Source: a phage. From it: 64,000 bases of DNA. The notes under the pieces were generated by a model that worked only from the letters and a program-made list of their open reading frames with translations, was not told the origin of the DNA and ran no database searches. The translations under genes and the position numbers were made by a program. Location of the stretch: sequence record NC_111505.1; one strand, given 5' to 3'. Of this stretch, positions 1 through 64,000 are shown piece after piece (positions within the stretch are counted from its first letter, which is position 1; every line of letters begins with the position of its first letter).

Positions 1-122
1 GTATAAAGGGCAGCATCCAGCATTCTATCTGTGAGTCCATCCATCGGGTGGAGAAACCACCACCCACGCCGGTCAAAGTAACAGCCTGGTGCATCTTCTC
101 TTACACGGATTCGATAAATCAT
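1..122 (-). CDS. hypothetical protein, partial (continues past window start)
   Basis: ATG near 122 on minus strand preceded by AGGAGG about 9 nt upstream; frame stays open to position 1 (MIYRIRVREDAPG...). Confidence 0.3.
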   Translation of the reverse strand, partial: MIYRIRVREDAPGCYFDRRGWWFLHPMDGLTDRMLDAALY

Positions 123-189
123 GGGCAGTGGCCTCCTGTTAGTTATACATCCCAGTTTTCTTCGTTCATCACGTCCTCCCGTTCTATGA

Positions 190-222
190 AGTTATAATTG
201 CACACCTTTCAACCTGTGTCAA
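190..222 (-). promoter_or_regulatory. candidate sigma70-like promoter (TTGACA -35, weak -10)
   Basis: minus-strand TTGACA followed 17-19 nt later by AATTAT/TTATAA, upstream of the partial ORF at 1..122. Confidence 0.25.
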
Positions 223-635
223 CAGAAAACTTCAACAAATTCTTCCACAGTTTTAATGTCGTGGGAAAAAGGTTTACGGCTATAACGGGCAATAGCACTA
301 TCAATCATCGCCCGGTACTCCAAATCTTCAGAATATTTCATGAAGCATTGTAGCGTCTCTGGACAGATAGCTAAATAGCTCCACCACCCCTCTTCAGATT
401 GGTAGTCGAATCCCATACTCTCCAACCATGAAGCATATACACCTGCACCTTCCAGCCAGTGAGTATTTTCATCAAGAAACTTGTTAACAGTCATGTGAGC
501 TTCTAAGCATTTATCCAGCTCTTTTCCGTTAACCAGCCACGCACTGACAGTGGCGCATCCAAAGTCCACAGATTGAGTTGATAGATTGTATTGGTCATAG
601 TTCTCAGGTTTAACAATGATATCTTCTAATGTCAT
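219..635 (-). CDS. hypothetical protein
   Basis: 138-aa ORF from track; no recognisable motif. Confidence 0.5.
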   Translation of the reverse strand: MTLEDIIVKPENYDQYNLSTQSVDFGCATVSAWLVNGKELDKCLEAHMTVNKFLDENTHWLEGAGVYASWLESMGFDYQSEEGWWSYLAICPETLQCFMKYSEDLEYRAMIDSAIARYSRKPFSHDIKTVEEFVEVFC

Positions 636-652
636 TTTTCAGGCCTCTTTAT

Positions 653-682
653 ACAAAAATGCCCCACCCTTTCGGGTAGGGC
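653..682 (-). terminator. rho-independent terminator
   Basis: minus-strand hairpin GCCCTACCC-GAAA-GGGTGGGGC followed by ATTTTTG, just downstream of the SSB-like gene. Confidence 0.55.
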
Positions 683-697
683 TATGTTAACTAGATG

Positions 698-1924
698 TTA
701 AAAAGGTATGTCATCACAGAACTCGTACTGTGCCGGATTCTGATCCATCGGGTCATCTCCGTCATCATCTACAGGAGGGGCGTCTACAGTGTTTTGCTGT
801 GGAGTGACTTCCTGTTTGGCAGCTTGAGGTTCTTGATGCTCAGTAGTCCCAGCACCATTCTTGATCCAATCATACAACGGTTCAGCAAGATTAGTCAAGA
901 CATCTTTTGCCTCTGCAGTAATTGCTGCTGCAAAATCATCAACTTTCGTTTTCTTGTCAATACGGCGACAAGCGTTCAATACCGCATTACCAACACTGGC
1001 ACCTACTTCATCTTCAGTTCGATTGGTGGCTTGAGCGTACTCTTTCTTAAGCTCGATGGTGACCACGTGCAATGTTTTAGCCACATCTAAAGGGCTGTCA
1101 ACCTTGAATCCGCGATCTAGGATGATCTGCAACGCATTAATGCTGTGCCCCGTCTCTACACCAATAGGGTCGTAAGAGGATTTACGCTTTCCACCAGAAC
1201 CTTGAGTACCGTTCTCTGCTTTAGGCGGGTAGGCCTTGAAGCCGCTGATAATATTCCCGGTGTCTTTGTCAACAATAGCTGCAACACGACCGCCAACCAC
1301 CAGGTCTTTAAGCTGCTCATCAGAGACAACCATAGCACCTTCGCCAATCTTGTGGTCATTGACAGTAACCACGTTACCAACAATCTGAGTCACATCCCCA
1401 TAGATGCGTAAAACGTCCTGATTGGCATTCTGCTGGGGTTTCTGCTTCTGGCCTTGTGATTGTGTGCCTTGTTGCTGTTTTTGTTGCTGTGGAGCTGCTG
1501 GAGCCTCTCCTGCCCCCAGCTTAACCATTTTAGCCAATGAGCCTTTGTAGTAGGTCTTACCGTTATGCTCATTTGCCTTTAAAGGAATATTTACGATCCA
1601 TCCTGGCGTTACTGTTTCCCACTTGTCATCAATTTTAACAGAGACGGAATCTTGATGACCAGGTTTGAGCAATTTATCACCCATGCTGATCCAAACTTCT
1701 TCACCACCTTGAAGTAGGTTATCAGAAGAATCCAGTTCAGAAATCAGTAAGGAGATGGTGTGACTGGACTCGATTTTCTTACCTTGCCACACAGTGGTTT
1801 TAATACCTGTTGTAGGATCAGCACCTTTGATAGGTTTGATGCTGACACGTTTAATCATACCGTGAGCCAGTAAAACAGTTTCACGCGGATTCATCGGGTT
1901 GGCAAATTGTTGAATAACGCTCAT
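698..1924 (-). CDS. putative ssDNA-binding protein with E. coli SSB-like acidic C-terminal tip
   Basis: protein ends ...DDDGDDPMDQNPAQYEFCDDIPF (SSB tip is DDDIPF); Q-rich linker; start set at internal ATG 1924 because it overlaps the upstream stop (TAATG) and has AAGGAG upstream; N-terminal OB fold not verified. Confidence 0.5.
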   Translation of the reverse strand: MSVIQQFANPMNPRETVLLAHGMIKRVSIKPIKGADPTTGIKTTVWQGKKIESSHTISLLISELDSSDNLLQGGEEVWISMGDKLLKPGHQDSVSVKIDDKWETVTPGWIVNIPLKANEHNGKTYYKGSLAKMVKLGAGEAPAAPQQQKQQQGTQSQGQKQKPQQNANQDVLRIYGDVTQIVGNVVTVNDHKIGEGAMVVSDEQLKDLVVGGRVAAIVDKDTGNIISGFKAYPPKAENGTQGSGGKRKSSYDPIGVETGHSINALQIILDRGFKVDSPLDVAKTLHVVTIELKKEYAQATNRTEDEVGASVGNAVLNACRRIDKKTKVDDFAAAITAEAKDVLTNLAEPLYDWIKNGAGTTEHQEPQAAKQEVTPQQNTVDAPPVDDDGDDPMDQNPAQYEFCDDIPF

Positions 1925-2289
1925 TATTTGTCTCCTTGTTCTTCGTTGGTGTTTGCTGTGTGTGCAAACCCTGCTTGAATTAATTTGTCTTGCACTTGAG
2001 CCAACAGGCCCATTGCAAAACTTGTCGTCCCAGAAAGGGCCATTAGCATATCTCGTTGCTGAGCTACCCAACCTAAGGCATAATCCAAACGACGATATTT
2101 TTCTTCTTCGCGCAGAGCCTGAAATAATTGTTCAGCCTCTGGTTGTTGTGTGAGCTCCTGAAGTCTCCCCATGAAAGAAGAAAGCACTAGCAGAAGAGAC
2201 ACTTGATCTTTACTTAACCCTAAGAAAAATTCTTGAGGTTGTTCTTGCTCGTTCATCGCAACCGACGTTTGATCGTTCATTTGTTCCAT
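1924..2289 (-). CDS. hypothetical protein (Q/E-rich)
   Basis: 121-aa ORF; stop overlaps the next start. Confidence 0.45.
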   Translation of the reverse strand: MEQMNDQTSVAMNEQEQPQEFFLGLSKDQVSLLLVLSSFMGRLQELTQQPEAEQLFQALREEEKYRRLDYALGWVAQQRDMLMALSGTTSFAMGLLAQVQDKLIQAGFAHTANTNEEQGDK

Positions 2290-2372
2290 TATGGAATCTC
2301 CGATTTTATTTGAACAACATAGAAGGAGACACTATTTTAGCATCTCCTTCTGCAAATTACAATAGGTATTTG

Positions 2373-2618
2373 TTAGCCAATCACTTCAAAAGTTCCCCAA
2401 TTCCCGTCCAGCAGGCAGGTGATCGGATCACCATCATCGTCAATTATTTCAAAGTTTTCAACATCCAGAGTATGGTCATCGAACACAATACTTTTGTCAC
2501 CACCGCCAGAAACAACAGTGTATTCCTTACCTTGAGTCAAGTTTTGACACCCTTTGCCACCAAAACCCACTTCAACACAACGTACTTTCTGTCCTGCGCG
2601 AGCAACTACTTCAGTCAT
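2373..2618 (-). CDS. small hypothetical protein (acidic DDDGD motif)
   Basis: 81-aa ORF; IIDDDGDPITC motif resembles the small paralog family at 3.3-5.1 kb. Confidence 0.45.
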   Translation of the reverse strand: MTEVVARAGQKVRCVEVGFGGKGCQNLTQGKEYTVVSGGGDKSIVFDDHTLDVENFEIIDDDGDPITCLLDGNWGTFEVIG

Positions 2619-2635
2619 CTTAAGGTCTCCTGATA

Positions 2636-2956
2636 TTAATCGTCAAGTTCAAAATAGATTTTAACAGCTTCGTCGAAGATTGGAATCCCGATGTTGTTGA
2701 TAAGCTGCCAAACTACCATATCTTTTCCTGGATCTGGGAGAATGTCAACCTTTCTCCATGCGCTGTAGATCCAGTTTGGACCACCTTCTGCGCTAACTGG
2801 AAGATTTTCACCAGCTTCCTGCAGATACTTATACAGCAAAAGATATTCTGGGTACTCTAGAACACTATCCTCTGTGGTATACAGTAGTTCACGGTATACT
2901 TTCAGGAACCCTTCTGGTGTAATGTTTTCAGTCTTCATTTGCTGCTTCTCCTGCAT
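2636..2956 (-). CDS. hypothetical protein
   Basis: 106-aa ORF; start may be the internal Met near 2938. Confidence 0.4.
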   Translation of the reverse strand: MQEKQQMKTENITPEGFLKVYRELLYTTEDSVLEYPEYLLLYKYLQEAGENLPVSAEGGPNWIYSAWRKVDILPDPGKDMVVWQLINNIGIPIFDEAVKIYFELDD

Positions 2957-3332
2957 TCATCAGATCTGCCATAGCGTCACCCACGAATAGGACAACCACG
3001 TCGTTGACAGCGTCAGCATCATCTTTATTAATGTTGCTGAATTTGGGGCACACTGCAATGACCATATATACCCCGTTGCCCAACTGAACAGTGCGTGTAG
3101 TGCACATCAGTGTGGTGTTTGTGCCTTCTTTAAAGGCAAATCCTTGCAGACGTTCTTCCAGAGAGTCGCCTGTTGATTTCAACAAGGCAAGATCGCCCAA
3201 TGCGTAGGTAGTGTCCTCATAGGTCAGTCCAGAGGTCAGTGTTGCCTTTCCATCAGAAACTATAATAACCCCATCGGCACCGTCAAGCTCGGAGGCTTCA
3301 AAGATATTGATATCCCAAATGTTTTTCATCAC
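2928..3332 (-). CDS. hypothetical protein
   Basis: 134-aa ORF. Confidence 0.45.
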   Translation of the reverse strand: MMKNIWDINIFEASELDGADGVIIVSDGKATLTSGLTYEDTTYALGDLALLKSTGDSLEERLQGFAFKEGTNTTLMCTTRTVQLGNGVYMVIAVCPKFSNINKDDADAVNDVVVLFVGDAMADLMNAGEAANED

Positions 3333-3661
3333 TCTGCCTCATCATCTAAGTAATCATCAAGAGAGGTGAAGATTTCACCGAAGTATTCTAAGATTTCTAG
3401 CTCGCGTGTGGTGCAGCAAACATAATCTCCCTGGTCGTCCTTGATAGTAGCCTCTTTACCCAGCACATCCACTTCAAATTCGTCGTTCAACAGGACGGCC
3501 CCTGTGTAAACTTTGTCAGCTGTGCAGTCCCGAAAAGCAGAGTCCTTTTCCAGATAGTCTGGCTTAACCTTGGCTTTAATTCGTTGATATTGTTTGGTCA
3601 TTGCTGTGGTCCCCTTTCGTTTTGATAGGGCCATTATATTAGGCCCCATCACTGTTGTCAA
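3329..3661 (-). CDS. small paralog family protein
   Basis: 110 aa; shares FRDCT...KDDQGDYVCCT motif with 3665..3919. Confidence 0.5.
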   Translation of the reverse strand: MTTVMGPNIMALSKRKGTTAMTKQYQRIKAKVKPDYLEKDSAFRDCTADKVYTGAVLLNDEFEVDVLGKEATIKDDQGDYVCCTTRELEILEYFGEIFTSLDDYLDDEAE

Positions 3662-3664
3662 GTA

Positions 3665-3919
3665 TTAATGTTCAGGTTTTACAAAAACTACTTCATTAAC
3701 AGTGCACCAGACAGAGTCTCCTTCATCATCTTTAAAGGTAAGGCACTGGGCTGAGTTTTCCAGCTCATCAATCTCTTCTTGTGATAAAGGGGCCCCTTCT
3801 TCCAGAAGGGCTTTTACCAGAGGGTTCTCACAAAACTCTGCTTCATAAATTGCACCGACTGTGCAATCCCTCAAAGCCCGGTCATTTGCAACACATTCTG
3901 GCTTCAAAGTAATTTTCAT
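3665..3919 (-). CDS. small paralog family protein
   Basis: 84 aa; LRDCT...KDDEGDSVWCT. Confidence 0.5.
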   Translation of the reverse strand: MKITLKPECVANDRALRDCTVGAIYEAEFCENPLVKALLEEGAPLSQEEIDELENSAQCLTFKDDEGDSVWCTVNEVVFVKPEH

Positions 3920-3995
3920 CTTGGCAGTCTCCTTAGTTATTTAAAAATCAACGCTCTGTTTGTGTGAAGCATCTTATACCTAATCTTACTTCTTG

Positions 3996-4394
3996 TCAAT
4001 GACTATTTTCAATCATCCACACAGGGTCTAGGTAAATTTGTTGGCGTTTTGCCCAATGACAAACTTCATTGTACATCTGAATCTCTTTGTCCGTCAGTTC
4101 ACGAATAGGCTCATCTATACCCTCATTTTTGTGGTAATCCCATTCGGCATCGATTTCCCACAACCATGACTTACGATCTTCACGTTTACGCACACAGAAG
4201 TCCCCAGGACGGCCTGCCAGTGCATTTAAGAACTCGTTCTCCGCTCGCTCCTGGAGAATACTAAGGAGCAAAACGTTGGAGCATGACCGCAAAATATGCT
4301 TCAGCTCACAATCATCGATCTCAACTTCAATACGTTGCTTGACTGTGTGGGTACCTTTTACTAACATTCTGCCTCCTCTAGACAAACTCTGCAA
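3996..4394 (-). CDS. hypothetical protein
   Basis: 132-aa ORF; true start possibly internal. Confidence 0.4.
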   Translation of the reverse strand: MQSLSRGGRMLVKGTHTVKQRIEVEIDDCELKHILRSCSNVLLLSILQERAENEFLNALAGRPGDFCVRKREDRKSWLWEIDAEWDYHKNEGIDEPIRELTDKEIQMYNEVCHWAKRQQIYLDPVWMIENSH

Positions 4395-4572
4395 GGGTTG
4401 TGTTGTTCACTGCACCGCAGTAGATGGAATACCCCAACCCATTATGGTGCAGAAACCACGGCACACCTTGGTCATCCTTCACGTATACATCTCCATTTTC
4501 CGTAAAGGGCCAATACTCCTCTCCGAGGGTAAAATACCTACTCATACCTTCAGCCAGATACTTTACTTTCAT
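4378..4572 (-). CDS. small paralog family protein
   Basis: 64 aa; KDDQGVPWFLHHNGLGYSIY motif. Confidence 0.45.
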   Translation of the reverse strand: MKVKYLAEGMSRYFTLGEEYWPFTENGDVYVKDDQGVPWFLHHNGLGYSIYCGAVNNTTLAEFV

Positions 4573-4796
4573 AGATCCTCTTCAACAGCTACAAACTTGG
4601 CAAGTAGGGTGGTTCCATAGATATGATACTCACCATTTGCCAGATGGGAGATAAACCAGGCAACACCTTCCTCGTCTTCGATCATATTGTTCCTGCGATC
4701 CTTATCGTAGTAAACCTTGTAGACCTTACCTTCTTCAAAGAATGACAGGTCTGTCATCTTTTCTTCTACAAACGTCGCTTTAACCAAAGTTGTCAT
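4569..4796 (-). CDS. small paralog family protein
   Basis: 75 aa; EDEEGVAWFISHLANGEYHIY motif. Confidence 0.5.
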   Translation of the reverse strand: MTTLVKATFVEEKMTDLSFFEEGKVYKVYYDKDRRNNMIEDEEGVAWFISHLANGEYHIYGTTLLAKFVAVEEDL

Positions 4797-5077
4797 TGAT
4801 CTGCCTCCTTCTTGTTGAGCCGGAACACTGCAATAATAGCATTTCCAAGATGCAGTGTCAAATCATTTCCCAGATACCATAACATTCCACGGTCATCTTT
4901 AATGAAAGGGTAACAATCCGGTGCCTTCCAGACATTATACACTTTGCCGACCTGAAAGAAATCAGGCCCTGTTGGAATTTTAGTACCTGGCCACACTTGA
5001 GACACCTGAACGCACTCTACCTGCATAATAACAGGAATAGTCATGGAGGTAAATGTTTTTGTCGGTTCTACTACCAT
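4793..5077 (-). CDS. small paralog family protein
   Basis: KDDRGMLWYLGNDLTLHLGN motif; start moved to the internal ATG (track start 5167) because GAGGAG lies 6 nt upstream and the longer ORF would overlap polymerase exon 2. Confidence 0.45.
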   Translation of the reverse strand: MVVEPTKTFTSMTIPVIMQVECVQVSQVWPGTKIPTGPDFFQVGKVYNVWKAPDCYPFIKDDRGMLWYLGNDLTLHLGNAIIAVFRLNKKEADQ

Positions 5078-5126
5078 AAAAGTCTCCTCTCTATCTAACA
5101 ACACTTCCGTGTGTTGATAGTTTACA

Positions 5127-5480
5127 TTAGTGACAATCGCCCCAGTTACGACCACACAAGTATTCACCTGTGATCTGGAACGGAACGCCCATCATTTTAG
5201 AAGCTTGCCAGAAGCAATGCACCACCATTTCACCCACAGGGCTCCAGATAAGTTCAAGCTTTCCGTCATCGTTCAGAATAGGATCGTACACCGTGTTTCC
5301 GTCTCTGTCAACCACTTCGTTTCCGTTCTCATCCTTGCGTGCCTTTTTGTACTTATGACCGTCAAACACATGAAGTTTGGCCTCCTGTTCTGCCTTAAAT
5401 GCTTCCAGTTCTTCAATTGTGTCGAAGGTGTACACAGTCTTATACTTAGGCGTGTCAGGGACTTGAAGTTGGTACTCATC
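5127..5480 (-). CDS. DNA polymerase, family A (T7-like), exon 2: motif C DE and C-terminal tail
   Basis: begins DEYQLQV, completing HDE with exon 1; ends ...GRNWGDCH, which I recall resembling the T7 gene 5 C-terminus (...GPNWAICH); the track ORF 5127..5483 is this exon with an artefactual TTG start. Confidence 0.6.
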   Translation of the reverse strand, partial: DEYQLQVPDTPKYKTVYTFDTIEELEAFKAEQEAKLHVFDGHKYKKARKDENGNEVVDRDGNTVYDPILNDDGKLELIWSPVGEMVVHCFWQASKMMGVPFQITGEYLCGRNWGDCH

Positions 5481-5756
5481 CAATAGTTCAGGTAGGTCGT
5501 TAAGCTACCCCGCACCATTACGTGCATAGCCATACGTTTTCACGTAGGATCGGACCATCTCATATTCCTATGATAAGCAACCACAGGAATCCTCCCATTT
5601 CGACCGCACTTGCTGGTCTACTTCCTTTCGGAATGGCCTCTGAGCGTTCGCTCTTTTGAGCGCTTCGTTGCGGATTACCTTGCCATAAGGTTTAGGCTTC
5701 CCGCAGTTAAAGAGGTTATTCGACATAGATTACTCTATGAAGCCACAATGTTATTT
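5481..5756 (-). ncRNA. candidate group I self-splicing intron (276 nt, no ORF) in the DNA polymerase gene
   Basis: exon 1 ends in U (CAU His); in-frame UAA three codons into the intron; guide-like UGUGG can pair with CCAU|A giving a G.U at the splice site; UGCGGGAA (P-like) can pair with AAUCCGCA (Q-like); hairpins with GUAA and GAAA loops; last intron nt is G; splicing rebuilds YYH|DEYQLQV. Confidence 0.6.
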
Positions 5757-8700
5757 ATGGTAATAAATAATACGACGAACACCTTCATCGTACCACCCAC
5801 GCTTCACCATTTGGTGGTGCATGAGTATCCCAACTAAGTCACACAACGATGCACCACCATTTTGTTGGTATGCATTAAGTAAAGAGTGTTTAGATCGAGT
5901 CCAGATGGCATGACCATCAAAAGAGTAGATAAACTTCTTACCTGTTGCTTCCCAGAATTTCTCCAGATCCTCTTTGCGCCCCTTAAGACCAGGGTTGGCA
6001 TCCCAAAGCGCATCGATTACCTTTTGCCCTAACTCTGGGGAGATATCCAGCATGTCTGCAACTTTATCTTTTTGTGCCCCGTACATAACACCGTACGTGA
6101 CAGGCTTACCATCGTTACGGGAAATCTCCTTGCCTGCTACAGAAGAGTAAGCTTTGGCGTTATTACAGTTACCGCACACTGCCACTTTACCATTCCTTCT
6201 CACAATGATTGCTCCAGAAGGGACGGTAACGCAATAAACCAAAGAACCACTCACCTCGACAGACTCTTTAGATAGTGTCAGCAACCCTGCTCTCTGTTTG
6301 CTACCAATCGTGATTCTGTGCTGTACGGAACGACCTTTTTTGTGAATCGCCACCGTATTATTCCGTAAACCACACTGAGTAGCCAGCGCAGACACAACCT
6401 CTACAGATTTCTTCCTGCACTCGGCCTGAGAGTAGTAGGCAACTTTTCCACCTTCGGAAGATACCCACCCGTCCCAGTTAGATAAAGAAGCTATAAACAG
6501 GTTTTTAGATTCTTTATCAAGGTCCATCAGGTTGTAGGTGAAATCCTTATTGCTGTCCAAAAACTCAAATACCCAGGACGGAACGTGGAATTGGAACCTT
6601 CTCGCCAGTAAGCCCCCTTTTGTGGTTTTCCCGCCCTGCTCTACATAACTAAGGCTTAGAGCAGAAAAAGTATCTAAAAGCGTTGCAACTTTTCTGCCCT
6701 TCCCGACCTGAATCCTGCACACGATGCTGCCGTCCTTATTTGTATGCAAGTGTCCATCATCGTGAATAGCAATAAGCAAATTAATCTGGGCAGGAGATAA
6801 GGTTGTATTCCCATAAAACTCTGCCGCATGGATAAACCTTCTTCCTGAATTAGACCCTTTACCTGCTTTCAGGTCTTTTGCCAAATCTTCAAACAATTTA
6901 TTGCTTCTGTGATCCACGGTCAGCATCCTGTGTTGATCTGTAACCATAAAATCCACACCGCTGTTGTGGAAATGATACATATCCCCACAATAACCACGCT
7001 TAACGTAATTTAATGGTGTAACAAGGTTCATCGACGAGGTGTTGTGATCGTACTGGAACACTTGTGTTCCCGGATCAAGATCTTCAAACCTCACCCACCC
7101 TTTCTCCGTGAGAATTTGTGTATCTCCTGAATAACAGTGTGCATCGCCGTTACTTACAACATCATAATACAAGCCGTTGTCGAACTCAAAGGCACCCCAA
7201 GCCCCGATAAGCTGCTCTAAGTTGGACCCGTCAATACCGATCTCAAAGTATCCTGGAGGAACGCCCCACAGACTACGCATCTCTTTACCCATAACCACTT
7301 TAGGAGATGGTTTAGGCATGTTTGCACAAATACTGTGTTTCTGTCTGGAAGTGTTTGTCAATCCAGAACTTTTAGCAGGAAGCTTGTGGTCAATCTTCAG
7401 ACGTGGATGATTAAGAAGACCAGTATCAACCTTATCCTCCTTGATTGGATCAAGTACCGATCTACGGTTTCGCAAGGATAACCACAAGACGATATCTTTA
7501 GCCATCTCTCCGTTCAACTTTTCAAGATTCGGACATAGGTGTCCAAACGTATCTTTCAGTTGCGGAGAAGTAATAAGCGCTCTGGCTTTTCTACGTATCT
7601 TCCCAAACACTTCCTTTTTAATCCTTTCTGAGTTAGGGAAGCTTCGGAACTTGTGCACGGTTGTCTGAAACTTAGCATCAGTTTTGTTCCAGAAGTTGAT
7701 AATTAGGTCACAATACTCTGACTCTAAAAGCTCGTCCATATATGCATATACTCGTGCATCAACATCAGCATCAGGCAGAGCTTTCTTCTTGCTGTCCTTG
7801 GTTACATCTTTAGTTCTCCACATTGTTGGGAGCCAACCAGCGCTGATCAAATATCGCTTAATATCGTCCTGGTTGCTGATCTTCATAGGTATCTTGCAGT
7901 CAGGCATCCGCTTCTGCTGCAGATCACTTATTGCCTGATCCATTAGTTCTTTAGGTAAAGGATGTGGTGTCGAGGTACCTTTAATATACCCCCTTAAGAA
8001 ATCAGCCATCTTATCGGGGTCTTTGCAGCCCATCTCTTCACACCATTTTATCCCCATTTTGCTGACATCTCCTGTGGAGGTAAAGGCTCGCTTAGGTGGG
8101 GCTTTGAATTCTAAAGCACTCATGTCCACAGGATAGCCAAGCTTGTCTTTTAACCATTTCCAACCGTTATTAGAGATTGTCCCATCTTGGTTAAACGGCT
8201 TTTCAGGGAACTTAGGCCGCTGAGACATTGATAGCTCTTTTAGAGGAAGTTGTGGTTCAACACGATCAGCGATCTCTTTCATCCACGCATCGCAGCGGTC
8301 ACGTAAAGCAATAGCCCCATCTATGTCGAAATACACACCCTGTCGAGCCTGCAGCTCCATCAGGAAATGCTGCAGCATGCCTCGGCGTAATGCATTCTTC
8401 CAGGTGATCTTCTTGAAGCCTTTCGGCTTCTCTTTGGCAGGATCGTACATAAAGTTCTGCATGTCAGATTTGCCGTAGAATACACCTTTTGATTCTGCTA
8501 CCAACTCCTTCCAGAGCAACTCCTGGATGATAACGTCCTCGAACACACGATCCACATACTTCCACAGCGGAAGCTCACGCCAGTCATCGATTTGAACTTT
8601 CTGGTTACCAAGGGCATAGCCCCATGCCATAAGGCCATGAGGCCCAACAGGTTGCATTTTCTTGGTAACTGGATTGAATACTGCGTCCGGACAACCTTTT

Positions 8701-9149
8701 GGCAAAGGGCGGTCAGGCCACAAGATTCGACTCATCGCCAACGTATCAAATAGATTAACTTGGTGGTCGTTGATAGTCCCCATGCATTTAGGATCACGGA
8801 ACATATCAAAATGAACACCGGATAATCTTTCCATCAGCATAAAGTCATAGCTGTAGCAGTTATGACAGTTCAAAGCCGTAGGTGACCAGTCTGAATTGCC
8901 TGTAAGCCAGCCTTCCAACTCTGAAAAATCTGCTATGCGAGCCTCAAAATCTTTATAAAGAGTTTTCTTTGCCAGAATAAAGTTCTTAGCCTTTTCTACA
9001 TCCTCTTCAGAGTAGTGTGTGCGGTCATTTAGAGGAAGGAACAGCATAAAACGGTTCTTATTCAGCTCTTTAAACAAACCGCAGTGATAATAAAGATCTG
9101 GATCTTCCAAAAGCCCGGAGGCCTCCAAGTCGAACGACCACATGCTCAT
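5757..9149 (-). CDS. DNA polymerase, family A (T7-like), exon 1 with embedded intein
   Basis: N-terminal exonuclease motif SFDLEASGL...HCG (T7 gp5-like); motif A IDGSNLEQLIGA; motif B RNDGKPVTYGVMYG; AAGGAG 8 nt upstream of ATG 9149; ORF stops 2 codons after the His of motif C. Confidence 0.85.
6168..7136 (-). mobile_element. intein (323 aa) with LAGLIDADG-type homing endonuclease domain, inside DNA polymerase
   Basis: inserted after GDAH between motifs A and B; block A CYSGDTQIL; block B TDQH; LAGLIDADG-like LLIAIHDDGH and FIASLSNWDGW; ends ...VAVCGN followed by Cys+1 (penultimate Gly, not His); flanking extein aligns with T7 NGDIHT. Confidence 0.75.
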
Positions 9150-9207
9150 ATACAGTTCTCCTTAAAGGGGAGGCGGTTGTACTACCCCTCCCACTCTTGG
9201 TTAAACA

Positions 9208-11286
9208 TTAAAAAGGTGTTTCATCATCCTCAAAACCAGGGACCTGGTCAGAGGATGGATCATCGTACTGGAGGTCTTCCTGCGTGTCAACAGGCTTAAC
9301 AGTAGGAGTTACAACCTTATCAGCCACAACCTTGCCCATAGGTGTTTCTACAACTGCATGCTCCTGATCCTCAAACATAGCCTGAGGTCTCCAAACAACC
9401 TCCCCACCTTCTCCGTCTGTAAACATTTGCATTTCTTTGTCCCAGTACCAATTACTGGCATCATGGAACTTACCTGTGTGCGGGTCCATAACCAAAGTGT
9501 CAGCAATACCTAGAGTTTTTGCTGGACGGTTTTTAAGACCTACCAGACGGACACGTCCACGAGAACGATCCACCATTTCTTCGGCCTCGACACCTATGAC
9601 TACCCAACTCAACTGTTCAAGCCCCGCCGATCCTCGCAAATTCTCTTTTCGCACAGGATACCAGAAAGGTAACGGGTTACCATCCTTGTCCTTAGGAGGC
9701 ACAATCTCTGTACGTTTGAGGTGAGCGATCACCAAGATAAACACGTTAAACTGCTTACAAAACGCAGCCAGCTGAGTCATAGCCATGTCCAGTTCTTTTC
9801 GCTCATCCTTAACATTAAGCCCTGAAATTACCATGGACAGGTGATCCAGCACAATATAACGGCAATGGTACAGGCAAACCATTTGCTTAAGCTTGGTAAT
9901 CAACTCATCCACCGGAATAGACCCGAAATGTTTGAACACTTTGATTTTTCCAGCTTTTGCCCATGATTGGTGAATCTCTGCGTGTTCTTGATCAGTTAAA
10001 AACTGGCTAGGATCTTCAACAAACTCTTTAACATCAAACCCTAACTGGTTTGCATACAAGGAGTTAATTGCTTCCTCTGGGTCCTCCTCAAGATGGATCA
10101 TACATAGACGATCATCCTCTTCATAGTCATCAGCCTTCGGGCATGTCGGGTCCATTAGGTATCTTGCAATACAGTGTTCCAGTTTTTTAGCTACGGTTGT
10201 TTTACCACCACCTGATGGACCTGTAAGCATTACTAGTGTCCCTTTGTGCAAGCCTTTTAGCATTTTTTGCAGTTTTGGGAACTCTGCGCTGATATCTACC
10301 CCGTTGGAAGTCTTTTTCCGCAAAGACTCGATAGAGAAGTCTTCTAAATCCGACACCGCATCAGGCACATATTTAACAGGATGCCGGAACATGTTGACAA
10401 TATCTTCCAGCTTTTTAGCCTTCAGCATGTCTCGGATATCTTTTACACCGTCAGGGTCATTTACTTCACCAGGGTATTCTACGTGGTAAACGTTATCAGC
10501 CATCAAAAATGCTGCGATATTGTGCGTGGCCTCAACACCTTTAATGACGTGTTTTTGCTTCTCTACCTCGTTAGCTGCATCGTTATCCATTGCCAGCACA
10601 ACTGTTCCATAGCTACGGATAAACTTCTCATTGTTTGCAAAAGTATCTACTGCGTTTGCACATCCACAGTTAATTCCAACAAAAGGTAGGCAGGGTTTTC
10701 CTGCCAGATCACCACCGTTTATAACTGCGTCGATCCCGTCCTGGACCTCTTTAGCCCACTGCTTCACCTTTGCCGGGGCTTTAGCGTTGGTGAGAATCCC
10801 TTTTACCTGTATCTGATATGCAGCCTGCCATGCTGCAATAACATCGCCTTCCCCCTCACAAACGTTAATTTGCTTACGGTTGTTGGAAGATGCACACAGC
10901 TTTTGCCCAAACATCTGGGAGTTGGCCTTTACTATGCCAACAACGGAGAAATGGCCCCTTTGCTCTTTAGGAATCGTCCAGTCACGCTTTTTGAAACCGG
11001 ACAGATTTCCGTAGCGGTCGTAATATGGGAAATATGTTGCAGTGACTGTCACACCGTCTTCTTGGGATAATGCTGATCGCACACCAAAATATTGTGCAGC
11101 CATCAGACCGATATTTTGTTGTGGGACAGGGACAATTTTAGTATTTTCTAAAACAGTCTCTACAGTTTCAACTTCTTTTTCATCACGATAGTCTCGTTTC
11201 ACACTTCCCCCACTTTTATACTTAGTTGCTTTCGGGTTTGGCTCACCGAAACGGTTGTATGCAGATGCCATGAATTTACTTCCCAT
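9208..11286 (-). CDS. DNA primase-helicase (TOPRIM primase + DnaB/gp4-like helicase)
   Basis: TOPRIM VCEGEGD and LAMDNDAAN; Walker A GPSGGGKTT; Walker B-like IVLDHLSM; 692 aa. Confidence 0.7.
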   Translation of the reverse strand: MGSKFMASAYNRFGEPNPKATKYKSGGSVKRDYRDEKEVETVETVLENTKIVPVPQQNIGLMAAQYFGVRSALSQEDGVTVTATYFPYYDRYGNLSGFKKRDWTIPKEQRGHFSVVGIVKANSQMFGQKLCASSNNRKQINVCEGEGDVIAAWQAAYQIQVKGILTNAKAPAKVKQWAKEVQDGIDAVINGGDLAGKPCLPFVGINCGCANAVDTFANNEKFIRSYGTVVLAMDNDAANEVEKQKHVIKGVEATHNIAAFLMADNVYHVEYPGEVNDPDGVKDIRDMLKAKKLEDIVNMFRHPVKYVPDAVSDLEDFSIESLRKKTSNGVDISAEFPKLQKMLKGLHKGTLVMLTGPSGGGKTTVAKKLEHCIARYLMDPTCPKADDYEEDDRLCMIHLEEDPEEAINSLYANQLGFDVKEFVEDPSQFLTDQEHAEIHQSWAKAGKIKVFKHFGSIPVDELITKLKQMVCLYHCRYIVLDHLSMVISGLNVKDERKELDMAMTQLAAFCKQFNVFILVIAHLKRTEIVPPKDKDGNPLPFWYPVRKENLRGSAGLEQLSWVVIGVEAEEMVDRSRGRVRLVGLKNRPAKTLGIADTLVMDPHTGKFHDASNWYWDKEMQMFTDGEGGEVVWRPQAMFEDQEHAVVETPMGKVVADKVVTPTVKPVDTQEDLQYDDPSSDQVPGFEDDETPF

Positions 11287-12040
11287 TAATTCTGCTCCTT
11301 ACTACAGGCTCGTTTGCTAAGAATACAGCTTTTGCCCAGCCACGTGGTGTGAGGCTTCGAATCATCTTCGTTCTTGCACTCTTTCCACCCAGCTTGGTGT
11401 GTTGCATGGAATACCCGCTAACCACGTCAACTATTTGCGGGACAGGTTTTGTGGCGGGAATTATAAATCCATTACCTATCCAGCCGCAAGTTATTTTTGG
11501 ATAGGCATCACGTGGGGCTATAAATTCAGGAAACCATGGGTTTACATCATCTTCTGGTAAATAACCGCCATAATCCGAAGGATGAAAACGATAATCAGGT
11601 TTACGCCACAGTGTGGACATAACCCCTACAGGGTTCTCTACATGCCACGGGCAATCATAAATCTCTCCCAACTCTTCTGCAACCCGAGCATCTTTTACAG
11701 CATTAATTTGGATCAGAGGATCCTTAGCCAGCTTTTTCTTAAAATGTGCAGCGCCTGATACCGCTAAATGCGTGCACGGAGGAAATGCAAGAATAAAGTC
11801 TGGAGCGGGGTACATGCAAAAAGTTTCCTGAGGGAACCATGGATCAATCCAATAATCCACATAGTGAATATTGGGATGATCGGTTATCACCTCTGCATAG
11901 CTACCGTGGTCAGCACCTTCTGCATTAAAGCACAGGCACAGATATCCAGCTTTTGCCCAGTCAATGACTGCACCACCAGACCCGTCAAATAGACTCCACA
12001 CAACACCTTTGTGGTGGTGTTCTTTGTAGATAAATTTCAA
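11276..12040 (-). CDS. putative DNA (cytosine-5) methyltransferase-like protein, small
   Basis: motif I LFDGSGG, motif IV FPPCTH, motif VI HVENPVG in the canonical order; no obvious target-recognition domain; start placed at TTG with AGGAG upstream (track start 12070 is a GTG inside the terminator hairpin). Confidence 0.4.
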   Translation of the reverse strand: MKFIYKEHHHKGVVWSLFDGSGGAVIDWAKAGYLCLCFNAEGADHGSYAEVITDHPNIHYVDYWIDPWFPQETFCMYPAPDFILAFPPCTHLAVSGAAHFKKKLAKDPLIQINAVKDARVAEELGEIYDCPWHVENPVGVMSTLWRKPDYRFHPSDYGGYLPEDDVNPWFPEFIAPRDAYPKITCGWIGNGFIIPATKPVPQIVDVVSGYSMQHTKLGGKSARTKMIRSLTPRGWAKAVFLANEPVVRSRINGK

Positions 12041-12057
12041 TTTGCTGTCTCCTGATG

Positions 12058-12085
12058 CAAAAAGCCCCACCCTTTCGGGCAGGGC
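12058..12085 (-). terminator. rho-independent terminator
   Basis: minus-strand GCCCTGCCC-GAAA-GGGTGGGGC + UUUUUG; near-copy of the 661..682 hairpin. Confidence 0.5.
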
Positions 12086-12091
12086 CTAGTG

Positions 12092-12574
12092 TTAAACCCG
12101 GATACCTATTGTATACTCGGTAGATACCAATGTCAAATCTAAATTTAAAATTTCTTGCATCTCATAATATGCGTCCAGGGTGAGATACATTTCTCCATCC
12201 TTTTCTACATACTTGTCAAGGTGTTTGAGGCACTTTGGATAGCTATCAAGAGCAGCCTTTAGGCACTCAAACTCTGTGCTGTTGATAAATCCTTCCATCT
12301 TGGCTACCCGTTCTGGAGTAACGATAGCGCTGTAGTGAGATTTAGCTTCCTGAATGCAATGGGTCCAAGCATCGACTTTCTCTTCGAAAAGTCCGAAGAA
12401 CTTCTTCTTGGTGAGCTTCAGATTCTTTAAGTGCTTAAGCACTCGGTTGCCGATCACAGACACATCACGAAACTTAAGGATCACTTTGTCAATATCCTCG
12501 CGGCCTATTTTCACAAAGCAAGCCTCACACATTTCAGGAGAGGCATAGCCTACCTTCCACATAAAATCTGACAT
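12092..12574 (-). CDS. hypothetical protein
   Basis: 160-aa ORF. Confidence 0.5.
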   Translation of the reverse strand: MSDFMWKVGYASPEMCEACFVKIGREDIDKVILKFRDVSVIGNRVLKHLKNLKLTKKKFFGLFEEKVDAWTHCIQEAKSHYSAIVTPERVAKMEGFINSTEFECLKAALDSYPKCLKHLDKYVEKDGEMYLTLDAYYEMQEILNLDLTLVSTEYTIGIRV

Positions 12575-12586
12575 AACACTCTCCCC

Positions 12587-12982
12587 TTATTCCTGAAAAG
12601 CAACGATATCATATGCACTTGCAGACGATCCTGGTGAAGCGTGACTCCAGTCTAGGTCATCAGAGTAGTCAGCATACTGTGCACCGCTACGTAGCTTGTA
12701 TTTTACCCACTTACCTGGTACAGGGTTTTCACCACCTTCCCATGCTTCCCAACACTCTGGCAGGCCATCCTGAGAGTAGTCGTCCACCTCACTAATAATC
12801 TTAGGGTTTGGCACCAAGATTCCTGCTGGTTCTTCCTTCTTAGCAAGTGTCCACACAATGTATGTGTCTGAACAGGAGCATGTCAATAAAGTATACCCGC
12901 TATTCAGAACTTCTGCAAGCTCTTTTTCAGCATCTTCCAATTTGGTTAAGTGGTATTGGATAATCTTCACATCCGTAATCAT
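12587..12982 (-). CDS. hypothetical protein
   Basis: 131-aa ORF. Confidence 0.5.
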   Translation of the reverse strand: MITDVKIIQYHLTKLEDAEKELAEVLNSGYTLLTCSCSDTYIVWTLAKKEEPAGILVPNPKIISEVDDYSQDGLPECWEAWEGGENPVPGKWVKYKLRSGAQYADYSDDLDWSHASPGSSASAYDIVAFQE

Positions 12983-13284
12983 TAGAATCCTCCTACTTCT
13001 TCAGCAAATGCTGCTGCTGTTGTCGCTGCATCCAGATATGATTCTAGTTCACGGGCTGCACGTTTGTAAATAGAGTGTCGCAGATCGTTCGGGAGTTGGT
13101 GAAAGTCCACCTCTTCTCCGTTGTGATAAACATGTAAATCGGTAATCTGTCTAAATCCATAATAATCAACATCAGAATCGCGGCACTCCGGATCTGGCAA
13201 CTGGACAACTGCCTGAGCTTCTACAGTGAGCATATCGTCAAGTTCGAAATCGATTTCAAAAGTGTATGGTTTGTAACGCTTCAT
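12982..13284 (-). CDS. hypothetical protein
   Basis: 100-aa ORF, 1-nt stop/start overlap with the next gene. Confidence 0.45.
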   Translation of the reverse strand: MKRYKPYTFEIDFELDDMLTVEAQAVVQLPDPECRDSDVDYYGFRQITDLHVYHNGEEVDFHQLPNDLRHSIYKRAARELESYLDAATTAAAFAEEVGGF

Positions 13285-13344
13285 CGTTTGGTGCTCTCCT
13301 CAGTTTTGTGGGGAGGAGTTCCTCCCCTTTATGCTCACATCTTA

Positions 13345-13683
13345 CTACTGAAGGTCTTCAGAGTCAAGCTCAAAAAGAATCAAACTGTGCATGTTTGCAG
13401 AGAGCTCAACACACTCCGCAACGACAAGGGTCTGATAGTAAGGTTCAGCACCCTCGATGTCTTCGTTAAAATCCACAACAAGGTAGTCACCTTTGTTAAA
13501 GGTGTATTTGTCAGATGTAAACGCAAACCCTGCCCAGTCCCCTACAGGGTCTTTATCGATCACCTTTGTTAGCAGGAGGTCTTTTTCACGAGATCTTTTA
13601 GTAAAATCGTGAATCACAACAGCCTTCTCTTCAGGATTTGGATTTCCACACACGTAGTTAACTATATTTCTCCACAAACTCAT
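13345..13683 (-). CDS. hypothetical protein
   Basis: 112-aa ORF overlapping the helicase stop by 4 nt. Confidence 0.45.
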   Translation of the reverse strand: MSLWRNIVNYVCGNPNPEEKAVVIHDFTKRSREKDLLLTKVIDKDPVGDWAGFAFTSDKYTFNKGDYLVVDFNEDIEGAEPYYQTLVVAECVELSANMHSLILFELDSEDLQ

Positions 13684-15050
13684 ACGTCCCCCTTTTCTGC
13701 TCTAGTTTCAAAATCTTTCCTGACTTTCTCGTCTAAGCCAGGGAAAGTTGTATTATAAAACTCTACGACTCGCGGGTCAACAATAATATCCACCTCTCTT
13801 AATGGACGCAACAAGTTTATTCCCTGTATCGTCTTAACCCGACTCAAGGCAACATACGTCATTCCTGGAGAGAAAGCTCCGTTCTTTCCAAGGTCCAGGT
13901 TGTAACAATCTAGCGTAAGTCCTTGACTTTTATGCGATGTTACTGCGTACCCCGATTTCAAAGGGAGTTGCTCATAAGACCCGATCACAACCCTCTCTAT
14001 GAACTTCTCCATCTTCCTTTCGGCAATATTGTACCTCTGGGAAGGTTTGTACTCGTTATTCTCCCACAATCTCGGCTCAATTTCAACCTGTGTCCCGTCT
14101 TCTAGCTCAACTACCACGGATTTAGTCTTGAATTTTACCACTGTGGCACGTGTCCCGTTGACATAATACGGAACTTTGTGAGTAGGGTCAACATCGTTTG
14201 AGGTTATCATAACCTTCATCCCTATCTTCAGCCTCATTTCCTGCTCCACAGGCAGTGTGGAAGGGAACTTACCCTTCATTTTACCAATGTAGGTCTTCTC
14301 TGGGGCCTGGATGGCATCATAGAAACGTCTGTTCACCTCCTCTGCTTGCTTATTGGTGGCGCAGATAGTCAAGGCATCTGTTGGGACACCGCCATGATAG
14401 CAACGAGTGTTAAGCTCTGCTACAACCTCTTTTATGCGACGACCTTCACGAACACAGTTCAACATTGTGGCGAAGCGAACAGATTCCTGACGGAACTGGT
14501 CTACTAAGGCTATATTGTGAAGATTAAGATCCTCCCAAGATTCTGTATAGCAACACAAATCTGTGTGGTAGAAGTTGAAGTAGGCTTCTTTCTCCATGGA
14601 AGAGACAACTGGAGGTGCTTGGTAGAAATCTCCAAACAATAACACCTGAATGCCTCCGAAAGGTTTGTCATTTTTCCGAAGAAAGCGGAGTTTTCTGTCC
14701 ATCTCTATGAACTTGTCAGCACGGATCATAGAGATTTCATCGATAATTAGGATGGTAAATGCCTTGCTTTTCAGAGGCTTTGCTGTTTTTGCCCTTATTG
14801 CTGTCCAGTCTGACTCCATGCTCACACCTGCGGCAAGATCGAAAGTTCGGTGTGCTGTTGCTCCATTAACGTTTAAAGCGGCTACCCCTGTCGGGGCAAC
14901 CGTTATGCAAGAGTCTCCATACATGGACTGGATCATGTTGATAAGATATGTCTTCCCGGTTCCACCAGGTCCACTTACGAAGACATTCTCACCACTCATG
15001 ATTGCAACAAGGGCAGCATCTGTGCCTACATCGTACTGCCCTTTCTCCAT
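13680..15050 (-). CDS. SF1 DNA helicase, Dda/RecD/Pif1-like
   Basis: Walker A VSGPGGTGKTY; ITVAPTGVAA; Walker B IIDEISMI; C-terminal TYVALSRVK motif. Confidence 0.75.
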   Translation of the reverse strand: MEKGQYDVGTDAALVAIMSGENVFVSGPGGTGKTYLINMIQSMYGDSCITVAPTGVAALNVNGATAHRTFDLAAGVSMESDWTAIRAKTAKPLKSKAFTILIIDEISMIRADKFIEMDRKLRFLRKNDKPFGGIQVLLFGDFYQAPPVVSSMEKEAYFNFYHTDLCCYTESWEDLNLHNIALVDQFRQESVRFATMLNCVREGRRIKEVVAELNTRCYHGGVPTDALTICATNKQAEEVNRRFYDAIQAPEKTYIGKMKGKFPSTLPVEQEMRLKIGMKVMITSNDVDPTHKVPYYVNGTRATVVKFKTKSVVVELEDGTQVEIEPRLWENNEYKPSQRYNIAERKMEKFIERVVIGSYEQLPLKSGYAVTSHKSQGLTLDCYNLDLGKNGAFSPGMTYVALSRVKTIQGINLLRPLREVDIIVDPRVVEFYNTTFPGLDEKVRKDFETRAEKGDV

Positions 15051-16255
15051 TACGCCTCCTCGTAGATAATGTCGATAGTGTTGCCGTCGCGGTCAACCAC
15101 GTACTCGATTGGGTCCCCATCTTTGCGCGATTCTGGAGCTACTACGATTTCGTAGCGGCATGCACGGCACTTAGCGCTGTTGTGTTGGTAAGGTACACTG
15201 ACTACATCAGCAGGGTCAACCATAACCGTCATCACAGTGCCGTAGCTCTTTGCATACTCTTTGCTGGCACAGTGCAGGCCATAAGAGCATGCAGCTTCCG
15301 GATCATCCTCTACAAAGTTACGAGGCATGGATACAAAAGCGCCCTGGTATTGTGGGACTTTACCACTGTGCCAATCCACCCACTTGTCGCCGTTAAACTG
15401 AACCCCTTTGTAGCAAATGATTCGACCATCTTCTGCAATCTGAATGTCATTTGCCTGCATAAAGTCGTAGAGCATGTTTACAGATTTTGCAGACGGATTG
15501 CGTAACAGGCGAACTAGGAATTTCACATAGCGGTCATCCAGTGTTCCATCTGCATAATCTTTCTCAATTTTCTTTGCAATAGTAGATCGCATCTCCACAC
15601 CGTAGTAGTAGAGCTTACCATCTTTCATGATCAGGTTGTCTGCCAGTGTAGTGAACTCATTCTTGCGTTCCAGCCAGACAAGGATTTCACCAATTGCCTC
15701 GTCATATTCCTGAACAGAGATATGGTCGAAGACTTTCTGGTAAACTTCCTCACTTTCGCTGCGGCGAATTTCAAAAATACCTTCGTTGCAAGTGATCTGC
15801 AAGAGTTCCCCACAAATAACTACCAGAGGCTCGATGCTTCGAGTCTGTTGCTGAGACACACTGCTCACCACCTCCAGAACCGGATCTTTGACTTCTACCG
15901 AAGGCTCTTCTGACTTGATTGCTACTCCAGTGAACCCCACACCGTGAACAACGCACAGCGGGTATACCACTCCCCAGCGTTTAAAGGACTCCTCCCCTAA
16001 ATCCAAGATCATGGCGTACTTGCCGTTGTCTTCCAGCCCATATCGGAATAAACGGGCCTCTTCGCGGGTTTCAAAATCCTCACGGGTGTAACAAACGCTG
16101 TCACGGTCAGGGTCGAACACCTCTGGGGCACCTACTGCCAGTGTCCAGGTTGTGTTACCTTTCTCAATGGCGCATGTGAAACCCTTCTTCTCAAGTTCTG
16201 CACGGCGGTCTCGTGCTTCTTTACGGGTTTTGAAATGTTCGTAGATGAAAATCAT
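15050..16255 (-). CDS. hypothetical protein (401 aa)
   Basis: no motif recognised; sits between the helicase and the GHKL ATPase. Confidence 0.5.
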   Translation of the reverse strand: MIFIYEHFKTRKEARDRRAELEKKGFTCAIEKGNTTWTLAVGAPEVFDPDRDSVCYTREDFETREEARLFRYGLEDNGKYAMILDLGEESFKRWGVVYPLCVVHGVGFTGVAIKSEEPSVEVKDPVLEVVSSVSQQQTRSIEPLVVICGELLQITCNEGIFEIRRSESEEVYQKVFDHISVQEYDEAIGEILVWLERKNEFTTLADNLIMKDGKLYYYGVEMRSTIAKKIEKDYADGTLDDRYVKFLVRLLRNPSAKSVNMLYDFMQANDIQIAEDGRIICYKGVQFNGDKWVDWHSGKVPQYQGAFVSMPRNFVEDDPEAACSYGLHCASKEYAKSYGTVMTVMVDPADVVSVPYQHNSAKCRACRYEIVVAPESRKDGDPIEYVVDRDGNTIDIIYEEA

Positions 16256-16265
16256 CTTGGTCTCC

Positions 16266-18248
16266 TTATTTGATGTTATTCTTTGTATCGATCAGTTCAC
16301 GGTATTCAATCATAGCAGGGGTGTCCCAATATTTCAAGCCTACATGCTTTAAAAGTGGATATTTCTTTTCCAATCTCGCAATATAGGCCTTCCCGCACTT
16401 AACTCGGTTGGCGATTAAGACTTTGGCACGATGATTCAGCTCACCGTACTTCCACGTGGTGCTACCTTCCCACTTGTGGAAATGTGGCCGATAATTTCCA
16501 AAATCCTGCATGGGTATAATTTTACCTAACTGTCTGTACAGGCTGTCATATGAAGTTTCATTTGCTGCGCGAGTCAGTAAGAATTTCCAAGCATCCTCTT
16601 TCAACAAATGTTCCACATTCTTCTCTGTAACATATTGGCAATCAGGATCAGTCCAAAGCAGACGAGATTCCGACACCAGGTACAGATCTTCCCCTTCAGG
16701 AATCTGGAGTGCCGCACGCACACGGTCATAATCTTGCTGGTAGATGTTACTCATCTGCCCTAGCCAACAACTTCCGCGTTGGATATCCCCCTCATACGGT
16801 ATGCAGTGCTTAATCTTCCTGAACTCTGCCTTAGTAATACGCTCACGCCGGAAGTAACCATCCTTCTCAAGTTTTTTAACCCAATAACCGGGCTCATAAC
16901 GAGTTTTTGTTTCACCTTTCTTCACAGGTCGGCGAGGAAGCTCTGATAACAATTTGACCGTATCTGCAAAGAACGGATGGTGTGCCACTTCTTTAAACTC
17001 TTTTACCAGATCCGTGTTCCGGCAATAGAAAACGTTGCGTCCGGTGATCTCGCTTAAGTAGTTACACTTATTTCGGTTATATTTACCGTCTCCGTCGTTA
17101 AATACTAGATAGACTCCTCGTAAGAATTCTACCTTTCCGTAACAAGCGTATCCTATGCGGCTTTTATTTAAGCCGCCTGCGAAGATCTCACAGTCCCCTA
17201 AATTCCCTAGTCCTGTTTCTTCCCACCGGTCATACATAAAATTCTTACCGAAGATGTGCCCGAACACTCCACTGTTCTTCATCATCTCGCGTGCTTCTGA
17301 GGATGTTTTTGCTGTCTCCAGTTCCGCAACAACTTCTGCTCCACGAAGACGGATACCTTCTTTGACAAAAGCTTCCAAACGCTCTTGGAATCCACCATCA
17401 TCGTGACCTTCTATGGTCCATTCACGTCCTGGGTTAATATTGCAGTCTCCGATAGGGATCTCTACACAAATTGCAGGATAATCTGTTAGTGTTTCCAGGA
17501 ACTTAGAACGGTAAGGTTGGTGACCCATTACCACACGACTCTCGTCAGAGCTGGTATAGCCCTTCAGGATGGTCATCTTCCAACCATCTTTTTCATAATA
17601 ATACTGCGCCTCTACTTTGTCTCCCTCCAGCATCTTGCTCGTCATCGGATCGGTGACAGTGAACGGAAATTTTGCATAGCGTAGACATGATGCAATAGCG
17701 GTGCGATATTTCAGAACATGCTCTTTCTTAACATGAAACTGAACTTTTACTCCATTGTGCTCTTCAGTCTTCCGCTCACGGATCTTGGTGACATTTGGGA
17801 TACCCTGGTCCAAGAACAATAGGTATGTGCTTTCCACACCATTGTGCACACTGATTACATCGAAAGTGTCCACCATGCTGAACGGGGCCTTTGAACCAAC
17901 ACCTTTATTGCCTACCAGATCGTTGCTGTTGCGCTTGGTTGACTCGCCGAGGTTCATGAAAGTGTTGCGGACCATCTCTTCTGACATACCGAGGCCAACG
18001 TCCTGCACAAAGAAGTATGGTTCAAGATCTGTAGGGGAGTGAATGATGATCGGAACATCACCACGTCCAGACTCAACATGAGAGTCCACAGCATTGAAGA
18101 TTGGTTCACGGCAGCTTGCCAGCACCTTATCTTCATAAATCCCTTTAATGATTAACCCAAAAGTTTCTTTGTTCAGAGAAATTGATCCCCTTGTTACCTC
18201 CAAATTCCCAGTTAGCACTGCTTTAGTTTCATTACTGTTTACAATCAT
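16266..18248 (-). CDS. GHKL-superfamily ATPase domain protein (MORC/Hsp90-like N-terminus) with uncharacterised C-terminal region
   Basis: N-box EPIFNAVDS; G1 box VQDVGLGM; G2 box GNKGVGSKAPF, in canonical order; about 450 aa of C-terminal sequence unassigned. Confidence 0.6.
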   Translation of the reverse strand: MIVNSNETKAVLTGNLEVTRGSISLNKETFGLIIKGIYEDKVLASCREPIFNAVDSHVESGRGDVPIIIHSPTDLEPYFFVQDVGLGMSEEMVRNTFMNLGESTKRNSNDLVGNKGVGSKAPFSMVDTFDVISVHNGVESTYLLFLDQGIPNVTKIRERKTEEHNGVKVQFHVKKEHVLKYRTAIASCLRYAKFPFTVTDPMTSKMLEGDKVEAQYYYEKDGWKMTILKGYTSSDESRVVMGHQPYRSKFLETLTDYPAICVEIPIGDCNINPGREWTIEGHDDGGFQERLEAFVKEGIRLRGAEVVAELETAKTSSEAREMMKNSGVFGHIFGKNFMYDRWEETGLGNLGDCEIFAGGLNKSRIGYACYGKVEFLRGVYLVFNDGDGKYNRNKCNYLSEITGRNVFYCRNTDLVKEFKEVAHHPFFADTVKLLSELPRRPVKKGETKTRYEPGYWVKKLEKDGYFRRERITKAEFRKIKHCIPYEGDIQRGSCWLGQMSNIYQQDYDRVRAALQIPEGEDLYLVSESRLLWTDPDCQYVTEKNVEHLLKEDAWKFLLTRAANETSYDSLYRQLGKIIPMQDFGNYRPHFHKWEGSTTWKYGELNHRAKVLIANRVKCGKAYIARLEKKYPLLKHVGLKYWDTPAMIEYRELIDTKNNIK

Positions 18249-18745
18249 TTATTGCGCTCCTTGTAGTAGATATGACTCCCGAATTGAGCTGTCCTCTGCA
18301 TCTTTTTTGCCCATTTCGGTCGTACTTTTGTTGTATGATAGTGTGTTGCTCCACCTGTTATATCCATAGCCATGTATGCAACATGGTTGTTATTATAGAC
18401 CTTTAGAAGCATCTTTGCAAGACTTTTAGCGTGATCCCATGAATCTTTTTCTGTCACCTTAAAAGTTTTGCCGTGGTTTGTCCACGAAAACTGGTTAGGT
18501 TGGTAGACAATCTTTCTTATAGTGTCTGGGTACTTAGGGTGAGATTTCCTGTTTAGTGTGGCAAACCCAGATGCCAACATACCCATCGTGCCATCTCCTC
18601 TGGCTTCCCTGTAGATATTGCATGCCAGAATGTTCTCCTTAGTATCCGATGGCTTGCAGGTGTGATATACTTTTTGTTTTGGTGCTGCAACAACAGGCAG
18701 CGATAAAAATGCGCTCAAAATAATAGCAAAGATTTTAATTTTCAC
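18245..18745 (-). CDS. secreted cell wall hydrolase, SleB/CwlJ-like; candidate endolysin
   Basis: N-terminal signal-like MKIKIFAIILSAFLSLPVVAAP; NIYREARGDG...GFATLNRK...YPDTIRKIVYQPNQFSW matches the Hydrolase_2 signature. Confidence 0.6.
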   Translation of the reverse strand: MKIKIFAIILSAFLSLPVVAAPKQKVYHTCKPSDTKENILACNIYREARGDGTMGMLASGFATLNRKSHPKYPDTIRKIVYQPNQFSWTNHGKTFKVTEKDSWDHAKSLAKMLLKVYNNNHVAYMAMDITGGATHYHTTKVRPKWAKKMQRTAQFGSHIYYKERNK

Positions 18746-18763
18746 AATAACTCCAAATAGAAA

Positions 18764-18782
18764 ATCCCCGCCGAAGCGGGGG
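18764..18782 (-). terminator. rho-independent terminator
   Basis: CCCCGC-CGAA-GCGGGG hairpin, followed on minus strand by AUUUUCUAUUU. Confidence 0.5.
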
Positions 18783-18794
18783 TGGTCTTAGAAA

Positions 18795-19175
18795 TTAGTC
18801 GTAGTGTGCCAAAATCTCTCCATCGTTGCAAGTTCCCTCTACGAAGTTGTGAAGATTCATGCACTCGTCTTGGTAGAAGAATTTACCGCTTTTCAGCCGT
18901 AGACCAAACAACTCCGCATCTCCACGATGGCAAGCCTCTACAAGTTCATAGATTTCATACGGTAACTCTCCATCGTCATGGAAGAACCCCGCTTTATCGT
19001 TGACATAGATGAAGAAATAGTCACTGCTGTCGCAAGCGTCTAATATTTTAAACCAGATTTCATCTACATCTTTTTCTCTGATATCGATCACGCAAGTGGA
19101 GCTGCATTCGTACTCCTTCTCCGGCTCCTCGGTCAATACCACCAGGTAGTTTCCCCGCTTACCTACTTTAGCCAT
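18795..19175 (-). CDS. hypothetical protein
   Basis: 126-aa ORF. Confidence 0.5.
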   Translation of the reverse strand: MAKVGKRGNYLVVLTEEPEKEYECSSTCVIDIREKDVDEIWFKILDACDSSDYFFIYVNDKAGFFHDDGELPYEIYELVEACHRGDAELFGLRLKSGKFFYQDECMNLHNFVEGTCNDGEILAHYD

Positions 19176-19184
19176 ACAACCTCC

Positions 19185-20369
19185 TCAAGCTTTAGCTAAA
19201 ATGGCGCTAAACTCTTCACCAAACTCTTTTACAATCTTCATCAGGTTTGGGTATGCTTTGATCAGCTGAGCAACGATCTTGTCCCGGCCTTTACCAATAA
19301 GTAAGGCATTTCCTAGGGCGTTGGGTTTCATCATCGCCATAAAGACTGAGAATACAAAGTCTCGGTTCTCATCCTTGAAATTTTCCCAAAGGAAATCAAG
19401 GAAGTTTGCCACGCAGCTAACAAGATCTTCGTCTGAGACACTTGCATTTTCCATCATATTCCGAATAGCAATACAACCTTCAGACCCAAGAATCCACAAA
19501 ATATCTGGCTGCTTAGGACCTACATACTCTTTGCAACCCCCTGCCATAATCCGACCGATTTCTGGCAAGTTTCGTTTCTTGGTGTGGTAGGTCCAGATTT
19601 CTACCGCTGCAGTGTGACCAATAGCACCTTGCAGAAGAACACGAGCCATAGCGTCAGAAATAATACCGCTGTCAAAATCGTGCAGGATGTCAGATGCAGC
19701 AACCCAAGATCGCGGTGTAGCAAAAGATGGACAATTAATCTCAGCCATAGCCTCATAATTATCGATAGCTGATGGAACTCTTTTCAGATATCCAATTACA
19801 GAGGAATGCACACCATTAAGGAATGCGTAGTCCTCAATAAATACCTCTGCACTGCTTGTAACTTCTACAATGATAAAGCGGTTAGCCAGAGGGGCTTCGA
19901 GCGCTGAAAGAACAGCACCATCCGTAGCACGGTTACCTGCAGCTACAAAAACAGAGCCCTTAGGAAATGCATAGGTGCCGCACTTGTGGTCGAGCATAAT
20001 TTGCATTGCAACCTTCTGCAGGTAGTTATCTGCATGAGTAAGCTCATCCAGAAAGATAATTCCGCTCCAGTCCGAGTCTGCAGGCCAAAATTCTGGAATT
20101 GCAAACACTGTGCGTGTAGTTCCATCTGCCTCTACAGGGATAGGTAGTCCAGACAAGTCAGCAGGATCTTTATCTGACAGCCGCACGTCAACCAGGTTGT
20201 CATCTCGCTCACCGAACATATTATCAGCAATCTGCTTCATCACCTGGCTCTTCCCCACACCCATCGGTCCTAAAATCAGGACAGATCGGTTATGACGCTG
20301 GGCAAATTGAATAATAGCTGGCAACTCGCGGACAGTGATTTGACCACTTTCGAATACGTTTCTTGACAT
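19185..20369 (-). CDS. MoxR-like AAA+ ATPase (CbbQ/CobS-like)
   Basis: Walker A GPMGVGKSQ; Walker B IIFLDELTHA; 394 aa. Confidence 0.7.
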   Translation of the reverse strand: MSRNVFESGQITVRELPAIIQFAQRHNRSVLILGPMGVGKSQVMKQIADNMFGERDDNLVDVRLSDKDPADLSGLPIPVEADGTTRTVFAIPEFWPADSDWSGIIFLDELTHADNYLQKVAMQIMLDHKCGTYAFPKGSVFVAAGNRATDGAVLSALEAPLANRFIIVEVTSSAEVFIEDYAFLNGVHSSVIGYLKRVPSAIDNYEAMAEINCPSFATPRSWVAASDILHDFDSGIISDAMARVLLQGAIGHTAAVEIWTYHTKKRNLPEIGRIMAGGCKEYVGPKQPDILWILGSEGCIAIRNMMENASVSDEDLVSCVANFLDFLWENFKDENRDFVFSVFMAMMKPNALGNALLIGKGRDKIVAQLIKAYPNLMKIVKEFGEEFSAILAKA

Positions 20370-20638
20370 TAGTAAAAGTCCTCTACTTGTGTGTAAGTGT
20401 TTTCAAAGTTTTCCAAAACAGACATCACATCGGATCTGTCAATATCATACGCAACTCTCCAGCCATATGCAACCCTTTCTGCTGTTGCCTCTTCTGGATC
20501 TAGTCGTCTGCTGGCATGAAAGAGTGTTGGAGTACACTTTCTTGCTTGCCCTCTAACTTTCCCATAATAATATCTGTGAATATCTTTGTCAAAATTTAAT
20601 TCTTTTTCTGCACGAAGTTCGTACTGCTGGTATAACAT
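20369..20638 (-). CDS. hypothetical protein
   Basis: 89-aa ORF. Confidence 0.45.
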   Translation of the reverse strand: MLYQQYELRAEKELNFDKDIHRYYYGKVRGQARKCTPTLFHASRRLDPEEATAERVAYGWRVAYDIDRSDVMSVLENFENTYTQVEDFY

Positions 20639-20682
20639 CTCTACTGCTCCTTAAGCAGCATCCTTGCCGCCATCCCTACCCA

Positions 20683-21063
20683 CTAAAATGCAGTCCGAAT
20701 CCAGACAAGGTTCTTATCTGCCCAATCATAAAGGCAAGTCATTGCACTATTGAATTGCTCACACGGAGGGTAATCTTCTTCCATCCGGCGCATAGCGGAT
20801 CCTTGTGGGTATAACTCCAGTGCTGCAAACCACGCATCGTAGTCATCCACGGTGTCGAAGTAGTATACAACATCCTCCAACTCAGGATCGAACTTTGAAC
20901 TATCAGGATCCAGTTGTTCAGGGAACTTGGAGCGTAACTTGCCAGCCACAATACTTGCCAACTCGCTAACATGCTTGTTGTCCCACTCTACCAGTTTCCC
21001 GTCTTCAGTTATGCGTCCTAACCACTGATCATGAAGGTCAACTGTTGTCTTCCACTGGGCCAT
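20683..21063 (-). CDS. hypothetical protein
   Basis: 126-aa ORF. Confidence 0.45.
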   Translation of the reverse strand: MAQWKTTVDLHDQWLGRITEDGKLVEWDNKHVSELASIVAGKLRSKFPEQLDPDSSKFDPELEDVVYYFDTVDDYDAWFAALELYPQGSAMRRMEEDYPPCEQFNSAMTCLYDWADKNLVWIRTAF

Positions 21064-21065
21064 TA

Positions 21066-21323
21066 TCAGTCTACCTCTTCTTCTCGTTGCAGTTCAAGAT
21101 ACCCATAGGTCTGGATATCTTCAAGGGTGTGGAACTCCCCATCTGCAGCTAAGGCACGGACAACCTGGCATAGAGTTTTATAAGGTACTTTCTCCAAACC
21201 CAGATTCAGCGCAGGAAAAACCTTATCTAAGTCAACAAAATATACAAACTGTAGCTCACCAGTTTCAAAAGGCGTATCTTCGATAAACATCTTCTCGGCA
21301 TTAGTCAAGATCTGCACTTTCAT
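21066..21323 (-). CDS. hypothetical protein
   Basis: 85-aa ORF. Confidence 0.45.
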   Translation of the reverse strand: MKVQILTNAEKMFIEDTPFETGELQFVYFVDLDKVFPALNLGLEKVPYKTLCQVVRALAADGEFHTLEDIQTYGYLELQREEEVD

Positions 21324-21553
21324 TCTTCTACCCCCTCTTCTTTTTCTTCAGCATTAGTTTCAGTGCTACCCCACTCTGGAGTTTCCACCTCGACAGTAAA
21401 CTCACGCACTACACGGTAATTGCCCATGAAGCGCTCCACTTCTTCAAGGCTTATGGAGAGGCCATTGGCAACCAAGTCTGCAGCACCCTTCTCTACCAGG
21501 TAGTCCAGATTGGCTTCCAAGGCTTCAGGCTCAAACCCTGTCAATGCAATCAT
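21320..21553 (-). CDS. hypothetical acidic protein
   Basis: start set at internal ATG (MIALTG...) overlapping the stop of the upstream small ORF; track start is TTG. Confidence 0.4.
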   Translation of the reverse strand: MIALTGFEPEALEANLDYLVEKGAADLVANGLSISLEEVERFMGNYRVVREFTVEVETPEWGSTETNAEEKEEGVEE

Positions 21554-21678
21554 ATAACCCTCCCCTTCATCAAGGAGGGCAATACAGCCCAACTGATTTT
21601 CTTTAAAAAGCAGTGACCATCACTATTGATTGGTTGCTCATTGCAGTAAATAGCTGCACGATAAGTAACTTTAGACAT
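21550..21678 (-). CDS. candidate small protein (42 aa), not in ORF track
   Basis: ATG preceded by AAGGAGG with 7-nt spacer; stop overlaps the next start (ATGA); MSKVTYRAAIYCNEQPINSDGHC... Confidence 0.35.
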   Translation of the reverse strand: MSKVTYRAAIYCNEQPINSDGHCFLKKISWAVLPSLMKGRVI

Positions 21679-21690
21679 TGGTAGGCCTCC

Positions 21691-21969
21691 TTAGGCAACT
21701 GTCATTTTACATTCTTGAAATTTTAACACAAGACGGTGATTGTGTCTAGTGTCTAAAAAGATTTTTTCAACCATCAGGCACACGGTATAACCGTCCGTCT
21801 TGTTGACAACAAAATCCCCAGGGTGAGGGAGAATGTCTCTGGGGTTGGGGAAACATAACCCGCTCAAGAAGGCATCATCGGTGGTGGACTTGATGGATTT
21901 CCACACACTATCTGCCTGAACATTCTCACCAACATAATATACACTACCACATACCTTCATCATAGTCAA
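21691..21969 (-). CDS. hypothetical protein
   Basis: 92-aa ORF. Confidence 0.45.
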   Translation of the reverse strand: MTMMKVCGSVYYVGENVQADSVWKSIKSTTDDAFLSGLCFPNPRDILPHPGDFVVNKTDGYTVCLMVEKIFLDTRHNHRLVLKFQECKMTVA

Positions 21970-22865
21970 ATCTCCGCGTAAATTAAACTGGAATCAGTAT
22001 ACTTCTTTAACGGGTAAATATCCTGTCCATAGATGCCGTCATTAAACACCTCATCTACCCAAAGGCTACACTTATATCCCATCATCTCTAAAACACCCAT
22101 CTCTTCTTCGGTAAACTTATCACCGCTCTTGCAAGATGTCAACACCTCATTCTGTACTCTTGCTACCTCGAAGCGGTTATTGGCAATATCACTATTGGCA
22201 ATCAAATACTCACCTAAAGGGTGTGCAGCATTAAAGATGCACAGTGGACGGTTGACGTAATAGTCCCCCGGTGTATAAAAATTGTTGAGATCCTTCACCA
22301 GAACATTCTTATCAGTCACTTCATTTATAACATCATGCATATCACACATCTTTATATGTTTGAGGATTCCATCCCCCATCACAAAATAAAAACTTGCTGA
22401 GACACTCTCGGCATAGATCTTACTAGATCCATTGTAGTTGTATTTTACGCGAATGCTTACAGGGGTTTTGCCTGTCGCGTTAGCCATCATCCAAAGGAAC
22501 GGAAGTTCAAACTTCTCCTCTGAGGAAACAAAAGGTGAAGTTGCCAGAGATCGGAAACCACCAGAGAAGTTGAAAGTTACAGAGCCGCTCCGGCGATATG
22601 ATACCGCATATTCTACTTTTATATCGACATAGCCGTTGGAGTAAGTGTGGCCTCCATTATCCAGATATGTCCACTTATCAGATCCGGATACCAACCTACG
22701 CTCAATCACCTTCATTACTACAGGAATTAGCGGGTTGGTACAAACCGATTTTGAAGTAGCTTTATCATCCAAAGCCTCGTAAATTGCAGAAAGGATATCG
22801 CCTGCTGAGAGATTGGTTGTGATATCTTGTTTCCACCGAGTGCTAAAGCTGTTAAGATTTGCCAT
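21966..22865 (-). CDS. hypothetical protein
   Basis: start at internal ATG (MANLNSF) with AGGAG upstream; first gene of the minus-strand early block. Confidence 0.5.
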   Translation of the reverse strand: MANLNSFSTRWKQDITTNLSAGDILSAIYEALDDKATSKSVCTNPLIPVVMKVIERRLVSGSDKWTYLDNGGHTYSNGYVDIKVEYAVSYRRSGSVTFNFSGGFRSLATSPFVSSEEKFELPFLWMMANATGKTPVSIRVKYNYNGSSKIYAESVSASFYFVMGDGILKHIKMCDMHDVINEVTDKNVLVKDLNNFYTPGDYYVNRPLCIFNAAHPLGEYLIANSDIANNRFEVARVQNEVLTSCKSGDKFTEEEMGVLEMMGYKCSLWVDEVFNDGIYGQDIYPLKKYTDSSLIYAEI

Positions 22866-22905
22866 GATTAAGTGCTCCTGTGTTCGTTTTCTTTCGAATG
22901 GGTGC

Positions 22906-22934
22906 ACTATATCGTGGATTTAGAGTAAAGTCAA
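22906..22934 (-). promoter_or_regulatory. sigma70-like promoter (TTGACT-17-TATAGT)
   Basis: minus-strand -35 and -10 with 17-nt spacer, about 35 nt upstream of ATG 22865, in the divergent intergenic region. Confidence 0.5.
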
Positions 22935-22947
22935 CACGTTTTTGAGG

Positions 22948-22976
22948 TTGACATCTGTTGAGGCACTTGATAAGAT
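22948..22976 (+). promoter_or_regulatory. sigma70-like promoter (TTGACA-17-TAAGAT)
   Basis: perfect -35 hexamer, 17-nt spacer, 4/6 -10; drives the plus-strand island. Confidence 0.5.
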
Positions 22977-23007
22977 TTCTTCACCTACAGAGCACAAGAG
23001 ACAACTC

Positions 23008-23997
23008 ATGAATCTTGAAAAATATTATACACCAGAAGAGTTAGAGCGCCTGCTCAAAAAATACAGACGCAAACAAAATAATGCACGGAAACGAGATATA
23101 GAGTTCAACCTGTCATGGGAAGAATACCTCCTATTTGGTAAAAAACTTTTAGGAGAGGGGGTGTGCGACTATACCCTTATACCTTTCGACATGCACACAG
23201 ATGAAAACGGACTGGGAAATCCTTTCTACCCCTCCCTAGAGCGGATAGATGATGAAGGTCCTTATGCTGTTGATAATTGTTGTGTGGTGGGATTGAGATG
23301 CAACTCTCTAAAGGACTGTCTGGTAGATAAAAAGACCGCAGTCTTGATTAAAGACAAAACTGATCGAAAAATTGTCCAGCAGATGATGCTCCACCTGAGC
23401 GAAGAGCGTATGGAGAAATTGAAAGGTGATTACACTTTTGAAGATTTCATCTTGCAATATGGAACGGAAGAGGATAAACTGGCACTCTTTGACGAAGAAT
23501 GGGAGGAAGATATGTCACCAATGCAGGATTTTAAAAACTTCATGGCTAATCGTGGAGCCAACAAGCACATTTCTGACATCGTAAATGAGCCTGTAACAGA
23601 AGAGATTGAAGAAATGATGCAACAGGATCACGAAGAGGAAAAAGAGCCTCAAAAGGTCGAAGAAGAGCTTACAGAAGAGGTTCCTGCACTGCCTGACGAT
23701 GTTGAGATTGCTAAAGCCTATACTTTCTATTGCCAGACGTTCTACGATGCAGGCATGAAAGTCGATCTGTCATTCAGCCAATTTAAGAGCACGTACATTC
23801 GAAAATGCTGTGCTTTAACTGGCGAGCGTTTCGGGGCCGGACTTAAACCGTTATTAGTGACCGACTGGAATAAAGGTTTCACCAAAGGTAACTTTATGGT
23901 AGTATCTCCGATCATGGAGAAGGCTATGACAGACCTTATGAAGACCACTCGCATGACAATGACCGAGTTGGCTGGTATTTTCAAGCACGTTAAATAA
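23008..23997 (+). CDS. hypothetical protein with internal repeat module and long acidic tract
   Basis: start at ATG 23008 (track start is TTG); two related modules (RKRDIEFNLSWEEY...C.YT and VDLSFSQFKSTYIRKCCALTGERF) flank a D/E-rich stretch; first gene after the promoter. Confidence 0.5.
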   Translation: MNLEKYYTPEELERLLKKYRRKQNNARKRDIEFNLSWEEYLLFGKKLLGEGVCDYTLIPFDMHTDENGLGNPFYPSLERIDDEGPYAVDNCCVVGLRCNSLKDCLVDKKTAVLIKDKTDRKIVQQMMLHLSEERMEKLKGDYTFEDFILQYGTEEDKLALFDEEWEEDMSPMQDFKNFMANRGANKHISDIVNEPVTEEIEEMMQQDHEEEKEPQKVEEELTEEVPALPDDVEIAKAYTFYCQTFYDAGMKVDLSFSQFKSTYIRKCCALTGERFGAGLKPLLVTDWNKGFTKGNFMVVSPIMEKAMTDLMKTTRMTMTELAGIFKHVK

Positions 23998-24001
23998 TGA
24001 C

Positions 24002-24018
24002 AGGGGCCAATGGCCCCT
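24002..24018 (+). promoter_or_regulatory. intergenic hairpin (AGGGGCC-AAT-GGCCCCT)
   Basis: perfect 7-bp inverted repeat right after the stop at 23997; the same stem is reused in the 29.75-kb terminator. Confidence 0.35.
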
Positions 24019-24030
24019 TCTGGAGTTTTA

Positions 24031-25491
24031 ATGGATAGCAGAAGTTCAGAAATCATTGCCGCACAAAAAGATGACGCCTTGCGAATGCTGCAGGCAGCAC
24101 GTATGTATCTTCTTGAAAAACTGCCGTTTTATGGCACACTGTTGTCAGGGTTGCAGTTCGTAGAAAACCACACATGGTGCTCCACCATGGCAACAGATCA
24201 TAAACGCATTTATTACAGTCCTGAGTTCGTTATGGGATTGGCTGATGAGCGCAAAACCATTCTTGAGGCATCTTTAACTGACAAGCAGTTTGAGATGGCT
24301 GAGGTTTTCTATTCCCCCAAATCTGTGAAAGAGGTGGCATTTCTTCTATCACATGAGGTGGGGCATATTATCTGTGATCATCTGGTCCGTGGCAAAAGCT
24401 TTGAGCCGGAACTGTTCAATATTGCCTGTGATCATGTTATCAACACAGGTCTTGTGGTTGACTTTAGCAAGCCCCCTTGTGTTTTCTTCCCGAAGGGGAA
24501 AAGCACTACGTTTGTAAAAGGTAAGCCTTTTGGCTTTTTAGCTAGTTGCTACTGTGACATGAGGTTCCATGGATGGATTGCTGAGAACGTCTATGCTGTT
24601 CTTGATAAGCAAAGAGATCAGAATAGCGGTAAAAGTAAGAACGGTAAAGGCGAGAACTCTCAAGGAGATAAACGACAAACCGATGATCACATGAGTGGTA
24701 ACGGTGGCACTAGTGATGATCTTGGAAAGGCTATGGGGTATGATCAGCCACAGCCAGTGATCAGTCAATCTGATAAAGATCAAGCCATGCAGGACTCTGG
24801 TGACATGTTGGAAGCAGCAATGCAGGCTTCCGGAGGTAGTTGCCCTGAGGCTGTGCGCGAGTTTGTCAAAAACAGAGGTAAGCCTGTAATCAATTATATA
24901 GACATCATTAAGCAACGTATGTTGTCCAAACGAAAGGCTGAACTAACCTACAGAAAACCAGGTCGCCGATCTGGGTCTTTGACCAGCACAATGCGAAAAG
25001 TTGGAGCTATAAACAAGAATCAGCACGTTGTTGTTCCTGGCCGTAATCCGGAAAACACTATAGATATTGTGGTGGCTTTAGACGTTTCTGGGTCGATCTC
25101 GCAAAGAACTTTAAAGAAAATGTTCAATGAGATCACTGGGTTGTGCAATCTGTATAAAGAGTTCAAGGTTACGATGTTCTGTTGGTCAACTGAGGTTGGA
25201 GAGGTTAAAGTATACACTCGCGGGAACATCGACGAGATGATCAACTATGAGGTCCACTCAACATGGGGAACAACAGCCGCTTGCGTGTTCGAGTATCTGG
25301 ACGCTAACATACCAAATGCAAAAGATGTCATCGTCCTGACCGACCTATACTTTGAGCATAACTTTGAACAAAAGGCTGTTGACAACAAGTGGAAAAAGTA
25401 CGATACTTTATGGGTTCTCACCGAAGGGTATAATAAAAATTATATCCCTAGCTTTGGGAAAACTGTAGAATTGATCGAGTACGCTAAATAA
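24031..25491 (+). CDS. VWA-domain protein with N-terminal HExxH metallopeptidase-like domain
   Basis: HEVGHIICDH zinc-binding-like motif; MIDAS-like VVALDVSGSIS; start set at ATG 24031 (GGAG upstream) after the hairpin. Confidence 0.65.
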   Translation: MDSRSSEIIAAQKDDALRMLQAARMYLLEKLPFYGTLLSGLQFVENHTWCSTMATDHKRIYYSPEFVMGLADERKTILEASLTDKQFEMAEVFYSPKSVKEVAFLLSHEVGHIICDHLVRGKSFEPELFNIACDHVINTGLVVDFSKPPCVFFPKGKSTTFVKGKPFGFLASCYCDMRFHGWIAENVYAVLDKQRDQNSGKSKNGKGENSQGDKRQTDDHMSGNGGTSDDLGKAMGYDQPQPVISQSDKDQAMQDSGDMLEAAMQASGGSCPEAVREFVKNRGKPVINYIDIIKQRMLSKRKAELTYRKPGRRSGSLTSTMRKVGAINKNQHVVVPGRNPENTIDIVVALDVSGSISQRTLKKMFNEITGLCNLYKEFKVTMFCWSTEVGEVKVYTRGNIDEMINYEVHSTWGTTAACVFEYLDANIPNAKDVIVLTDLYFEHNFEQKAVDNKWKKYDTLWVLTEGYNKNYIPSFGKTVELIEYAK

Positions 25492-25497
25492 GAGAGG

Positions 25498-25767
25498 ATG
25501 TTATTTATGGCAACAGAAGTAGTAATTAAAGCTGAACGCCCAGTTAAAAAAGCTATCAACACGTTTCCTGTAGGAACTATTGTGAGCATGATTACAGAGT
25601 CAGGTCGTGTATCTACACTGCTAATCGTGAAATCTGCATGCTCATCTTGTGTGTGGGCATATGATCTTGACGAGAAAGAACTGAAAGATTTTGTTGGAGA
25701 GCTGAAAGCAACAGAACTTGACGCTCGTATCGAAGTATTTGGTGAAACTATGGAGGAAGAGCAATGA
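25498..25767 (+). CDS. hypothetical protein
   Basis: 89-aa ORF. Confidence 0.45.
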   Translation: MLFMATEVVIKAERPVKKAINTFPVGTIVSMITESGRVSTLLIVKSACSSCVWAYDLDEKELKDFVGELKATELDARIEVFGETMEEEQ

Positions 25768-26027
25768 CCACAAAAATCACCATTGCAGAACCGAAAGCTA
25801 ACACGCAGCCTATCGAAAAGTTTAAATGCGGTGAGGTGGTAACATTCACACCTGACAATGAAGATGCCAAGATTTTCGCCATGGTTACAGCCGAGTGGAT
25901 GTGTGACAACACCACACAGGTTCTGCGTTTTGACACCTATCTTACAGATGAAATCAGGAACGACAAGATCGTGACTGGTGTAGATACTGAGATTGTTTTC
26001 TACAAGAGCTTCGTGGAGGGTTTCTAA
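25764..26027 (+). CDS. hypothetical protein
   Basis: 87-aa ORF, ATGA overlap with upstream gene. Confidence 0.45.
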   Translation: MTTKITIAEPKANTQPIEKFKCGEVVTFTPDNEDAKIFAMVTAEWMCDNTTQVLRFDTYLTDEIRNDKIVTGVDTEIVFYKSFVEGF

Positions 26028-26028
26028 T

Positions 26029-26265
26029 ATGGCAAGAATTCGTAAATTGTTCAACAATCAAACTGTGAAAGATTTTGAACCCGGAGAGATTCTGTATGTT
26101 CATGATGCAGATGACGAAGGAGAAGATCTTGTTATGCTACTAGGGCATGCTGCTGAGGACGGATGCATCCAGGCTGTTTTTCTTGAAACAGCTATGGTGC
26201 ACTGGATAGAGCTGGACCTGAAAGCACGAAAACCTAAAGCAGAGATCCTGATTTACGAAGATTAA
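26029..26265 (+). CDS. hypothetical protein
   Basis: start at internal ATG (MARIRKLF) with GGAGGG upstream. Confidence 0.45.
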   Translation: MARIRKLFNNQTVKDFEPGEILYVHDADDEGEDLVMLLGHAAEDGCIQAVFLETAMVHWIELDLKARKPKAEILIYED

Positions 26266-26281
26266 CAAAAAGGAGAGAGCA

Positions 26282-26731
26282 GTGTTGAGCAAACGTGAAT
26301 GCGACAGCATTAGCCTAAATTCTTATAAGAAACAATGGTTTGGGGTAGAAGTTTGCCGACTACGGCTCGGCTCCTACCTGAACTTCGTTTATTACGAGAG
26401 TGACAGTCGTATCGTTTCTTATGAAGTGTTTTACACTAAGAACACCTTCGAGCTGCGACGTAAGGTGGATGGCGGGAGAGCTACCACTCAGAATAACTGG
26501 GAAACTATTCTGCCTCCAGATGTTATAGGAAGCCCCCTGAATGTATCTGAAGATGAAAATCTTATGGTTCATGCTATGATGGGACTTGACAGCTTAGAGC
26601 TGGCGATCTATGATATGTCCATCGAAGCGGTTAAGCTGGACTACATCGAAAACACCTTAGAGGAAGGTATCAAGAAGTTTCTCGGTGAGAAATTGAAAGC
26701 CCACTTTCATAAGGAGCTATACCTGTTATGA
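26282..26731 (+). CDS. hypothetical protein
   Basis: 149-aa ORF. Confidence 0.45.
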   Translation: MLSKRECDSISLNSYKKQWFGVEVCRLRLGSYLNFVYYESDSRIVSYEVFYTKNTFELRRKVDGGRATTQNNWETILPPDVIGSPLNVSEDENLMVHAMMGLDSLELAIYDMSIEAVKLDYIENTLEEGIKKFLGEKLKAHFHKELYLL

Positions 26732-26973
26732 AGACCCGTAAAGAACGTAACAAGATTTTACCTTGTGCTCTCGAACACATGATGAAGTGCAGATCTATCT
26801 GGCACTCTGCCAAGGAGGGGCAGCATGTGGTTGTAGTTAGTGATAATGCCAACCCATTCGGTGATTATGTCACCATGATGACTCCATATATCCGCGACGG
26901 TGTTGTGGAAGTGGTTCCTTATAGCGGTCTGCATGAGAGGCATTTTGAAAGCACTTTGTTAGTGGAGCTATAA
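26728..26973 (+). CDS. hypothetical protein
   Basis: 81-aa ORF overlapping the upstream stop. Confidence 0.45.
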   Translation: MKTRKERNKILPCALEHMMKCRSIWHSAKEGQHVVVVSDNANPFGDYVTMMTPYIRDGVVEVVPYSGLHERHFESTLLVEL

Positions 26974-26975
26974 TC

Positions 26976-27542
26976 ATGGCGGTCAATGTGGCTTACAACA
27001 CAGGAAAGCTTGACAGAGATATTGGGTGTCTTGTCCTTTCAGATACAGAAGAGTATTGGGGTTATGGGCTGCTGTCAGACCCACACCCTAGCAACCTTGT
27101 ATCAACAGTGCTATATCGCTACGACCCTGTACCAACGGTGCACGACAAAGATATTCACGACCTTAGGGTAAAGTGTCTGGAAGATCTTCTGAACAATGGC
27201 TGCAACGATCTGCAGGTAGCCAAGGAGAAGCTTACAAACATCCACAAGGAGGAAGTGATGAGCACCCTCAGTAAGAGGTCAGTGCACAAAAAGATGATGC
27301 TGAACTTTGCAATGGGTATCTACATGGACGGATATAAAGGTGGGGATCCGATCCTCAAACTTCGCTGCCCAACACTGTGGGAAAGAGTGGTTGACAGTAA
27401 GGACGGTACTGCTCTTCTTGAGCTCCACACTTCGGGTTGGATATGGAGGTATGTGGACGGATACCCTCTGTGGGCATGTGGGGCTGGGGAGTTTGTTGAC
27501 AGACCTAGCGCGGTGGTGGACTTGCTATTGCAATTTGAATAA
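26976..27542 (+). CDS. hypothetical protein
   Basis: 188-aa ORF. Confidence 0.5.
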   Translation: MAVNVAYNTGKLDRDIGCLVLSDTEEYWGYGLLSDPHPSNLVSTVLYRYDPVPTVHDKDIHDLRVKCLEDLLNNGCNDLQVAKEKLTNIHKEEVMSTLSKRSVHKKMMLNFAMGIYMDGYKGGDPILKLRCPTLWERVVDSKDGTALLELHTSGWIWRYVDGYPLWACGAGEFVDRPSAVVDLLLQFE

Positions 27543-27597
27543 AGAGTTAGTTATAAGGTATTCATGCACCTATCAACAATAAACAGGAGAGACTGAG

Positions 27598-27873
27598 ATG
27601 ACGAAAGAAGAGGCCGACGTATTAGACTTTGCATCAGAAGCCACACAGGAGGCTTTGGTGTTAGCGTGGAAAATGAACCAGCGTGCTGCAGAATGCAACC
27701 GCCGCATCAATGAGATTCTTGGCATGCCTATGTATGATTTCACCATGCATGCCGGAGAGATTCCTGAGCTTACTGCTGAAATGGCGGATCTTGACAACAA
27801 GATCGATATTATCCTGAAGACAGCGGAAACAACTCACCAAACCGCCCGTAAATTTATCAACGAGAAGGTGTGA
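27598..27873 (+). CDS. hypothetical protein
   Basis: 91-aa ORF. Confidence 0.45.
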   Translation: MTKEEADVLDFASEATQEALVLAWKMNQRAAECNRRINEILGMPMYDFTMHAGEIPELTAEMADLDNKIDIILKTAETTHQTARKFINEKV

Positions 27874-28349
27874 ATATGGACTACAGCTACTGCGGGGAAG
27901 AAGTACCTTTTAACTACAGCAATCTTACCACGAGCAATCCATATGAGACTCGCCACGGCACACACATCATTGCTATTGACTTTGATGGAACGTTTAATGC
28001 AAGCCCTTTCATCTTCTCCCGCCTTATCAAGGACCTGAAGAAGGAGGGGTGGACAGTCTATCTTGTGACTTTTCGGTTCATCACTCAAGACAACGTGGAC
28101 ATCGAATACTGGCGCAAGGAGTTAGATGTTGGAGTGTTTTATACTGGAGGTGTTCAGAAGGCCGCTTATCTGGCGCAGTTTGATATCTACCCAGACATCT
28201 GGGTTGATGATTCTCCAGCTTGCATTCCAGCCAAGAATCAGTTAGAGTTTGCAATGAAGGAAATTGAGTATAAGTCTGACGCTAAGCGTAACGGATGGCC
28301 CTTTATTATTGAAGATTACCCAGATCCTGAACCGGAGAAAGAGCCATGA
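27870..28349 (+). CDS. HAD-superfamily phosphatase-like protein
   Basis: motif I IIAIDFDGTF and distal IWVDDSP. Confidence 0.5.
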   Translation: MNMDYSYCGEEVPFNYSNLTTSNPYETRHGTHIIAIDFDGTFNASPFIFSRLIKDLKKEGWTVYLVTFRFITQDNVDIEYWRKELDVGVFYTGGVQKAAYLAQFDIYPDIWVDDSPACIPAKNQLEFAMKEIEYKSDAKRNGWPFIIEDYPDPEPEKEP

Positions 28350-28516
28350 AACGAAGATACCATTACTTGATGTGGAAGTTATACCATGGTGCTGCTAAAG
28401 CTTATCGCGCCGTGTTTGGTAATGACAATCACTACATTATGTTACACCTTACCGCCATTAAGCATCACAATGAGTGGATTCGTGCAATCGTAATAGGTGA
28501 CAAAGACTTTAAGTAA
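28346..28516 (+). CDS. candidate small protein (about 56 aa), not in ORF track
   Basis: ATG overlaps the upstream stop (ATGA); MKRRYHYLMWKLYHG...; coordinates approximate. Confidence 0.35.
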   Translation: MKRRYHYLMWKLYHGAAKAYRAVFGNDNHYIMLHLTAIKHHNEWIRAIVIGDKDFK

Positions 28517-28567
28517 GGTATGCCTCAAAAACGTAATAGTGTGGATTTCTAAATGGAGACTGATTAA

Positions 28568-28948
28568 ATGTGCAAGTGTAAATCCTATAATTGGAAAGTT
28601 AAAGGTGCCAAGCATCCAAATGTTATCGTTGATGTGCCTAAAAAGCTCCGTGACTGCAAAAAACGTGTGTGCCTTGATAAGTGCATGGCTAAGCCTATCA
28701 TGAGTCTATGGGCGGCAGGATTGAAAACTATAAACTGCTGCTGTGGTCATAACAAAGATGCTCCAAGCATCATTATCCCAGAGGATGCAGACCCTAAAGC
28801 TTATGCCAAAATACTGACCCGCTACCCCAGCACCTTTCTGATCGGAAAATGGTGTCACGATGAACTTCAATGGTGGATAGCATACGGCAGCATAGGTACT
28901 GCTGTTGGCTTTCCAGCTTTGTCAGAGCGCTACGTCAAAGTGTCATAA
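28568..28948 (+). CDS. hypothetical Cys-rich protein
   Basis: 126 aa; several Cys clusters (CKCK, INCCCGH) suggest metal binding. Confidence 0.45.
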   Translation: MCKCKSYNWKVKGAKHPNVIVDVPKKLRDCKKRVCLDKCMAKPIMSLWAAGLKTINCCCGHNKDAPSIIIPEDADPKAYAKILTRYPSTFLIGKWCHDELQWWIAYGSIGTAVGFPALSERYVKVS

Positions 28949-29052
28949 TCGATTTTAAGGCCTCAAACGAGGCCTGTGCCTTCATAAACTTCCTACCTAT
29001 GTGCGATTACCCTTCTGAATAAAATACCCTCTCAAATTGCTTAAAATTAAGC

Positions 29053-29081
29053 TTGACACTAACACCAGATTTATATATGAT
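29053..29081 (+). promoter_or_regulatory. sigma70-like promoter (TTGACA-17-TATGAT)
   Basis: consensus -35, 17-nt spacer, 5/6 -10, about 30 nt upstream of GAGGAG and ATG 29112. Confidence 0.5.
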
Positions 29082-29111
29082 TATCTCACCAACCCAACAG
29101 AGGAGATTGTC

Positions 29112-29519
29112 ATGGATAATCTTGCAAGTGTAAACGTAGAAATTGTTAAACTAAAGTTCTTGGGCTTTCGAGACCCTAATTCTCTAACAGCTATACTGAT
29201 GGATACCCACTTCACACCGGGGAAAGAGTACACTGCCTTCCGTTATACTCACGGAGATCACGAATCGGCCTATAGTGTGAATACAAACCTCGGTGAGGGA
29301 TATTTCATCAGAGATATCACAGATCACTTGTGGGGTATGTGGGAATTGGTGGGAGAAGAGAATAAATCCCTTCCCAAAGAGATTTGGGTGCACACCTTCC
29401 ACACAGGGAAGTTTGGTGGAACGGAGCATAAATCTATCCACTATGATGAAGGAAGTGCCATCAAGCAACAAGCTGTGCTTGGCGGATCTGTAGAAAAATT
29501 TGTTAAATGCGAGGACTGA
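29112..29519 (+). CDS. hypothetical protein
   Basis: start at internal ATG (MDNLASV) downstream of the promoter; track ORF begins upstream of it. Confidence 0.45.
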   Translation: MDNLASVNVEIVKLKFLGFRDPNSLTAILMDTHFTPGKEYTAFRYTHGDHESAYSVNTNLGEGYFIRDITDHLWGMWELVGEENKSLPKEIWVHTFHTGKFGGTEHKSIHYDEGSAIKQQAVLGGSVEKFVKCED

Positions 29520-29522
29520 GAA

Positions 29523-29723
29523 ATGGCTGATTTTTGTAAAGATTGCTCTGAAGAGTTGTTTGGCTTTGACTGCAAAGATTTGGAAGGTCTGATCACTGAG
29601 GATCAGTGGAAGGAAGGCTATGCAGCACCTGTTATTTGTGAAGGTTGTGGCTATACCTATGTTGACCATAAAGGTAAGCGCGTCAAGCCGTCTGAAGATG
29701 GGGCATGTTGGGAGTATTACTAA
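29523..29723 (+). CDS. small zinc-ribbon-like protein
   Basis: 66 aa; CKDC...CEGCGY Cys pairs. Confidence 0.45.
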   Translation: MADFCKDCSEELFGFDCKDLEGLITEDQWKEGYAAPVICEGCGYTYVDHKGKRVKPSEDGACWEYY

Positions 29724-29732
29724 CTATAAAAA

Positions 29733-29760
29733 GAAAGGGGCCGTTTGGCCCCTTTTTTAT
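29733..29760. terminator. bidirectional rho-independent terminator between convergent blocks
   Basis: AGGGGCC-GTTT-GGCCCCT flanked by A-run upstream and T-run downstream. Confidence 0.65.
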
Positions 29761-29771
29761 TTACCCCCTTG

Positions 29772-32700
29772 TTAACGAGAAAAGGTTGCGTAGGCTTCTA
29801 GACGATACTGCTGGTCACCAGGGAACATAACACCTATAGAGGCTGTCCCTAGAATCCTGCCTTCCTTTCCAGACTCCATTCTGAACCCTACCCATCCTGA
29901 ACTCCTTGCAGCATCGATGTTGTCTCTATACCCGAAAGTGGCAAGATCGTCAACACCAGCCCCAAACAGCAACTGAAGCTGACTTCTCGGAAGCCCTATA
30001 ATTTCAGGAATATACGCACCAAAGTACACCATCTGCCCTACCTTAGGACCGCTGCCGTACTCCATCGGCTTGCTTGTAGAGAAAGTCTTCATACCAGAAG
30101 TCCCTGCCGGATTAGGATATGCCCCGTTTGTTGCTGTACCTATCCACATTCTCCACTGTGGTGCCATCTGTTTGACAGTAAAAGATGTTGAAGACGTTTT
30201 GCGCCCTGCATCATCTGTAACTACAAACTTTATAGTGACATTCCCAGTAGCTTTAAATGTTACCAGCCCTGTGGTAGCATCCACTGTTGCAATGTTGGTA
30301 TTACTACTTTCCCAAGTCTTTCTGATTCCTGGCACATTGGAAGGGGTAATAGAAGGTTCCTGCATCTGCAGTTTACCACCTACAATCCCTATCCCGTTTC
30401 CTGGATTATACAACGCACCAACCTCGTCTACAATGTTACCTGCCTTGAGGCTGTACTTTTTAGAGAAGTTGTAAGTGCCGTTATATGTGTGTGTCCCTGA
30501 GAAGGTTACATCTGCTTTTCCGTAAGAGATGCAAACCAAAGCATACTTCCTGTCAGGCAACGGTGCCCCAGTTTCTGGGTGAGTTTTACCCACCTGAAAC
30601 ACACTCGGGTCAGTGGAGTCTTGGCTATCACTAACTGAGTTTGGGCCACCCATCAGTTGTGACAAGCAATTCCTTACCCATGTCCAGTTATTATCGCTGG
30701 AGAAGTCCACAGTTAAATCAAACACAACCCACTCATTTGGCTTCCACACAGGTGTTGCAATGGACTTGCCTACACCGCCTCCTTGGAGTGTTGCCGACTG
30801 TTCAGTGATCAGGGCCGCGTAGGCCAGAGTTCCTAAACTCAGAGTTTGGCTTGCTGTCCTCACTACCTTAGAATCAGCATCTGTGAAGTTGTTGATGATC
30901 TGGAATGTGCCATAAGTGTTTTTACAGGTAATTCTGGCGTTCAGCGTGTCAATCTTCCTCACATCTGCCATAGCAGTGTTAGACACAGAGAAGTCAGAAG
31001 CTTTAGCTGAGTTTGCCGCAACAGCAGGATCAACGTTAAGAGTTGCGTTGAACTGACAAGCTGGGGTAACCAGCAGCTTGTTATCACCTATTTGCTTCCA
31101 TGAAACACTTTGAACAGGGAGATTCCATTTAATACCTGAGAAAACTTTAGCAACCCTTGGCCCCAGAGCTCCAGTCCTGGTGTCTTTACAGCACATGGAC
31201 ATGGTGATCGTTGACGGAGTGGCCTGACCAAACAATTGCTGTGCTTTTGCAGAGGACATGGTGTAGAAATTGTCCTTAACAAACTCATCAGCCGCCAATG
31301 ATCCGTCAGATCTCCACCATTGCACCTGGTACCCTGTCTTATCCCAGCCACCGACCTGCTTCAGGTCCTCCCAGGAGATTTCCAGATCCCCAGTGGTAGG
31401 GTTGATTGCAGCAGTTCCTGGTGTTCCAGAGGACCATAATGGGATATCGAACCATGCTGGTTTAACAGATTGTACTGCGTTCGGTCCTATTGCAGCAGCA
31501 AGTTGCTGACCCATCAACACACGAGAATCTTTTACCAAGCCCCATTCAATCATGGACCCAGAGTAGCCTTCTTTCTTATAGGCCGAAGATCCGTTCAAAT
31601 GGATAAGCCTGCTGCAGTCGAAACCATACGCCCCGCCACCGTTAGGATCTGCAAAGTTAGTTATGATTCTATCCCTTATATTTTTCCATGCCCTGCCTCC
31701 AATCTCGTAGTCATGGTCATAACATCTCTGCAGCGTTGTCCAGCAAATGATTGCCATTCTTCTGCCACCAGTAAACCCGAAAGCGCCGTCATTCAACTCT
31801 TTCCACAGATAGCAGTTAGTTGCCCACATAGCTCTGTGGATATTGAACCAGTTTATAGACTTAGCAGAATTGTCCCACTGAGTTCCCGGTAATTCAGGCC
31901 ACACTGCATTAACCAACATGTCTTCTGTTCCTGCATCAACTAAGAACCCTCTCACCTTTTTACCCATACCTGCCCTGTCTTTAGCAATCCAATTGCCAAA
32001 CAGTCTCAGTTTTGGACCATAAACGACATCCTCTGGGTGCTCAAAAGAAACATACTTTAAGTAGATTGTTGGGTCACCGTAGGTGCCATCACAAACACTT
32101 TTGTGCATGTTTTCGCCAAGATCTAGACGAAGCCCTGTCACCACTTTAGACGTGTCGGTGAATTTGTCTGTTAAATCAAATTCATACCACCACCATCCAC
32201 CACCAAGCATAAATTTCTTGCATCGAGCATTGTCTGTATCAGATATTCTCTTATCCCCTGCAAAAGGTGAATCAGCAAACTGATAATGCAGAGCAGTCTC
32301 GAATAAATGTGTTGAGGTTCCGTTTTCTGCAAGAACTTGCTTACCTATTAAGTCGCACTTAATGATCATCACAACACGTTTGTACCCGTTTGTTACTGGA
32401 ACTTGCATAGACATGGATGTCCCATCCATGTTTGATCTCAGCACGGTCATGACGATATAAGGGTCAACGGCATTGCCCAGAGTTTCAGGACCAGGGATTA
32501 TCTTGTACTTCTTAACCTGCCCCATAAACCTGTCACTGGCGTAAGTTGCAGCCTCGAAGCAAGATCCTCCATTAGGTAGTTCGCCAGGACCCCAGAAAAA
32601 TGCGCCATAACAGTTATAAAACCACTTGTTAGGATCGTATTTGTTCTTGAAGGTCTGAACCTCGTTAGCCTGTTTTGTCAAGAAAACCTGAGTATCTGTG

Positions 32701-34442
32701 AAGATTGCAGGATTCACTCTTGCCTGTCGATCAGCATATCCAGGTTGGTTAAACCACTGATTGCAAGAATAGTCCCGCATATAGTCATAATCAGAGTATT
32801 TATTGTTTGCATCCTCGTTCCAACACATATTAAGGTTGGTGCCGCCCATGCACACAATATATTCTTCAACGTATTTATCACTTCGGGTGGGAATACCTAC
32901 GAACCATCTATTAACAGGTTCGTTCCAAGCAGTACGCTCATCCTTAACGCAGATTGCAATCCAGTCATGTGTCCCTGTTTTCTTGCACACATCGCGCTTC
33001 ATACCGTAGTAGAATTCTTTAGTATTTGGCTCAGGTGCACTTATCAGGTAACTCCACGCCTGGTCTGCATATGTTCCGTTGGTGCGAGGGTCATGATCAA
33101 AGGCATACATGATGATTCTTTCTCCACCAAGATGTTCACCAAGGGTGACTTTGATGTTCACATCCCCGTAACCGTTGCGAACAACATCCATATTATCAAT
33201 AGAAATGCCTCTAGGAGTGTAGGCAATTTTCAGTGAGTTATCCTCACTAGTGCCACCAAGGGTGATCCCAATATTGTTTGTCGTCCCGTCAGCATATCTT
33301 ACTGTAGCTTCCCAGCGTATTCCGAAATATCCTACGTCATGGCTGACAATTTTTAATGTACGAGCACCAGAGTTAGGTTTTCCAGGATCAGGCCAAGGGT
33401 TTGGGTGTTCGTGAACCGTCAACGATGTCCCGTTTTGTTCGTTGACCTGCAACATTTTACCACCCCTTCCGTTTGGGTTGAACTCCCATAGGGCCTGTGT
33501 CTGCACCAAGTTATCATAGGTATTCCGTCGCTGACTATAAATCTCTTGGGTAACATCATAAGTTACTGATCCAGCATCCATTCTATGGAGTCTGACCATA
33601 TACGATGTATCCCCTTCTACTGCAGGCTGGGCCGCATTTAGTCCAAAGTATACAGTGTCATTAACATGGAACTGTTTGTTTCTACCGGCAGTATGCCATT
33701 TACCATCAGACGGATACGCCGGAACAATAGTGTTCCAGTTCAAAGTCCTTGTTGTGTGGGTCCTGCCTGTGCCATGTTTGTCATGATAGGTTATTTTTAC
33801 AGAGTACAGACCACGTCTGTTAACATTCCTGTTATACTGGGTAACAATAACTTCGTTGGCCCCACCGTGGTTCCAGTTAGTAGAGAATTGGTAATTCGCA
33901 TCTGTAACAACCGTGCCTGCAGCATTTACCAGTTCAATCTTGTCAATAATGAACGTAGCACCCTCTGGCTGAGGCTTTAATTTCATCTTGACCGTATCAC
34001 CAATGTAAATATTGCTAACGCTGCTAACACCGTTAACGTCGAAAATATCATCAACACCCCAACTGTCTACTGGGACATTTTTATACCAATTCTCAGGGAC
34101 CTCCGTGAACCCTTGGCTATTAAGTCTGCCGCCAAACAGGTTATTAGATCCTGCAAAACTTCCCCTCGGGATGCCTGACCACCAAAGTTTGCCATTAACA
34201 ACAGTAAAGGTTCCTAAAAAAACCTTCTCTGTGAATGCCTTGGAAATAAACACTTTCTGTCCAGCTAACTGGGAGGCGTTGCTCAACGTATTTGGCTGTG
34301 GCAAGAGCTTGATAGTGGATAAAATTGGCCCTAGGGCTATTGTTTGCAGATTGTGCGCCAATATCATTGCAAAGGTTGCGAGAGAATCCACGGTACTGCT
34401 TAGTACCATTGTTGAAGAAAATGCCACTTGTGCCGTACCCAC
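29772..34442 (-). CDS. giant tail-associated protein (1556 aa) with Ig-like (Big_2-type) domain; true 5' end uncertain
   Basis: longest ORF from track; C-terminal NIATVDATTGLVTFKATGNVTIKFVVTDDAG resembles bacterial Ig-like domain; first about 75 codons overlap the upstream ORF in another frame and look low-complexity. Confidence 0.55.
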   Translation of the reverse strand: MGTAQVAFSSTMVLSSTVDSLATFAMILAHNLQTIALGPILSTIKLLPQPNTLSNASQLAGQKVFISKAFTEKVFLGTFTVVNGKLWWSGIPRGSFAGSNNLFGGRLNSQGFTEVPENWYKNVPVDSWGVDDIFDVNGVSSVSNIYIGDTVKMKLKPQPEGATFIIDKIELVNAAGTVVTDANYQFSTNWNHGGANEVIVTQYNRNVNRRGLYSVKITYHDKHGTGRTHTTRTLNWNTIVPAYPSDGKWHTAGRNKQFHVNDTVYFGLNAAQPAVEGDTSYMVRLHRMDAGSVTYDVTQEIYSQRRNTYDNLVQTQALWEFNPNGRGGKMLQVNEQNGTSLTVHEHPNPWPDPGKPNSGARTLKIVSHDVGYFGIRWEATVRYADGTTNNIGITLGGTSEDNSLKIAYTPRGISIDNMDVVRNGYGDVNIKVTLGEHLGGERIIMYAFDHDPRTNGTYADQAWSYLISAPEPNTKEFYYGMKRDVCKKTGTHDWIAICVKDERTAWNEPVNRWFVGIPTRSDKYVEEYIVCMGGTNLNMCWNEDANNKYSDYDYMRDYSCNQWFNQPGYADRQARVNPAIFTDTQVFLTKQANEVQTFKNKYDPNKWFYNCYGAFFWGPGELPNGGSCFEAATYASDRFMGQVKKYKIIPGPETLGNAVDPYIVMTVLRSNMDGTSMSMQVPVTNGYKRVVMIIKCDLIGKQVLAENGTSTHLFETALHYQFADSPFAGDKRISDTDNARCKKFMLGGGWWWYEFDLTDKFTDTSKVVTGLRLDLGENMHKSVCDGTYGDPTIYLKYVSFEHPEDVVYGPKLRLFGNWIAKDRAGMGKKVRGFLVDAGTEDMLVNAVWPELPGTQWDNSAKSINWFNIHRAMWATNCYLWKELNDGAFGFTGGRRMAIICWTTLQRCYDHDYEIGGRAWKNIRDRIITNFADPNGGGAYGFDCSRLIHLNGSSAYKKEGYSGSMIEWGLVKDSRVLMGQQLAAAIGPNAVQSVKPAWFDIPLWSSGTPGTAAINPTTGDLEISWEDLKQVGGWDKTGYQVQWWRSDGSLAADEFVKDNFYTMSSAKAQQLFGQATPSTITMSMCCKDTRTGALGPRVAKVFSGIKWNLPVQSVSWKQIGDNKLLVTPACQFNATLNVDPAVAANSAKASDFSVSNTAMADVRKIDTLNARITCKNTYGTFQIINNFTDADSKVVRTASQTLSLGTLAYAALITEQSATLQGGGVGKSIATPVWKPNEWVVFDLTVDFSSDNNWTWVRNCLSQLMGGPNSVSDSQDSTDPSVFQVGKTHPETGAPLPDRKYALVCISYGKADVTFSGTHTYNGTYNFSKKYSLKAGNIVDEVGALYNPGNGIGIVGGKLQMQEPSITPSNVPGIRKTWESSNTNIATVDATTGLVTFKATGNVTIKFVVTDDAGRKTSSTSFTVKQMAPQWRMWIGTATNGAYPNPAGTSGMKTFSTSKPMEYGSGPKVGQMVYFGAYIPEIIGLPRSQLQLLFGAGVDDLATFGYRDNIDAARSSGWVGFRMESGKEGRILGTASIGVMFPGDQQYRLEAYATFSR

Positions 34443-35409
34443 GAGCCATTATTACCTCATGGGTGTAGGTGATATTCAAGGCACGCCATGTATCATCTCC
34501 CCAAACATCTTGCCCGTAGAATACGTTAACAAGTTGCTGGTCATCAGGTCTGTGCATTCTTTGTGTTACAACCACTGCCCCGTTCGGACCGCACATGAAC
34601 CCTTTCCACTCCTCATCTGTAGGAATGCCCCTCAAATCGTCACGGGTAATCTGAGCGGGGGGCCAAACGAGAGTGTTTCTACTATTGTTTCTCAGAAAGT
34701 CATATCCAGCAATCCAGAAACCTCTAGGACCACCGAAAATAACAGAGTTATCATGCACCTCACAGTTAATGCTTGGGTTTTTCCAAGGACCTGTTTCAGG
34801 ATTTTCCGATGTTTCACCAATCTTTACAGGGGTTGCATGCTGGTTTTTATCCACATGCAAAGACCCGTAGGTGTTGTTACCAGATCCGTACAAGTGTAAA
34901 ATGCCAGTGCCTTCTGCCTCTGCCATAACCCAGACGGTGTTGTTAATACCACCCATCACCTCAACAAGGCGCTCTGGGTGGGTGTCAAGGTGCAATCCTT
35001 TAACGATTTGTTCAGGAAGAGGTGTCCACTCCCTTACACAAACATCATTACCGCCTGCAGCATCAGACCCAATAAGCCCTGCAGTACAGCCGATGTAGAA
35101 AAACTGATTATCAAAAGTTCGGATCACAAACGCACGGTCTGCTCTCCACACATGATCAACGTTCCAGGCAGCCTCATTAGGGTAGTTTATCGTGTCAAGA
35201 TCCCCAGTCCTACACTCCCCGAACCTGTTGTACCCTGTGATATTAAGCTGACCATTGTCAAAAAGTATAGCTAAGCTATTTACATAGGCTACTGTAGTGC
35301 TTGTACCGTCACTGTTGTCTATTGGGTATGACAGAACAGCAAGTTCCTTAACTCCACCCCTCTTATCGAGGAAATGACGACCAAGTTTTAGCAAAGGGAT
35401 TGGAAGCAT
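34195..35409 (-). CDS. beta-propeller-like protein (RCC1-like repeats); possibly the N-terminal part of the downstream giant protein
   Basis: repeated aromatic/Gly motifs (YGSGNNTYGSLHVD, FYIGCTAGLIGSD); C-terminus overlaps the giant ORF by 248 nt. Confidence 0.5.
   Translation of the reverse strand: MLPIPLLKLGRHFLDKRGGVKELAVLSYPIDNSDGTSTTVAYVNSLAILFDNGQLNITGYNRFGECRTGDLDTINYPNEAAWNVDHVWRADRAFVIRTFDNQFFYIGCTAGLIGSDAAGGNDVCVREWTPLPEQIVKGLHLDTHPERLVEVMGGINNTVWVMAEAEGTGILHLYGSGNNTYGSLHVDKNQHATPVKIGETSENPETGPWKNPSINCEVHDNSVIFGGPRGFWIAGYDFLRNNSRNTLVWPPAQITRDDLRGIPTDEEWKGFMCGPNGAVVVTQRMHRPDDQQLVNVFYGQDVWGDDTWRALNITYTHEVIMARGYGTSGIFFNNGTKQYRGFSRNLCNDIGAQSANNSPRANFIHYQALATAKYVEQRLPVSWTESVYFQGIHREGFFRNLYCC
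34216..34222 (-). other. T7 homopolymer at the frame junction between ORF 34195..35409 and ORF 29772..34442
   Basis: minus strand GAAGG-TTTTTTT-AGGAAC about 20 nt before the upstream stop; removing one T joins ...IHREGF to LGTFTVVNGKLWWSG... as one ORF of about 1880 aa. Confidence 0.5.
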
Positions 35410-35430
35410 TGTGTTCTCCAGATAAGAAAA

Positions 35431-35449
35431 CCGCCCCGTCAGGAGCGGT
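35431..35449 (-). terminator. hairpin with U-run (attenuator or terminator)
   Basis: minus strand CCGCUCC-UGAC-GGGGCGG + UUUUCUUAUCU after the fibre gene. Confidence 0.35.
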
Positions 35450-35457
35450 CAGATATA

Positions 35458-37203
35458 TTAACGTTGTGCAATAACCACATCCACAATATCACCAACACCA
35501 CAATATGTCAATTGTAGCAAGGTAACGCTGTTGGCTTTGTTGTTAATGACAGGGGTAGCCGACAGTATGGCATATTTATCGTGCAAAGTCACGTTGTGGC
35601 CTACAGCATCTTGAATGACATAGATGATTGCAGTAAACGGGTAAGGTTTATCTTCAGCCGATGTTCCAGGCCATTGGCCTATTGTAAAATCCCCTTTCGC
35701 GTGGACAACATACATACTGGCCTGCCCGTTAGGTGTCCATGTCCCACTCGATGCTTCAACCTCCTCTAAGTCAAAGTCTACTTTTCCTGCGTGGAAAGTA
35801 GGGGCAGTGATGGTTTTACCAGCCTCAATTCCTTGAGAGGTGGTTATCTTACCGCTGGAGTTAATACCATTACAAACAAAGTTGACATTAGAGAAGTCTG
35901 GTAGCCACCCAGTCACTGTGCCGGATATTTCAAGGTTATGAAGGCGTGTTGTTCCTGTGCCGTTGTCATTTAAGCTAACATCGCCATTTACCTGCAAGTT
36001 CCTGGTAACGTTGCAGTTTTCAGAGTTTGCAGTCGTTGCAGTTAAAGTAGTGGTTGTCAGCTCGGTAATTACACCTTTGTTGGCTGTAAGTCCCTCTCCT
36101 TCAAAAGTTGCACGCTCATTGACTCTTAGGGTATTCAGAGATATGTTTTGGATAGATGCTGTACCTCGAATAACTACAGATCCGCCAACCTCTAAATCGC
36201 CATTGATCAGTGCATCCCCCGTGCTTTCAATATAGCTAGGGTAGATCATGGTGCCATCTACAGAGTAGGTTATCCCTGTAACGGTACCTGTCACCTCAAG
36301 GTTCTTAACCCTGGTGGTCCCAGCAACCTGTAATGTTGGTTCGGTTGCTGCCTTCATGGCATTACCACGGATGTACACGTAGTCAAAAAAGTTATTACCC
36401 AGACCATCAAAATGTACATCGTTATTATTAGCCACCGGTTTCCCAGAAGTTATAGTGTCAGCTATAACCCTGTGGGTGGACACTTCATGGGGTTGCAGCT
36501 CTGTACTTCTCCAGTCTGCATGCTTAGGATCGCTCCACGCAAAAGTAAGTGTAGAAGTATTTGCCGTGAGGATTAGATTCCTAAAGCGTGCAGTAGAATC
36601 TGCTCCATTAACAGGCCCATGTAAGGTGAGTGTGCCCCCAACTATGGTGTTAGCAAGTTCTGTAAGACCTTTTACCACCAAAGACCCTACAGTAACCTTC
36701 ATCCCCTCCATAGCTTTAAATATGCTATCCACATAGTCCACAACAAACTCTGTGTTTGCTATAGACTCGGACTTATCGTCCATTGGAGGTGTAGGTACTC
36801 GCGGGTCACCTTCGAATCTTGGGCTGTTAAGTTTTGCGTAGTATTTTGCCATTACTGCAGAATCGGTATATAATCTCCAGTTCGGAGATTGTGAAGGATC
36901 TGCTGGCATCCTAACCGGGTTAGATTTTGATGCTGCTGGGGCGTACCACCACTGAGGGCCTGTATCCCCTTTAAACTCATACAACTGGTTAAAAACTGTT
37001 GTGGATGCACCATACGCCCAAGGGATTGGTGGCGTTTTAAAATAAAGGGTGTCAAGCATGGCTTTTCGTACCGTAGGGATGGTGGTCCCATCCTCTACGA
37101 CAACTTCATCCACAGCGTTACCGTTGACAATCAGGTGCAAACGTTCAGAATCAACAATTACTTGATCTACCGCCTGCTCAAAGCTTGTCATGTCTTGCGC
37201 CAT
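35458..37203 (-). CDS. tail fibre protein
   Basis: 581 aa; G/T/N/V-rich beta-helix-like repeats (NLEVTGTVTGITYSVDG, NLEISGTVTG). Confidence 0.5.
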   Translation of the reverse strand: MAQDMTSFEQAVDQVIVDSERLHLIVNGNAVDEVVVEDGTTIPTVRKAMLDTLYFKTPPIPWAYGASTTVFNQLYEFKGDTGPQWWYAPAASKSNPVRMPADPSQSPNWRLYTDSAVMAKYYAKLNSPRFEGDPRVPTPPMDDKSESIANTEFVVDYVDSIFKAMEGMKVTVGSLVVKGLTELANTIVGGTLTLHGPVNGADSTARFRNLILTANTSTLTFAWSDPKHADWRSTELQPHEVSTHRVIADTITSGKPVANNNDVHFDGLGNNFFDYVYIRGNAMKAATEPTLQVAGTTRVKNLEVTGTVTGITYSVDGTMIYPSYIESTGDALINGDLEVGGSVVIRGTASIQNISLNTLRVNERATFEGEGLTANKGVITELTTTTLTATTANSENCNVTRNLQVNGDVSLNDNGTGTTRLHNLEISGTVTGWLPDFSNVNFVCNGINSSGKITTSQGIEAGKTITAPTFHAGKVDFDLEEVEASSGTWTPNGQASMYVVHAKGDFTIGQWPGTSAEDKPYPFTAIIYVIQDAVGHNVTLHDKYAILSATPVINNKANSVTLLQLTYCGVGDIVDVVIAQR

Positions 37204-37212
37204 GATTTCTCC

Positions 37213-37479
37213 TTAAGCTTTTTGCTCTTCGTTTTTAACGTGGTCAGGGTGCTGGCAACCCCACCGGAGCGAGATGAATTTGCTAATAAGCTGGGGGCAA
37301 GCTACTGAAGGTGCGTATATCCACGCATACCATTCAGGAAGCGTATCATTGTACCCCATATGAATAAACACCCCAGTCATCACTGCCATGCCTATGTTTG
37401 ACCATAGCTTAGATTGGGACACTTTTGTAGGGTCATCAGATGCTGCAACCAGTCCCCATAAAAACTGAGTTAATTTCAT
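37213..37479 (-). CDS. small membrane protein
   Basis: 88 aa with hydrophobic segment WSNIGMAVMTGVFIHMG. Confidence 0.4.
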   Translation of the reverse strand: MKLTQFLWGLVAASDDPTKVSQSKLWSNIGMAVMTGVFIHMGYNDTLPEWYAWIYAPSVACPQLISKFISLRWGCQHPDHVKNEEQKA

Positions 37480-37488
37480 TTACCCTCT

Positions 37489-38535
37489 TTAAGCATAAGA
37501 TATGGTGATCCATTGACCGTTTACAAATTTTTGAATAGCTCCAGTCCAATAGTCTCCCTGATACGGGTGTTTATATGCGTAATTGCCGGAGCACATTACA
37601 TGCCCGGGGTATACTCTTGACTCTCTGTAGGTGGTTCTGAAACGGTTTGCTATCCTTACATCTTCAACACCCCTACTAGGCATAGGGATAGTAAGGTTAC
37701 CACTACTGTCTGCGCTACTACCATTTACCCTGCGGACCACGTTTCTTCCACCAACTGTTGCATATTGACCTCTGGCGGTTTTATCGTTACAATCTACTCT
37801 TCCACCTATTTGAGCGCTGCCGCAGGATTGTTGCCCATTAACAGTGGATCTGGGTATCGTTACCGCATTAGCATTTGCAGAGGAGCTTTTTGCATCATTG
37901 CATTCAAGATTTCCTTGGATAGCCAGTCTTGCACGGTTGGCAGTTATAGCATTGAGCTTCATAGCCGAAAACACAGGCTGCCCACCAGAAGGTTGAAATC
38001 TCCAACGGAAACCGTCTATTTGGTGAGAGGGATCATCAAGGTCTGTGCCGTCAGCACCACCGATGTTGTCCATAATCCAGAAATCCATCATCGTCTTGTC
38101 TGGAGTTATGGTGGTGTATATCGCCGCACTATCTGTTGACGCGGATGCAAACTCGATTCTTTGAAGACCTAAAGTTTGAGTCTGGATCATTGTGTCTCCA
38201 GCCTTGTCAACATAAAGGTCATCCATTTCTTCAGGCGAGTATACATTAAGAACTTGACGTGCAGCAGCTTTGTCTGGAACGTCTGCCAGATTATTAGTGA
38301 CCCTTAAGAATCTATTATCCCATCCTGGGACAACATCTTCTGTTAAATGCTTTAACCACGCAGAGAGCATATTAAGTTCAAAGTTAACAACTTCACATGC
38401 CACTCTTTGTGTCATATCCCAACCTTTCAATCTCTCTTCTTTTTTTGGTTGGGACTTATTCAATTCTCCCGTATTTTCAAGCACAACATCCTGATTGGCC
38501 CAAATATCAAGAGGGATAACTGGTTTAGTCATCAC
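37489..38535 (-). CDS. tail fibre protein, paralog B
   Basis: 348 aa; shares N-terminal P-L-x-I-W-A and C-terminal K-x-VNGQWIT-x-x-YA with 39548..40588. Confidence 0.6.
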   Translation of the reverse strand: MMTKPVIPLDIWANQDVVLENTGELNKSQPKKEERLKGWDMTQRVACEVVNFELNMLSAWLKHLTEDVVPGWDNRFLRVTNNLADVPDKAAARQVLNVYSPEEMDDLYVDKAGDTMIQTQTLGLQRIEFASASTDSAAIYTTITPDKTMMDFWIMDNIGGADGTDLDDPSHQIDGFRWRFQPSGGQPVFSAMKLNAITANRARLAIQGNLECNDAKSSSANANAVTIPRSTVNGQQSCGSAQIGGRVDCNDKTARGQYATVGGRNVVRRVNGSSADSSGNLTIPMPSRGVEDVRIANRFRTTYRESRVYPGHVMCSGNYAYKHPYQGDYWTGAIQKFVNGQWITISYA

Positions 38536-38622
38536 GTTCTCCTGAGAAAATTCCTTAAGGACTATTTTAACACTTTAGAGAACAAAATGCAAGAACGGCA
38601 TCCTTGCCGTTCTGACCTTTGT

Positions 38623-38937
38623 TTACCTTTTACTATGCTCTACAAGCATGTGTAAAATCTTTTGCACATCGGCTCTGATACCGGAGACATCTGTCCTGAC
38701 ATCTTGCTTAAGGTCGTTAATATCGGCCTCTAGCTTACTTAACCGGGTCTCAATAATGGAATCAAGTCTATCTTTTGTAACCATGCTATTTTTCACTAAA
38801 ATGAGGTCTTTCTCCAGCTCATCCAGCCTCTTGGAAATGCCTTTCCATTTGGTGTGCCACTGGTTGAAAGCCCATACACAGATCGGGACAACGGTACCCA
38901 TGCAGATACCGTACAGTGCCGCCAAATCCAACTCCAC
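38623..38937 (-). CDS. membrane-anchored coiled-coil protein
   Basis: 104 aa; N-terminal hydrophobic segment then heptad-like region (LDELEKDLILVKN...LEADINDLKQDV). Confidence 0.4.
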   Translation of the reverse strand: MELDLAALYGICMGTVVPICVWAFNQWHTKWKGISKRLDELEKDLILVKNSMVTKDRLDSIIETRLSKLEADINDLKQDVRTDVSGIRADVQKILHMLVEHSKR

Positions 38938-38948
38938 AACACCTCCTC

Positions 38949-39533
38949 TTAGAGGGTAGGTCGTTCCGGGAAGAAAATGTCAGGGGCTTTAGATGTATCT
39001 ATGTCAAGAAGTTTTACCCTGTACATTTTCAAATCTCTGATGTTGCGTTTTTGGTCATCAGTGAGATCGTATTCAAGGTCAATCATGTCTTGATAGGCAC
39101 CAATTCTAGCAGTAGCCCAAGCAAGTTCTGTCTCTATGACACCCTCTGCCTGTTGAACAAAGAATTCATTGTCTGTGACAAATTCATCACCAACTAAACG
39201 CAAAGCGTCGTGGTGGAGCATAATGTTTTCTGGTACCTCTTCTTTTTTGGCGATAACCACACGAAGACCTGGAGCAGGCCACAAGGCATCGGGTTCTTCT
39301 GTAGATGTCTTAAGAATACCCTTCTCGTCAACAAGTAGGAAGATACAACCCGGATTTTCTTGTCGTAATGTTCGTGATTGCACATACCAATCGCCATCAT
39401 CATTACGTAAAAAATATCCAGTGTATGCCGTATAATCCTCAACCTCCTGAGGAGTCAGCTCCTTGGTACCTTTGTTGGTGTGGTATTCGCCAGATCCCGG
39501 TTGGTAAAGCTTAAACTCTTGAAGTATTTTCAT
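38949..39533 (-). CDS. tfa: tail fibre assembly protein (lambda Tfa-like)
   Basis: 194 aa; C-terminal YRVKLLDIDTSKAPDIFFPERP resembles my recollection of the lambda Tfa C-terminus ([22 protein letters not shown]); follows a fibre gene. Confidence 0.6.
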   Translation of the reverse strand: MKILQEFKLYQPGSGEYHTNKGTKELTPQEVEDYTAYTGYFLRNDDGDWYVQSRTLRQENPGCIFLLVDEKGILKTSTEEPDALWPAPGLRVVIAKKEEVPENIMLHHDALRLVGDEFVTDNEFFVQQAEGVIETELAWATARIGAYQDMIDLEYDLTDDQKRNIRDLKMYRVKLLDIDTSKAPDIFFPERPTL

Positions 39534-39547
39534 GCTAGTCCTCCGAT

Positions 39548-40588
39548 CTACGCATAATTAACAGTGATCCATTGACCATTTACAAGTTTCTGTAAAGGCC
39601 CTGCCCAGTAGGTTGAACCACGCATCTCTTTTTTATCACCAAAATGCCAACCTGTGACAACGTAGCCGTTGCGAACTGGAGATTCAGAAACACCATCAAC
39701 AAGTCTTGCGCCGATTCTGATATCCTGTACACCTGTCTGCGGGATGGTGATCGTTACATCTCCGTTGCCGTTAGCCGTCACTCCATTCACAGAGCGCACC
39801 ACATTTCTGTTACCGACAACACAATGCTGGCTTCTTACAACCATACTGTCACAACTTGCACCTCCATTGACATATACTGACCCAGCCGTCAACTGACTAG
39901 CTACATTGCAGTTGGTGAATGTTGCTGCGCTGCTAATGGTGAGGCTATTACATCGCATGTTATCAACAACTTCAACATTGCCCACCACTTTCAACAACGC
40001 ACGATTAGCCGTGATCGCGTTCAGGTACATCAGGGTGAACTCTGGGTTAATGTCCGGCTGAGTTGGCTGGAATCTCCAACGGAACGCATCTACTGTGGAG
40101 GTGCCGCCATCATCAAACGCCCCAACATTATCACTTAACCCAAAGTCGAGAGTTGTCTTATCTGGGCCAATAGTTGTCTCTATCCAAGCCTTATCTGTAT
40201 CGGCAGCTTTAAAGTTGATACGTTGCAAACCCAATGGGCCTGTCATTGTATCACCTGTAACTTTCACATACCTGGCGTCTGCCTCTTCCTTAGTAATAAT
40301 ACCAAGGTTTCTACGGGCAACAGGGATGTTCAAAAGATCACTCAAGTTATTATCACGTACCAGATAACGGCCTTCTTGAGCGGGGATCTGCTCGTCAGCA
40401 ATGTATTTTGCCCAAGTCCCGAGCATATTGAAAATATAGTTAAGTTCTTCACAAGATGGCTTTTGACCAAGATCCCAACCTTTTCTCCACAAATCATCAA
40501 TCGGGCGTAGCCTGTTCTGTCTGTGGGTGTTAGGCAGAACCTGATCCTCCTCTGCCCAAATCTCTAATGGAAAACTAGGTTTTGACAT
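39548..40588 (-). CDS. tail fibre protein, paralog A
   Basis: 346 aa; paralog of 37489..38535; followed by the Tfa-like chaperone. Confidence 0.6.
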   Translation of the reverse strand: MSKPSFPLEIWAEEDQVLPNTHRQNRLRPIDDLWRKGWDLGQKPSCEELNYIFNMLGTWAKYIADEQIPAQEGRYLVRDNNLSDLLNIPVARRNLGIITKEEADARYVKVTGDTMTGPLGLQRINFKAADTDKAWIETTIGPDKTTLDFGLSDNVGAFDDGGTSTVDAFRWRFQPTQPDINPEFTLMYLNAITANRALLKVVGNVEVVDNMRCNSLTISSAATFTNCNVASQLTAGSVYVNGGASCDSMVVRSQHCVVGNRNVVRSVNGVTANGNGDVTITIPQTGVQDIRIGARLVDGVSESPVRNGYVVTGWHFGDKKEMRGSTYWAGPLQKLVNGQWITVNYA

Positions 40589-40600
40589 TTTATCTCCTGA

Positions 40601-42673
40601 TTATGAGAAGTCTGGCGGGACAACATCTTCTACATACCCTTTCAGAGCAACCTGCCCCATATGAAGCACGGTAGAATCTCTGGCGGTAACAGTGATGCTG
40701 TCAGACATTACTTGCGGGTATGCCCACACATACTGTTTTACCTCAGGGTATCTATACTCTATGGTTGCCATGTTTCCGCAAATACATCTCCATAAAAATT
40801 CTTGGTAATTCCTGGTTGGGTCGTAGCCATATACCGGAGCAAGCTCTTTGCTAGGAACGAACCCTGCAAGGTATTGTATTTCAGACGGTTGCCAACCTAA
40901 CTTAACGATAGGTATGTTTACAGACTCTTTTGCCTTTTCAATACCACCCTGCATCACCCAATCGTAGCACTCAGTGCAGAAGAAATCAAGAGCACCTGCT
41001 TCCTTTTTATATTGGTCAGCAAGGTTCAGCTTTTGCGTAAGCTCGGTTTCCATAATGGTCGGGAAAAACAGCAAAGCTGTCATCTGAGCCGATGCAGCGT
41101 GTGCTTTTATTGCCTTTGAAATAGCTGCAATACGAGCGCCAAGCTTACCACGACAAAATGCTACATACTTGTCATAAACACCGCCAGTTTTAGGATCGTC
41201 AATAGTCCCAATGTCTAGGGCATATTCACCAGTCTCATCATAAAACGCCTGTTTTGTAGGGTAGTCATAAATACAAGGTCTACGAGTATCGGTATTGTAC
41301 CACCACCACGGTTCACCAACCTGCATAATCACTGGCAGGTTGTTTCTCATAGCGGCTGATGCAAAATTCTTAAATACTGCAGTAAGGAAATTCATACCCT
41401 CTTCAATGGTTGGAGACAGGAGGTAACTACAAGGTGTATATCCTGTTTTAGCGTAGTTATCGTTCCAGTCTCTTTGGGTCCATTCCAACGGACAGGCATC
41501 GCTGAAAAGCTCAAAGCTTACAGACTGCATAACGTCGAAGTCATGTCGTTTGGCATTGTACATAAAGTCATCATGCCATTTATAAGCTGCAGCGTTTAGA
41601 GCCCCTGTTCTGTTTATAGACCATTGAGTTCCGGACCATGTGTAATCATAATAATGGCTCATACCAACATAATGGTTTATGGTTCCGGTATAGCCTAGAC
41701 GCTTGATATTGCTCAACACCCTTAAAGGAGATACGTTCCACATATCGTCATATGCTGTGCAGATCCCAACGTCGTGCTCTTTCACCTGGATATTGTTAAG
41801 TTGCATCATCTTCCAGCCTGTGTCCGGCTGAAGCAGATCTAGACGCAACTCGCACTCTACATTTTCCGTTCTTGGGTCTGTGCTATTACTTACCCAATCT
41901 TTAGGCATAAGTGGTATTAAAATCCTTCTCACCTGCCGAGGATCAACACCCATCATGTTGTTGTTCTGGTCCATCCCGACGCAGTCCTCGAAATCAATAT
42001 GAATTTCTGCAACATTCTTATCCTCTGAGATGCTGACAGCATATTGAGCTAAAGGAACATAGATGATTGTGCCGTCAACAAGGTCTACAGTCATAATCAT
42101 CTTTTCAGGGGTGGAGAAGTTGCTGGCATTAGTTATTGACATTCTGAACCAAAGCTTGGTGTTTCTCATCTCATAGTGATCATCAAATCCAATGCCGAAA
42201 TGGTCATACTTGTCAACTGTTTCCCAAATGCACCCAGCCATGCCGCCATATGTTCTTGACACTAAACGGTTAATACAGCAGTTATTATCCGCAACAATAC
42301 AGGTGCTTTCAGTTTGCTGTGTGGTTGTAACCCAATATCTTGGGTGAAACATTCTCTCCTCAACGGTATCCCAAGATATTCTGTCAAGATTCTCATCTGA
42401 AACTATTGTACATTTCGCTCTTTGTGTTCCAATCATAACCCCTTGGGAGTTTGATGAAAACTCCATAAAGAAGCTTCTTGGCAACCTGTTTGGCAATTTG
42501 TCAACAATTTCTACAGGGATCTCAATACTGGTTGCCCCAACCGGGATAGTTACATCTCCCTCAACATGATCATAATCTCTACCTGGAACTGCAGTATCCT
42601 GAACTGTGCGGTAATGAAACCGTGCAGCCATCGTAGAGTAATCACGGTAAGGTTTAAAAACAGCTGTTGCCAT
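40601..42673 (-). CDS. tail or baseplate-associated protein with Calx-beta-like N-terminal motif
   Basis: 690 aa; DTAVPGRDYDHVEGDVTIPVGATSIEIPVEIVDK resembles Calx-beta; W/Y-rich C-terminal region. Confidence 0.4.
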   Translation of the reverse strand: MATAVFKPYRDYSTMAARFHYRTVQDTAVPGRDYDHVEGDVTIPVGATSIEIPVEIVDKLPNRLPRSFFMEFSSNSQGVMIGTQRAKCTIVSDENLDRISWDTVEERMFHPRYWVTTTQQTESTCIVADNNCCINRLVSRTYGGMAGCIWETVDKYDHFGIGFDDHYEMRNTKLWFRMSITNASNFSTPEKMIMTVDLVDGTIIYVPLAQYAVSISEDKNVAEIHIDFEDCVGMDQNNNMMGVDPRQVRRILIPLMPKDWVSNSTDPRTENVECELRLDLLQPDTGWKMMQLNNIQVKEHDVGICTAYDDMWNVSPLRVLSNIKRLGYTGTINHYVGMSHYYDYTWSGTQWSINRTGALNAAAYKWHDDFMYNAKRHDFDVMQSVSFELFSDACPLEWTQRDWNDNYAKTGYTPCSYLLSPTIEEGMNFLTAVFKNFASAAMRNNLPVIMQVGEPWWWYNTDTRRPCIYDYPTKQAFYDETGEYALDIGTIDDPKTGGVYDKYVAFCRGKLGARIAAISKAIKAHAASAQMTALLFFPTIMETELTQKLNLADQYKKEAGALDFFCTECYDWVMQGGIEKAKESVNIPIVKLGWQPSEIQYLAGFVPSKELAPVYGYDPTRNYQEFLWRCICGNMATIEYRYPEVKQYVWAYPQVMSDSITVTARDSTVLHMGQVALKGYVEDVVPPDFS

Positions 42674-43359
42674 TAACCCTCCTGTCTAGTTGCGTTTACT
42701 GTAATACTTTCACAATAAATGGTTGTGGTGTCCCAATCAGGTCTTACGTCAGGAACATACAACAAAGTAGCCAGCCCACCAACTCCGAATTGGTTTTCTT
42801 CCCACACCGATCCGAAGCCAAGAGCTGTAGAGTCCCCTTCAAAACCAAAAGCTTGCCCTTGAGATTCTGTAAGACGCAAATGACAAGGCAATGGTAGCAT
42901 GTCTAAGATCTGATCAATAGACTGCAATATGTCAAAGCAAGTTTTTCTAATATTTATGTCAAACCTGAAGTTGTCCCCTTTCCACGTATCGAAATTGTCT
43001 CTTCCGAACAATTGTCGCAAGGTTGAGATGACATCTTCACGAGTCCCGCCTCTCGATGCTGCTGCCTGCTGAATAATCAGGGTGGCACGAAAATCAGCAT
43101 CTGAAAGCCCATTCCGAAGAATACCGAGTTGATTACCAACTTCGTCAAGGTATCTTCCGCTGGCATTGTTAAGCAATCTTCCTTCAGCCAAACCTACCAG
43201 CATCTTATCAACATTCTCCAACCTTTTAAGGTACACGGTTAAGAATGTGACTAAATTAACCTTCTCAGCCAGAAAATCTCCAGGCAGGTAGTCAAGACCC
43301 CCCTGAACAAAATCTGGCAGAGTGTGGATGTGGTTAACATCCGACTTAATCCCTGCCAT
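42673..43359 (-). CDS. putative baseplate protein
   Basis: 228 aa; position next to the J-family-like gene. Confidence 0.35.
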   Translation of the reverse strand: MAGIKSDVNHIHTLPDFVQGGLDYLPGDFLAEKVNLVTFLTVYLKRLENVDKMLVGLAEGRLLNNASGRYLDEVGNQLGILRNGLSDADFRATLIIQQAAASRGGTREDVISTLRQLFGRDNFDTWKGDNFRFDINIRKTCFDILQSIDQILDMLPLPCHLRLTESQGQAFGFEGDSTALGFGSVWEENQFGVGGLATLLYVPDVRPDWDTTTIYCESITVNATRQEG

Positions 43360-43370
43360 ATTCCGCCGCC

Positions 43371-44861
43371 TTAAATAGTTTGTTGGAAAGTTATATTACT
43401 TTCATCGAGGTCAAACACCTCGGTCATGTTTGCAACAATATCGTTTGTGGTGTAAGCTTCGTCAGAGGCTCCCACAGGTTTAACTTGAATTACCAATCTG
43501 TTAAATCTGCCTATCGACACAGCAGCTGATGCAGCACCTACCAATTGGATATTGTACAACGTATCGGCGACATCCAAGCCGTTAACAACCTGCAAAAGAG
43601 CCTCTGTAATGGCATCTTTTTCGGTAGTAGAAAGAGCAGCACCTGAGTAGGTAATTATCATATCCAGGCGGTAAGTGTTTGCCTTAGAATAATAAATCCT
43701 TTCAGTCTGACCGTCTGATGTGGTAATATCGTAGAAGATATTCCCATAAGTTCTGTTTGTGCAAGCTATGGTTTGATACAGCGCCTGACAGATATCCTCT
43801 GTTGCACCACCAAACACCACCACTTGAAACTTATAAGGTGGTATACCTTTCGCATCCGTTTTATCGGTGTTGTTAGAGAACACTCTTACTTTCTCAACAC
43901 CTTTCACTTCGCTTACAGCGCTAAGGATTGCAGGGCGGGTAGCTTTAGATGTCAACTGTTTAGTGCTGGAAGCTCTTAGGCGATACTCTGAGTCCTTCTC
44001 AACATCCCTACCCTCATTGAATCTTTCTCGGTTGGTAAGCTTGATAAATCCGCTGGGAGTAGGCGACATTGTTGTTACAGTTTCTGCCTCTCTTGACAGC
44101 TCACCTGCCTCGTTAGCGATAACATCTAGGGTGATAGTTCTTTCACCTACAATCGGGGATACTCTGAAATCTACTCTGCTATTAAGCCCAACTTGATCAA
44201 GATTCGAATTGTATCCTATCCACAACGTTCCTGTCAACATATCTATCTGAATTAAATCGTCGTTCAACAGGGTTGTGTTATCTACAATAAATTGCTTAAT
44301 CTCGCCGTAAAAGCTTGGTAAATCAGAAGAGTCCAGAGACTTATCGGTTAAAACCAGACTTTTTGTTTTGATACTTCCATCTGTCTGGTTGGTAATTTGA
44401 AAGTTGTATTTACCGATTCTTAGATCTGGAGCGTTTATCCTGTGAGCAATAAGATTCCCCGCCACCTGCACGTCACTGCTAAGAACAAAGTTGCCACTAT
44501 CCAGCGTGTAGGTTTTGGAATCATAAATCATATTGTACGGCACAGTTGTGTTAATTGTCAACTGGCAAGTGCCTGATGATTTAGAACGACCTCTCCGGTA
44601 AATACCTTGCCTTCCAAGAAGTTCATCAAGGTAAATACCTTCTGCCCCATACAGCGTCTGGGATGCGTATACAGATGCTGCCATAAGAATAAGTTGATAC
44701 TCTCGCTCGTTGAAGATAGTGGTCAGCTTATCTGCAACGGAGTTACTTTGTACGTTGAAGTTTTCGCCAAAAGCACGGATCAGGCTTTGCTTAGTTTCAA
44801 CGATTAGGTCATTTAGGGTTGGTATAACGAAACCAGCCTCGGTCAATCCATACTTAGCCAC
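43371..44861 (-). CDS. putative baseplate J-family-like protein
   Basis: 496 aa; assignment by N-terminal resemblance and gene context only. Confidence 0.35.
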   Translation of the reverse strand: MAKYGLTEAGFVIPTLNDLIVETKQSLIRAFGENFNVQSNSVADKLTTIFNEREYQLILMAASVYASQTLYGAEGIYLDELLGRQGIYRRGRSKSSGTCQLTINTTVPYNMIYDSKTYTLDSGNFVLSSDVQVAGNLIAHRINAPDLRIGKYNFQITNQTDGSIKTKSLVLTDKSLDSSDLPSFYGEIKQFIVDNTTLLNDDLIQIDMLTGTLWIGYNSNLDQVGLNSRVDFRVSPIVGERTITLDVIANEAGELSREAETVTTMSPTPSGFIKLTNRERFNEGRDVEKDSEYRLRASSTKQLTSKATRPAILSAVSEVKGVEKVRVFSNNTDKTDAKGIPPYKFQVVVFGGATEDICQALYQTIACTNRTYGNIFYDITTSDGQTERIYYSKANTYRLDMIITYSGAALSTTEKDAITEALLQVVNGLDVADTLYNIQLVGAASAAVSIGRFNRLVIQVKPVGASDEAYTTNDIVANMTEVFDLDESNITFQQTI

Positions 44862-44930
44862 GTCACTCCTCCGGTATGAAAATCTCTACAAGGTATTTTA
44901 CCAAATTTTGTAACAATAGTCAATCTGAGC

Positions 44931-44958
44931 ATAAAAATAAACCCCGCCGAAGCGGGGC
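44931..44958 (-). terminator. rho-independent terminator
   Basis: CCCCGC-CGAA-GCGGGG hairpin + minus-strand UUUAUUUUUAU right after the 1279-aa gene. Confidence 0.5.
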
Positions 44959-44966
44959 TTTAAAGG

Positions 44967-47900
44967 TTAGTCGTGAGACTCGTTCCAAGGTCCCTGGAAG
45001 CTAGAGTTTGAACGACTTACTACAACGGTAGGACAGGATATTGTGATGCCTGTCACGTTCCCTGTTGACCACGGCGTGTAAATTTCAACGATAATGTCTA
45101 TGGTTTGTTCTCCAAGGCCTGTTATCCCGATAGCGCACATACCGTCATTGTCGTTTCCGTACTTCTTGCCAGCAAGGAGCTGATGACCAGCTATCCACGC
45201 ATTCAGTTGAGAGTTGGCACGCGTACCGTTCAGTTTAAAGAAGAATGTTACGTTCTTACCTTGGCCTTGTACGTTGTCCACATATCTCCATCTCCAACGG
45301 CAAACCCTTTGCTGGGAGTTATATACTGGAGCACAATCCCCGTAAGTCCTGTGTGCAACAATTGCACCTTCGAACTGGTTAGCGCGGATAACAGAAGCTT
45401 CTACACGACCACGGAAGGTACCTCCGGTTGCATCTATGGTGCCTCTAAAGCTACCATTATTGGCATAAACATCCCCACGGAAGGTACCACTAGTGGCGTT
45501 AACTGCCCCTGTGAAGTTACCAGAACTGGCGTTGATGTTGCCTTTCACCCACACATCCATAAATTGGGCGTGCCCGTTCTTGTTAATATACCAACCGTAT
45601 TTATGGTACCCGTTGCCATCGTAGTTGTTTGACGAAATTTCTTGTGCAATCTTGGCAGAAGAGATCGTCCCGTTCTCTATAAAAGCATCTTTCAAGAACG
45701 CTTGGTTGTTCTTGATTGCGAAAGCAAGGGTTGCTGTTCCATTTCCAGGGTTGTATACCGCAAAGTTGTTTGCACTAACCATGAAGTATGATTGTACTTG
45801 GCCTCCAGAACCTTCCATGCCCAATTGGATACCTGCCACATACTTATTCCCTGCGGAGTCTACCTGTATTTTTGTGCCCCATTGAGCATTTACTTTGCCC
45901 TCTAAGTCGGTCACAGCCTTAGATGTTGTAGCCACTGCAGCTCTTAGCTCTGATACATCCCCAACATCATCAATGATCTCCTGCTTAGCAACAGCAAGTT
46001 CTTGACGAATAGCTGACGCTGTGCCATTAATAAGATCCACGGTTGCTTTGTTGGTATCGGAGATTGTAGCATCTAGAGCTGTTTTTGTGGAGGTCAGTTT
46101 ACCATCCAAATCCGCAATCGCCTGTTTGTTGGTAGAAATCTCCCCACGTGCAGAAGTTATCTGCTCCGACAGTGCGGAGGTTTTCTGATTCAACAAATCT
46201 GTGGTGGCCTTGTTGGTATTGGCAATCAGGGTATTGAGATCAGTTTTTGCGGTAGTTATCTTACCATCAAGGGTGGTATAGTTCTTAGATACTGTCGCGT
46301 TTGTCTGACTGATCTTTTGATCCAGAGTTTCAGAGGTCCTGTTGAGAAGATCCACTGTCGCCTGGTTGGTGCTTAAGATGCTTGCATCAAGTTCCGTTCT
46401 CTGGGTATTGATCTTGCCATCTAGAGTTTTATCTCCAGCAAGGTATCCGCTCTCCACACCACTTATTTGTTCTACCAACTCCCCTTTGGCTGCAACCAAT
46501 TTCTCGTCCAAAGCCTCTGTCTTTTTGTTCAGAAGATCAGTGGTTGCTTTATTGGTTGTCTCAATCAGGGATGCCAATCTTCCACTTTCAGTGTTCAAAT
46601 CGTTGGTGAACTTGTTCTGTGCAGCAACAAGTTTCCTATCCAGCGCTGTGATATTGCCATTGACATCCTCAAACTTCTGAGTTGTCTCTGTAACTACCGC
46701 ACCTATTCTGTCTCCAAGTTGCTGGAATGCCTCATCTACCCTACCATCCATGTACCTGTTAAGTTCTGTGACACGATTTTCAACCTCTTCAATAGAGGAA
46801 TCCAAAGTGCTCATCAACTCTTTATAAGTTTCTGTCTTTTTGAATTCAGCATCTATCTGAGGCATCAAATCCTCAATAGAGGTGTAGCAGCGTGCAGCGC
46901 ATTCTACAAACTGAGAACTGCCAAAAGCGTTTGTGGTCCGAATATACCAATAATAAACCTTATCGTTCTGCAGACCTTCAGATGTCCAAGTTGAACCAAC
47001 ACCCATACGGGTGGCGTTTGAAGTAACGGTTGCATCACTGGTGTCGGGCAACCTTGTCATACCGGATGTCCAAAAGTCATACTGGGTGCTTACACTTGCC
47101 AAATCCCTGCTGTGTGGAATCAAGGTGATAGCAAAGTATCCCTGCTTAACCTCTACAGAAACCGGAGCCTCAGGTGCCTGAATGTTAAACTCGCAGTACG
47201 CTTCTGGAGATACACCACCTTTATAAGATGTTGCAACCACGGTTGCTGTGTATGACCCTTTGGTCAAACCTTCTACTCTGACAAACTGCTCAACTGTCTG
47301 TGCTGTCCAAACAATCTCTCCGTTCTTTCTTACCTGCACAATATTTTGAGCGTAAGTCCCAACGTTGTCCCAAGCTAAAACACCGTGAGTTACTTCTCCA
47401 GCTTGGAGAACGGAATATCTGAAGTTTTGCGGTTGAGCTACACCAGATGGGGATATCGGAATATCTACATCGCCAGAATCCGGAAGTTGCCCTGTGGCAT
47501 CATTCCACTCTTTAGCATCTTGACGAAGTTTTACCTTGACACCGCCCTTTTTGGTGAACTCCCATTCAAGAACCCTCATTTCTTGGCCCACTATACCAAT
47601 ACTTGGGAGGTCCATTGTAACATAACGGCCAGGCTTAAATTTAAAACCTCGCATATTGCAGGTGACTTCAATAATCCTGCCAGCTCTAGCACGTCTTAAG
47701 AAGATTGCAGAAACACGTTGAGCTTGATAAGGACTGGTAACAAAGCGATAGTCTATATCGATTATCTTTCTTTCTCCATCCTTCTCTATCCACTCTGGTA
47801 CAAACACTGATGGGAAATCTGTTTCAGAATACCCTTTGGTCGGACTAGTGAATCTGCCAGTTATTGTGTTAGATCTTTTGTCAAATGAGGCTTCCGGATA

Positions 47901-48806
47901 GATCTTAACCTCACCACAGACACAGTCCTCCCTCAATGTCATTGTTGCCGGACCATAGTATGCACCAACCAGCAAACCATACTTACCAGCAACATAACTA
48001 AGGTCTGCACCGCAAGCTTTCAGCATTTCTGCCATAATACTTGCTGGGGCCTCATCCATGTCAAACTCACCGTTAATGGTGTAACGTCGCTCACTGGTGC
48101 CGTCAGCGTTTTTTACCGCCTCGTCGCATATGTTGGCAGCCTCCCTGAAGGACTCCCAGTTGATGGTTTCGTCAGGACATTTAAGGTATGTTCTTAAATA
48201 GTCCAGAATCACCAAGGCAGCGTTATTGGTATACACCTCTTTACTGGTGCGAGGATCATAGCATTTTTTACCAACCTTAACGAGTGTTACGTTTGGCAAC
48301 CCAAAAGGAAACTTGTTAGGGTCAAACCTAAAGCTGACCCGTAGCCAACTGATCCCTCTGCCTATCATGTCCGGTGACCACGATGGGCAGTGTGTTCCCA
48401 TAAAAGGATCAGAGGTTTTTCTGTCGTTATGTAGCTCCCACGATACCAAATCCCCATACGAAGAAATAGGATTACCGTCGATAAGTATATCTTCTATACC
48501 TTCTAGAGGGTGATTGGCAAGAACAATGGCACAATGGAGGGTTCTGTCTCTATCCTGCTCCAAAAATGCAAGCAATCCAGATGTACGTGTCTTCCCATAT
48601 ACTACAGAACAAGGTGCAGCAGAAGATCTAAGAAGCTTTTGCCTATCTTGCTGACTTCTGTAAGATTTGTTACCCTCGAAAATCTTATCCAGAGTTCTGG
48701 TGGTAACAGTGTTCAGGCTGTCAGCCAGAGCTGCCTTGGATGCGTTCCAGTCATAGCTTGAAGATCTTGCAGAAGCAACGATGTTATCAATCATTGCAAT
48801 TGGCAT
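44967..48806 (-). CDS. central tail fibre / host specificity protein (J-like) with coiled-coil repeats and fibre tip
   Basis: 1279 aa; N-terminal 450 aa resemble the lambda J / GTA g15 tail-protein family; tandem repeats in the middle; C-terminal GxFRG repeats. Confidence 0.5.
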   Translation of the reverse strand: MPIAMIDNIVASARSSSYDWNASKAALADSLNTVTTRTLDKIFEGNKSYRSQQDRQKLLRSSAAPCSVVYGKTRTSGLLAFLEQDRDRTLHCAIVLANHPLEGIEDILIDGNPISSYGDLVSWELHNDRKTSDPFMGTHCPSWSPDMIGRGISWLRVSFRFDPNKFPFGLPNVTLVKVGKKCYDPRTSKEVYTNNAALVILDYLRTYLKCPDETINWESFREAANICDEAVKNADGTSERRYTINGEFDMDEAPASIMAEMLKACGADLSYVAGKYGLLVGAYYGPATMTLREDCVCGEVKIYPEASFDKRSNTITGRFTSPTKGYSETDFPSVFVPEWIEKDGERKIIDIDYRFVTSPYQAQRVSAIFLRRARAGRIIEVTCNMRGFKFKPGRYVTMDLPSIGIVGQEMRVLEWEFTKKGGVKVKLRQDAKEWNDATGQLPDSGDVDIPISPSGVAQPQNFRYSVLQAGEVTHGVLAWDNVGTYAQNIVQVRKNGEIVWTAQTVEQFVRVEGLTKGSYTATVVATSYKGGVSPEAYCEFNIQAPEAPVSVEVKQGYFAITLIPHSRDLASVSTQYDFWTSGMTRLPDTSDATVTSNATRMGVGSTWTSEGLQNDKVYYWYIRTTNAFGSSQFVECAARCYTSIEDLMPQIDAEFKKTETYKELMSTLDSSIEEVENRVTELNRYMDGRVDEAFQQLGDRIGAVVTETTQKFEDVNGNITALDRKLVAAQNKFTNDLNTESGRLASLIETTNKATTDLLNKKTEALDEKLVAAKGELVEQISGVESGYLAGDKTLDGKINTQRTELDASILSTNQATVDLLNRTSETLDQKISQTNATVSKNYTTLDGKITTAKTDLNTLIANTNKATTDLLNQKTSALSEQITSARGEISTNKQAIADLDGKLTSTKTALDATISDTNKATVDLINGTASAIRQELAVAKQEIIDDVGDVSELRAAVATTSKAVTDLEGKVNAQWGTKIQVDSAGNKYVAGIQLGMEGSGGQVQSYFMVSANNFAVYNPGNGTATLAFAIKNNQAFLKDAFIENGTISSAKIAQEISSNNYDGNGYHKYGWYINKNGHAQFMDVWVKGNINASSGNFTGAVNATSGTFRGDVYANNGSFRGTIDATGGTFRGRVEASVIRANQFEGAIVAHRTYGDCAPVYNSQQRVCRWRWRYVDNVQGQGKNVTFFFKLNGTRANSQLNAWIAGHQLLAGKKYGNDNDGMCAIGITGLGEQTIDIIVEIYTPWSTGNVTGITISCPTVVVSRSNSSFQGPWNESHD
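45950..46750 (-). repeat. imperfect tandem repeats encoding coiled-coil modules within the J-like gene
   Basis: four to five units of about 50 aa (TNKATTDLLNKKT, TNQATVDLLNRTS, TNKATTDLLNQKT, TNKATVDLINGTA); DNA units recur at about 160-190 nt; coordinates approximate. Confidence 0.5.
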
Positions 48807-49243
48807 TAATACCTCCAGACATCAACAACGATAGAATCTTTCATATCGAACGTAAAGATCCCTTTATCACCTTTCGCCCAAATCTGGTTGTTCCAGAACA
48901 CACCAGCGGTGAGGCCGTTCAGACCTTCGAAAATAACAATATCACCACGCTGAACCTGTTTAGGAGTATCCAGTCGAGTCAAAAAGAGATCAAAAATAGT
49001 AGGCAGGTGTGTGGTTTTGAAACGGAGCATGCACCATCTCTTGCTTTCCAACTCTGTTTTATACGTTCCTTCAAAGTTAGAAAGAAAATCTGTTCCGTAT
49101 TGGGCATCAACACATTTAGCCGCAAAAGTGCAACAATCGTGGAATCCCCATTCAAACGGGGCGGTGGCTTCTTCGTCAAATACTTTCCACAATTTTTCTT
49201 GCCAGTCTACTAAACGAGGGTGTGTGCTCATTAAACCTCCCAA
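48806..49243 (-). CDS. putative tail tip protein, possible NlpC/P60-like peptidase
   Basis: 145 aa; GFHDCCTF Cys motif; directly upstream of the J-like gene. Confidence 0.3.
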   Translation of the reverse strand: MGGLMSTHPRLVDWQEKLWKVFDEEATAPFEWGFHDCCTFAAKCVDAQYGTDFLSNFEGTYKTELESKRWCMLRFKTTHLPTIFDLFLTRLDTPKQVQRGDIVIFEGLNGLTAGVFWNNQIWAKGDKGIFTFDMKDSIVVDVWRY

Positions 49244-49797
49244 ATGATCGGGCGGCTCGCCACCTGATCCACATATTTAAAAAATCTGTCATTATCGTTT
49301 CTTGAGCTATGGCTTTCCTCTGTGTATCGGTAAGGAAAACCTCTTAACCAGCTGTTGAAGATGGAAGAGATGGATATGGACAAAGCACTATTCTCCCCTG
49401 TCTGAATAGCCATGTCTGTTATAAGGCCGTCAAACAAGCCATTAGTTGTGACAGGTAAACCATTCTCCATAGCGGTGATATATAACGTGGCACGGCAACC
49501 AGAGTACTCCGTCTTCAGCAGATCGCCAACATATTTAGGATCAAACCCGTTCAATGTTGCTACCACAGATCCGAAGTTGGTGGCATCTTTCTCAGACACA
49601 GCAGTCAATGTTGCTGATCCACCTATCCCTATAAAATGTTGCCCCTCAATCACCACAACACCAGTTCCTGAGCACACCCTGACAGTCCCTGTTGGTAGCT
49701 CTAACTTTGCAGCAATTAAGATTTCAACACCATCAAGCTCTAACTTTTCAAGAAATAAATTATCTAATGGCGCTCTTATCATCTTAGAAATCCTCAA
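49231..49797 (-). CDS. putative tail tip/hub protein
   Basis: 188 aa; context upstream of the J-like gene. Confidence 0.3.
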   Translation of the reverse strand: MRISKMIRAPLDNLFLEKLELDGVEILIAAKLELPTGTVRVCSGTGVVVIEGQHFIGIGGSATLTAVSEKDATNFGSVVATLNGFDPKYVGDLLKTEYSGCRATLYITAMENGLPVTTNGLFDGLITDMAIQTGENSALSISISSIFNSWLRGFPYRYTEESHSSRNDNDRFFKYVDQVASRPIIWEV

Positions 49798-50374
49798 AGA
49801 AGTTGATAACTATATTGTCACCTTTCTGCATAGCATCAACCTTTTGCTTAATTTTATAAAGATCCCTGATATGAAATCTACCCTTCGGAGATTGAGTTAT
49901 TATCTTCATGGTATCCCCTGCGGCAATAGGTTTCCTAAGTCTTGGGGATATGTTTATAACAGCGGCCCCAACACCATCACTTCGTACTGATGCTGTCACC
50001 ACTTTCAACTCATCATTGACAGATATTTTATCCCCAGCCCTGGCTATATCCCTGTTGGGCTCCCAACCAACCGTCTTCAAAAAATCGTCGTTACCAGTCG
50101 GTCCGAGAGCGATTGGCTCGTTGGAGGTCACTGAATGCCCATAAGCCTTGATGAGAAAAATGTTTCCATCTTTGTAAACCTGATCAACAAAACTTTTAAG
50201 CTCCAACAACTGAGATTCACTGATATTGGAAACCGTCAAAGTACCTTTCCAGTTAGGTGTGGCATAGGTTACTTTTTGCGTCTTACCTGTAAACGGGCTT
50301 TTAAATGTAACGATGTCTGCCAGTAACTCCAATCTAATATCTGGGAGGTATCTAGGCCTTTCCCATAAAAACAT
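49784..50374 (-). CDS. putative distal tail protein
   Basis: 196 aa; context only. Confidence 0.3.
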   Translation of the reverse strand: MFLWERPRYLPDIRLELLADIVTFKSPFTGKTQKVTYATPNWKGTLTVSNISESQLLELKSFVDQVYKDGNIFLIKAYGHSVTSNEPIALGPTGNDDFLKTVGWEPNRDIARAGDKISVNDELKVVTASVRSDGVGAAVINISPRLRKPIAAGDTMKIITQSPKGRFHIRDLYKIKQKVDAMQKGDNIVINFFEDF

Positions 50375-50439
50375 TGTGCCTCCAGGTTAAACAAATATGA
50401 TAGTTATTTTACCAGATTTTAAGTTAATACGCAATACAA

Positions 50440-50466
50440 ACAAAAAGCCCCCGCCGAAGCGAGGGC
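50440..50466 (-). terminator. rho-independent terminator
   Basis: minus strand GCCCUCGC-UUCG-GCGGGGGC + UUUUUGUUUG after the long fibre gene. Confidence 0.5.
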
Positions 50467-50473
50467 AAAACAG

Positions 50474-53400
50474 TTACTTCAGTTTCTCTTGCAACTCAGT
50501 AACAACCTCCGTCAATTTTTTAACCTGCTCCTCAAGGGCGGTTATTTTATCATCCTGTTCCCTGCAAACCTGGACAAGCAAACCTGTTACAGCTGCGTAG
50601 TCAACGTTATAGAACCTTTCCTCGGTCATCAAAGGAATGCCGTCTTGAGTAGGACCTTCTATTTCCTTCCTTTTCACGAAAGACCCTACTGCCTCTGGCA
50701 ATGCTTCCATAACCTCTTGAGCAATCACGCCTGCATAAGGCATACCATTCTCTTTCAAGGTGTAGGTATAGCCATTCATCTTCCTGATAGCTTCCAGCGC
50801 GTCAGGTATGACCTCTATATTATCCTTCAGATCCCTATCAGAACTTTGACTAACAGTGGTACATACTACCGCACCGTTGACAGCAAAATATCTTGACTTG
50901 GCCTCATCTGCCTTGGCCCCACAGTGGAATACCCAGCTGCCGGTTGTTGAGTTATCACCTATCTGAAACTCCAGCACGTTCTTCCTATCTGCGCCATTGC
51001 CCCAATAGTACAACCTGCCTGTATTAGAAGGCATGTTGGAAGTGTTGGTAACATCCGCTCCACCACCTGTGTGTATTGTAAACTCTGGTTCAAGATTGGA
51101 GCCTTGAGTTTTTAAAGTGATACCCTTACCACCTAGCTGCTGCCAATGGCCCCATGTGAAAACACCACCTATCGTTGTTCCATAACGTAGGAATTTTTCT
51201 CCAAGGTACGATATATATTCCTGTACGCAACTTTCTGGAACGTTGGCGTAGTTCCTGTATACGATAAGCGTACCTGCCTGGGAACATGGGTAGTTTCTAT
51301 CAGGTGTGGCTTGAGCATTGGCCTCCTGATGATAAAAACCCTCCCTATCTCCTTTGTAGTCGTTAAGGTCATTAGTTCCCAACCCTTGACCACGGTGCTG
51401 AATAACTTTGTTCCACGCTCTGTGGTTACCCTGCTCTATGGAACGGGTGTACAGCTGATCTAAACGACCTGCCATCTGGAAAGCATAGTTTCCAGAAAAC
51501 GCCACAGACAACCCGCCAACAACCATTGAACCTTCAGGCCCGTTGACGTTGCCAGCCAGTATTTTGGACGGATTATTATTTCCGAACTGGTTGTTCCAGT
51601 CTGCACCTGTGTGGCATACAAAACCACCAGGGGCCGAGAAAGTACCGTCTTTGTTGAAATTGTAGAATCTGTGAGCGGAACCTACAACATCACGAACAAT
51701 AACTTGACCAGCTTCTGGAGTAGACCTGAACTCTGCTTGACCTTGGAGGCCAGCACCATTACCACATTTAGAGGTAAACGTACCGTTAGTAAGATCATCT
51801 GTCCCATCTGATGCACACTGGAATCCTGCATTAGAGAATAACGCCTTTCTAGGACTGCCGTAGCACAAATAGTCAATACCGTCAGCCCATAGTTCGACTT
51901 TAGGCATGTTCATTTTGCTCATCACCGCATAGCGTTCAGCAGTGCCTATATAGTGCCACTGTGTGCCGCCGCCAGTGTAGAACCCAGAGGTACCTTTGAA
52001 GTCAACAATAGGTCTGGTGTTGGTATTGTTATCTCCAAGAACAGCCAGATTTAAATCTGCTGACTGGAGAGGTGCAACGAACTTAACACCGTCCTGATTG
52101 TTTGTTACAGAGCCGACTTGATAATCTTGCTCTCTGGTAAACACTTCGACAACATTTCTACTTGCGTATATGCTGACAGGGAAAGCACGAGCCTCCGCAT
52201 AGAAAGCAACATACTCTTGTTTACCCCTTGTTGGAGCAACCATCCCAAGAAGTGCTTTTTCATTTTGATAGAAATTCACTACCCCGTAGAAAGAGTCTCC
52301 TCTATCTGTCCAACCACCAGTCCTATAGTGGCACTGTAAGGTGGCGCAGTTCATAGGGTCACCACCGGATGACGATCTGGTGACTAGGGTAATATCAGTG
52401 CCAGTTGCTGGAGCATAGTACGGATCTGTTCTAACGATGATTGGGTAATATTTCCCATCTTCCATACCTGCAGTTCTTGGCAGTGTTAAGAAATCTTTGA
52501 CACCCGCAGCTATAGGAACTTTGAACAGATTCTGAGCATCTGCCAGGGTTGTAGCCCCAGTACCACCCGCTGCCTGAGGTAAAGGTTCCCACTTGGCCTT
52601 CCGGTTGTTATAAACACCCCATTCCAGAGTACCATTACCGGATTCATCCATACCGCCATCCCAGACGACCATCTTAGCGGCTTTCTTGGAACCCCAGAAC
52701 CCTCTTTCTGCCCCTGAACTACGAATCCATTCCCCAAGTCCCCAGTTTGTCAGCTGACCAGTGAGATCCCCGACCTGCATGTACTTAGGACAATCTAATA
52801 CACCATCTTCACGGAATCCTAAATACCGATGAGTTTCAGATCCTTTTGCGCCTTTGTGCAGGTGGACTGTTAACCAAGTCTTATTGTCGTTTCTTACCTC
52901 GGAGTAGATCCTATAACCATGCTCAAGAACACCATCAGCGTCATATTTATCTCCATGGAGAATACCTGAAGCATTTTTAACATCTCCTGAGTATTGAGCT
53001 AAGTAAAGGTGCCCGAAAGCAGGGGAGTTGTTTTTACCAAGGCCGATATGAGATCTGAAGGTGTCATCATTACGAGGTCTGACCATCGGCTGCCATGCAG
53101 TCCACTGGTTTGTGTTGGCCTGATAGGTTCTCAAATACCAAACATCCACGTTAGAGAATGGATAGTATTCCTGACGACAACCTGTACCACCGTTAGCATT
53201 GTTCTGCCAAACAATCAAGTGACCAGCACCAGAACCTGCAGGATAACCATTTGCCTCAGTTGCATTAGCAGTCATCGGCTGATAGTATATGCCGTCCTGA
53301 TTACCAGTCAAGTTATTGATATTGAAATTTGCCTCAAGGGCTGCACGTTGCTTATAGAAAGCACCGATATTGATACGGACTCCAGCGGCATCTCTGGCAC

Positions 53401-54274
53401 CTGTACCACCTTGCTCTATAGCAAGAGGTTGCCACGAGGCTGTTTGCTGGTTCCACATACCCCAACGGCCTGCTGCATCAAGCTGCAAGTACCCTGCCGT
53501 GTTTAAATCATCTCCAGCACGGATAACTGTTCTTGTTGGGTTGTTTGCCTCCAGGCGTTTAAATTCATCACGAAGTGCTATTCTTTTTGTTGTTGCTACA
53601 CCGTTGGTTACTGCAATGGTATACATGGCTCCTGAGGTAGCGCCACGGAAAATACCATCAACAGTTGTAGTATCACGACGAGATACCACACCGTTCAGAA
53701 ATTTTTCACCAGCTGCTTCAGAAGGGTAGTTAGTGGTTCTTCCCTCTTCAATAACTGCAGGGCCAACAAAGTTGACAAGGTGAATGACATCGCCTACAGT
53801 ATGCACAGTACCAAAATCTACCCGCTGTGCAAGCGCTTTAGCATCGTTGGCTGTCTGAACCGTAACATCCATTACATCCTGGACAGACTGCCCTTCAGCT
53901 GTCATGATCATAGATGCGCCAATGGTAGACTCCAGCTCCTCCCTTAAGGACGGGTCTGTATATACCATCCATGCAGCATCGGTAATCCCACCATCAGCGT
54001 ACGGTGAAGACAGTGCAGGAACAGTGTGCGGAAATTCGCCTTTCCAACGCAGGTAGAGGTCTTCCTCTTCGAAGTAGGCAAAATCCATTGGGCCGTTTAA
54101 CTTACCACCTTCCTTAAAGGAGATTACATGAGAAACAGTCCCATCCACATGGACAACATCGCCAATTTTTACACGACGGGTCAGGTCTGGTTGTTGAACA
54201 ACCAGGTAATCATCCTCTGTCACTGCGGTAGTGGCAGGAAGAGATTCAATTCTGACAACTTTAATATCAGCCAT
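50474..54274 (-). CDS. long tail fibre with C-terminal intramolecular chaperone (peptidase S74-like) domain
   Basis: 1266 aa; C-terminal SDRDLKDNIEVIPDALEAIRKMNGYTYTL... matches the endosialidase/T5 pb1-type autoproteolytic chaperone; N-terminus shares an anchor module with 56909..57577. Confidence 0.75.
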   Translation of the reverse strand: MADIKVVRIESLPATTAVTEDDYLVVQQPDLTRRVKIGDVVHVDGTVSHVISFKEGGKLNGPMDFAYFEEEDLYLRWKGEFPHTVPALSSPYADGGITDAAWMVYTDPSLREELESTIGASMIMTAEGQSVQDVMDVTVQTANDAKALAQRVDFGTVHTVGDVIHLVNFVGPAVIEEGRTTNYPSEAAGEKFLNGVVSRRDTTTVDGIFRGATSGAMYTIAVTNGVATTKRIALRDEFKRLEANNPTRTVIRAGDDLNTAGYLQLDAAGRWGMWNQQTASWQPLAIEQGGTGARDAAGVRINIGAFYKQRAALEANFNINNLTGNQDGIYYQPMTANATEANGYPAGSGAGHLIVWQNNANGGTGCRQEYYPFSNVDVWYLRTYQANTNQWTAWQPMVRPRNDDTFRSHIGLGKNNSPAFGHLYLAQYSGDVKNASGILHGDKYDADGVLEHGYRIYSEVRNDNKTWLTVHLHKGAKGSETHRYLGFREDGVLDCPKYMQVGDLTGQLTNWGLGEWIRSSGAERGFWGSKKAAKMVVWDGGMDESGNGTLEWGVYNNRKAKWEPLPQAAGGTGATTLADAQNLFKVPIAAGVKDFLTLPRTAGMEDGKYYPIIVRTDPYYAPATGTDITLVTRSSSGGDPMNCATLQCHYRTGGWTDRGDSFYGVVNFYQNEKALLGMVAPTRGKQEYVAFYAEARAFPVSIYASRNVVEVFTREQDYQVGSVTNNQDGVKFVAPLQSADLNLAVLGDNNTNTRPIVDFKGTSGFYTGGGTQWHYIGTAERYAVMSKMNMPKVELWADGIDYLCYGSPRKALFSNAGFQCASDGTDDLTNGTFTSKCGNGAGLQGQAEFRSTPEAGQVIVRDVVGSAHRFYNFNKDGTFSAPGGFVCHTGADWNNQFGNNNPSKILAGNVNGPEGSMVVGGLSVAFSGNYAFQMAGRLDQLYTRSIEQGNHRAWNKVIQHRGQGLGTNDLNDYKGDREGFYHQEANAQATPDRNYPCSQAGTLIVYRNYANVPESCVQEYISYLGEKFLRYGTTIGGVFTWGHWQQLGGKGITLKTQGSNLEPEFTIHTGGGADVTNTSNMPSNTGRLYYWGNGADRKNVLEFQIGDNSTTGSWVFHCGAKADEAKSRYFAVNGAVVCTTVSQSSDRDLKDNIEVIPDALEAIRKMNGYTYTLKENGMPYAGVIAQEVMEALPEAVGSFVKRKEIEGPTQDGIPLMTEERFYNVDYAAVTGLLVQVCREQDDKITALEEQVKKLTEVVTELQEKLK

Positions 54275-54287
54275 TCTTTCTCCTGAA

Positions 54288-54307
54288 AGGGGGCAAACAG
54301 CCCCCTA
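54288..54307 (-). promoter_or_regulatory. hairpin immediately upstream of the fibre gene RBS
   Basis: AGGGGGC-AAACA-GCCCCCU, then UUUCAGGAGA and ATG 54274. Confidence 0.3.
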
Positions 54308-54309
54308 TG

Positions 54310-56907
54310 TTAAAGGTACAATCCACGGTATTGAGCATAAAGTCCCAGACCGCGAAGGATTTCGCCAGAGTGATAGCCTACCGGATCAGAAACTGCCCAG
54401 CAGCCGTTTAAAACATTATCCCCGTTAATGAAGTGGTGCTTTTGTAGTAACTTCACACAGGCTTCTACAACAATATCTATTTGAGGTATTGTCTCTGAAT
54501 ACCCGCAAAGACCTAGCCAGCAGCAACCTGCAAGCCATTCACCTACCACCCACATCCTGTCCCCTCTGTCTTGATAAGAATATCCACCAGAGGTGTTAAA
54601 GTCTGTAGGGAGATTTCCGGAATGAGATGACTGGAATCTGTTGAGGAACCATGCCCATTTCTGGCAGAACAGGAACAGTCTCTCATCAACAGGTTCTTTA
54701 TGTTTCTTAAGCTCATACAGTGTGCGGCACGCAGCAACAAAGGCTCTTGATTGGAGTTTAGAGTTATCTACCATCTCCCACCAACCAGTCAACCCCTCAT
54801 TACCCCTCTGCCATACGTAGCGGGATGCAACTGGTCCTTCTGTTCTAAATGTGTTATTATACCAAACTTGGGAGTCGTACATAAATCCAATTGTATTTGC
54901 CAATCTTTGACGATCTATGTTTTCCGCACCCATACAGTAGACTACCGGATATTGCATGCCGGGATAGGGCCAATTTGGCCTTTCCTCTAGAAGATAATTC
55001 TCCTTATCTATCACCTTTCCGGCAGGGAACACACCCGGAGTGTGTCTGTATGCGCCTTGCTTGTAGTTTCTGACATAGCAATCACCAACCTTGGCTGTTG
55101 ATTCTGTCTTGCTTGCCATCCATACACTAAACCAGATCATATAAGCATCTCTGTCTGCAACATAAAATTGCGGCAGCGTGTTGACGCAATACAGATCGAA
55201 CAAGCCATTGCCTATCTGCCTGTCGCTCAGGCTGAAATCTACAGAGGTAATTCCTTTAGGGTTAGCAAAGAAAGGTTTAATCTCATCTTCTGTGTGATGA
55301 GGTTGTGTCGGGTCTAGTTTAAAATCCCCTAGGGTAAGAGTTTCTGTTATCCATTGTCCGTTAGTGGCATATAGATCAGCATACCATAACCAACGGTCTT
55401 TGTCAAGAAATTTGACCCTTACCATCTCATCATCTGATCGATAAGTTACTGAGTTTAAAGAGATCTCTCTTCCAAAATTGAAAGTTACCTTGCCTCTTGC
55501 TATGTTGCAACGGGTGAAGTTGTCGGAGTGGTTATAAATGTCGGTATCATACTGCATACTAACACTAGCGCCACCGCTTACGACAATGTTTTCCTCTTTT
55601 GGTAAGAGATACGGGTTACCATCTTTACCAACCACCTCTACGAAATCGGTAACCTTGGCAACTGTCTCTGTTACCTCTGCCCCTCCAAAAGGGACACCTA
55701 TCCTATACTGTTTTTTGTTATTGTTGCCATCATTAAGAATGAAGTGTGGCTGGAACAGAACCCCTTCTCCTCCGAAATTCATAACAATTTCAGCATCTCT
55801 GCCTATCTTGTATGTAGTCCCTTTTTGGATTATTTCGCAAGGTTGGCGTGCGTTCATTCTAAAATTGATATACCCGTCACTGTCCCTGCTCATGACAGGA
55901 ACTGTTCCTGCAACAAGACAAGTACCATCTGTAAACGGTGCCTTAATCAACGTGGTCTTTCTAAACAGTTTGTCGTAGGCATTTATATCACTGAAATTAA
56001 GCAGCTTGTTGTAAGACTGCTTAAACGCAGTGTAATACTTTTCCTCACCTGTCAAGGTGTAGAGTTGATAACAAGCGTCACACCACATTTCTTCCCCGTC
56101 CAACTCTGGGGCTTGATTGTCTGCAACCACATTTATAGGATTTACAATTACAGGGGATCCAGCAGGTATCACCGATCCACCCTGCTCTTGTGGCAATCTC
56201 ACACAGTAGGTTACCTTGTGACTTCCTGTAACACCCTTATCTTGTAATTGGATTGTGCCGAACTCTACAGACGTATGACCACTGTCGGCTATACTACCGT
56301 TAGCCCAATAGCGGTTACCATCCCATGCTATATACCACTCAACCCACCAACTTAATCCGGATGTTGTCCAATCTGGGTTAGCATCTGTGCCACCGTAAAC
56401 ATCGGAGTCTACAGTGTTTCTTCCTAACACACCGTTATACGCTTGGAATGCCTTGTCCAGGTATTCACCCCATGTTGGAGATCCTGCTGGAATTTTTCCT
56501 CTACCATTGGTAAAAGACACCACCACATCTTTAAACCCACCGTGTGATGGAACCCCATCTGTGGATAGAGGGTAGTGGGACAATCTTTGCATTTTACTTT
56601 CTACTGCATATGCACCCAGAAGATGACTATTGTAAGCTTCCCAAGCATCTTTTGCCCTATCCAGATAGAAATCGCTTTTCGATGCCCTATATGCTTCAAT
56701 GTATCCCAGAATCAACACAGCTTGGGACTCATGCATTGCCCAATCATTATTTATCTTATTACCTGCCCACCCTGCAGCTATAAGACCATCAGGGTTTACT
56801 AGCTTATTTTGTGTAGGGGTGTTGGTAATACCTGTGTTGTTATCGAGGCACTTCCTGTGCCCCTCAATCATCTGAAATACGTTATCAATGTTGTGTTGAA
56901 TACGCAT
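54310..56907 (-). CDS. tailspike-like protein, probable enzymatic (depolymerase-type) domain, lacking its own anchor
   Basis: 865 aa, W/Y/G-rich; start overlaps the stop of the 222-aa anchor-module gene. Confidence 0.45.
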   Translation of the reverse strand: MRIQHNIDNVFQMIEGHRKCLDNNTGITNTPTQNKLVNPDGLIAAGWAGNKINNDWAMHESQAVLILGYIEAYRASKSDFYLDRAKDAWEAYNSHLLGAYAVESKMQRLSHYPLSTDGVPSHGGFKDVVVSFTNGRGKIPAGSPTWGEYLDKAFQAYNGVLGRNTVDSDVYGGTDANPDWTTSGLSWWVEWYIAWDGNRYWANGSIADSGHTSVEFGTIQLQDKGVTGSHKVTYCVRLPQEQGGSVIPAGSPVIVNPINVVADNQAPELDGEEMWCDACYQLYTLTGEEKYYTAFKQSYNKLLNFSDINAYDKLFRKTTLIKAPFTDGTCLVAGTVPVMSRDSDGYINFRMNARQPCEIIQKGTTYKIGRDAEIVMNFGGEGVLFQPHFILNDGNNNKKQYRIGVPFGGAEVTETVAKVTDFVEVVGKDGNPYLLPKEENIVVSGGASVSMQYDTDIYNHSDNFTRCNIARGKVTFNFGREISLNSVTYRSDDEMVRVKFLDKDRWLWYADLYATNGQWITETLTLGDFKLDPTQPHHTEDEIKPFFANPKGITSVDFSLSDRQIGNGLFDLYCVNTLPQFYVADRDAYMIWFSVWMASKTESTAKVGDCYVRNYKQGAYRHTPGVFPAGKVIDKENYLLEERPNWPYPGMQYPVVYCMGAENIDRQRLANTIGFMYDSQVWYNNTFRTEGPVASRYVWQRGNEGLTGWWEMVDNSKLQSRAFVAACRTLYELKKHKEPVDERLFLFCQKWAWFLNRFQSSHSGNLPTDFNTSGGYSYQDRGDRMWVVGEWLAGCCWLGLCGYSETIPQIDIVVEACVKLLQKHHFINGDNVLNGCWAVSDPVGYHSGEILRGLGLYAQYRGLYL

Positions 56908-56908
56908 C

Positions 56909-57577
56909 TTAGATAGCTCCTGCGATAATCAGTGCCCCGTACCAAGTTAGCCCGTTGTCGTAGGTTTCCAACTTGAAAATGTCTGTTGCACCAGCTGTAA
57001 ATGTTAGGATAGGATCTCTTCCGTAGGACCATTTAACATTACCAGGCCAATAGACTTTGTTGCCGCCAGAGGTCTGAGTAATGCATACGGTTATGGTTCT
57101 CGCCACCCCTTCAAGACCTTCTGTTTGATTTTCAAAAGAGATTGTGGTATTTGAAGTTAGTCGAACCTTAAAGGTATCCGCAACTTCAAGATCCATATCA
57201 AGCTGACCACCGATAGATCCGTAATCAACTATTCTGCCAGAAGAAGTTGCAGCAAGCTCACCAAAAACAGACCAGGCATTTGCAGACACACCCCCAGCAC
57301 CCTCTACAGTGGAGTCTGGGAGGATTATTTTAGGATAATCCCCGTTCCACGTGTAGTAGCGCTTAGTTTCTGGATCATAAGCAAAGTCCTTCTTGCTCTT
57401 AAGATAACCACCCTCTGTGAAATAGACTATCTTAGTAATGCTAAGATCGTTGACAACATCGTCAATCTTAGCCTTTCTTGTCCCATCAGTCTGGTTGACA
57501 ACCAAGAAGTCATCACTCAGGACTGTTTCTGCATCTTCAAGATCTGGAATTGGTATTGTAGGATAAGCTACAGCCAT
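56909..57577 (-). CDS. tail fibre/tailspike N-terminal anchor-module protein
   Basis: 222 aa; DDFLVVNQTDGTRKAKIDDVV...FTEGGYLKSKKDFAYD parallels the N-terminus of the 1266-aa fibre. Confidence 0.5.
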   Translation of the reverse strand: MAVAYPTIPIPDLEDAETVLSDDFLVVNQTDGTRKAKIDDVVNDLSITKIVYFTEGGYLKSKKDFAYDPETKRYYTWNGDYPKIILPDSTVEGAGGVSANAWSVFGELAATSSGRIVDYGSIGGQLDMDLEVADTFKVRLTSNTTISFENQTEGLEGVARTITVCITQTSGGNKVYWPGNVKWSYGRDPILTFTAGATDIFKLETYDNGLTWYGALIIAGAI

Positions 57578-57586
57578 GATTTCTCC

Positions 57587-58303
57587 TTAGTTAACATCAA
57601 TAGCACGACCAGACTGGTTGGCAATAGCCTCATCATTGGAGGTAGCAATAACACCAGAGTATTCGCGCTCATCTGGAGCAAGCGTCCAGGTATTGCGGTT
57701 AATGGTTTGTTCTGCCTCAGTCATCAGCAGATCTTTATCCTGAGTCAACAGAGAGCCTACAGGGATCGGGTTTTCCATCTCAGGACCAGCATACTGGTTC
57801 CACCATGTGGCATCTCCGGTTCTAGGCAATCTGAAGTTGATCAGATAGTACAGTTTATTAGCCCACTTAATCCAACCCTCATCATCACAAAGAGAGGTTG
57901 TCCCAGAATCAGGCTGTGGGTAGGTGAGCTGATCAAGACCTACGAAGGCCAGCCTTACAATCTCGTTCTCTTTGGTAACAACCTCAAAGAACGCTTGGTA
58001 TGTTCTCGATCTTCGATCCATGGTAGACTGGAAGTTTATGATGTTTAGCACATCCGGCTCTTGTCTTGCCACTTCCATAATCTTGTTATCAAGAACAGTC
58101 TTCATGACCTTCTTACTGAGAAAGTCCATATAAGGGAAGCCAAACAGCTCGTCAAAGTACCAGCTCCCCTTCCACGTATTAAACCTCATCCACAAGCGCT
58201 GGCGCAGACTTACCTGGTTTGAATCTATCAACTCAAGACCTTTGTCTATCGCCAAATCTCCTGTTTGTGGGTCCATCAATATATCACTATAAAGCGTAGC
58301 CAT
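57587..58303 (-). CDS. putative baseplate protein
   Basis: 238 aa; context. Confidence 0.35.
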   Translation of the reverse strand: MATLYSDILMDPQTGDLAIDKGLELIDSNQVSLRQRLWMRFNTWKGSWYFDELFGFPYMDFLSKKVMKTVLDNKIMEVARQEPDVLNIINFQSTMDRRSRTYQAFFEVVTKENEIVRLAFVGLDQLTYPQPDSGTTSLCDDEGWIKWANKLYYLINFRLPRTGDATWWNQYAGPEMENPIPVGSLLTQDKDLLMTEAEQTINRNTWTLAPDEREYSGVIATSNDEAIANQSGRAIDVN

Positions 58304-58315
58304 GAAAGCCCTCTA

Positions 58316-58993
58316 TTAGTGCGGTCCACTTGTCTCGCCATCAGGGCAAGAGTGGGTATGACCTTTATATTCTGCATAGAATGAATCCAAATCCACACCA
58401 GCAGCAGTTATAATTCTACCAGATGGGTCTATTGTGGCACCATTCATTCTGATATTTCCATCCACAGCAGCTCGCAAATTGGCAGCCCCGTTAGTGAAAG
58501 AAAACTCCCCACTGCTGTCGCACCGTAATGTCCCACCCGGTGTTTGAAGCTCAAAATCGCCAGAAGGTGTCAGTTTAAAATAAACCCTATCATTCCATAA
58601 CTCTACGTTATCAGGATCAATTTGTAAAGCGTTCGAGTCTGAATGAACAGAGGTGATTGCCCACCCTGGAAACAGGCCGTGAGTTTGTTGATCGTCGTTA
58701 TTGTTTTCATTCCTCTCTGAAAACTGCAATCCTACAACATCTCCGGCCTTAATAGGGAGTGTTAACCTTGCCTTTCCGCTGTTTGCAGACATCACCTGAA
58801 TCGGAACGTCATAGATAAGAGGGTATCTCTCCACATCTCCGTCATCAAACGTGGTTTCAGCTATTGGCTGCACGGCTGCAGAAGGTATACTGTAGTCAAC
58901 ACTGACAACTCTGGCCCTGATACTGGTGTGGTAGTCCCTCATTATTTTTTCTATAAAGGATCTTACAGCAGCATCTTTCCTATTTATTGCCAT
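58316..58993 (-). CDS. putative baseplate central spike (gpV/gp5-like)
   Basis: 225 aa; C-terminal HTHSCPDGETSGPH apex-like His motif. Confidence 0.4.
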   Translation of the reverse strand: MAINRKDAAVRSFIEKIMRDYHTSIRARVVSVDYSIPSAAVQPIAETTFDDGDVERYPLIYDVPIQVMSANSGKARLTLPIKAGDVVGLQFSERNENNNDDQQTHGLFPGWAITSVHSDSNALQIDPDNVELWNDRVYFKLTPSGDFELQTPGGTLRCDSSGEFSFTNGAANLRAAVDGNIRMNGATIDPSGRIITAAGVDLDSFYAEYKGHTHSCPDGETSGPH

Positions 58994-59997
58994 TATACCT
59001 CCTCAGTTTTGTCAACAACTCCACCTACTGTTTCCCCAAGACCAAGCTCTGTAGTGTAATCACCACCTTCTATGGTGCCCTTATGATGCACCGTGATCAC
59101 CTTATAGAAGCCTGTATATTGATTGCTTTTAAGATAAATAGTGGACTCTGGGAGGATAGCTCCGTTAAGGCATGTGGTTACAGTAAGGCCAACATCCTCT
59201 CTCGGGTTTTTCTTTTTCTTTTTAGATGTCGAACCACCTTTGGCAGCAGCTTTAGCTTTTCGTTTTTTAGCAGGTTCTGGGTTTTTAGGGGTAGGTGATC
59301 CGTGCATCCCAGACTCTGCACTTATTTCAAACACAGAGTCCTTGAACCTTTTTCCAACCTTGGTCCAATATAAAGCACCGTCCTGAACGCTGAATGTTGA
59401 GTTTGTCAGCCTTGCAAACCTGCGGAGGTTTTCTGCGGTGTTTCCGGAGAAAGCCATAGAGTATTGCAAAGTCTGGTTTCCAAAACCAACAACCCTACCT
59501 TTTGGCAAGTTCATATCCTTCAGCAGGTCATTAAGCACAGAGTTCAGAGGTGTGCCTTTCTGATAAGATCTTGTGCTCTGGCACTTAATGATGTTCTCAG
59601 TGCCATCCCCAAAGATGAACTTAGTTTTTCTGGTCGGACCTTCCCACCTGTCTTCAACAAACTCCACAGTTCCGGAGAATATCAACTGGTTCTCATTATC
59701 ATAGCCAGCTTCAAACATAACTGCAAGGGCATCAGCCTGATGCATATCCAGATAGTTAACTGTATCGTCAGACAGGTTGTAAACTGTCACATAGCCTTTG
59801 TTTGGCTCTTTGGTATTATCCTTTTGTATGTCAAACTCTATATTGGCAGCACCAGTGTCCGAGCTAATCTCATAAACTCCGGAATCACTCTCCCCTTTCT
59901 TTTCAACAGATTTTGGGATATTGGTTTTTGATTTGCCGCCATGTTCTACAGGACGACCAAATAGCAATCGCCATGTTCTACGTCTGTACTCTGCCAT
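58993..59997 (-). CDS. putative baseplate hub protein
   Basis: 334 aa; Lys-rich insert AKKRKAKAAAKGGSTSKKKKK; context. Confidence 0.35.
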   Translation of the reverse strand: MAEYRRRTWRLLFGRPVEHGGKSKTNIPKSVEKKGESDSGVYEISSDTGAANIEFDIQKDNTKEPNKGYVTVYNLSDDTVNYLDMHQADALAVMFEAGYDNENQLIFSGTVEFVEDRWEGPTRKTKFIFGDGTENIIKCQSTRSYQKGTPLNSVLNDLLKDMNLPKGRVVGFGNQTLQYSMAFSGNTAENLRRFARLTNSTFSVQDGALYWTKVGKRFKDSVFEISAESGMHGSPTPKNPEPAKKRKAKAAAKGGSTSKKKKKNPREDVGLTVTTCLNGAILPESTIYLKSNQYTGFYKVITVHHKGTIEGGDYTTELGLGETVGGVVDKTEEV

Positions 59998-60377
59998 TAT
60001 TCTAACCCTTGCTGTTCCTTGTAAAGATCAACTGGGGTACCGTATACAAGTTGCAGCTCAGATCTTGCTCCAAGGTTGTATCTTCCAACCCTTCCCCAAT
60101 ATTGATCGTCTTTAAACGACAGCACCATCAATCTACCTTTCGGTAAATCGTCTCTGTAATGCAGTCCGTCTAGAATATCTTGACAAGCTGTTACTTTTCT
60201 GGTTACTAAAGGACTGTCACCTACCGGACCAAGAGATAACCACCAGGACTCATCCCTCTCATTCCATTGCATACGCATTTCATACGTCTCATTGTCTAAA
60301 ACAACACGCATGGTTTGATCAGGAAAGCCGTCAATGTCCCACACAAAGGTGATTATGCACCAATCTTTAAGCTCCAT
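59997..60377 (-). CDS. hypothetical tail protein
   Basis: 126 aa. Confidence 0.4.
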   Translation of the reverse strand: MELKDWCIITFVWDIDGFPDQTMRVVLDNETYEMRMQWNERDESWWLSLGPVGDSPLVTRKVTACQDILDGLHYRDDLPKGRLMVLSFKDDQYWGRVGRYNLGARSELQLVYGTPVDLYKEQQGLE

Positions 60378-60389
60378 TACACGCTCCCC

Positions 60390-61301
60390 TTATTTTCCGT
60401 TAACTTTGTTGTAGTTCCCCTGCTCAGATGGGACTATGGTAGAAGGTCTTCCATATTCCTGATAATACCAATCCGCAGCAGATTGGGTAACACCGTTTTC
60501 ATCCGTCCACATCATAGATTTGTATGGCTGCCACTCTTCTGCAGCATTTGTGGATGCAGTGTCTGCAAATGCCCCTGTGTCCCTCTTGTTACCTACGTTA
60601 CTGCCATTCTTACAGTCGTTGACAGCACCTTTTTGCTGGGTCTTGCCCACTTTCTTAGGGTTGCTGTATACAGTTGCATTAACAACCTTGTTCAAGTAGA
60701 ATGTGCGGAACTCTGTAAGTTCTACATCAAACACCATCGCAGCACCTTCACCAACAGACTTGTTGGCAGAAAGGCTGGTTATGATGTAGTTCTCAAGGAG
60801 TCTCTCCTCGGTAACCAAAGAAACCAACTGGCGCTTATTAATGATCTCAGTCAAAGCCTCCAGTGCAGCGCCCGGTCGCATAGATGCTGCAGGGTTTTTA
60901 GAGTCAGTATTCCTGTCAATGTAGTTTTGCTCATAGATTATATGTGGTGATGTATTTACCCTACCAGTAAAAGAAAATACACCATCTTTAATTACAGCGT
61001 GGTCTGACAGGGTAGATTTATCTTCCACCGCAAAATCAGTCTTATCAACCGTATGTTTGAAAGAGTAGTTCTCAATCTGATCGAAGATGATGGCAAGATC
61101 GTTAGTAAAGTTTTTACCCTTCATCTCCGTATTGCGACCACCATAGTTAAGACCGCTGACAAACATAGTGTATTTTACATCGCTTTCAGTTTGCTGCTCT
61201 GCCTTTTCAGCCTTTGGAGATTTAACCTCTTGAGGCTTGTACAGGTCTTTTTCATCAACTATATTGCTTGGCATAACCTCTCCAGGACACTCCGATACCA
61301 T
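60390..61301 (-). CDS. hypothetical tail protein downstream of the tape measure gene
   Basis: 303 aa. Confidence 0.4.
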   Translation of the reverse strand: MVSECPGEVMPSNIVDEKDLYKPQEVKSPKAEKAEQQTESDVKYTMFVSGLNYGGRNTEMKGKNFTNDLAIIFDQIENYSFKHTVDKTDFAVEDKSTLSDHAVIKDGVFSFTGRVNTSPHIIYEQNYIDRNTDSKNPAASMRPGAALEALTEIINKRQLVSLVTEERLLENYIITSLSANKSVGEGAAMVFDVELTEFRTFYLNKVVNATVYSNPKKVGKTQQKGAVNDCKNGSNVGNKRDTGAFADTASTNAAEEWQPYKSMMWTDENGVTQSAADWYYQEYGRPSTIVPSEQGNYNKVNGK

Positions 61302-61340
61302 CTAAATATTGTATCATAAAATAGCCGTTTTTACAACACC

Positions 61341-61368
61341 GATAAAATAAAGGGGGCCGGAGCCCCCT
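61341..61368 (-). terminator. rho-independent terminator / attenuator
   Basis: AGGGGGC-CGGA-GCCCCCU + minus-strand UUUAUUUUAU after the tape measure gene. Confidence 0.45.
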
Positions 61369-61380
61369 GTGTGCTGTTTA

Positions 61381-63720
61381 TTACCAAAGATCTGTTGACA
61401 TAAAGTTAATATCTTTGTTATTCTCCCACTCAAGTTTTGCATCAAGTATTTTGCTAAACTCACCCTCATCTATTGAAATCGTGATTTTCCCATCGCTGAT
61501 CTCTAAAGGTAGCATTTCCATAGTTCTTAATTGAGAAGCAAAACCAGGACCACCCGGCAACGGAAGAGTTCCTCCCGGCAAGGTGTCCAAAGGATCAACA
61601 AATCCGTTACCTCCCGATATGATATCTTTGCGAATCATATCACTGATAGTATCCAGTTGCTGATTTCTCTCACTTAGCGGGTTGAAACGGTCATTAAATA
61701 ACTCCCCGGCACTTAATATTGTACCGATAATACCAAGCTTCCCAAGCAGGCCAACTCTACCACCAGGTGTCTTGAGGCCACCTCCCCCTTTTCCTGCCGC
61801 ACCACCACCAGATCCTTCTGTGGTAGCTGCACCTGCACCTGCTGCTCCAGCTGCGCCTCTTATAGAACTAAGGAATTTGAAGGTTTTTACAAGCATAGAT
61901 GCCATGACAAAACCTTTTGTCAGGGCGTTCACTACCAGCATGATGGCAGCAGCAAACCCTGCCCATTTAGCATAGCTAAAGGTGTCATTAAGCTCTTCAG
62001 AATATTCCTTCGTCTTAGCTGTTATGAATCCCCATTTAATCCCCCATTCAAGGAAAAACATGCGGATCTTGACTATGGTATTGTTTAGTTCGCCAACTAC
62101 CCAGTTGAGACCTCTCACAAAACCGCTAACAAAATCACCAGAGGCATCCCACACAAATTGCAAAGTCTCACCTGTGCGAATCAGTGTATAATAGAACTCT
62201 GTTAATTCATCAGCCCAACGGGTGAACAGCTTCTGACGAGATAGTTCGATGAAGGTTTTCAGTCTGTTTTCTGCCAGTACGTTAGACTTCTGCATTCTTT
62301 CATAACCAGCTGCAGATGCCTCGTTCATGTACTTAGCTACATACTTCATGATCTTGGCTGTCTTAACCTCACCTTTCTTCATCATGTCCATGAACTGATC
62401 CATGGATAGTTCAGAAAGACCAAAAGCCTCTTTGGTGGCTTTGATAAAAGGTTCGTATGCACCGGGCAATGCTTCAGCAAGTTGTTGCTTCAGTTCTTCG
62501 GACATTACCTGTCCTTTACCAAGCATTTGCTGGATTGCCATAATACCGCGCTGGTATTTTACCTCATCCGCACCATAAGCAGCAGCATACTGTGAGTATG
62601 CAGAGAATAGCTCATGCACTTCCTGATTTGTCATCTGGTTTTTGGCGTTTACCGCCATCTGGGCGTAACCTTGAAGACCAGATTTGAGATCAAAACCAAG
62701 ACGCATAGCCTCTTGCTGGACAAACGCAACCTCACTGTTGGCTTTGTTTGGATCTCCAGTAACAGCAGTAAGAGCAGCACTTGCCCCCTCCATCATGTGA
62801 CCAGATCTGTTCACAGCAGTAAATCCAGAGAAAGCCGTATACGCAGCTGTTGCATTAATAACAGATCTACGTAAGTCTCTCATGGCATCGCCTAGTGTAA
62901 GCGTTTGGCTGGTGGCGCTTTTAAATCCAGACTGCAGAGCTGACAGGTGGGCGTTAAAGGTTGACTTTTTCATCTCTCCGCGAGCAAACCTGGACTCTAA
63001 CTCTGAGTATCCTGGCAAGCTTCCACGGAATCCGGCTCCATACTTGGCAGAAAGTCTTATCGCAGAGTTGTAGAGGTGGGTTCTCCTTGCCTCACGATCA
63101 GACATAAGCTTATTATCCATACCAGCTTTACTGTCTCTTCTTAGCTGTCTATGATAACGATTCATAGCGGCTGTCTGAGCTTTCACAAGGTTAGGGTCGG
63201 AAGCCACACCACCCATATTAGGGTTACCTGGGATATACTTGAAAGATTTGGCATTAGCCAAAACTCTTGCCTTTGGTGCCTTATAACCGCCGTAAGACAC
63301 TGGTGTAGATTTGGCAGCCTTTTTGGCCTCTTTAGCTTGCTGCTGGTAGAACTTACGCATCCTGGCCATTTCTGGATTTTTAGCGGTAAGATTACCTACA
63401 GCCTGTTTACGTCTTGCGTTTTCCCTACGTTCTATTGCAGCCCTTACTGCAGCCTCTTTCTTGGCTTGTGCTACGCTCTCCCTGTGAAGTTTAGCATTTG
63501 CCTGAGATTGCTGTCTGGCAACCCGCTGCATTGTTTGCTGGGTTTTAACAGCCACTGCCTGCCATCTACTCATTGGGTTGGCTGAGTTAAAATCCTCGCC
63601 CAGTTTCCTGAACTCCCTCCCAATACTGCGAATTTTCTCTACAGCTTTTTTGTAGGAGGAGTTCTCTATCTCAAAGCCAATCTTGTTGACTGTTGTGGCA
63701 ACTATTTTGTTTGTAGCCAT
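61381..63720 (-). CDS. tail tape measure protein
   Basis: 779 aa, helical and K/A/Q-rich N-terminus; hydrophobic segments (WAGFAAAIMLVVNALTKGFVMASMLV); Gly-rich tract GAAGAAGAGAATTEGSGGGAAGKGGGG. Confidence 0.65.
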   Translation of the reverse strand: MATNKIVATTVNKIGFEIENSSYKKAVEKIRSIGREFRKLGEDFNSANPMSRWQAVAVKTQQTMQRVARQQSQANAKLHRESVAQAKKEAAVRAAIERRENARRKQAVGNLTAKNPEMARMRKFYQQQAKEAKKAAKSTPVSYGGYKAPKARVLANAKSFKYIPGNPNMGGVASDPNLVKAQTAAMNRYHRQLRRDSKAGMDNKLMSDREARRTHLYNSAIRLSAKYGAGFRGSLPGYSELESRFARGEMKKSTFNAHLSALQSGFKSATSQTLTLGDAMRDLRRSVINATAAYTAFSGFTAVNRSGHMMEGASAALTAVTGDPNKANSEVAFVQQEAMRLGFDLKSGLQGYAQMAVNAKNQMTNQEVHELFSAYSQYAAAYGADEVKYQRGIMAIQQMLGKGQVMSEELKQQLAEALPGAYEPFIKATKEAFGLSELSMDQFMDMMKKGEVKTAKIMKYVAKYMNEASAAGYERMQKSNVLAENRLKTFIELSRQKLFTRWADELTEFYYTLIRTGETLQFVWDASGDFVSGFVRGLNWVVGELNNTIVKIRMFFLEWGIKWGFITAKTKEYSEELNDTFSYAKWAGFAAAIMLVVNALTKGFVMASMLVKTFKFLSSIRGAAGAAGAGAATTEGSGGGAAGKGGGGLKTPGGRVGLLGKLGIIGTILSAGELFNDRFNPLSERNQQLDTISDMIRKDIISGGNGFVDPLDTLPGGTLPLPGGPGFASQLRTMEMLPLEISDGKITISIDEGEFSKILDAKLEWENNKDINFMSTDLW

Positions 63721-63739
63721 GCTTTCCTCATAATAAAAA

Positions 63740-63770
63740 GGGCCAGATCCCAGAAAAGGAATCCGGCCCT
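63740..63770 (-). promoter_or_regulatory. hairpin with U-run between chaperone-like gene and tape measure gene
   Basis: minus strand GGGCCGGAU...AUCUGGCCC with 12-nt loop, then UUUUU; possible attenuator. Confidence 0.3.
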
Positions 63771-63774
63771 TAGA

Positions 63775-64000
63775 TTATCCTCTCCTGCGTTTAGCTTTCG
63801 CAGCAGCTGCGGCAGCCTTCTGCTCCCGCTCCATTTCCCTGTTTTGGACGGTATCTAGGAATTCTTCGATATCAAGATACTCACAGAGCTTCAGGAAATA
63901 CGCCATATCTGCAAGATTTAGCGATTCAAAATTTTCCCCTTTGAAATTCTTGAGCACCCTGCACCAAAGAAAGTCGAACCAGTTGAGTGAACTGTTCTTG
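63775..64000 (-). CDS. putative tail assembly chaperone, 5' truncated by window end
   Basis: frame open from the window edge to stop at 63775; C-terminus ...EQKAAAAAAKAKRRRG; position directly upstream of the tape measure gene; track start 63957 is GTG and probably not the true start. Confidence 0.4.
   Translation of the reverse strand, partial: KNSSLNWFDFLWCRVLKNFKGENFESLNLADMAYFLKLCEYLDIEEFLDTVQNREMEREQKAAAAAAKAKRRRG

Follow-up and report, generated by a model that had tools for sequence, protein, structure and literature searches.

The stretch of phage DNA analysed here (64,000 nucleotides of sequence record NC_111505.1, referred to as the window) contains two similar fibre genes and only one gene for a tail fibre assembly protein (Tfa), raising the question of whether the two fibres are alternatives between which receptor specificity is switched, as a first-pass annotation had proposed, or form a fixed set. 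The locus has 97.3% nucleotide identity to phage FV3 across 9.5 kb and matched 121 phage records, which identifies the window, by sequence, as DNA of a Vequintavirus, i.e., an rV5-like myophage. The two ORFs very probably encode paralogous short tail fibres of such a phage, accompanied by a single assembly chaperone. The gene order corresponds to that from gp34 to gp28 of rV5, and the genes, order, strand and sizes of rV5 gp33, gp32, gp31, gp30 and gp29 (346, 194, 104, 347 and 88 aa) are all as in the window. No essential difference to the rV5 locus was noted, and the nearest locus is that of FV3, with few amino acid differences. An identical gene order, downstream of the baseplate wedge genes and with the Tfa gene after the first fibre copy, is also present in EmilHeitz, rV5_ev147, FV3, HMD-6 and 241Ecol014PP. 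The locus shares 94-97% nucleotide identity with many genomes, and the 42-43% identity between the paralogs is common to rV5 and the window.

This arrangement has been described before. The 42.3% identity between rV5 gp30 and gp33 was published in 2013, and gp30, gp32 and gp33 were all detected in rV5 virions, the fibres by mass spectrometry (PMC3606486). Further descriptions, from 2021 and 2025, treat the pair as short tail fibres that resemble, together with their chaperone, GpS/GpU of Mu, and cryo-EM of Bas49/Bas54 revealed density for short tail fibres with a Mu-like C-terminus (PMC12143355). In the BASEL nomenclature the rV5 locus contains two genes named 'short tail fiber protein' and a 'tail fiber chaperone', and its RBPseg class is TC1. 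The pair is a real, ordinary and previously described feature of rV5-like E. coli phages and, since it is already in the literature together with its chaperone, its finding provides no new biology. The details added here are the intergenic signals ahead of the second fibre gene, the fast evolution of this gene and of Tfa, the paralog-specific N-termini and a tip exchange in one metagenomic lineage.

The first fibre, STF1 (346 aa; 39548..40588, minus strand), corresponds to rV5 gp33, and the second, STF2 (37489..38532, minus strand), to gp30. The two proteins align end to end by BLASTP with 154/356 identities (43%, E=6e-96), far beyond chance, and both match phrog_4465 over the full length (5.7e-171 for STF1, whose residues 1-346 align to positions 1-342 of the 342 in the profile, and 2.1e-163 for STF2); the duplication asserted in the first-pass annotation is thus borne out. 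The sizes given there, 346 and 348 aa, are correct as ORFs, but the second is obtained only from a GTG codon (37489-38535). The start of STF2 is likely the ATG at 38532, resulting in 347 aa: AGGAGA is located 5 nt upstream of this codon, GenBank records annotate the gene as 1044 nt, and the upstream GTG is missing in the related lineages L013 and L014.

The two fibres had been described as sharing conserved terminal segments around a divergent middle. Using a 30-aa sliding window along the alignment, identity was found to vary between 23 and 63% throughout, with its maximum in the centre (columns 106-165, 50-63%) and minima at columns 61-90 (27%), 211-255 (27%) and 301-330 (23%). By region, identity is 40% in the N-terminal 100 columns, 57% in columns 101-230, 35% in columns 231-330 and 44% in the C-terminal part, and the tips (residues ~286-330) are 33-37% identical. 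The centre is therefore the most conserved part, the N-terminal 100 aa and the tip being lower, contrary to the pattern claimed. Shared terminal segments exist only in the sense that identity is 50% in the first ~30 aa and rises to about 75% in the last ~20 aa (over 63 nt, the nucleotide identity is 75%); for the rest of the ends the claim does not hold.

Single-fibre phages provide information on the origin of the pair. Samples spread across the hit lists showed two copies in all records with at least 95% identity (Vequintavirus-type) and one in all listed records below 60%. The neighbourhood of wedge genes, fibre, Tfa and 104-aa gene is shared with Avunavirus Av-05, Seunavirus GAP31/PVP-SE1, Mydovirus KpS8 and Justusliebigvirus PaulScherrer. 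In the single-fibre phages Av-05, GAP31, Salmonella phage R7 and KpS8 the fibre and Tfa genes are followed by genes for proteins of 104, 157 and 88 aa and then by the 581-aa fibre gene; the 157-aa product is a membrane protein, and its gene, which has a 4-nt overlap with the 104-aa gene, occupies the position of STF2. No remnant or relocated copy of this gene was detected in the window (best tblastn E=0.044). Over the full length, STF1 is closer to the single-copy orthologs of these sister genera (47-51% identity to the Avunavirus, Seunavirus and Mydovirus fibres) than STF2 is (38-44%); identity of STF1 to the fibre of Justusliebigvirus PaulScherrer (phi92-like), which also has one fibre but lacks the 157-aa and 88-aa genes, is 30%. 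STF1 is the conserved and most probably ancestral copy and the positional ortholog of the single fibre of the sister genera, and STF2 is the faster-evolving copy, located in the slot of their 157-aa gene. STF2 shares 77% identity with its L010 counterpart (88% for STF1) and 48% with that of L013 (72% for STF1). The dN/dS values of 0.04-0.07 (0.04-0.05 for STF1 and 0.07 for STF2) show purifying selection on both copies and, like the two copies in the Vequintavirus-type records, speak for two functional genes.

The region between the 104-aa gene and STF2 contains two candidate signals, in which matches to consensus sequences are backed by conservation. A hairpin resembling an intrinsic terminator (38592..38613, minus strand; 9-bp stem with 5 GC pairs) is followed by TTGCATTTT; hairpin, tail and spacing are preserved in L010, L013 and L014, with four pairs altered on both sides. 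The motif TGTTAAAATA (38563..38572, minus strand), 30 nt before the STF2 ATG, resembles a late promoter and matches 9 of the 10 positions of the rV5 late motif, TggTAaAAtA (PMC3606486). The form GTG(T/C)TAAAATA is conserved upstream of STF2 in L010, L013 and L014, and allowing at most one mismatch the late motif has 22 matches in the window versus 5.4 expected. A sigma-70 promoter scan over the locus returned 30 sites versus 20.7 expected, with none between the 104-aa gene and STF2; since this excess is modest, the assessment of the promoter was based on the late motif of the phage. From these signals we infer that STF2 is transcribed separately and late, putatively in one unit with the downstream 581-aa tail fibre gene (35458..37203, minus strand; the counterpart of rV5 gp28; phrog_4549, 3.7e-248), whose homologs carry Pfam Phage_phiTE_241_N/C and which is followed by another terminator-like hairpin (35429-35450). 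A second helix proposed by RNAalifold for intergenic columns 35-55 was rejected as spurious, as it would involve nucleotides of both the T-run and the promoter motif. Elsewhere in the window, an exact copy of TGTTAAAATA is found at 44894-44903, past another terminator-like site and upstream of a baseplate gene.

A terminator and promoter pair ahead of a gene that replaces a different one is also what would be expected had STF2 been acquired horizontally, as a ready-made, promoter-bearing (moron-like) fibre gene that later exchanged segments with STF1. The tree is compatible with such an event: the STF1 and STF2 clades have bootstrap values of 100% and 94%, respectively, but the position of STF2 with respect to the single-copy orthologs reaches only 40%, so that sisterhood with STF1 is not supported and this origin keeps some plausibility. 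In its N-terminal 100 aa, STF2 is moreover closer to the GAP31 and R7 orthologs (51-53%) than to STF1 (40%), and the metagenomic lineage L013/L014 provides a documented case of exchange among paralogs, the tip having been exchanged over the last ~60-80 codons (about 90% amino acid and 80% nucleotide identity). However, a search for STF2 relatives in 50,697 phage records and a 5.8-billion-protein search revealed no donor lineage; the nearest full-length relatives belong to STF1 or are orthologs of STF2 with the same gene arrangement. In addition, the central regions of STF1 and STF2 (57%) are more alike than either is to the outgroups (44-53%). On balance, a horizontal origin appears rather unlikely.

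A much poorer fit is obtained for a receptor-specificity switching module with constant ends and an exchangeable middle, in which STF2 would be independent of Tfa or served by the neighbouring small proteins. The differing tips are in line with this proposal, but the identity profile is the reverse of what it claims, and both genes are complete, lie on the same strand with their own starts and lack flanking inverted repeats. Only chance-level inverted repeats (14-18 nt, 78-86% complementary) were found in 37000-41000, and no Gin/Cin-type invertase was identified with Pfam and PHROG among the ORFs between 34195 and 44861. The comparison with Mu is instructive in this respect. The Mu G segment is invertible and carries two alternative tip/chaperone pairs (S/U and S'/U') in opposite orientation, whereas here two whole fibre genes on one strand are present with one chaperone, with neither inverted repeats nor a common N-terminal exon. 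A constant N-terminal part with alternative C-termini was not found in the pair, the N-termini being 40% identical and having separate start codons. Since both fibre proteins are found together in rV5 virions (PMC3606486), they are co-expressed and not alternated.

The second element of this proposal concerns the genes that flank STF2. The Tfa gene directly follows STF1 alone, and STF2 is indeed flanked by small proteins, as the first-pass annotation had noted. One is the 104-aa protein (38623..38937, minus strand; phrog_5345, 1.1e-48), which is hydrophobic in an N-terminal segment and has weak, sub-threshold Pfam coiled-coil matches (XhlA, EzrA and others); its rV5 counterpart gp31 is annotated as a membrane protein with 1 TMD. 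The other, last in the cassette, is an 88-aa membrane protein (37213..37479, minus strand; rV5 gp29) that shows zero non-synonymous changes relative to two other Vequintaviruses. The label 'tail fibre assembly protein' was given to this 88-aa product by one GenBank annotator, but it matches the membrane family phrog_1322 (2.7e-32) and no Tfa family; NCBIfam yielded no match for any of eight locus proteins. The idea that these proteins stand in for a chaperone is contradicted by the presence of the same two genes, in the same order, in the single-fibre phages Av-05, GAP31, R7 and KpS8, which indicates that they form an ancestral neighbouring cassette unrelated to the duplication. Judged largely by synteny, the switching module is mostly disproved and very improbable.

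Least credible is the proposal that STF2 has no role of its own and is merely redundant or decaying after duplication. The faster evolution and slightly higher dN/dS of STF2 suggest it, but this ratio is far under 1, the protein is found in virions, the gene is intact in all Vequintavirus-type records of the spread samples and in divergent metagenomic lineages, with no natural isolate seen here that lacks or has frameshifted it, and STF2 orthologs have in common an N-terminal signature (residues 61-105) with a conservation of 80-90%.

The single chaperone gene codes for a 194-aa protein (38949..39533, minus strand; rV5 gp32) and begins 14 nt past the STF1 stop. Its assignment as Tfa, proposed from the sequence in the first-pass annotation, is confirmed by matches of residues 122-192 to Pfam PF02413 Caudo_TAP (E=1.5e-11, 45 bits versus a gathering cut-off of 22.1) and of the full length to phrog_136 (3.8e-36); a sequence search of the PDB gave no meaningful match. 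A phmmer search with Tfa against the window's ORFs of 50 aa or more detected no second copy, also as previously noted. This absence, the alike C-terminal ends of the fibres, their matching terminal residues within a genome and a divergence rate of Tfa similar to that of STF2 together suggest that both fibres most probably depend on one Tfa for folding, which would bind them at the C-terminus. Specifically, the last ~16 codons of STF1 and STF2 share 79-89% nucleotide identity, and both fibres terminate in ..YA here and in L010 and in ..QTL in L013/L014. Tfa has a dN/dS of 0.05, and its identity to the L010/L013 counterparts (77%/44%) is about equal to that of STF2 (77%/48%), these two being the fastest-evolving proteins. 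The Tfa of the sister groups lacks an N-terminal stretch of ~18-24 aa that is present in the two-fibre lineages.

As to the architecture of the fibres, both are predicted to possess an N-terminal wedge attachment domain. Residues 1-108 of STF1 match residues 1-111 of the short tail fibre of phage phiTE (9CUY; 1.8e-19), and residues 1-83 of STF2 match residues 1-83 of this fibre (4.1e-9), the N-terminus of which binds the baseplate wedge (PMC11972413). The homologous segment comprises the N-terminal ~90-108 residues and forms in phiTE a globular joint on the wedge 1 protein; the remainder of the 554-aa phiTE fibre (predicted coiled coil and Ig-like domains) is unrelated to STF1 and STF2, and phiTE is reported to be flagellotropic and LPS-independent. 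At the other end, residues 286-343 of STF1 match the C-terminus of the Mu fibre S (5YVQ) by sequence (1.3e-6), and no sequence match to Mu S was obtained for STF2, the tip of which has diverged too far. The C-terminal domain conserved in the Mu chaperone GpU is also present in the Tfa of this locus, and Tfa is found in virions, as for Mu. AlphaFold2 monomer models, generated from a 31-sequence alignment and serving only a coarse search for similar folds, were poor (mean pLDDT 59.9 and 59.7, pTM 0.27-0.29), as is expected for fibres that are trimeric. The Mu fibre 5yvq was the sole significant fold match for both models, at low confidence (pLDDT ~60, TM 0.16-0.29): the fold search with the STF1 model gave 7.7e-9 and Foldseek with the STF2 model 3.6e-6 (pLDDT ~60, TM 0.16).

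We propose that each fibre would form a Mu GpS-like trimer, the N-terminal ~100 residues of which would dock on the baseplate wedge and the C-terminal tip of which would bind the terminal receptor, the LPS core for this phage group. Both fibres would be produced late and be present in one virion, as a fixed set of two without a switch, STF1 being ancestral and STF2 an old extra copy preceded by a terminator-like hairpin and a late-promoter-like motif of its own. Because the tips differ, STF1 and STF2 may possibly also differ in the fine specificity of receptor recognition. STF1-type and STF2-type N-termini are distinct and conserved in all lineages sampled. Tentatively, the lasting difference between the paralogs may therefore be the N-terminal docking domain, with the tips being exchangeable and the extreme C-terminus tracking the single, fast-evolving Tfa.

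Phages of the rV5 type are among the commonest E. coli phage isolates and are candidates for therapy and O157 biocontrol, and the terminal receptor step of these phages relies on the short fibres discussed here. For practical use, STF1 is the conserved and STF2 the variable copy, tip and docking domain are separable modules, and the single chaperone probably must be retained when either fibre is engineered. If the docking domain is indeed what keeps the two paralogs apart, these phages would have two short-fibre sets, located at different positions of the baseplate and both folded by one chaperone; the second would derive from the addition of a promoter-bearing cassette that displaced a membrane protein gene.

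Over the 9.5 kb around the fibre pair, Escherichia phage FV3 shares 97.3% identity and more than 100 other records share 94-97%, nearly all of them Vequintavirus (rV5-like myophages). Every gene of the fibre region lies on the minus strand. In transcription order, the baseplate wedge gene (44861-43371) is followed by genes for a 228-aa baseplate protein, a 690-aa protein with an NCTSP TIM-barrel domain and a weaker Calx-beta match, fibre 1 (STF1, 40588-39548, 346 aa), a Tfa-like protein (39533-38949, 194 aa), a 104-aa protein (38937-38623), fibre 2 (STF2, 38535/38532-37489), an 88-aa membrane protein (37479-37213), a 581-aa fibre and, last, a very large Ig-like fibre. Gene order and sizes are the same as those of rV5 from gp36 down to gp27. 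The feature is real and correctly located, and corresponds to a well-known set, the two short tail fibres of rV5 and their chaperone; the additions made here are modest, namely a displaced membrane gene, a putative private terminator and promoter, tip exchange and paralog-specific N-termini. Between 16 and 21 GenBank records titled 'Campylobacter phage' (MG065644, MG065690 and others) share about 94% nucleotide identity with this rV5-like locus, and their stated host, Campylobacter jejuni, is odd for an E. coli rV5-like locus.

The large Ig-like lateral fibre gene (29772-35409), a single 1877-aa CDS in FV3, EmilHeitz and others, is split in the window into ORFs of 404 and 1556 aa. The split point (34216-34222, minus strand) has 7 T here versus 6 T in rV5_ev147, HMD-6 and FV3, which could be a homopolymer sequencing error or a real frameshift mutant. 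ORF calling yields three pieces of this gene (475, 183 and 1209+ aa) in the related metagenomic contig L010 (9124-13044) and one 1876-aa ORF in its close relative L011 (9124-13044); the gene seems prone to interruption in assemblies.

As proposed in the first-pass annotation, the two fibres are duplicated paralogs: BLASTP aligns them at 43% identity over their whole length (E=6e-96), alignment statistics do not fail, and each matches PHROG 4465 end to end. For fibre 2, noted there as 348 aa (the length from a GTG), a start at the ATG one codon inside (347 aa) is most likely, because AGGAGA lies 5 nt upstream of this ATG, all annotated relatives use it, and the GTG is absent from two divergent relatives. 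The expected pattern of conserved ends and a divergent middle was not found. In a 30-residue sliding window, identity peaks in the centre, at 57-63% (alignment columns 106-150), and is lowest, at 23-27%, in columns 61-90, 211-255 and 301-330; by region, it amounts to 40% in the N-terminal 100 columns, 57% in columns 101-230, 35% in columns 231-330 and 44% in the C-terminal part. Conservation of the C-terminal segment holds only for the last ~20 residues and not for its remainder, and nucleotide-level similarity is confined to the stretch encoding these residues. The gene after fibre 1, already described as Tfa-like, is by its profile matches a genuine member of the Tfa family (Pfam Caudo_TAP, 45 bits with a cut-off of 22.1; phrog_136, 3.8e-36).

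Both fibres match the N-terminus of the phiTE short tail fibre (PDB 9CUY), STF1 with residues 1-108 (E=1.8e-19) and STF2 with residues 1-83 (E=4.1e-9); in the phiTE structure, this segment is the joint that binds the wedge 1 protein (PMC11972413). At residues 286-343, STF1 also matches the C-terminal end of Mu fibre S from the structure with its chaperone (5YVQ, 1.3e-6), and STF2 has no sequence-level match to this fibre. Monomer AlphaFold models of both fibres are poor (pLDDT ~60), and the sole significant PDB Foldseek match for either of these poor models is 5yvq_A (STF1, 7.7e-9; STF2, 3.6e-6). The fibre modules also travel separately: in many related phages similarity is limited to the first ~76-120 residues, and in a group of ~52-kb phages to the last ~58 STF1 residues. 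This tip alone is 57-59% identical in these unrelated phages, which points to its horizontal sharing as a module. The STF1 tip (39548-39730, residues 287-344) resembles the tail fibre ends of JEP7, BEC1-17, Salmonella phages birk and yarpen, and one record labelled Listeria phage.

In the Mu G and P1 C switches, alternative C-terminal exons and chaperones lie in opposite orientation between inverted repeats, with an invertase adjacent. In contrast, both fibre genes of the window are complete and co-oriented. Since, in addition, inverted repeats at the locus are only short and imperfect, a scan of the ORFs from 34195 to 44861 found no recombinase gene, and fibres of both types (rV5 gp33 and gp30) were detected in rV5 virions (PMC3606486), the receptor-specificity switching initially proposed was abandoned. 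Kropinski et al. reported in 2013 that gp30 (347 aa) and gp33 are fibre proteins with 42.3% identity, listed gp30, gp32 (Tfa) and gp33 among the virion proteins detected, and proposed the recognition of possibly two LPS chemotypes (PMC3606486). Maffei et al. described the fibre genes as homologues of Mu GpS/GpU and of the one such locus that phi92-like phages have, and the paralogs as lacking considerable allelic variation; all tested members needed the LPS core, waaC and waaG mutants being resistant. In the RBPseg study, cryo-EM of two Vequintaviruses showed density for short tail fibres, and the authors noted that the C-terminus is Mu-like and that a Tfa is probably needed (PMC12143355).

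In spread samples of the tblastn match lists, all records with at least 95% identity hold two fibre copies and all those listed below 60% hold one. In Av-05, GAP31, Salmonella phage R7 and KpS8, sister-group phages with a single short tail fibre, the fibre gene is followed by those for Tfa, the 104-aa, 157-aa and 88-aa proteins and the 581-aa fibre; STF2 therefore occupies the exact position of their 157-aa gene. This gene shares 4 nt with the 104-aa gene, its product is strongly hydrophobic throughout, and no trace of the gene is left anywhere in the window. The small proteins flanking fibre 2 are present as first described; the idea that they accompany it in place of a chaperone was discarded, because the small membrane proteins were there before fibre 2, the same genes being carried by the single-fibre sister groups.

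A cassette of small membrane proteins of 104, 157 and 88 aa among the tail fibre genes is Vequintavirinae-wide (comparison sequence L003, 6138-7201), and in the genus of the window its middle member (157 aa) is replaced by STF2. The 104-aa member has a hydrophobic N-terminus and weak coiled-coil matches. In the phi92-like PaulScherrer, the positional counterpart weakly matches an Rz-like spanin family (phrog_739, 5.4e-4). The 88-aa protein reaches 126 aa in the metagenomic contigs L013 (7067-7447) and L014 (6024-6404), with an added tail that is repetitive, charged and rich in Ser, Asp, Arg and Tyr (..RYSDDRYSDNRWPEYSDSRYSEHSGDRYSD..).

The simplest reading is that STF2 arose by in-place duplication, because in the central region the paralogs are 57% identical to each other and each is less similar to the outgroups. 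Acquisition of STF2 from outside is less likely. Identity to single-copy orthologs is 47-51% for STF1 versus 38-44% for STF2. In a neighbour-joining tree STF1 and STF2 form separate clades (bootstrap 100% and 94%), and the placement of the STF2 clade relative to single-copy fibres has a bootstrap of only 40%. A query of STF2 against 5.8 billion proteins recovered just seven relatives, three of which lead to metagenomic contigs (L010-L014) that carry two fibres arranged as in the window and are more divergent. Given the separate clades and this shared arrangement, the extra copy, which in-place duplication would have generated, is therefore old.

The 104-aa gene and STF2 are separated by 87 nt. 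This gap holds, on the minus strand, a terminator-like 9-bp hairpin (38613-38592) followed by TTGCATTTT, and a late-promoter-like motif, TGTTAAAATA (38572-38563), which agrees at 9/10 positions with TggTAaAAtA, the late-gene motif described for rV5 in 2013 (PMC3606486). L010, L013 and L014 keep a hairpin, its tail and GTG(T/C)TAAAATA; the stems differ among these contigs and the window, with four pairs changed on both sides. The baseplate wedge gene is likewise preceded by a terminator-like site (44960-44939) and an exact motif copy (44903-44894). STF2 and the two genes after it, for the 88-aa protein and the 581-aa fibre, would form a putative late transcription unit of their own.

Compared with two other Vequintaviruses, dN/dS is 0.04-0.05 for STF1, 0.07 for STF2 and 0.05 for Tfa, and both fibre copies are in use. 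Over longer distances STF2 and Tfa change fastest: identities to L010 and L013 are 88% and 72% for STF1, 77% and 48% for STF2, and 77% and 44% for Tfa, with neighbouring structural proteins being intermediate (82-88% and 61-79%). No second Tfa-like ORF is present in the 64-kb window. In Mu and Pam3, the variable N-terminal Tfa domain holds the fibre at its distal end, and trimerisation is driven by the conserved C-terminal domain; Tfa of Mu remains on the virion (PMC9608196). The last ~16 codons of STF1 and STF2 are alike at the nucleotide level (79% in the window, 89% in L010), the end residues are the same within a genome and differ across lineages (..YA in the window and L010, ..QTL in L013 and L014), and Tfa of two-fibre lineages carries ~18-24 extra residues near its N-terminus. 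These features are suggestive of one Tfa that may be shared by both fibres.

In L013 and L014, STF2 and STF1 from one genome are ~90% identical over the last ~60 STF2 residues. The L013 tips share 80% nucleotide identity over 248 nt, outside of which no nucleotide similarity is detectable between the two genes, so in that lineage the tip has been exchanged between paralogs. In all lineages sampled, the N-terminal ~105 residues are paralog-specific, and STF2 residues 61-105 are 70-90% conserved among STF2 orthologs and 27-37% identical to STF1. Because the N-termini stay paralog-specific while the tip was exchanged, a tentative reading is that the stable difference between STF1 and STF2 may lie in how or where they are docked, with the tips free to diverge, as in the window, or to homogenise.

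Follow-up and report, generated by a model that had tools for sequence, protein, structure and literature searches.

Allelic variation in module number within the predicted helical shaft of a lambda-J-like tail protein from an rV5-type coliphage

J-like fibre shafts matter: the lambda shaft flips upon receptor binding, and the F-type pyocin shaft bears side fibres and, by refolding, drives penetration. The AHS of lambda gpJ, residues 809–861, is a three-helix bundle (PDB 8IYK, 8XCI; PMC11101478), and that of the F2 pyocin protein PyoF10 has been solved as a three-stranded coiled coil (PDB 25vf; PMC13455828). The F7 pyocin has a coiled coil of 163 residues that separates its FNIII domains from the C-terminal beta-prism and itself turns into beta-prism, a conversion that is also predicted in 21 of 24 siphophage fibres (PMC12874032).

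We analyzed a J-like protein encoded in a 64,000-nucleotide stretch of phage DNA (the window), where the preliminary description had placed a tandem coiled-coil repeat array at 45950–46750, corresponding to aa 686–953 of the product of a minus-strand gene. The gene and the domains framing the array are the following:

44967–48806, minus strand: gene for the J-like tail protein, 1279 aa (open reading frame with PHROG and Pfam matches).
46851–47168, minus strand: last Ig/FN3-like domain (Ig_J_second, aa 547–652), adjoining the shaft start (Pfam PF24489, E 1.2e-30; aligned with lambda gpJ 666–844).
45927–46877, minus strand: alpha-helical shaft (aa 644–960), a predicted three-stranded coiled coil that holds the repeat array (hydrophobic period, AF2 helices).
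45516–45938, minus strand: Phage_Tail_Tip domain (aa 957–1097), the beta-prism after the shaft (Pfam PF09327, E 1.2e-38; aligned with lambda gpJ 842–991; AF2 strands from aa 955).

The gene product is 98.1% identical in amino-acid sequence to the phage V5 protein and has the length of rV5 gp37 (1279 aa), which is present in virions by mass spectrometry (PMC3606486); the nucleotide identity of the gene to rV5-like phages is 94–95%. As judged by sequence similarity, the protein is a lambda-J-like protein of the rV5 gp37 type from a Vequintavirus myophage (rV5-type coliphage). The earlier designation of the gene as J-like holds: PHROG 31 (‘central tail fiber J’) matches aa 143–1137 with an E-value of 2.6e-164, and the Pfam scores are 106 bits for Ig_J_second (cut-off 27) and 132 bits for Phage_Tail_Tip (cut-off 22). 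Ig_J scores 24.8 bits, under its 29-bit cut-off, and Phage-tail_3 was not detected by Pfam in the protein. The protein has the J-type architecture, in which a Phage_Tail_Tip (DUF1983) beta-prism comes after Ig/FNIII domains. Like the lambda gpJ AHS, the shaft separates the second FNIII/Ig domain from the beta-prism, with flanking domains that align on both sides (lambda gpJ 666–844 to aa 497–678, and 842–991 to aa 955–1116). The lambda shaft, however, spans ~53 residues without internal repeats, whereas the present one has ~300 residues and five modules, with ~277 aa extra.

Within the shaft, aa ~708–960 comprise four clear modules and one degenerate module, 43–62 aa in size:

46557–46685, minus strand: module U0 (aa 708–750), degenerate, placed by a one-gap alignment to U1–U4, with a weak HMM match at 720–730.
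46371–46556, minus strand: module U1 (aa 751–812, 62 aa), from the anchor/diagonal scan.
46428–46454, minus strand: predicted helix break ESGYLAGDK (aa 785–793) within U1 (AF2 secondary structure, allele alignment).
46218–46370, minus strand: module U2 (aa 813–863, 51 aa), from the anchor/diagonal scan.
46056–46217, minus strand: module U3 (aa 864–917, 54 aa), from the anchor/diagonal scan.
45927–46055, minus strand: module U4 (aa 918–960, 43 aa), from the anchor/diagonal scan.
45882–45926, minus strand: terminal partial anchor TSKAVTDLEGKVNAQ (aa 961–975; begins TSKAVTDLEGK), the helix-to-beta-prism junction, which opens the Phage_Tail_Tip domain.

The anchor TN(K/Q)AT(T/V)DL starts at aa 751, 813, 864 and 918 (offsets of 62, 51 and 54 aa). 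In a 20-residue BLOSUM62 diagonal scan, the segments at these four positions gave off-diagonal scores of 51–77, compared with a maximum of 37 across 30 whole-protein shuffles, and the initial count of four to five imperfect units, each of about 50 aa, is therefore accurate. The terminal partial anchor is kept in the Seuratvirus J protein and in the F2 pyocin fibre. The shaft consists of five paralogous modules, and their anchor motif copies the sequence of the helix/beta-prism junction.

The periodicity is real, strong at the protein level and faint in the DNA. Tandem Repeats Finder (TRF) reported no array in the region, nor in the six-module allele of ECP32 (see below), and self-BLASTP of the repeat segment returned the identity match only. 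On the DNA, a repeat signal was recovered by autocorrelation controlled with codon shuffles, with z values of 5.2, 4.3 and 4.1 at 153, 162 and 315 nt, respectively, against a 95th percentile of shuffle maxima of 3.47. A DNA repeat search found a 29-nt motif in four copies (69–79% identity; spacings of 162, 153 and 186 nt), and the 15-mer GGTTGCTTTGTTGGT occurs nine times in the window with up to 3 mismatches (2.6 expected), three of these in register within the array. Pairwise, the module units are 42–64% identical in nucleotide sequence, and in-register exact runs between different units extend to 14 nt at most. The shaft is of low complexity, rich in Thr, Leu and Ala, and gives weak sub-threshold Pfam matches to unrelated coiled-coil families, as would be expected if there were no array and only the compositional likeness usual for any coiled coil. 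This reading is refuted, since a specific 10-residue anchor recurs at the offsets given above with scores up to twice those of any shuffle, the same periods appear in the DNA autocorrelation, and each module of one allele can be matched to its orthologue in another.

From the last Ig/FN3 domain to the beta-prism, the shaft forms a nearly proline-free amphipathic helix of ~300 residues, with a single Pro in 321 aa and a composition rich in Thr, Ser and Asn. Its hydrophobic period is 3.62–3.63 aa, with a power of 193–244 that is about twice that of any shuffle (maxima 96–102), and the hydrophobic phase is unchanged along aa 661–958, forming a single seam. The same seam is found in every allele, and across all four the period is 3.62–3.64 aa and the power 137–319, compared with shuffle maxima of 78–102. 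AF2 predicts helices at aa 644–655, 659–784 and 794–945, and strands afterwards, from aa 955; the monomer model is of low confidence (mean pLDDT 59, pTM 0.22) and was used for secondary structure only. At the predicted break, aa 785–793, the periodicity power drops to 9–17 and the phase carries on. The break occurs in the 4- and 6-module alleles and is missing from the 3-module allele. It could permit the shaft to fold back, which would void the length estimates given below. The period, the AF2 helices and the homology to the lambda gpJ and F2 pyocin shafts bear out the coiled-coil nature first ascribed to the repeat region.

Among other fibres, the F2 pyocin fibre (25vf, residues 979–1108) aligns to aa 866–998 with an E-value of 7e-5. 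With the F-type pyocin central fibres (F7 921–1083, PMC12874032; F2 PyoF10), the protein shares a coiled coil before the beta-prism, ~130 residues of similarity, the junction motif and a helix kink, the last being a prediction here. The pyocin shaft of 163 residues is not described as modular, whereas the present one has about double that length and varies in its number of modules; the pyocin shaft fold-switches and carries side fibres, both of which would be hypothetical for the rV5-type shaft. In its N-terminal 650 residues, the protein is most closely related to J-like proteins of Queuovirinae siphophages (Seuratvirus WildeMaa Bas23, 1040 aa; Nonagvirus), to which aa 48–650 are 52–59% identical. 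The two groups have in common an upstream three-gene module and the motifs at the shaft start and end, but the Queuovirinae shafts have just 76 or 111 residues and lack TNKATxDL modules; the rV5-type shafts exceed that of WildeMaa (111 aa) by 27 to 318 residues.

The lambdoid mEp044 J protein likewise has helical repeats in tandem between its Ig domain and Phage_Tail_Tip, with units of 36 aa and 25–30% identity to the present shaft. Over 37 diverse J-like representatives, the spacer between these two domains is 25 to ~2460 aa long, and internal repeats occur in many of them. The other repeat-rich shafts differ from the rV5 type in unit length (32, 36–37, 44 or 122 aa) and in sequence, the mEp044 units being far more regular, and none of the other J-like shafts examined belongs to a near-identical set differing solely in module number. 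The tail needle gp26 of P22-like podophages, a trimeric coiled coil (PDB 4LIN), has a repeated helical motif that resembles one of the present shaft (LDGKITTAKTDL here, LDGRVTTAENNI in gp26; E 2e-3), but the likeness is weak and local, and the architecture of gp26 and its attachment at the portal-tail channel are unrelated.

We then compared alleles of the gene among related phages. In the protein-collection search, the shaft alone as query returned 3 proteins, through low-complexity words, and the flanking domains were then added. The relatives have 1, 3, 4 or 6 modules in proteins of 1090, 1199, 1279 and 1381 aa, respectively (deletion allele P0016, 1; by anchor counts, nimi 3, window 4 and ECP32 6), with shafts of 138, 247, 327 and 429 aa measured from DLMPQI to NAQWG. 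The flanks of the alleles are 94–100% identical and every indel lies inside the shaft; in support of the preliminary description, which had proposed that fibre length could change, repeat number differs between related phages, and the length difference falls entirely within the array. Among 131 phage records, ~57 have the 4-module allele, roughly 44 the 3-module allele and 14 the 6-module allele, and within each class the records among the matches listed have one matched length (1023, 882 or 783 nt). At conserved codons, synonymous differences amount to 47–61% in the shaft as against 17–23% in the flanks, and the breakpoints in identity between alleles are sharp (~aa 690/920 and 625/980). This synonymous divergence marks the 3-, 4- and 6-module alleles as old cassettes. 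Fast vertical evolution of the shaft was also considered, and was rejected on account of the ~3-fold higher synonymous divergence than in the flanks together with the sharp boundaries. From the alignments, the allelic variation of the Vequintavirus fibre gene sits in the stalk and not in the distal receptor-binding end, which corrects an earlier reading; receptor specificity of the usual sort is therefore probably not encoded by the shaft variation.

The 1-module allele of P0016 (1090 aa) is a clean in-register deletion of 567 nt, that is 189 aa or 27 heptads, between two repeated motifs:

46638–46649, minus strand: left T-A-L-D motif (aa 720–723, ACA GCG CTG GAT), the left deletion breakpoint (allele alignment).
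46071–46082, minus strand: right T-A-L-D motif (aa 909–912, ACA GCT CTA GAT), the right deletion breakpoint (allele alignment).

Exact microhomology at the junction is just 3–5 nt. The identical junction is present in one Logan contig and one ENA contig, from SRR14687637 and ERZ26722212; these are 100% identical in the J-like gene and could both derive from a single phage, and the deletion event thus counts as documented once. An assembly artefact was rejected, as the two sites share no k-mer >5 nt and the same junction occurs in two assemblies. Given this 189-aa in-register deletion and the 3-, 4- and 6-module cassettes, length change in whole modules is real.

Homologous recombination in E. 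coli normally needs about 20–30 bp. It had been suggested that the recurring DNA units change fibre length by unequal recombination, in which case frequent homologous exchange or slippage would vary the length within populations. Relatives do differ in module number, and in the P0016 allele a deletion joins two repeated motifs in register. The recurring units are not supported as a driver of the variation, since they are too diverged for unequal homologous recombination to be routine (42–64% identity and exact runs of at most 14 nt, as above, which is less than that need). In terms of a contingency locus, copy number is variable among close relatives, but the units are not similar enough to be detected or to recombine. 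The empty TRF results for the window and ECP32, the short microhomology at the deletion junction, the single length per class among the matches listed and the ancient differences between alleles likewise speak against such a dynamic repeat locus, which is largely refuted and in our judgement very improbable.

We consider it likely that the region is the alpha-helical modular shaft of a lambda-J-like protein, serving as a spacer of variable length, and that the array is no rapidly switching repeat locus. Judging from the homologous lambda gpJ and F-type pyocin fibres, three chains would associate into a parallel coiled coil, and this coiled coil would be a spacer that sets the projection of the conserved distal domain, a predicted functional effect. 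Its length is estimated at ~45 nm for the 4-module allele and about 17–60 nm over all alleles. New lengths may arise by two routes: (i) illegitimate recombination between short repeated motifs, which would be rare and in register and of which the 189-aa deletion is the one case seen, and (ii) the exchange of entire shaft cassettes through homologous recombination within the nearly identical flanking sequences.

A different reading, by analogy with the F7 pyocin, is that the coiled coil is metastable and spring-loaded, so that receptor binding would convert it to a beta-prism seeded by the Phage_Tail_Tip strands, with module number setting the stroke or stored energy. Besides the F7 precedent and the predictions for 21 of 24 siphophage fibres (PMC12874032), the C-terminal ~130 aa of the shaft are homologous to the F2 pyocin shaft, and lambda AHS residues 841–861, which align to aa ~955–975 here, also turn into strands (PMC11101478). 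Fibres of the F7 type have a long trimeric coiled coil directly ahead of non-switching beta-prism seed strands; for the present shaft, the helix and its position are supported, whereas a trimer and its metastability would be putative. The module anchors (for example SLIETTNKATT) copy the junction AAVATTSKAVT and fit the reversed motif SxLxxMxxSxS, and a forward motif match often follows 17 aa after a reversed anchor match. In fibres of the F7 type, the pattern SxSxxMxxLxS alternates in orientation along the switching region. Its relaxed form is counted 11 times against 6.7 expected in the shaft of the window, a value reached in 77 of 1000 shuffles, and 16 times against 6.9 in ECP32, reached by 0 of 1000; in both cases the matches are paralogous copies and hence not independent. 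With a weight matrix built from published residue frequencies, 4 matches were found against 1.4 expected, and 30 of 500 shuffles reach 4. Moreover, the published ‘small’ positions are 68% Ala, whereas Thr, Ser or Ala fill most of them here; the tail is contractile, so that this energy source is not needed for penetration; and lambda and T5 lack an extensive switch according to the authors (PMC12874032). On balance, we regard a spring-loaded shaft as possible but rather unlikely. Its resting state is compatible with that of the spacer preferred above. By the same analogy, the resting state of the shaft in the virion could differ from a helix, because homologous pyocin shafts can take the beta-prism form.

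Alternatively, the shaft could be a trunk within the branched adsorption apparatus of rV5, bearing its other lateral fibres or tailspikes, with the U1 break or each module as an attachment site. In both the F2 and the F7 pyocin, the helical shaft has a glycine kink with an acidic patch, to which three side-fibre trimers bind (PMC13455828, PMC12874032), and the present shaft has its one predicted break at ESGYLAGDK. Several lateral fibres are present in vequintaviruses, and the study describing them does not settle how they attach (PMC8594841); a gene neighbouring the J-like gene encodes a Tail_spike_N adaptor domain. Against such a trunk, the 3-module allele lacks the helix break, and a covariation check of the 30-kb fibre locus found no partner: all genes but one are 93–100% identical beside the 3-, 4- and 6-module alleles, variation in the one remaining fibre gene is independent of shaft class, and the immediate neighbours of the 1-module allele are the same as in the other alleles. 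We therefore judge a docking function unlikely.

Finally, three genes lie upstream of the J-like gene, assigned through PHROGs 1302, 2048 and 2134 and Pfam DUF6950:

49784–50374, minus strand: distal-tail-protein-like gene (PHROG match).
49231–49797, minus strand: tail protein gene (PHROG match).
48806–49243, minus strand: DUF6950 gene (PHROG match and Pfam DUF6950).

They form a siphovirus-type tip module, in the order and sizes seen in the siphovirus WildeMaa. M-, L- and K-like genes are present, but the tape measure gene lies apart from these, and no gpI-like gene was identified among these tip-module genes. The phage has contractile-tail genes for sheath, tube initiator, hub, spike and wedge; the module thus does not directly follow the tape measure of a non-contractile tail and close its tube, as the lambda type does. 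Siphovirus gpJ closes the tail tube, whereas this myovirus has a separate hub and spike, and for this reason ‘central’ in the term ‘J-like central fibre’ is doubtful. The phi92 structure paper names no J-like protein, and no myovirus outside Vequintavirus was found among the matches listed for relatives of the protein. It is conceivable, though we think it quite doubtful, that a contractile phage captured the whole siphovirus-type tip module (distal-tail-protein-like, tail protein, DUF6950 and J-like) as an auxiliary fibre, in which the coiled coil would act as a receptor-triggered fold-switch or docking trunk and 1, 3, 4 or 6 modules would tune stroke, reach or the number of attached fibres. 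If this were true, the alleles would be a ready-made series for relating shaft length to triggering.

The rV5-type locus offers what is absent from the lambda and pyocin systems, namely four natural alleles with nearly identical flanks that differ only in shaft module number, from 138 to 429 residues, and the role of shaft length is therefore directly testable. For phage engineering, the alleles mark where a J-like protein tolerates in-register insertions and deletions.

The repeats lie in a J-like tail gene of a Vequintavirus, an rV5-like myovirus. At the DNA level this gene is 94–95% identical to those of HMD-6, PDX, FV3 and others; its product is 98.1% identical to that of phage V5 (rV5) and equal in length (1279 aa) to rV5 gp37, which mass spectrometry has found in virions (PMC3606486). 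A match to PHROG 31 "central tail fiber J" (E 2.6e-164) and two Pfam domains bear out the J-like identity, and the originally described interval 45950–46750 corresponds to aa 686–953. The features are:

44967–48806, minus strand: J-like gene, 3840 nt, ORF of 1279 aa
aa 547–652: Ig_J_second (Pfam), far above its cut-off
aa 957–1097: Phage_Tail_Tip (Pfam), far above its cut-off
46342–46680 and 46467–46994, plus strand: two antisense ORFs of 112 and 175 aa opposite the shaft-coding region

We regard the antisense ORFs as probable by-products of biased coiled-coil codon usage. A second short repeat, aa 1087–1135 (45402–45548), comprises four 11-residue GxFxGxVxA units (GNFTGAVNATS, GTFRGDVYANN, GSFRGTIDATG and GTFRGRVEA; diagonal scores 61–63, shuffle maximum 37) and probably forms a stretch of beta-helix or prism C-terminal to Phage_Tail_Tip.

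The protein was scanned for repeats using 20-residue BLOSUM62 diagonals, with 30 shuffles as control. Segments starting at aa 751, 813, 864 and 918 score 51–77 pairwise against a shuffle maximum of 37; these four clear modules (62, 51, 54 and 43 aa) share the anchor motif TN(K/Q)AT(T/V)DL(L/I)N, a partial copy of which (TSKAVTDLEGK, aa 961) begins the Phage_Tail_Tip domain. Together with a fifth, degenerate module at aa 708–750, alignable with one gap, they substantiate the four to five imperfect repeats of about 50 aa in the preliminary description. The repeats are clear in the protein and faint in the DNA, and the recurring DNA units described there are borne out as weakly recurring: autocorrelation controlled by codon shuffling (threshold z = 3.47) peaks at 153 nt (z = 5.2), 162 nt (z = 4.3) and 315 nt (z = 4.1), so that the array is formally periodic, and a repeat search finds a 29-nt motif in four copies of 69–79% identity, but the signal is weak and Tandem Repeats Finder, proposed as a check, reported no repeat in the array.

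The proposed coiled-coil character is supported. The hydrophobicity of aa 645–965 has one spectral peak, at 3.62 residues (power 193, shuffle maximum 96), with no comparable peak in control regions of the protein, and only 1 of 321 shaft residues is proline. The hydrophobic phase is constant to about 60° over aa 661–958, and one hydrophobic seam thus runs through all modules. An AlphaFold2 monomer model, of low confidence (pLDDT 59) and taken for secondary structure alone, predicts helices at aa 644–655, 659–784 and 794–945, a nine-residue break (ESGYLAGDK, aa 785–793), and strands from aa 955.

Lambda gpJ residues 666–844 and 842–991 align to aa 497–678 and 955–1116, respectively, and these flanking alignments place the array at the exact position of the lambda three-helix shaft. 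The latter has 53 residues (809–861; PMC11101478); the shaft described here exceeds it by about 277 residues. Helical shafts lying between Ig domains and beta-prism are an already known feature of J-like proteins. Their length varies widely: 37 diverse J-like representatives have from 25 to about 2460 residues separating the last Ig domain from Phage_Tail_Tip, and many of the long spacers contain internal repeats with periods of 32, 36–37, 44 or 122 aa. Some J-like proteins of 2000–4800 aa align to the query in numerous distinct segments. In the lambdoid phage mEp044, the J protein carries many 36-aa units at residues ~830–1380 of its translated part (LDKKTDASVSRLDKAIADETSARTEAISGVNASIST), far more regular than the modules here, together with a 334-aa higher-order duplication; scores within this array are 85–98. 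Tandem Repeats Finder detects a 108-nt period with 76% matches in the mEp044 gene, and ongoing change in repeat number is more plausible for this array than for that of the window.

The F2 pyocin fibre (PDB 25vf), whose shaft structure has been determined as a three-stranded coiled coil (PMC13455828), aligns through residues 979–1108 to aa 866–998, comprising shaft and junction (E 7e-5); the local match to the P22-type tail needle is weaker. The pyocin relationship hints at a rival function, in which the shaft would act as a fold switch. The F7 pyocin fibre contains a 163-residue coiled coil that refolds to a beta-prism on target binding, with an SxSxxMxxLxS pattern in each strand, and the same refolding is predicted for many siphophage fibres (2026 preprint, PMC12874032). 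Every module anchor here copies a junction motif that the pyocin also has, and fits the reversed pattern. A weight-matrix scan gives 4 hits against 1.4 expected, a count reached in 30 of 500 shuffles; a relaxed pattern gives 11 against 6.7 here (77 of 1000 shuffles) and 16 against 6.9 in ECP32 (0 of 1000), the hits being paralogous copies. A phage with a contractile tail would not obviously require such an energy source.

Three Vequintavirus alleles, from nimi, the window and ECP32, were retrieved and aligned, and a fourth, P0016, was found in a large protein collection. Repeat number differs between relatives:

nimi allele: 1199 aa, 3 anchors
window allele: 1279 aa, 4 anchors
ECP32 allele: 1381 aa, 6 anchors

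In the three-way alignment all indels are confined to the shaft, which is 34–84% identical against 94–100% for the flanks. Measured from DLMPQI to NAQWG, the shafts of the four alleles are 138, 247, 327 and 429 aa long, compared with 76 or 111 aa for the nearest relatives among siphoviruses. All four alleles keep a single coherent 3.63-residue seam; given the coiled-coil rise of 0.148 nm per residue, their helical parts would measure about 17, 33, 45 and 60 nm if fully extended. The 131 phage records matching the shaft include about 57 of 4-module, 14 of 6-module and roughly 44 of 3-module type, with the same length within each class among the matches listed. The series also bears on whether the shaft might instead be a docking scaffold for side fibres, which in pyocins dock at a glycine kink (PMC13455828). 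The single predicted break could correspond to such a kink; however, it is absent from the 3-module allele, and fibre gene content is constant across module numbers.

Records MG065644–MG065682, labelled "Campylobacter phage" with Campylobacter jejuni as host, contain a J-like gene that shares about 94% DNA identity with that of the window, have rV5-like genome sizes (most 128–143 kb) and represent all three shaft classes; probably the host labels are wrong or the preparations were contaminated. Several database versions of the gene are broken inside the shaft. In phage Alma (OV101294; 3880–3960 of the retrieved locus) a frameshift has apparently led to its annotation as two overlapping CDS. 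Proteins P0017 (958 aa, with 12 member sequences) and P0025 (786 aa) terminate short of Phage_Tail_Tip, seemingly in the shaft. These interruptions may be sequencing errors or real split genes.

P0016 (1090 aa) is a window-type protein lacking aa 724–912, a clean recent deletion of 189 aa, exactly 27 heptads. The T-A-L-D codons of aa 720–723 are fused to the sequence following a second T-A-L-D (aa 909–912), with 3–5 nt of exact microhomology. The deletion is present in a Logan contig and a 137,989-bp ENA contig with identical genes, and an assembly artefact is unlikely since the two sites have no long k-mer in common.

The modules, including the two extra ones of ECP32, offer little for ordinary homologous recombination: different units are 42–64% identical in nucleotide sequence, with in-register exact runs of at most 14 nt, too little for that process. 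Synonymous differences in codons for the same amino acid reach 47–61% in the shaft against 17–23% in the flanks, and one module is 98% identical to that of ECP32 in protein and 78% in DNA. Against ECP32, nucleotide identity falls abruptly near aa 690 and is regained near aa 920; for nimi the low-identity stretch is limited by aa ~625 and ~980. The 3-, 4- and 6-module alleles are old, and the sharp limits and high synonymous divergence look like the signature of shaft-cassette exchange. We propose that (i) whole shaft cassettes may be swapped by recombination in the conserved flanks and (ii) in-register illegitimate events, as the P0016 deletion shows, also change length, though rarely. The suggestion that fibre length changes by unequal recombination is therefore supported in part: length does change by whole modules, but routine unequal homologous recombination is not supported.

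The J-like gene forms part of an entire siphovirus-type tail-tip module, which lies within the myovirus's baseplate and fibre locus:

44967–50374: tip module of distal-tail-protein-like (PHROG 1302), tail protein (PHROG 2048), DUF6950 and J-like genes, the first three preceding the J-like gene
43371–44861 and 58316–59997: context genes

Gene order and sizes are those found after the tape measure gene of siphovirus WildeMaa (Seuratvirus). The N-terminal 650 residues are 52–59% identical to J proteins of Queuovirinae siphophages; among the matches listed there is none at 60–95% identity and no other large myovirus. The module appears to have been acquired horizontally by Vequintavirus specifically. 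The phage encodes a sheath, tube initiator, hub, spike and wedge of its own, which makes the "central fibre" placement doubtful; one curated annotation has the protein as a lateral fibre, and the phi92 structure paper names no J-like protein. A 45 nm shaft plus a prism and tip of ~22 nm (scaled from lambda, PMC11101478) would approach the 70 nm reported as the length of the thin rV5 fibres (PMC3606486). The neighboring 1266-aa fibre gene (50474–54274) encodes Tail_spike_N and a Peptidase_S74 chaperone domain. At 87–93% identity it is, besides the J-like gene, the one gene of the 30-kb locus that varies strongly, and in nimi its C-terminus is replaced (1479 aa, followed by an extra 110-aa ORF); its variants do not track shaft class.

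Allelic variation of this gene has been noted before and read as marking the distal, host-contacting end (PMC8594841); contrary to that reading, the variation is restricted to the stalk. Also new is that the stalk is modular and that its natural alleles form a 1/3/4/6 series, one of them a clean recent deletion. The series is mainly useful as a convenient natural system for testing the role of shaft length.

Follow-up and report, generated by a model that had tools for sequence, protein, structure and literature searches.

How does a large tail protein without an attachment domain of its own come to sit on the virion? The question is raised by three minus-strand genes in the 64,000-nucleotide stretch of phage DNA that was analysed as a whole (the window), whose open reading frames were all confirmed and which encode, in the order of transcription, a 222-aa protein, an 865-aa protein and a long tail fibre of 1266 aa (Table 1). 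The phage is a Vequintavirus, that is, an rV5-like myophage of E. coli. rV5 has the same genes, coding for proteins of 222 aa (rv5_gp043), 865 aa (gp042) and 1272 aa (gp041), with an identical 1-nt spacer, and gp41, gp42 and gp43 have all been detected by proteomics in rV5 virions (PMC3606486). In phi92 the tail locus of the Justusliebigvirus type contains the counterpart of gp43/gp42 of the Vequintavirinae as gp140/gp141. The three proteins are matched by phrog_7760 (E=7.8e-120, residues 1-221 of 222), phrog_2871 (E=0, 1182 bits) and phrog_6578 (E=0, 1748 bits), respectively, and the 222-aa protein is 98-100% identical across more than 100 rV5-like genomes. Immediately upstream of its gene lies that of a 238-aa baseplate protein, and in the phi92-like phage Eryne the small adaptor gene is preceded by the equivalent of this position. 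The sheath initiator of phi92 is gp139 (PMC13450770).

Table 1. Features of the tail gene cluster, with positions in the window
Feature	Coordinates	Strand	Basis or remark
Baseplate protein, 238 aa, placed as sheath initiator	57587..58303	-	phrog_4233 and phrog_120 'baseplate wedge subunit'
Adaptor gene, 222 aa, rV5 gp43 homologue (rv5_gp043)	56909..57577	-	full-length phrog_7760 match
N-terminal peptide motif, adaptor residues 1-47, common to long fibre	57437..57577	-	46-position HMM
Tail_spike_N domain of adaptor, residues 51-105	57263..57427	-	PF18668
All-beta domain at the adaptor C-terminus, residues 109-222, proposed to dock the 865-aa protein	56912..57253	-	
AGGAG ribosome-binding site of the 865-aa gene	56917..56921	-	inside the Ala-Gly codons ending the adaptor gene
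865-aa (alpha/alpha)6-barrel glycosidase-like virion protein (rV5 gp42, phi92 gp141 family)	54310..56907	-	
Small GC hairpin (GGGGC-TGTTT-GCCCC) in the 35 nt that separate the 865-aa gene from the long-fibre gene	54290..54304	-	sequence reading
Long tail fibre, 1266 aa, rV5 gp41 homologue	50474..54274	-	phrog_6578
N-terminal module of long fibre, residues 1-105	53960..54274	-	BLASTP, PF18668, N-peptide HMM
Peptidase_S74 domain of the 1266-aa fibre	50687..50842	-	Pfam PF13884
Intrinsic-terminator-like hairpin and T-run	50447..50466	-	directly 3' of the long-fibre gene, closes the unit

The 222-aa and the 865-aa protein are made as two polypeptides, as the preliminary description had supposed. 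Their genes adjoin at a TAA-G-ATG junction (ATC TAA G ATG), so that the 865-aa gene does begin at the stop codon of its neighbour, but one base behind it and without overlap. It has a ribosome-binding site of its own, an AGGAG placed 9 nt from the ATG (...GCAGGAGCTATCTAAGATG), and in Schickermooser, Eryne and GAP31 the TAATG junction likewise has GCAGGAG before it. The two genes are probably translationally coupled. The 1-nt gap and the Shine-Dalgarno-like AGGAG just before the stop superficially resemble the +1 frameshift site of prfB, and a frameshift or readthrough joining the two frames, suggested earlier as something to look for, was checked. In the frame of the 865-aa gene a TGA stands 8 codons upstream of the ATG, and neither a slippery heptamer (X XXY YYZ) nor a re-pairing codon was found between the two; by the decoding rules, the tRNA-Ile on AUC should be unable to re-pair on UCU. 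Because of this TGA, the lack of a slippery heptamer and the separate AGGAG we see no route to a fusion. The identical split recurs in more than 100 independent genomes, and among distant relatives frames and junctions differ (TAATG overlap, TAAGCCATG, or overlaps of 4-11 nt) while two genes are kept. We thus give practically no credence to the view that the two proteins are joined by programmed frameshifting or readthrough, or that the split is a sequencing artefact.

The relationship that had been noticed between the 222-aa protein and the start of the long fibre holds on pairwise alignment (BLASTP, 38% identity over 99 aa, residues 8-105 versus 7-105, E=3e-18), and by sequence comparison the first approximately 105 residues of the two proteins are homologous. 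In both, the shared module consists of a 46-aa N-terminal peptide followed by the Pfam domain Tail_spike_N (PF18668, TSP1/Gp66 N-terminal domain), which scores 41 bits in the 222-aa protein and 39.1 bits in the fibre (residues 46-103) against a gathering cutoff of 25 bits. When the first 110 residues were compared by phmmer with all window ORFs of at least 60 aa, only the 1266-aa protein was found (E=2e-17; next E=0.25). Matches to the HMM of the N-terminal peptide are limited to the 222-aa protein, the long fibre (E=2e-23), GAP31_221, GAP31_223 and small proteins of 157 aa from phi92-like and phAPEC8-like phages (E 1e-15 to 1e-26), whereas the Tail_spike_N part of the adaptor matches phage tail and tailspike proteins in the PDB, including TSP1, TSP3 and TSP4 of CBA120. 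That the N-terminus of gp43 resembles that of a tailspike was already noted in 2013 (PMC3606486).

The 865-aa protein contains neither the N-terminal peptide nor Tail_spike_N in HMM and Pfam searches, and in seven of seven relatives from the protein database the N-terminus is in the same place, again without the anchor, in agreement with what had been proposed. That it is a tailspike, as it had been called, is true only in part. A classical trimeric right-handed parallel beta-helix tailspike was considered and rejected, there being no central beta-helix; instead the protein is predicted to fold as an (alpha/alpha)6 barrel interrupted by beta-rich inserts of roughly 170 and 350 aa. Judged by this model, the barrel with its large beta-sandwich inserts is a glycoside-hydrolase-like domain, and the enzyme-like character that had been ascribed to the protein is in this sense retained. 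Four acidic residues (E60, D270, D502 and D609) are near-invariant among 21 non-redundant sequences, E60 and D270 being located at helix N-termini. The protein belongs to no Pfam and no NCBIfam family, and its sole profile match is a weak one to cellobiose 2-epimerase (E=6e-4, about 40 residues). With the (alpha/alpha)6-barrel glycoside hydrolases (GH48, GH8, GH88/GH105, GH76) and AGE-type epimerases it shares only 9-13% identity and no family-level sequence match, and it differs from the glycoside hydrolases in that the beta-rich inserts split its barrel. Among recognised phage depolymerases the fold is rare, accounting for 1.1% of DepoScope fold hits (PMC11326577).

Similarly, the 222-aa protein is only in its first half the anchor for which it had been taken. 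The other half is a conserved domain of about 110 aa with one Asp-box (YDNGLTW), for which neither a Pfam match nor a PDB sequence match was found. AF2 models the protein poorly (pLDDT 50.6, below 50 in the N-terminal half and about 60-80 in the C-terminal domain), and the fold matches obtained with the model are accordingly leads only. At E<=1e-3 the family of the C-terminal domain comprises 4033 representative clusters. Of the 150 best, 130 have the domain at the C-terminus, and none of the 150 contains a Rosetta-stone fusion with the barrel protein. It also occurs in tandem copies within long fibre-like proteins; since, in addition, the family may be larger than that of the 865-aa protein, roles unrelated to the big protein are possible.

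As far as sequence comparison can tell, it is this domain, and not the anchor, that travels with the 865-aa family. Among cultured phages tblastn hits 535 records with the C-terminal domain and 526 with the 865-aa family; the taxa are distributed almost alike, and the two genes are adjacent in every record listed for both. In nine cultured-phage lineages with a separate upstream gene (phAPEC8-like, phi92-like, GAP31, SPN3US, Rosemountvirus, Kolesnikvirus, a T7-like phage, an N4-like phage and a Vibrio myophage) this gene ends in the C-terminal domain each time (E 1e-17 to 1e-29). The same is true of all 67 IMG/VR loci with upstream DNA, where the domain ends the gene directly upstream and the aligned part of the big gene starts 0-55 nt after the end of that ORF. 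The N-terminal parts of the adaptors, on the other hand, are virion-attachment domains that vary by lineage: Phage_T7_tail (the T7 fibre N-domain), the N-terminal domain of P2-type Phage_tail_fib, a tube-protein-like part, SPRY or a coiled coil. Thus, the L059 adaptor begins with Phage_tail_fib N where that of the window begins with Tail_spike_N, and in only 9 of 190 non-redundant pairs are the N-terminal parts homologous, whereas the C-terminal domains are homologous in all. In the T7-like phage Atoyac13 the pair occupies the gp17 slot; the adaptor begins with Phage_T7_tail, and a T7 tail-binding domain is missing from the big protein. Goslar differs in that a 280-aa N-terminal extension is fused to the big protein instead and no C-domain gene lies upstream. 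Overall, hundreds of unrelated phages have the pair, and its attachment end differs from case to case.

Set beside the observed homology, separate frames, ribosome-binding site, fold and invariant synteny with swapped anchors, and the detection of the proteins in rV5 virions, the reading that we favour, and consider fairly probable, is that the 222-aa protein is an adaptor which carries the glycosidase-like 865-aa protein on the virion. Its N-terminal 105 residues or so, a paralogue of the module with which the long fibre begins, would fix it to the baseplate or fibre network in the manner of that fibre, and its C-terminal beta-domain would recruit the separately translated 865-aa protein, so that the two make up a single appendage of two polypeptides, for receptor binding or glycan processing (gp43 and gp42 in rV5, gp140 and gp141 in phi92). 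We infer physical binding through the C-terminal domain because of the synteny; a baseplate attachment site, a stoichiometry, a catalytic activity and a substrate of the pair are presumed at the same level.

But could the two proteins not simply be neighbours? Their adjacency could reflect co-assembly or co-regulation alone, and the 222-aa protein might be a self-contained short spike with the C-terminal domain as its distal receptor-binding knob, the 865-aa protein attaching to the baseplate independently and the gene order merely reflecting common expression or assembly order. We regard such a short spike with an independent neighbour as rather improbable, as the pairing in 67 of 67 IMG/VR loci has survived complete replacement of the N-terminal anchor and different tail morphotypes, the Atoyac13 pair fills a single gp17 slot although its big protein lacks a T7 tail-binding domain, and the big proteins are without any recognisable anchor. 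The position of the 865-aa gene directly downstream of a fibre-like gene, together with translational coupling, is also reminiscent of fibre-chaperone pairs. However, a protein that acts mainly as assembly factor or chaperone for the upstream-encoded fibre protein and is no functional component of the virion would hardly be expected among the proteins detected in rV5 virions, as gp42 is (PMC3606486), and known fibre chaperones do not resemble a family of 865-1157 aa with an enzyme-like fold; since small chaperones are moreover encoded separately in this phage, as a Tfa-like protein of 194 aa and an intramolecular S74 domain, we consider this role very improbable.

A different matter is what the adaptor would carry. 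The 865-aa protein might be a non-catalytic scaffold or lectin, a fibre-positioning arm or glycan-binding module rather than a depolymerase, with the adaptor model otherwise correct. Within the genus it is over 95% conserved, and identity among phages whose hosts differ widely is 25-35%, a pattern also compatible with a structural function in place of an enzymatic one tied to the host; the protein is recognisable in Vibrio, Aeromonas, Stenotrophomonas, Erwinia and enteric phages. Moreover, one relative (P0007) adds a fibre-like C-terminal part of 700 aa, no glycosidase family of Pfam or NCBIfam is matched, and (alpha/alpha)6 barrels also occur in non-hydrolases such as epimerases and terpene cyclases and in the archaeal virus tail protein 7xdi_F. 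We hold a non-catalytic role to be rather unlikely, but to be reckoned with.

An adaptor with a payload has precedents, and the present cassette looks like an undescribed variant of a principle known from SP6/K1-5, KP34 and CBA120. In SP6, K1-5 and K1E the small virion-bound adaptor gp37, with a T7-type attachment domain, is the docking place of the anchorless enzymatic gp46/gp47, a two-component principle described for the Autographiviridae (PMC9145550). By its sequence the present pair likewise has the virion-attachment domain on the adaptor and none on the partner, and Atoyac13 has exactly the SP6/K1-5 layout, built with the present cassette. The differences are that the docking domain is of another family, with no Pfam or PDB match, that the payload is an (alpha/alpha)6 barrel and not a beta-helix or beta-propeller trimer, and that the cassette is also present in myoviruses, N4-like podoviruses and siphovirus-like elements. 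Close systems are the TSP1-4 network of CBA120, the T4 gp10-like (XD) branching domains and the anchor-branch model of Klebsiella phage depolymerases. We go one step further only tentatively, giving somewhat less than an even chance to the idea that the Asp-box beta-domain is a portable docking socket dedicated to one (alpha/alpha)6-barrel family and grafted onto at least five unrelated virion anchors. The anchors in question are the T7 gp17 N-domain, the P2-type fibre N-domain, Tail_spike_N, a tail-tube-like domain and coiled coils, and the phages are of myo-, podo- and siphovirus-like type. That socket and payload are never fused in the sample may reflect unequal symmetry, with a trimer for the adaptor and a monomer for the enzyme.

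In the literature on rV5 and phi92 both proteins figure as separate tail or fibre candidates, and we found no description of a pairing through the C-terminal domain of gp43/gp140. The preliminary count of at least six receptor-binding or depolymerase candidates on this tail agrees with published accounts of Vequintavirinae and phi92, and for the many fibres of rV5-like and phi92-like phages the assignment of genes to fibres is described as unclear in the BASEL paper (PMC8594841). The cryo-EM study of phi92 left fibre II unassigned and does not mention gp141. The ESCO8 copy of the 865-aa family, reported to be more than 97% identical to phi92 gp141 (PMC10269720), is 35% identical to the protein of the window. 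Recognition of gp43/gp140 as the adaptor of gp42/gp141 would give a concrete, testable assignment of two conserved virion proteins in phages that are among the most often isolated and therapeutically considered coliphages, and if the socket exists, the phi92 gp140-gp141 complex would become a candidate for fibre II, or alternatively for the fibre I arm. If the docking domain works on T7-, N4-, P2- and rV5-like anchors, it would be a ready-made plug for the engineering of receptor-binding proteins. The 865-aa family would add an under-recognised enzyme class other than the beta-helix to depolymerase prediction tools, from whose training the alpha/alpha toroid fold is currently excluded (PMC11326577).

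The long fibre carries near its C-terminus (residues 1145-1196 of 1266) a Peptidase_S74 domain (PF13884, 54.8 bits, cutoff 22), the intramolecular chaperone of endosialidase-type fibres; a Tfa-like protein of 194 aa is encoded separately in this phage. The GC hairpin ahead of the fibre gene was not called by the terminator scan, while the hairpin behind it has a stem of 8 bp, 7 of them GC pairs, followed by TTTTTGTTTG. Residues 1-1046 of the fibre are 93% identical to the EmilHeitz fibre of 1478 aa.

The relatedness of the N-termini of the 222-aa protein and the 1266-aa long fibre, proposed in the preliminary description, is borne out by pairwise alignment, in which residues 8-105 of the former and 7-105 of the latter are 38% identical (BLASTP, E=3e-18), and both proteins pass the Pfam threshold for Tail_spike_N (PF18668). 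The homology stops at about residue 105, and only the first half of the 222-aa protein is the anchor common to the long fibre. Two elements make up this module, an N-terminal peptide of 46 aa and, behind it, the Tail_spike_N domain. When the first 110 aa of the 222-aa protein were compared with every ORF of the window, the long fibre was the sole match (E=2e-17; next 0.25), and no further copy of the module was found in the window, including the 581-aa fibre, the 690-aa fibre and the giant protein. An HMM of the 46-aa peptide alone also picks up small proteins of 157 aa in phi92-like and phAPEC8-like phages. In GAP31 it matches both a 223-aa protein and a protein of 712 aa whose gene comes directly after the big one. 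These two GAP31 proteins parallel the adaptor and the long fibre of the window, and the peptide matches indicate that two proteins with the same anchor flanking the big gene are a recurring layout.

The region (window 54000-58400) is found at 96-98% identity in more than 110 genomes of Vequintavirus (rV5-like) myophages. In the annotated relatives EmilHeitz, HMD-6 and rV5 the gene order is the same, namely sheath-initiator-like baseplate protein, 222-aa protein, 865-aa protein and long fibre, the last three being gp43, gp42 and gp41 in rV5, with lengths of 222, 865 and 1272 aa. The relatives' annotations read 'tail fibre / sialidase domain protein' for the 222-aa gene and 'tail protein / lateral tail fibre protein with glycosidase domains' for the 865-aa gene. 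The hairpin between the 865-aa and long-fibre genes is too T-poor and was not called by the terminator scan. The adaptor and barrel genes are also matched by 23 'Campylobacter phage' records (MG0656xx, e.g. MG065676.1 and MG065690.1; host Campylobacter jejuni); those among the matches listed share 96-100% identity with E. coli rV5-like phages over the adaptor/barrel region, and their host labels look doubtful.

Positions of the genes and features discussed, in the window or in a compared locus
Feature	Position	Strand	Remark
222-aa adaptor gene	56909..57577	-	rV5 gp43
865-aa barrel-protein gene	54310..56907	-	rV5 gp42
1266-aa long-fibre gene	50474..54274	-	rV5 gp41
GC hairpin GGGGC TGTTT GCCCC, then CTTTC	54290-54304	-	35-nt spacer between 865-aa and long-fibre genes
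Strong terminator	50466-50447		end of operon: baseplate genes, adaptor, barrel protein, long fibre
Swapped fibre tip	50469-51286; compared locus L001 15507-17287		distal end of 1266-aa fibre
Lambda/siphovirus-type tail-tip block	44967-50374	-	inside myovirus baseplate module
404-aa ORF / 1556-aa giant ORF	34195-35409 / 29772-34442	-	overlap about 250 nt at listed GTG start
GAP31_223, 712 aa, Cronobacter phage GAP31	L008 12462-14600		N-peptide in common with adaptor, E=4e-15
Start of big 'tail protein', Escherichia phage PiR	L005 3459-3642		annotated start apparently displaced
563-aa adaptor locus, IMG/VR contig 3300031418_000467	L029 1313-6353		about 40 similar loci

Residues 109-222 of the 222-aa protein form an all-beta domain in the model (pLDDT about 60-80; the model of the full protein is poor, 50.6), hereafter the C-domain, whose single Asp-box probably accounts for the 'sialidase domain' annotation. 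No Pfam family covers it and sequence searches of the PDB gave no relative; an exhaustive phmmer search recovered it in 4033 representative clusters at E<=1e-3. In 130 of the 150 best clusters it lies at most 15 aa from the C-terminus; 32 matched proteins carry tandem copies, and no Rosetta-stone fusion with the barrel protein was found among the 150. We speculate that such fusions are absent because a trimeric adaptor and a monomeric barrel would not match in symmetry.

What recurs upstream of the big gene is this domain. By tblastn, 535 phage records contain the C-domain and 526 a member of the 865-aa family; the taxon counts are nearly equal, and the two adjoin in every record present in both listings. 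In nine of ten lineages inspected a small gene immediately upstream of the big gene ends in the C-domain (E 1e-17 to 1e-29) and begins with an N-terminal part that varies; the tenth, Goslar, has no C-domain gene upstream and carries a 280-aa N-extension fused to the big protein. In the T7-like podovirus Atoyac13 the pair fills the gp17 slot, flanked by internal virion protein D and holin, and the small protein bears the attachment domain Phage_T7_tail (Pfam). When IMG/VR was scanned independently with the 865-aa profile, 71 loci were obtained, 67 of them having upstream DNA. In all 67 an upstream ORF of about 160 to 567 aa has the C-domain as its C-terminus (E 1e-17 to 1e-45) and stops 0-55 nt short of the first residue aligned in the big gene. 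Among the N-parts of these ORFs are a P2-type fibre N-domain, SPRY domains preceded by coiled coils and, in a siphovirus-like context, a major-tail-protein-like domain. Among 20 non-redundant pairs all C-domains are homologous, as against 9 of 190 comparisons of the N-parts. The mirror-tree correlation of C-domain with big-protein identity (Pearson 0.52) is compatible with a co-inherited unit and carries no independent weight for a contact.

On the IMG/VR contig of the table and at about 40 similar loci, on contigs of 12-40 kb, the adaptor is 563 aa long; its N-terminus resembles the major tail (tube) protein phrog_158 and is followed by fibre repeats and the C-domain. The gene is placed between the head genes and that for the real major tail protein (168 aa), which suggests a siphovirus-like particle in which a paralogue of the tube protein displays the barrel protein.

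The 865-aa protein belongs to phrog_2871 and, like the C-domain, gave no family-level match in Pfam, NCBIfam or PDB sequence searches. A word-indexed homologue search returned few relatives (6-7 for the 865-aa and 4 for the 222-aa protein), and the alignments for structure prediction are therefore shallow. The AF2 model of the 865-aa protein, built on 8 sequences, is of moderate quality (mean pLDDT 69.8); its barrel helices reach 85-95, and the beta-rich insert at residues 330-615 is confident. Because of this model and a weak profile match to the helices of cellobiose 2-epimerase, we read the protein as an (alpha/alpha)6-barrel, glycosidase-like and split by beta-sandwich inserts; a BFVD fold search returned nothing beyond sequence homologues. 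The enzyme-like fold agrees with the enzymatic part postulated earlier, but the protein is not a beta-helix tailspike of the classical kind. Invariant or nearly so in 21 non-redundant members are E60, Q62, D270, R316, R341, D502 and D609 as well as Q652, N671, Q680, W699, R701 and R721. In the model E60 and D270 are at the N-terminal ends of barrel helices, which is where (alpha/alpha)6-barrel enzymes place their catalytic residues, and the protein may be enzymatically active. Its homologue in phi92, gp141, has had a glycosidase listing since 2012, as cited in PMC5380687. Few of the recognised phage depolymerases have the alpha/alpha toroid fold (PMC11326577).

Are anchor and barrel made as a single polypeptide or as two? 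At the junction the sequence is GCA GGA GCT ATC TAA G ATG, so that the two genes adjoin as described before, yet the ATG does not coincide with the stop codon but follows it by one base, in the +1 frame and with AGGAG 9 nt upstream. This layout resembles the prfB +1 site. However, the 865-aa frame contains a TGA 8 codons upstream of the ATG, no slippery sequence was found in the short open stretch between, and by the decoding rules the Ile-tRNA on AUC should be unable to re-pair on UCU. The junctions of relatives differ: TAATG in Schickermooser, Eryne, GAP31, phiEa104 and, once its annotated start is corrected, PiR; TAAGCCATG in SPN3US; and an overlap of 4-11 nt in Atoyac13, Philippe and K447. 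The annotated start of the PiR big gene appears to be ~180 nt too far downstream, as the ATG overlapping the adaptor stop opens a frame encoding the conserved family N-terminus EGHHHFLERNTGRT. In rV5, gp41, gp42 and gp43 are listed among the virion proteins detected (PMC3606486). Fusion by frameshift or readthrough is thus extremely unlikely, and the conserved state is two translationally coupled polypeptides, as the preliminary description had supposed.

To the observed homology, reading frames, fold and synteny we add the arrangement inferred as most likely, with an adaptor-barrel contact, its baseplate site, stoichiometry and chemistry. Adaptor and long fibre would be seated at equivalent or neighbouring baseplate sites through their paralogous N-modules, the C-domain would hold the barrel protein, and the latter may bind or cleave a conserved surface glycan. 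Our analysis supports the small protein as an adaptor with its own docking domain, although its binding of the barrel protein is deduced. That the 222-aa protein is instead an independent short spike and the big protein is bound on its own seems unlikely. A chaperone role of the big protein is highly improbable, as it is detected in virions. Compatible with the adaptor model, and a possibility to be taken somewhat more seriously, is a payload that acts as a non-catalytic scaffold or lectin.

In SP6 and K1-5 the receptor-binding protein is likewise split into a virion-bound adaptor and an anchorless enzyme, as is established, and CBA120-type and KP34-type systems also use this split. Different from these, the present docking domain is an uncurated family, the payload is not a beta-helix, and the cassette is portable across anchors and morphotypes. 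The genes themselves are already known and carry annotations, and there are good descriptions of the multivalent 'Swiss army knife' tail that rV5-like phages possess (PMC8594841). In the phi92 structure paper gp140 figures as a candidate on its own; the paper makes no mention of gp141 and leaves fibre II without assignment; the adaptor-barrel pairing is not described in the rV5/phi92 literature compared, and an earlier description in Schwarzer et al. 2012 is possible.

Residues 1-1046 of the long fibre are 93% identical to the EmilHeitz/HMD-6 fibre, in which a longer tip (1478-aa protein), followed by a separate 110-aa gene, takes the place of the distal ~220 aa with their intramolecular chaperone, Peptidase_S74; the difference is an allelic swap of a tip-and-chaperone cassette. 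The tail-tip block encodes a distal tail protein of 196 aa, a protein of 188 aa, a 'cell wall hydrolase' of 145 aa and a J-like protein of 1279 aa that has Phage_Tail_Tip and Ig_J domains, and the rV5 annotation of these genes notes similarity to siphovirus PY54. GC and AT skew are positive from ~22 kb to 30 kb (window about 22000-30000) and negative elsewhere in the window, and this change of sign suggests an opposite-strand gene block in an otherwise minus-strand window. Finally, because the 404-aa ORF overlaps its listed GTG start, the giant protein probably starts further downstream than in the ORF list.

Follow-up and report, generated by a model that had tools for sequence, protein, structure and literature searches.

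A phi92 gp138-family central baseplate spike and an embedded siphovirus-type tail-tip cassette in the baseplate genes of an rV5-like phage

Why would a phage tail that otherwise looks lambda-like carry a spike of the contractile-tail type? This question was raised by positions 58316-58993 of the window, by which we mean the whole stretch of 64,000 nucleotides of phage DNA analyzed here (sequence record NC_111505.1). A preliminary description had noted that the C-terminus of the protein encoded there resembles the metal-binding apex of contractile-tail spikes and that baseplate genes are nearby, yet that no sheath gene is present and that the tail tip includes a J-like protein and a lambda-type Tfa, suggesting a mosaic or unusually complex baseplate. 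Our analysis partly supported this interpretation. The spike is an ordinary, already catalogued tail-tip protein of a contractile phage tail, known before and not new, and the apparent lack of a sheath gene is an effect of the window edge.

The interval 58316-58993 is filled exactly by one open reading frame on the minus strand, a strand that the preliminary description had not given, while the plus-strand frame over the same interval contains many stops. The frame starts with ATG and encodes 225 amino acids, corresponding to gp45 of phage rV5, and we annotate it as the central baseplate spike (putative membrane-piercing protein). Its ATG shares one base with the TAA stop codon of the upstream hub gene (TAATG), and GAGGAGG, a Shine-Dalgarno sequence, is found 7 nt upstream of the ATG. 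This overlap of start and stop codons couples translation of the spike to that of the hub. The translation of the frame ends in ...YKGHTHSCPDGETSGPH, its C-terminal letters being ...FYAEYKGHTHSCPDGETSGPH, and this C-terminus (...DSFYAEYKGHTHSCPDGETSGPH) agrees with the version in the preliminary description.

Nucleotide comparisons connected the window with the relatives of rV5. Positions 56900-61400 were 97.8-98.1% identical at the DNA level to at least 113 records of rV5-like Vequintavirus phages, and positions 1-25000 were 93-97% identical to the best-matching records of this group. Based on nucleotide identity, we assign the phage to the genus Vequintavirus (rV5-like; subfamily Vequintavirinae), and the rV5-like relatives are contractile-tailed myoviruses with genomes of approximately 136-140 kb. 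The agreement was complete in the case of the spike, which is 100% identical to its orthologues in rV5, LL12, Murica, and further phages. rV5 gp45 (YP_002003547.1), which is among the virion proteins of rV5 that were detected by proteomics (PMC3606486), has the same residue at 225 of 225 positions. Our spike is thus identical to a virion protein, with no difference at the protein level, and the flanking genes on either side are arranged as in rV5; the RefSeq label of rV5 gp45 is "hypothetical protein".

The best sequence match of the spike in the PDB was the spike of phage phiTE (9cuy_Y, entries 9CUY/9MJN; 5.3e-62), followed by phi92 gp138 (21vq_t/3pqi_A; 2.4e-18, residues 8-218) and by weaker matches to the spikes of E217, Pa193, SN, Pam3, and Bas63. 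In Pfam, PF18352 was the only match (1.4e-9; 38.3 bits, with a cut-off of 26.1). It covered residues 27-95 and is a family that we take to represent the OB-fold domain at the N-terminus of the phi92 spike. The OB-fold region could be aligned with the corresponding domains of the phiTE, phi92, E217, Pa193, SN, and Pam3 spikes, and residues 122-218 aligned to the C-terminal fragment of gp138 (3pqh), as expected for a beta-helical shaft. Searches of PHROGs and NCBIfam returned no family for the spike; with respect to PHROGs, this is consistent with the proteome table of phage W70, in which the spike homologue has no PHROG (PMC11370258). On the strength of its sequence relationships, which extend over the full length, we assign the protein to the phi92 gp138/P2 gpV family, with an OB-fold at the N-terminus, a beta-helix, and an HxH motif at the C-terminal end.

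Structure prediction gave a similar picture. The AF2 model of the spike monomer, which was of moderate confidence (mean pLDDT 71; 51-66 in the last ~15 residues), consisted of an N-terminal helix, a beta domain, and short strands, followed by a helix at residues 202-211 right before the HxH motif. The region of the short strands (residues 129-188) was beta-rich, with pLDDT values of 76-96 in 10-residue blocks, exceeding 90 from residue 150. When the model was compared with the PDB using Foldseek, it matched 9cuy_Y (1.8e-20) and 3pqi (4.6e-10), and the remaining matches with E-values up to 0.001 were spikes of other myoviruses and two CPAP G-box chains. Pyocin and T6SS spikes were found at weaker E-values.

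Phage phiTE is a myovirus of the Vequintavirinae, and chain Y of 9CUY is its trimeric "puncture apparatus" below the hub (PMC11972413). This chain (also in 9MJN) is the closest solved relative of our spike, with 47% identity in the structural alignment, and the two share the N-terminal helix, the OB-fold, the beta-helix, the helix preceding the tip, and the HTH motif at the equivalent position (PMC11972413). They differ in that the phiTE spike has one more beta-helix repeat (247 versus 225 residues) and ends in HTHGG..., whereas our protein ends in HTHSCP.... The C-terminal tip of the phiTE spike could not be modelled because the cryo-EM map was too poorly resolved there (PMC11972413). phi92 gp138, an "iron-loaded spike" (3PQI, 3PQH, 21VQ), resembles our protein in its PF18352 family membership, its three-part architecture, and its aligned HxH motif, and also its gene occupies the same slot, between those of the hub gp137 and the sheath initiator gp139 (PMC13450770). 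However, gp138 is only approximately 24-27% identical to our spike, and it lacks the seven residues DSFYAEY just before the HxH motif, which lie in the segment that was folded as a short helix in the AF2 model. P2 gpV and the R2 pyocin spike likewise combine an OB-fold, a beta-helix, and an HxH iron-cage apex, and they were weak structural matches (bioRxiv 10.1101/2023.02.25.529910), but the identity in the structural alignment was 11-13% and no sequence similarity was detectable beyond the motif.

The C-terminus had been described as His-rich. Three of the six histidines of the spike are indeed located within the last 14 residues (H212, H214, and H225), but the conserved element comprises only two of them, which form the motif H212-T213-H214 of the apex (58352-58360, minus strand; codons cat acc cac). 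In an alignment of 25 homologues with identities down to 45%, H212 and H214 were invariant, whereas the terminal H225 was kept only in our protein and its two closest homologues, and the residues after the HxH motif were variable. As H212 and H214 are invariant and H225 and C216 occur only in close relatives, the conserved feature is the HxH motif and not a general richness in histidine. In the PDB sequence search, H212 and H214 aligned on the HxH motif of phi92 gp138. In phi92 gp138 and P2 gpV, one Fe ion at the tip is caged by three HxH motifs, and no sequence feature other than HxH is conserved in all spikes that bear an apex (PMC13450770; bioRxiv 10.1101/2023.02.25.529910). As the P2 apex with its histidine cage was dispensable for laboratory infection (bioRxiv 10.1101/2023.02.25.529910), the functional weight of the HxH motif is uncertain.

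A side aspect of the apex is a cysteine two residues past the HxH motif (Cys216, codon 58346-58348; HTHSCP or HTHNCP), which our protein shares only with the four nearest homologues (P0001-P0004, 65-99% identical), farther ones having GGV or HYTWTD. In a trimer, the three Cys216 residues would sit near the axis at the tip, and they may alter metal binding there.

With a probability of roughly 0.93, we consider gp45 to be a trimeric needle that is docked on the hub, has an iron tip caged by HxH motifs, and is driven through the outer membrane by sheath contraction. Judging from the homologous phi92 gp138 and phiTE puncture apparatus, this needle would be made of three spike chains. The N-terminal helix and the OB-fold domain would dock 1:1 on the trimeric hub encoded just upstream, the shaft would be a triple-stranded beta-helix, and the small C-terminal apex would be held by three HxH motifs (H212 and H214 of each chain) that cage a single iron ion. 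Upon contraction of the sheath, the tube would push the rigid tip through the outer membrane. We infer the trimeric state, the iron binding, and the piercing role of gp45 from these relatives.

HxH histidine cages are known also from phage fibres and tailspikes (bioRxiv 10.1101/2023.02.25.529910), and many fibre genes are present in the window, so that gp45 could in principle be a trimer of the fibre or tailspike kind, whose HxH motif would only set the register of the chains and would not belong to an axial piercing tip. We regard this as very unlikely, as the spikes of phiTE and phi92, to which gp45 is homologous over its full length, were solved in an axial position below the hub (PMC11972413; PMC13450770). 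The translational coupling of spike and hub genes also argues against a fibre, and Pfam revealed no receptor-binding or enzymatic domain in the spike.

The position of the spike gene, with the hub gene on one side and the sheath initiator gene on the other, is that of gp138/gpV-type spikes in baseplate operons, in agreement with a needle docked on the hub. The trimeric, gp27-like baseplate hub (rV5 gp46; 58993-59997, minus strand) matched phiTE 9cuy_X (9.2e-110), phi92 gp137 (3.3e-51), and phrog_196 (baseplate hub). The genes beyond the hub, likewise on the minus strand, encode the baseplate plug/spacer (rV5 gp47; 59997-60377), which matched the Pfam family PF22479 (Pam3_gp18 plug; 8.2e-19), the tube initiator (rV5 gp48; 60390-61301), a Dit-like tube-fold ring, and the tape measure (rV5 gp49; 61381-63720), which matched Pfam TMP_3 (4.1e-18) and is so annotated in relatives. 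The tube initiator, for which the start annotated in relatives is 27 nt further in, matched Pfam Dit_like (1.5e-22) and proteins of phiTE (4.9e-44) and phi92 (gp135; 5.4e-13). On the other side of the spike, the sheath initiator (rV5 gp44; 57587-58303, minus strand) matched phiTE 9mjn_d6 (2e-60), phi92 gp139 (1.7e-14), and the sheath initiators of Bas63 and Pam3. Two wedge genes, also on the minus strand, encode baseplate wedge 2 (rV5 gp36; 43371-44861), a Baseplate_J/T4 gp6-like protein (Pfam 4.3e-9; phiTE 1.5e-157; phi92 gp145 2.6e-55), and baseplate wedge 1 (rV5 gp35; 42673-43359; phiTE 7.8e-67; phi92 gp146 1.9e-23). The tube initiator, hub, sheath initiator, and wedges thus matched chains of the solved baseplates of phiTE (9CUY/9MJN) and phi92 (21VQ), and from these matches the neighbourhood of the spike can be described as a complete myovirus baseplate core. 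The J-like baseplate gene and the hub-like gene that had been noted nearby correspond to the wedge 2 and hub genes, and the HMM searches placed the proteins in baseplate families rather than in non-baseplate ones.

A different view, that of the preliminary description, is that a contractile-type spike is grafted on an otherwise lambda-like, non-contractile tail that has no sheath. There is indeed no sheath gene inside the 64,000-nt window, which does encode a Tfa-type chaperone together with a J-like and a Dit-fold protein. However, the gene directly after the spike codes for a sheath initiator, which would be pointless without a sheath and is therefore a sign of a contractile sheath within the window itself. 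As this protein and the wedge, hub, plug, and tube-initiator proteins match chains of myovirus baseplates, the tail is not lambda-like. In AlexBoehm, slur16, and rV5, the tape measure is followed by two small chaperone genes and then by the tube and sheath genes, which are annotated 1.0-2.8 kb past the tape measure; in genomes that are 98% identical to ours, sheath and tube thus lie just past the tape measure, that is, outside the window. Transfer of the AlexBoehm coordinates puts the tube at approximately 64.67-65.14 kb and the sheath at approximately 65.15-66.53 kb in window numbering, and we infer from this synteny that the sheath gene of the present genome lies just past the end of the window (~1 kb). 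The missing sheath is then a window-edge artefact: the gene maps past position 64000 and would not be absent from the phage, and the apparent paradox arose from the position at which the window was cut. As the rV5 tail was also seen to be contractile by EM (PMC3606486), a lambda-like tail is hardly credible in this phage.

Equally hard to credit is a spike-lysozyme fusion like T4 gp5, which is suggested by the AlexBoehm annotation "baseplate central spike and tail lysozyme" (MZ501048), as the OB-fold N-terminal domain is the only Pfam match, the helix, OB-fold, beta-helix, and apex account for all 225 residues in the gp138 alignment, and Foldseek gave no structural match to a lysozyme; a lysozyme domain was therefore rejected, with neither Pfam nor Foldseek supporting that annotation. 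With gp45 read as a hub-docked needle, many rV5-like records that read "hypothetical protein" or "baseplate assembly protein" could be relabelled "central baseplate spike, gp138 family". This is routine annotation, and little is at stake for the spike itself.

The only part of the locus that is worth a further look is a siphovirus-type tail-tip cassette (44967-50374) inside the fibre cluster, which consists of four consecutive minus-strand genes for a Dit-fold protein, a tail protein, a DUF6950 protein, and a J-like protein (rV5 gp40-gp37). The first gene (rV5 gp40; 49784-50374) encodes a distal tail protein of 196 residues with a predicted Dit fold that belongs to phrog_1302 ("distal tail protein") and is 32% identical to the product of the gene directly after the tape measure in Seuratvirus SLUR26. 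A word-indexed homologue search with this protein alone returned near-identical sequences only, and a profile including siphovirus homologues was required. As PDB sequence searches with the Dit-like protein and the 188-residue protein of the second gene returned nothing, the Dit assignment rested on structure prediction: the AF2 model, based on a 41-sequence alignment, had a pLDDT of 90, and the best Foldseek match was the Dit protein pb9 of T5/DT57C (TM 0.61-0.65; E 1e-8). The second gene (rV5 gp39; 49231-49797, 188 residues; "tail protein", phrog_2048) and the third gene (rV5 gp38; 48806-49243, 145 residues; DUF6950, Pfam 1.3e-33) encode proteins that are 40% (2e-47) and 45% (3e-47) identical, respectively, to those of the syntenic SLUR26 genes.

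The fourth gene (rV5 gp37; 44967-48806) encodes a J-like tail-tip/central-fibre protein of 1279 residues with the Pfam domains Ig_J, Ig_J_second, and Phage_Tail_Tip, and the J-like tail-tip protein of the preliminary description is hereby accounted for. It matched the NCBIfam model lambda_TipJ with 1.3e-44, which is below the cut-off of that model, and lambda J in the PDB with 1.6e-28. The identity to lambda J was 25-30% over J residues 667-990, and residues 48-758 of our protein were 54% identical to the SLUR26 host specificity protein. For rV5 gp37, a gp27/Mu gp44-like hub signal has been reported, and the protein was detected in virions (PMC3606486).

In gene sizes and gene order, the cassette agrees with the four genes located directly after the tape measure in two siphoviruses, Seuratvirus SLUR26 and Nonagvirus HdSG1, and the succession of a Dit-fold protein and a J/Tal-type protein in siphovirus gene order is that of a tail tip. 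In these Queuovirinae, however, the cassette comes directly after the tape measure gene and closes off the tail tube, whereas our cassette is separated from the tape measure by ~11 kb and is flanked by a fibre gene and by the wedge genes, and our phage has a hub and a spike of its own. Next to the tape measure, the window instead carries the myovirus genes for tube initiator, plug, hub, and spike. A local tblastn analysis detected the four cassette genes in the two siphoviruses as well as in Vequintavirus. They were absent from the tail modules of PVP-SE1 (Seunavirus) and the phi92-like PaulScherrer, although genes for the spike, hub, wedge, and sheath initiator are present in both. As the three small proteins of the cassette showed no similarity to lambda M, L, or K in BLASTP comparisons, the cassette is termed siphovirus-type because of its Queuovirinae homology and the Dit fold, and not because of direct homology to lambda. 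The GC content was 0.42-0.48 throughout 40-64 kb, with no composition anomaly over the cassette, and base composition therefore lends no support to a recent transfer.

The raw similarity of the cassette to siphovirus proteins is already on record and not a fresh discovery. The rV5 GenBank record of 2008 notes that ORFs 37-40 are similar to proteins of the siphovirus PY54, and RefSeq labels on these ORFs are "distal tail protein" and "central tail fiber J". Our literature search found no description of the cassette as a unit, or of its virion position, in rV5-like phages. We tentatively suggest, at somewhat less than even odds, that the cassette has a common origin with the one of Queuovirinae- or PY54-like siphoviruses and assembles as a peripheral baseplate "mini tail tip" that constitutes one lateral appendage; the literature and structure search yielded no report of such an assembly.

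With this Dit-to-J cassette in the fibre cluster, the idea of a mosaic or unusually complex baseplate holds for the phage as a partly mosaic one, and Vequintavirus baseplates can be viewed as a canonical myovirus core plus an imported siphovirus tip cassette. The baseplate of the Vequintavirinae is known to be elaborate, has three lateral fibre sets, and has at times been termed a "nanosized Swiss army knife" (PMC8594841; PMC13450770). The cassette thereby bears on a question of the BASEL study, namely which genes give rise to which of the three lateral fibre sets in these broad-host-range therapeutic phages.

Several further genes of the window deserve mention. The Tfa that had been considered lambda-type is a Tfa-type tail fibre assembly chaperone, which is encoded downstream of a short-tail-fibre gene (38949-39533, minus strand; Pfam Caudo_TAP, 1.5e-11). 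Chaperones of myoviruses, for example P2 G and Mu U, also belong to the Caudo_TAP family, and Tfa-type chaperones are common in myoviruses too and not lambda-specific. A protein of 690 residues (40601-42673, minus strand) contains a Pfam "non-contractile tail sheath protein" N-terminal domain, the corresponding TIM-barrel domain, and Calx-beta, and it matched Gp64 in the PDB (9lc0_M; 6e-25). It is probably the deacetylase-domain fibre protein that is common to Vequintavirus and podovirus N4 (gp65) and that has been proposed to bind the ECA/NGR glycan (PMC8594841; bioRxiv 10.64898/2026.04.02.716166). Two other minus-strand genes, 50474-54274 (1266 residues) and 56909-57577 (222 residues), encode the same N-terminal Tail_spike_N adaptor domain of the TSP1/Gp66 type, and the larger protein has a C-terminal Peptidase_S74 intramolecular chaperone domain. 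The shared adaptors suggest a branched, CBA120-like docking of fibre on fibre.

A search of the window for tRNA genes gave none. A protein of 493 residues encoded on the plus strand (24010-25491), in a divergently transcribed early/replication region, combines a DUF2201_N domain (putative metallopeptidase) with a VWA-like DUF2201 domain. Finally, approximately 16-23 unannotated "Campylobacter phage" records (GenBank MG0656xx; host Campylobacter jejuni) were 97-98% identical at the DNA level to E. coli rV5-like phages across this region, which suggests mislabelled records or co-isolated coliphages and not a true host jump.
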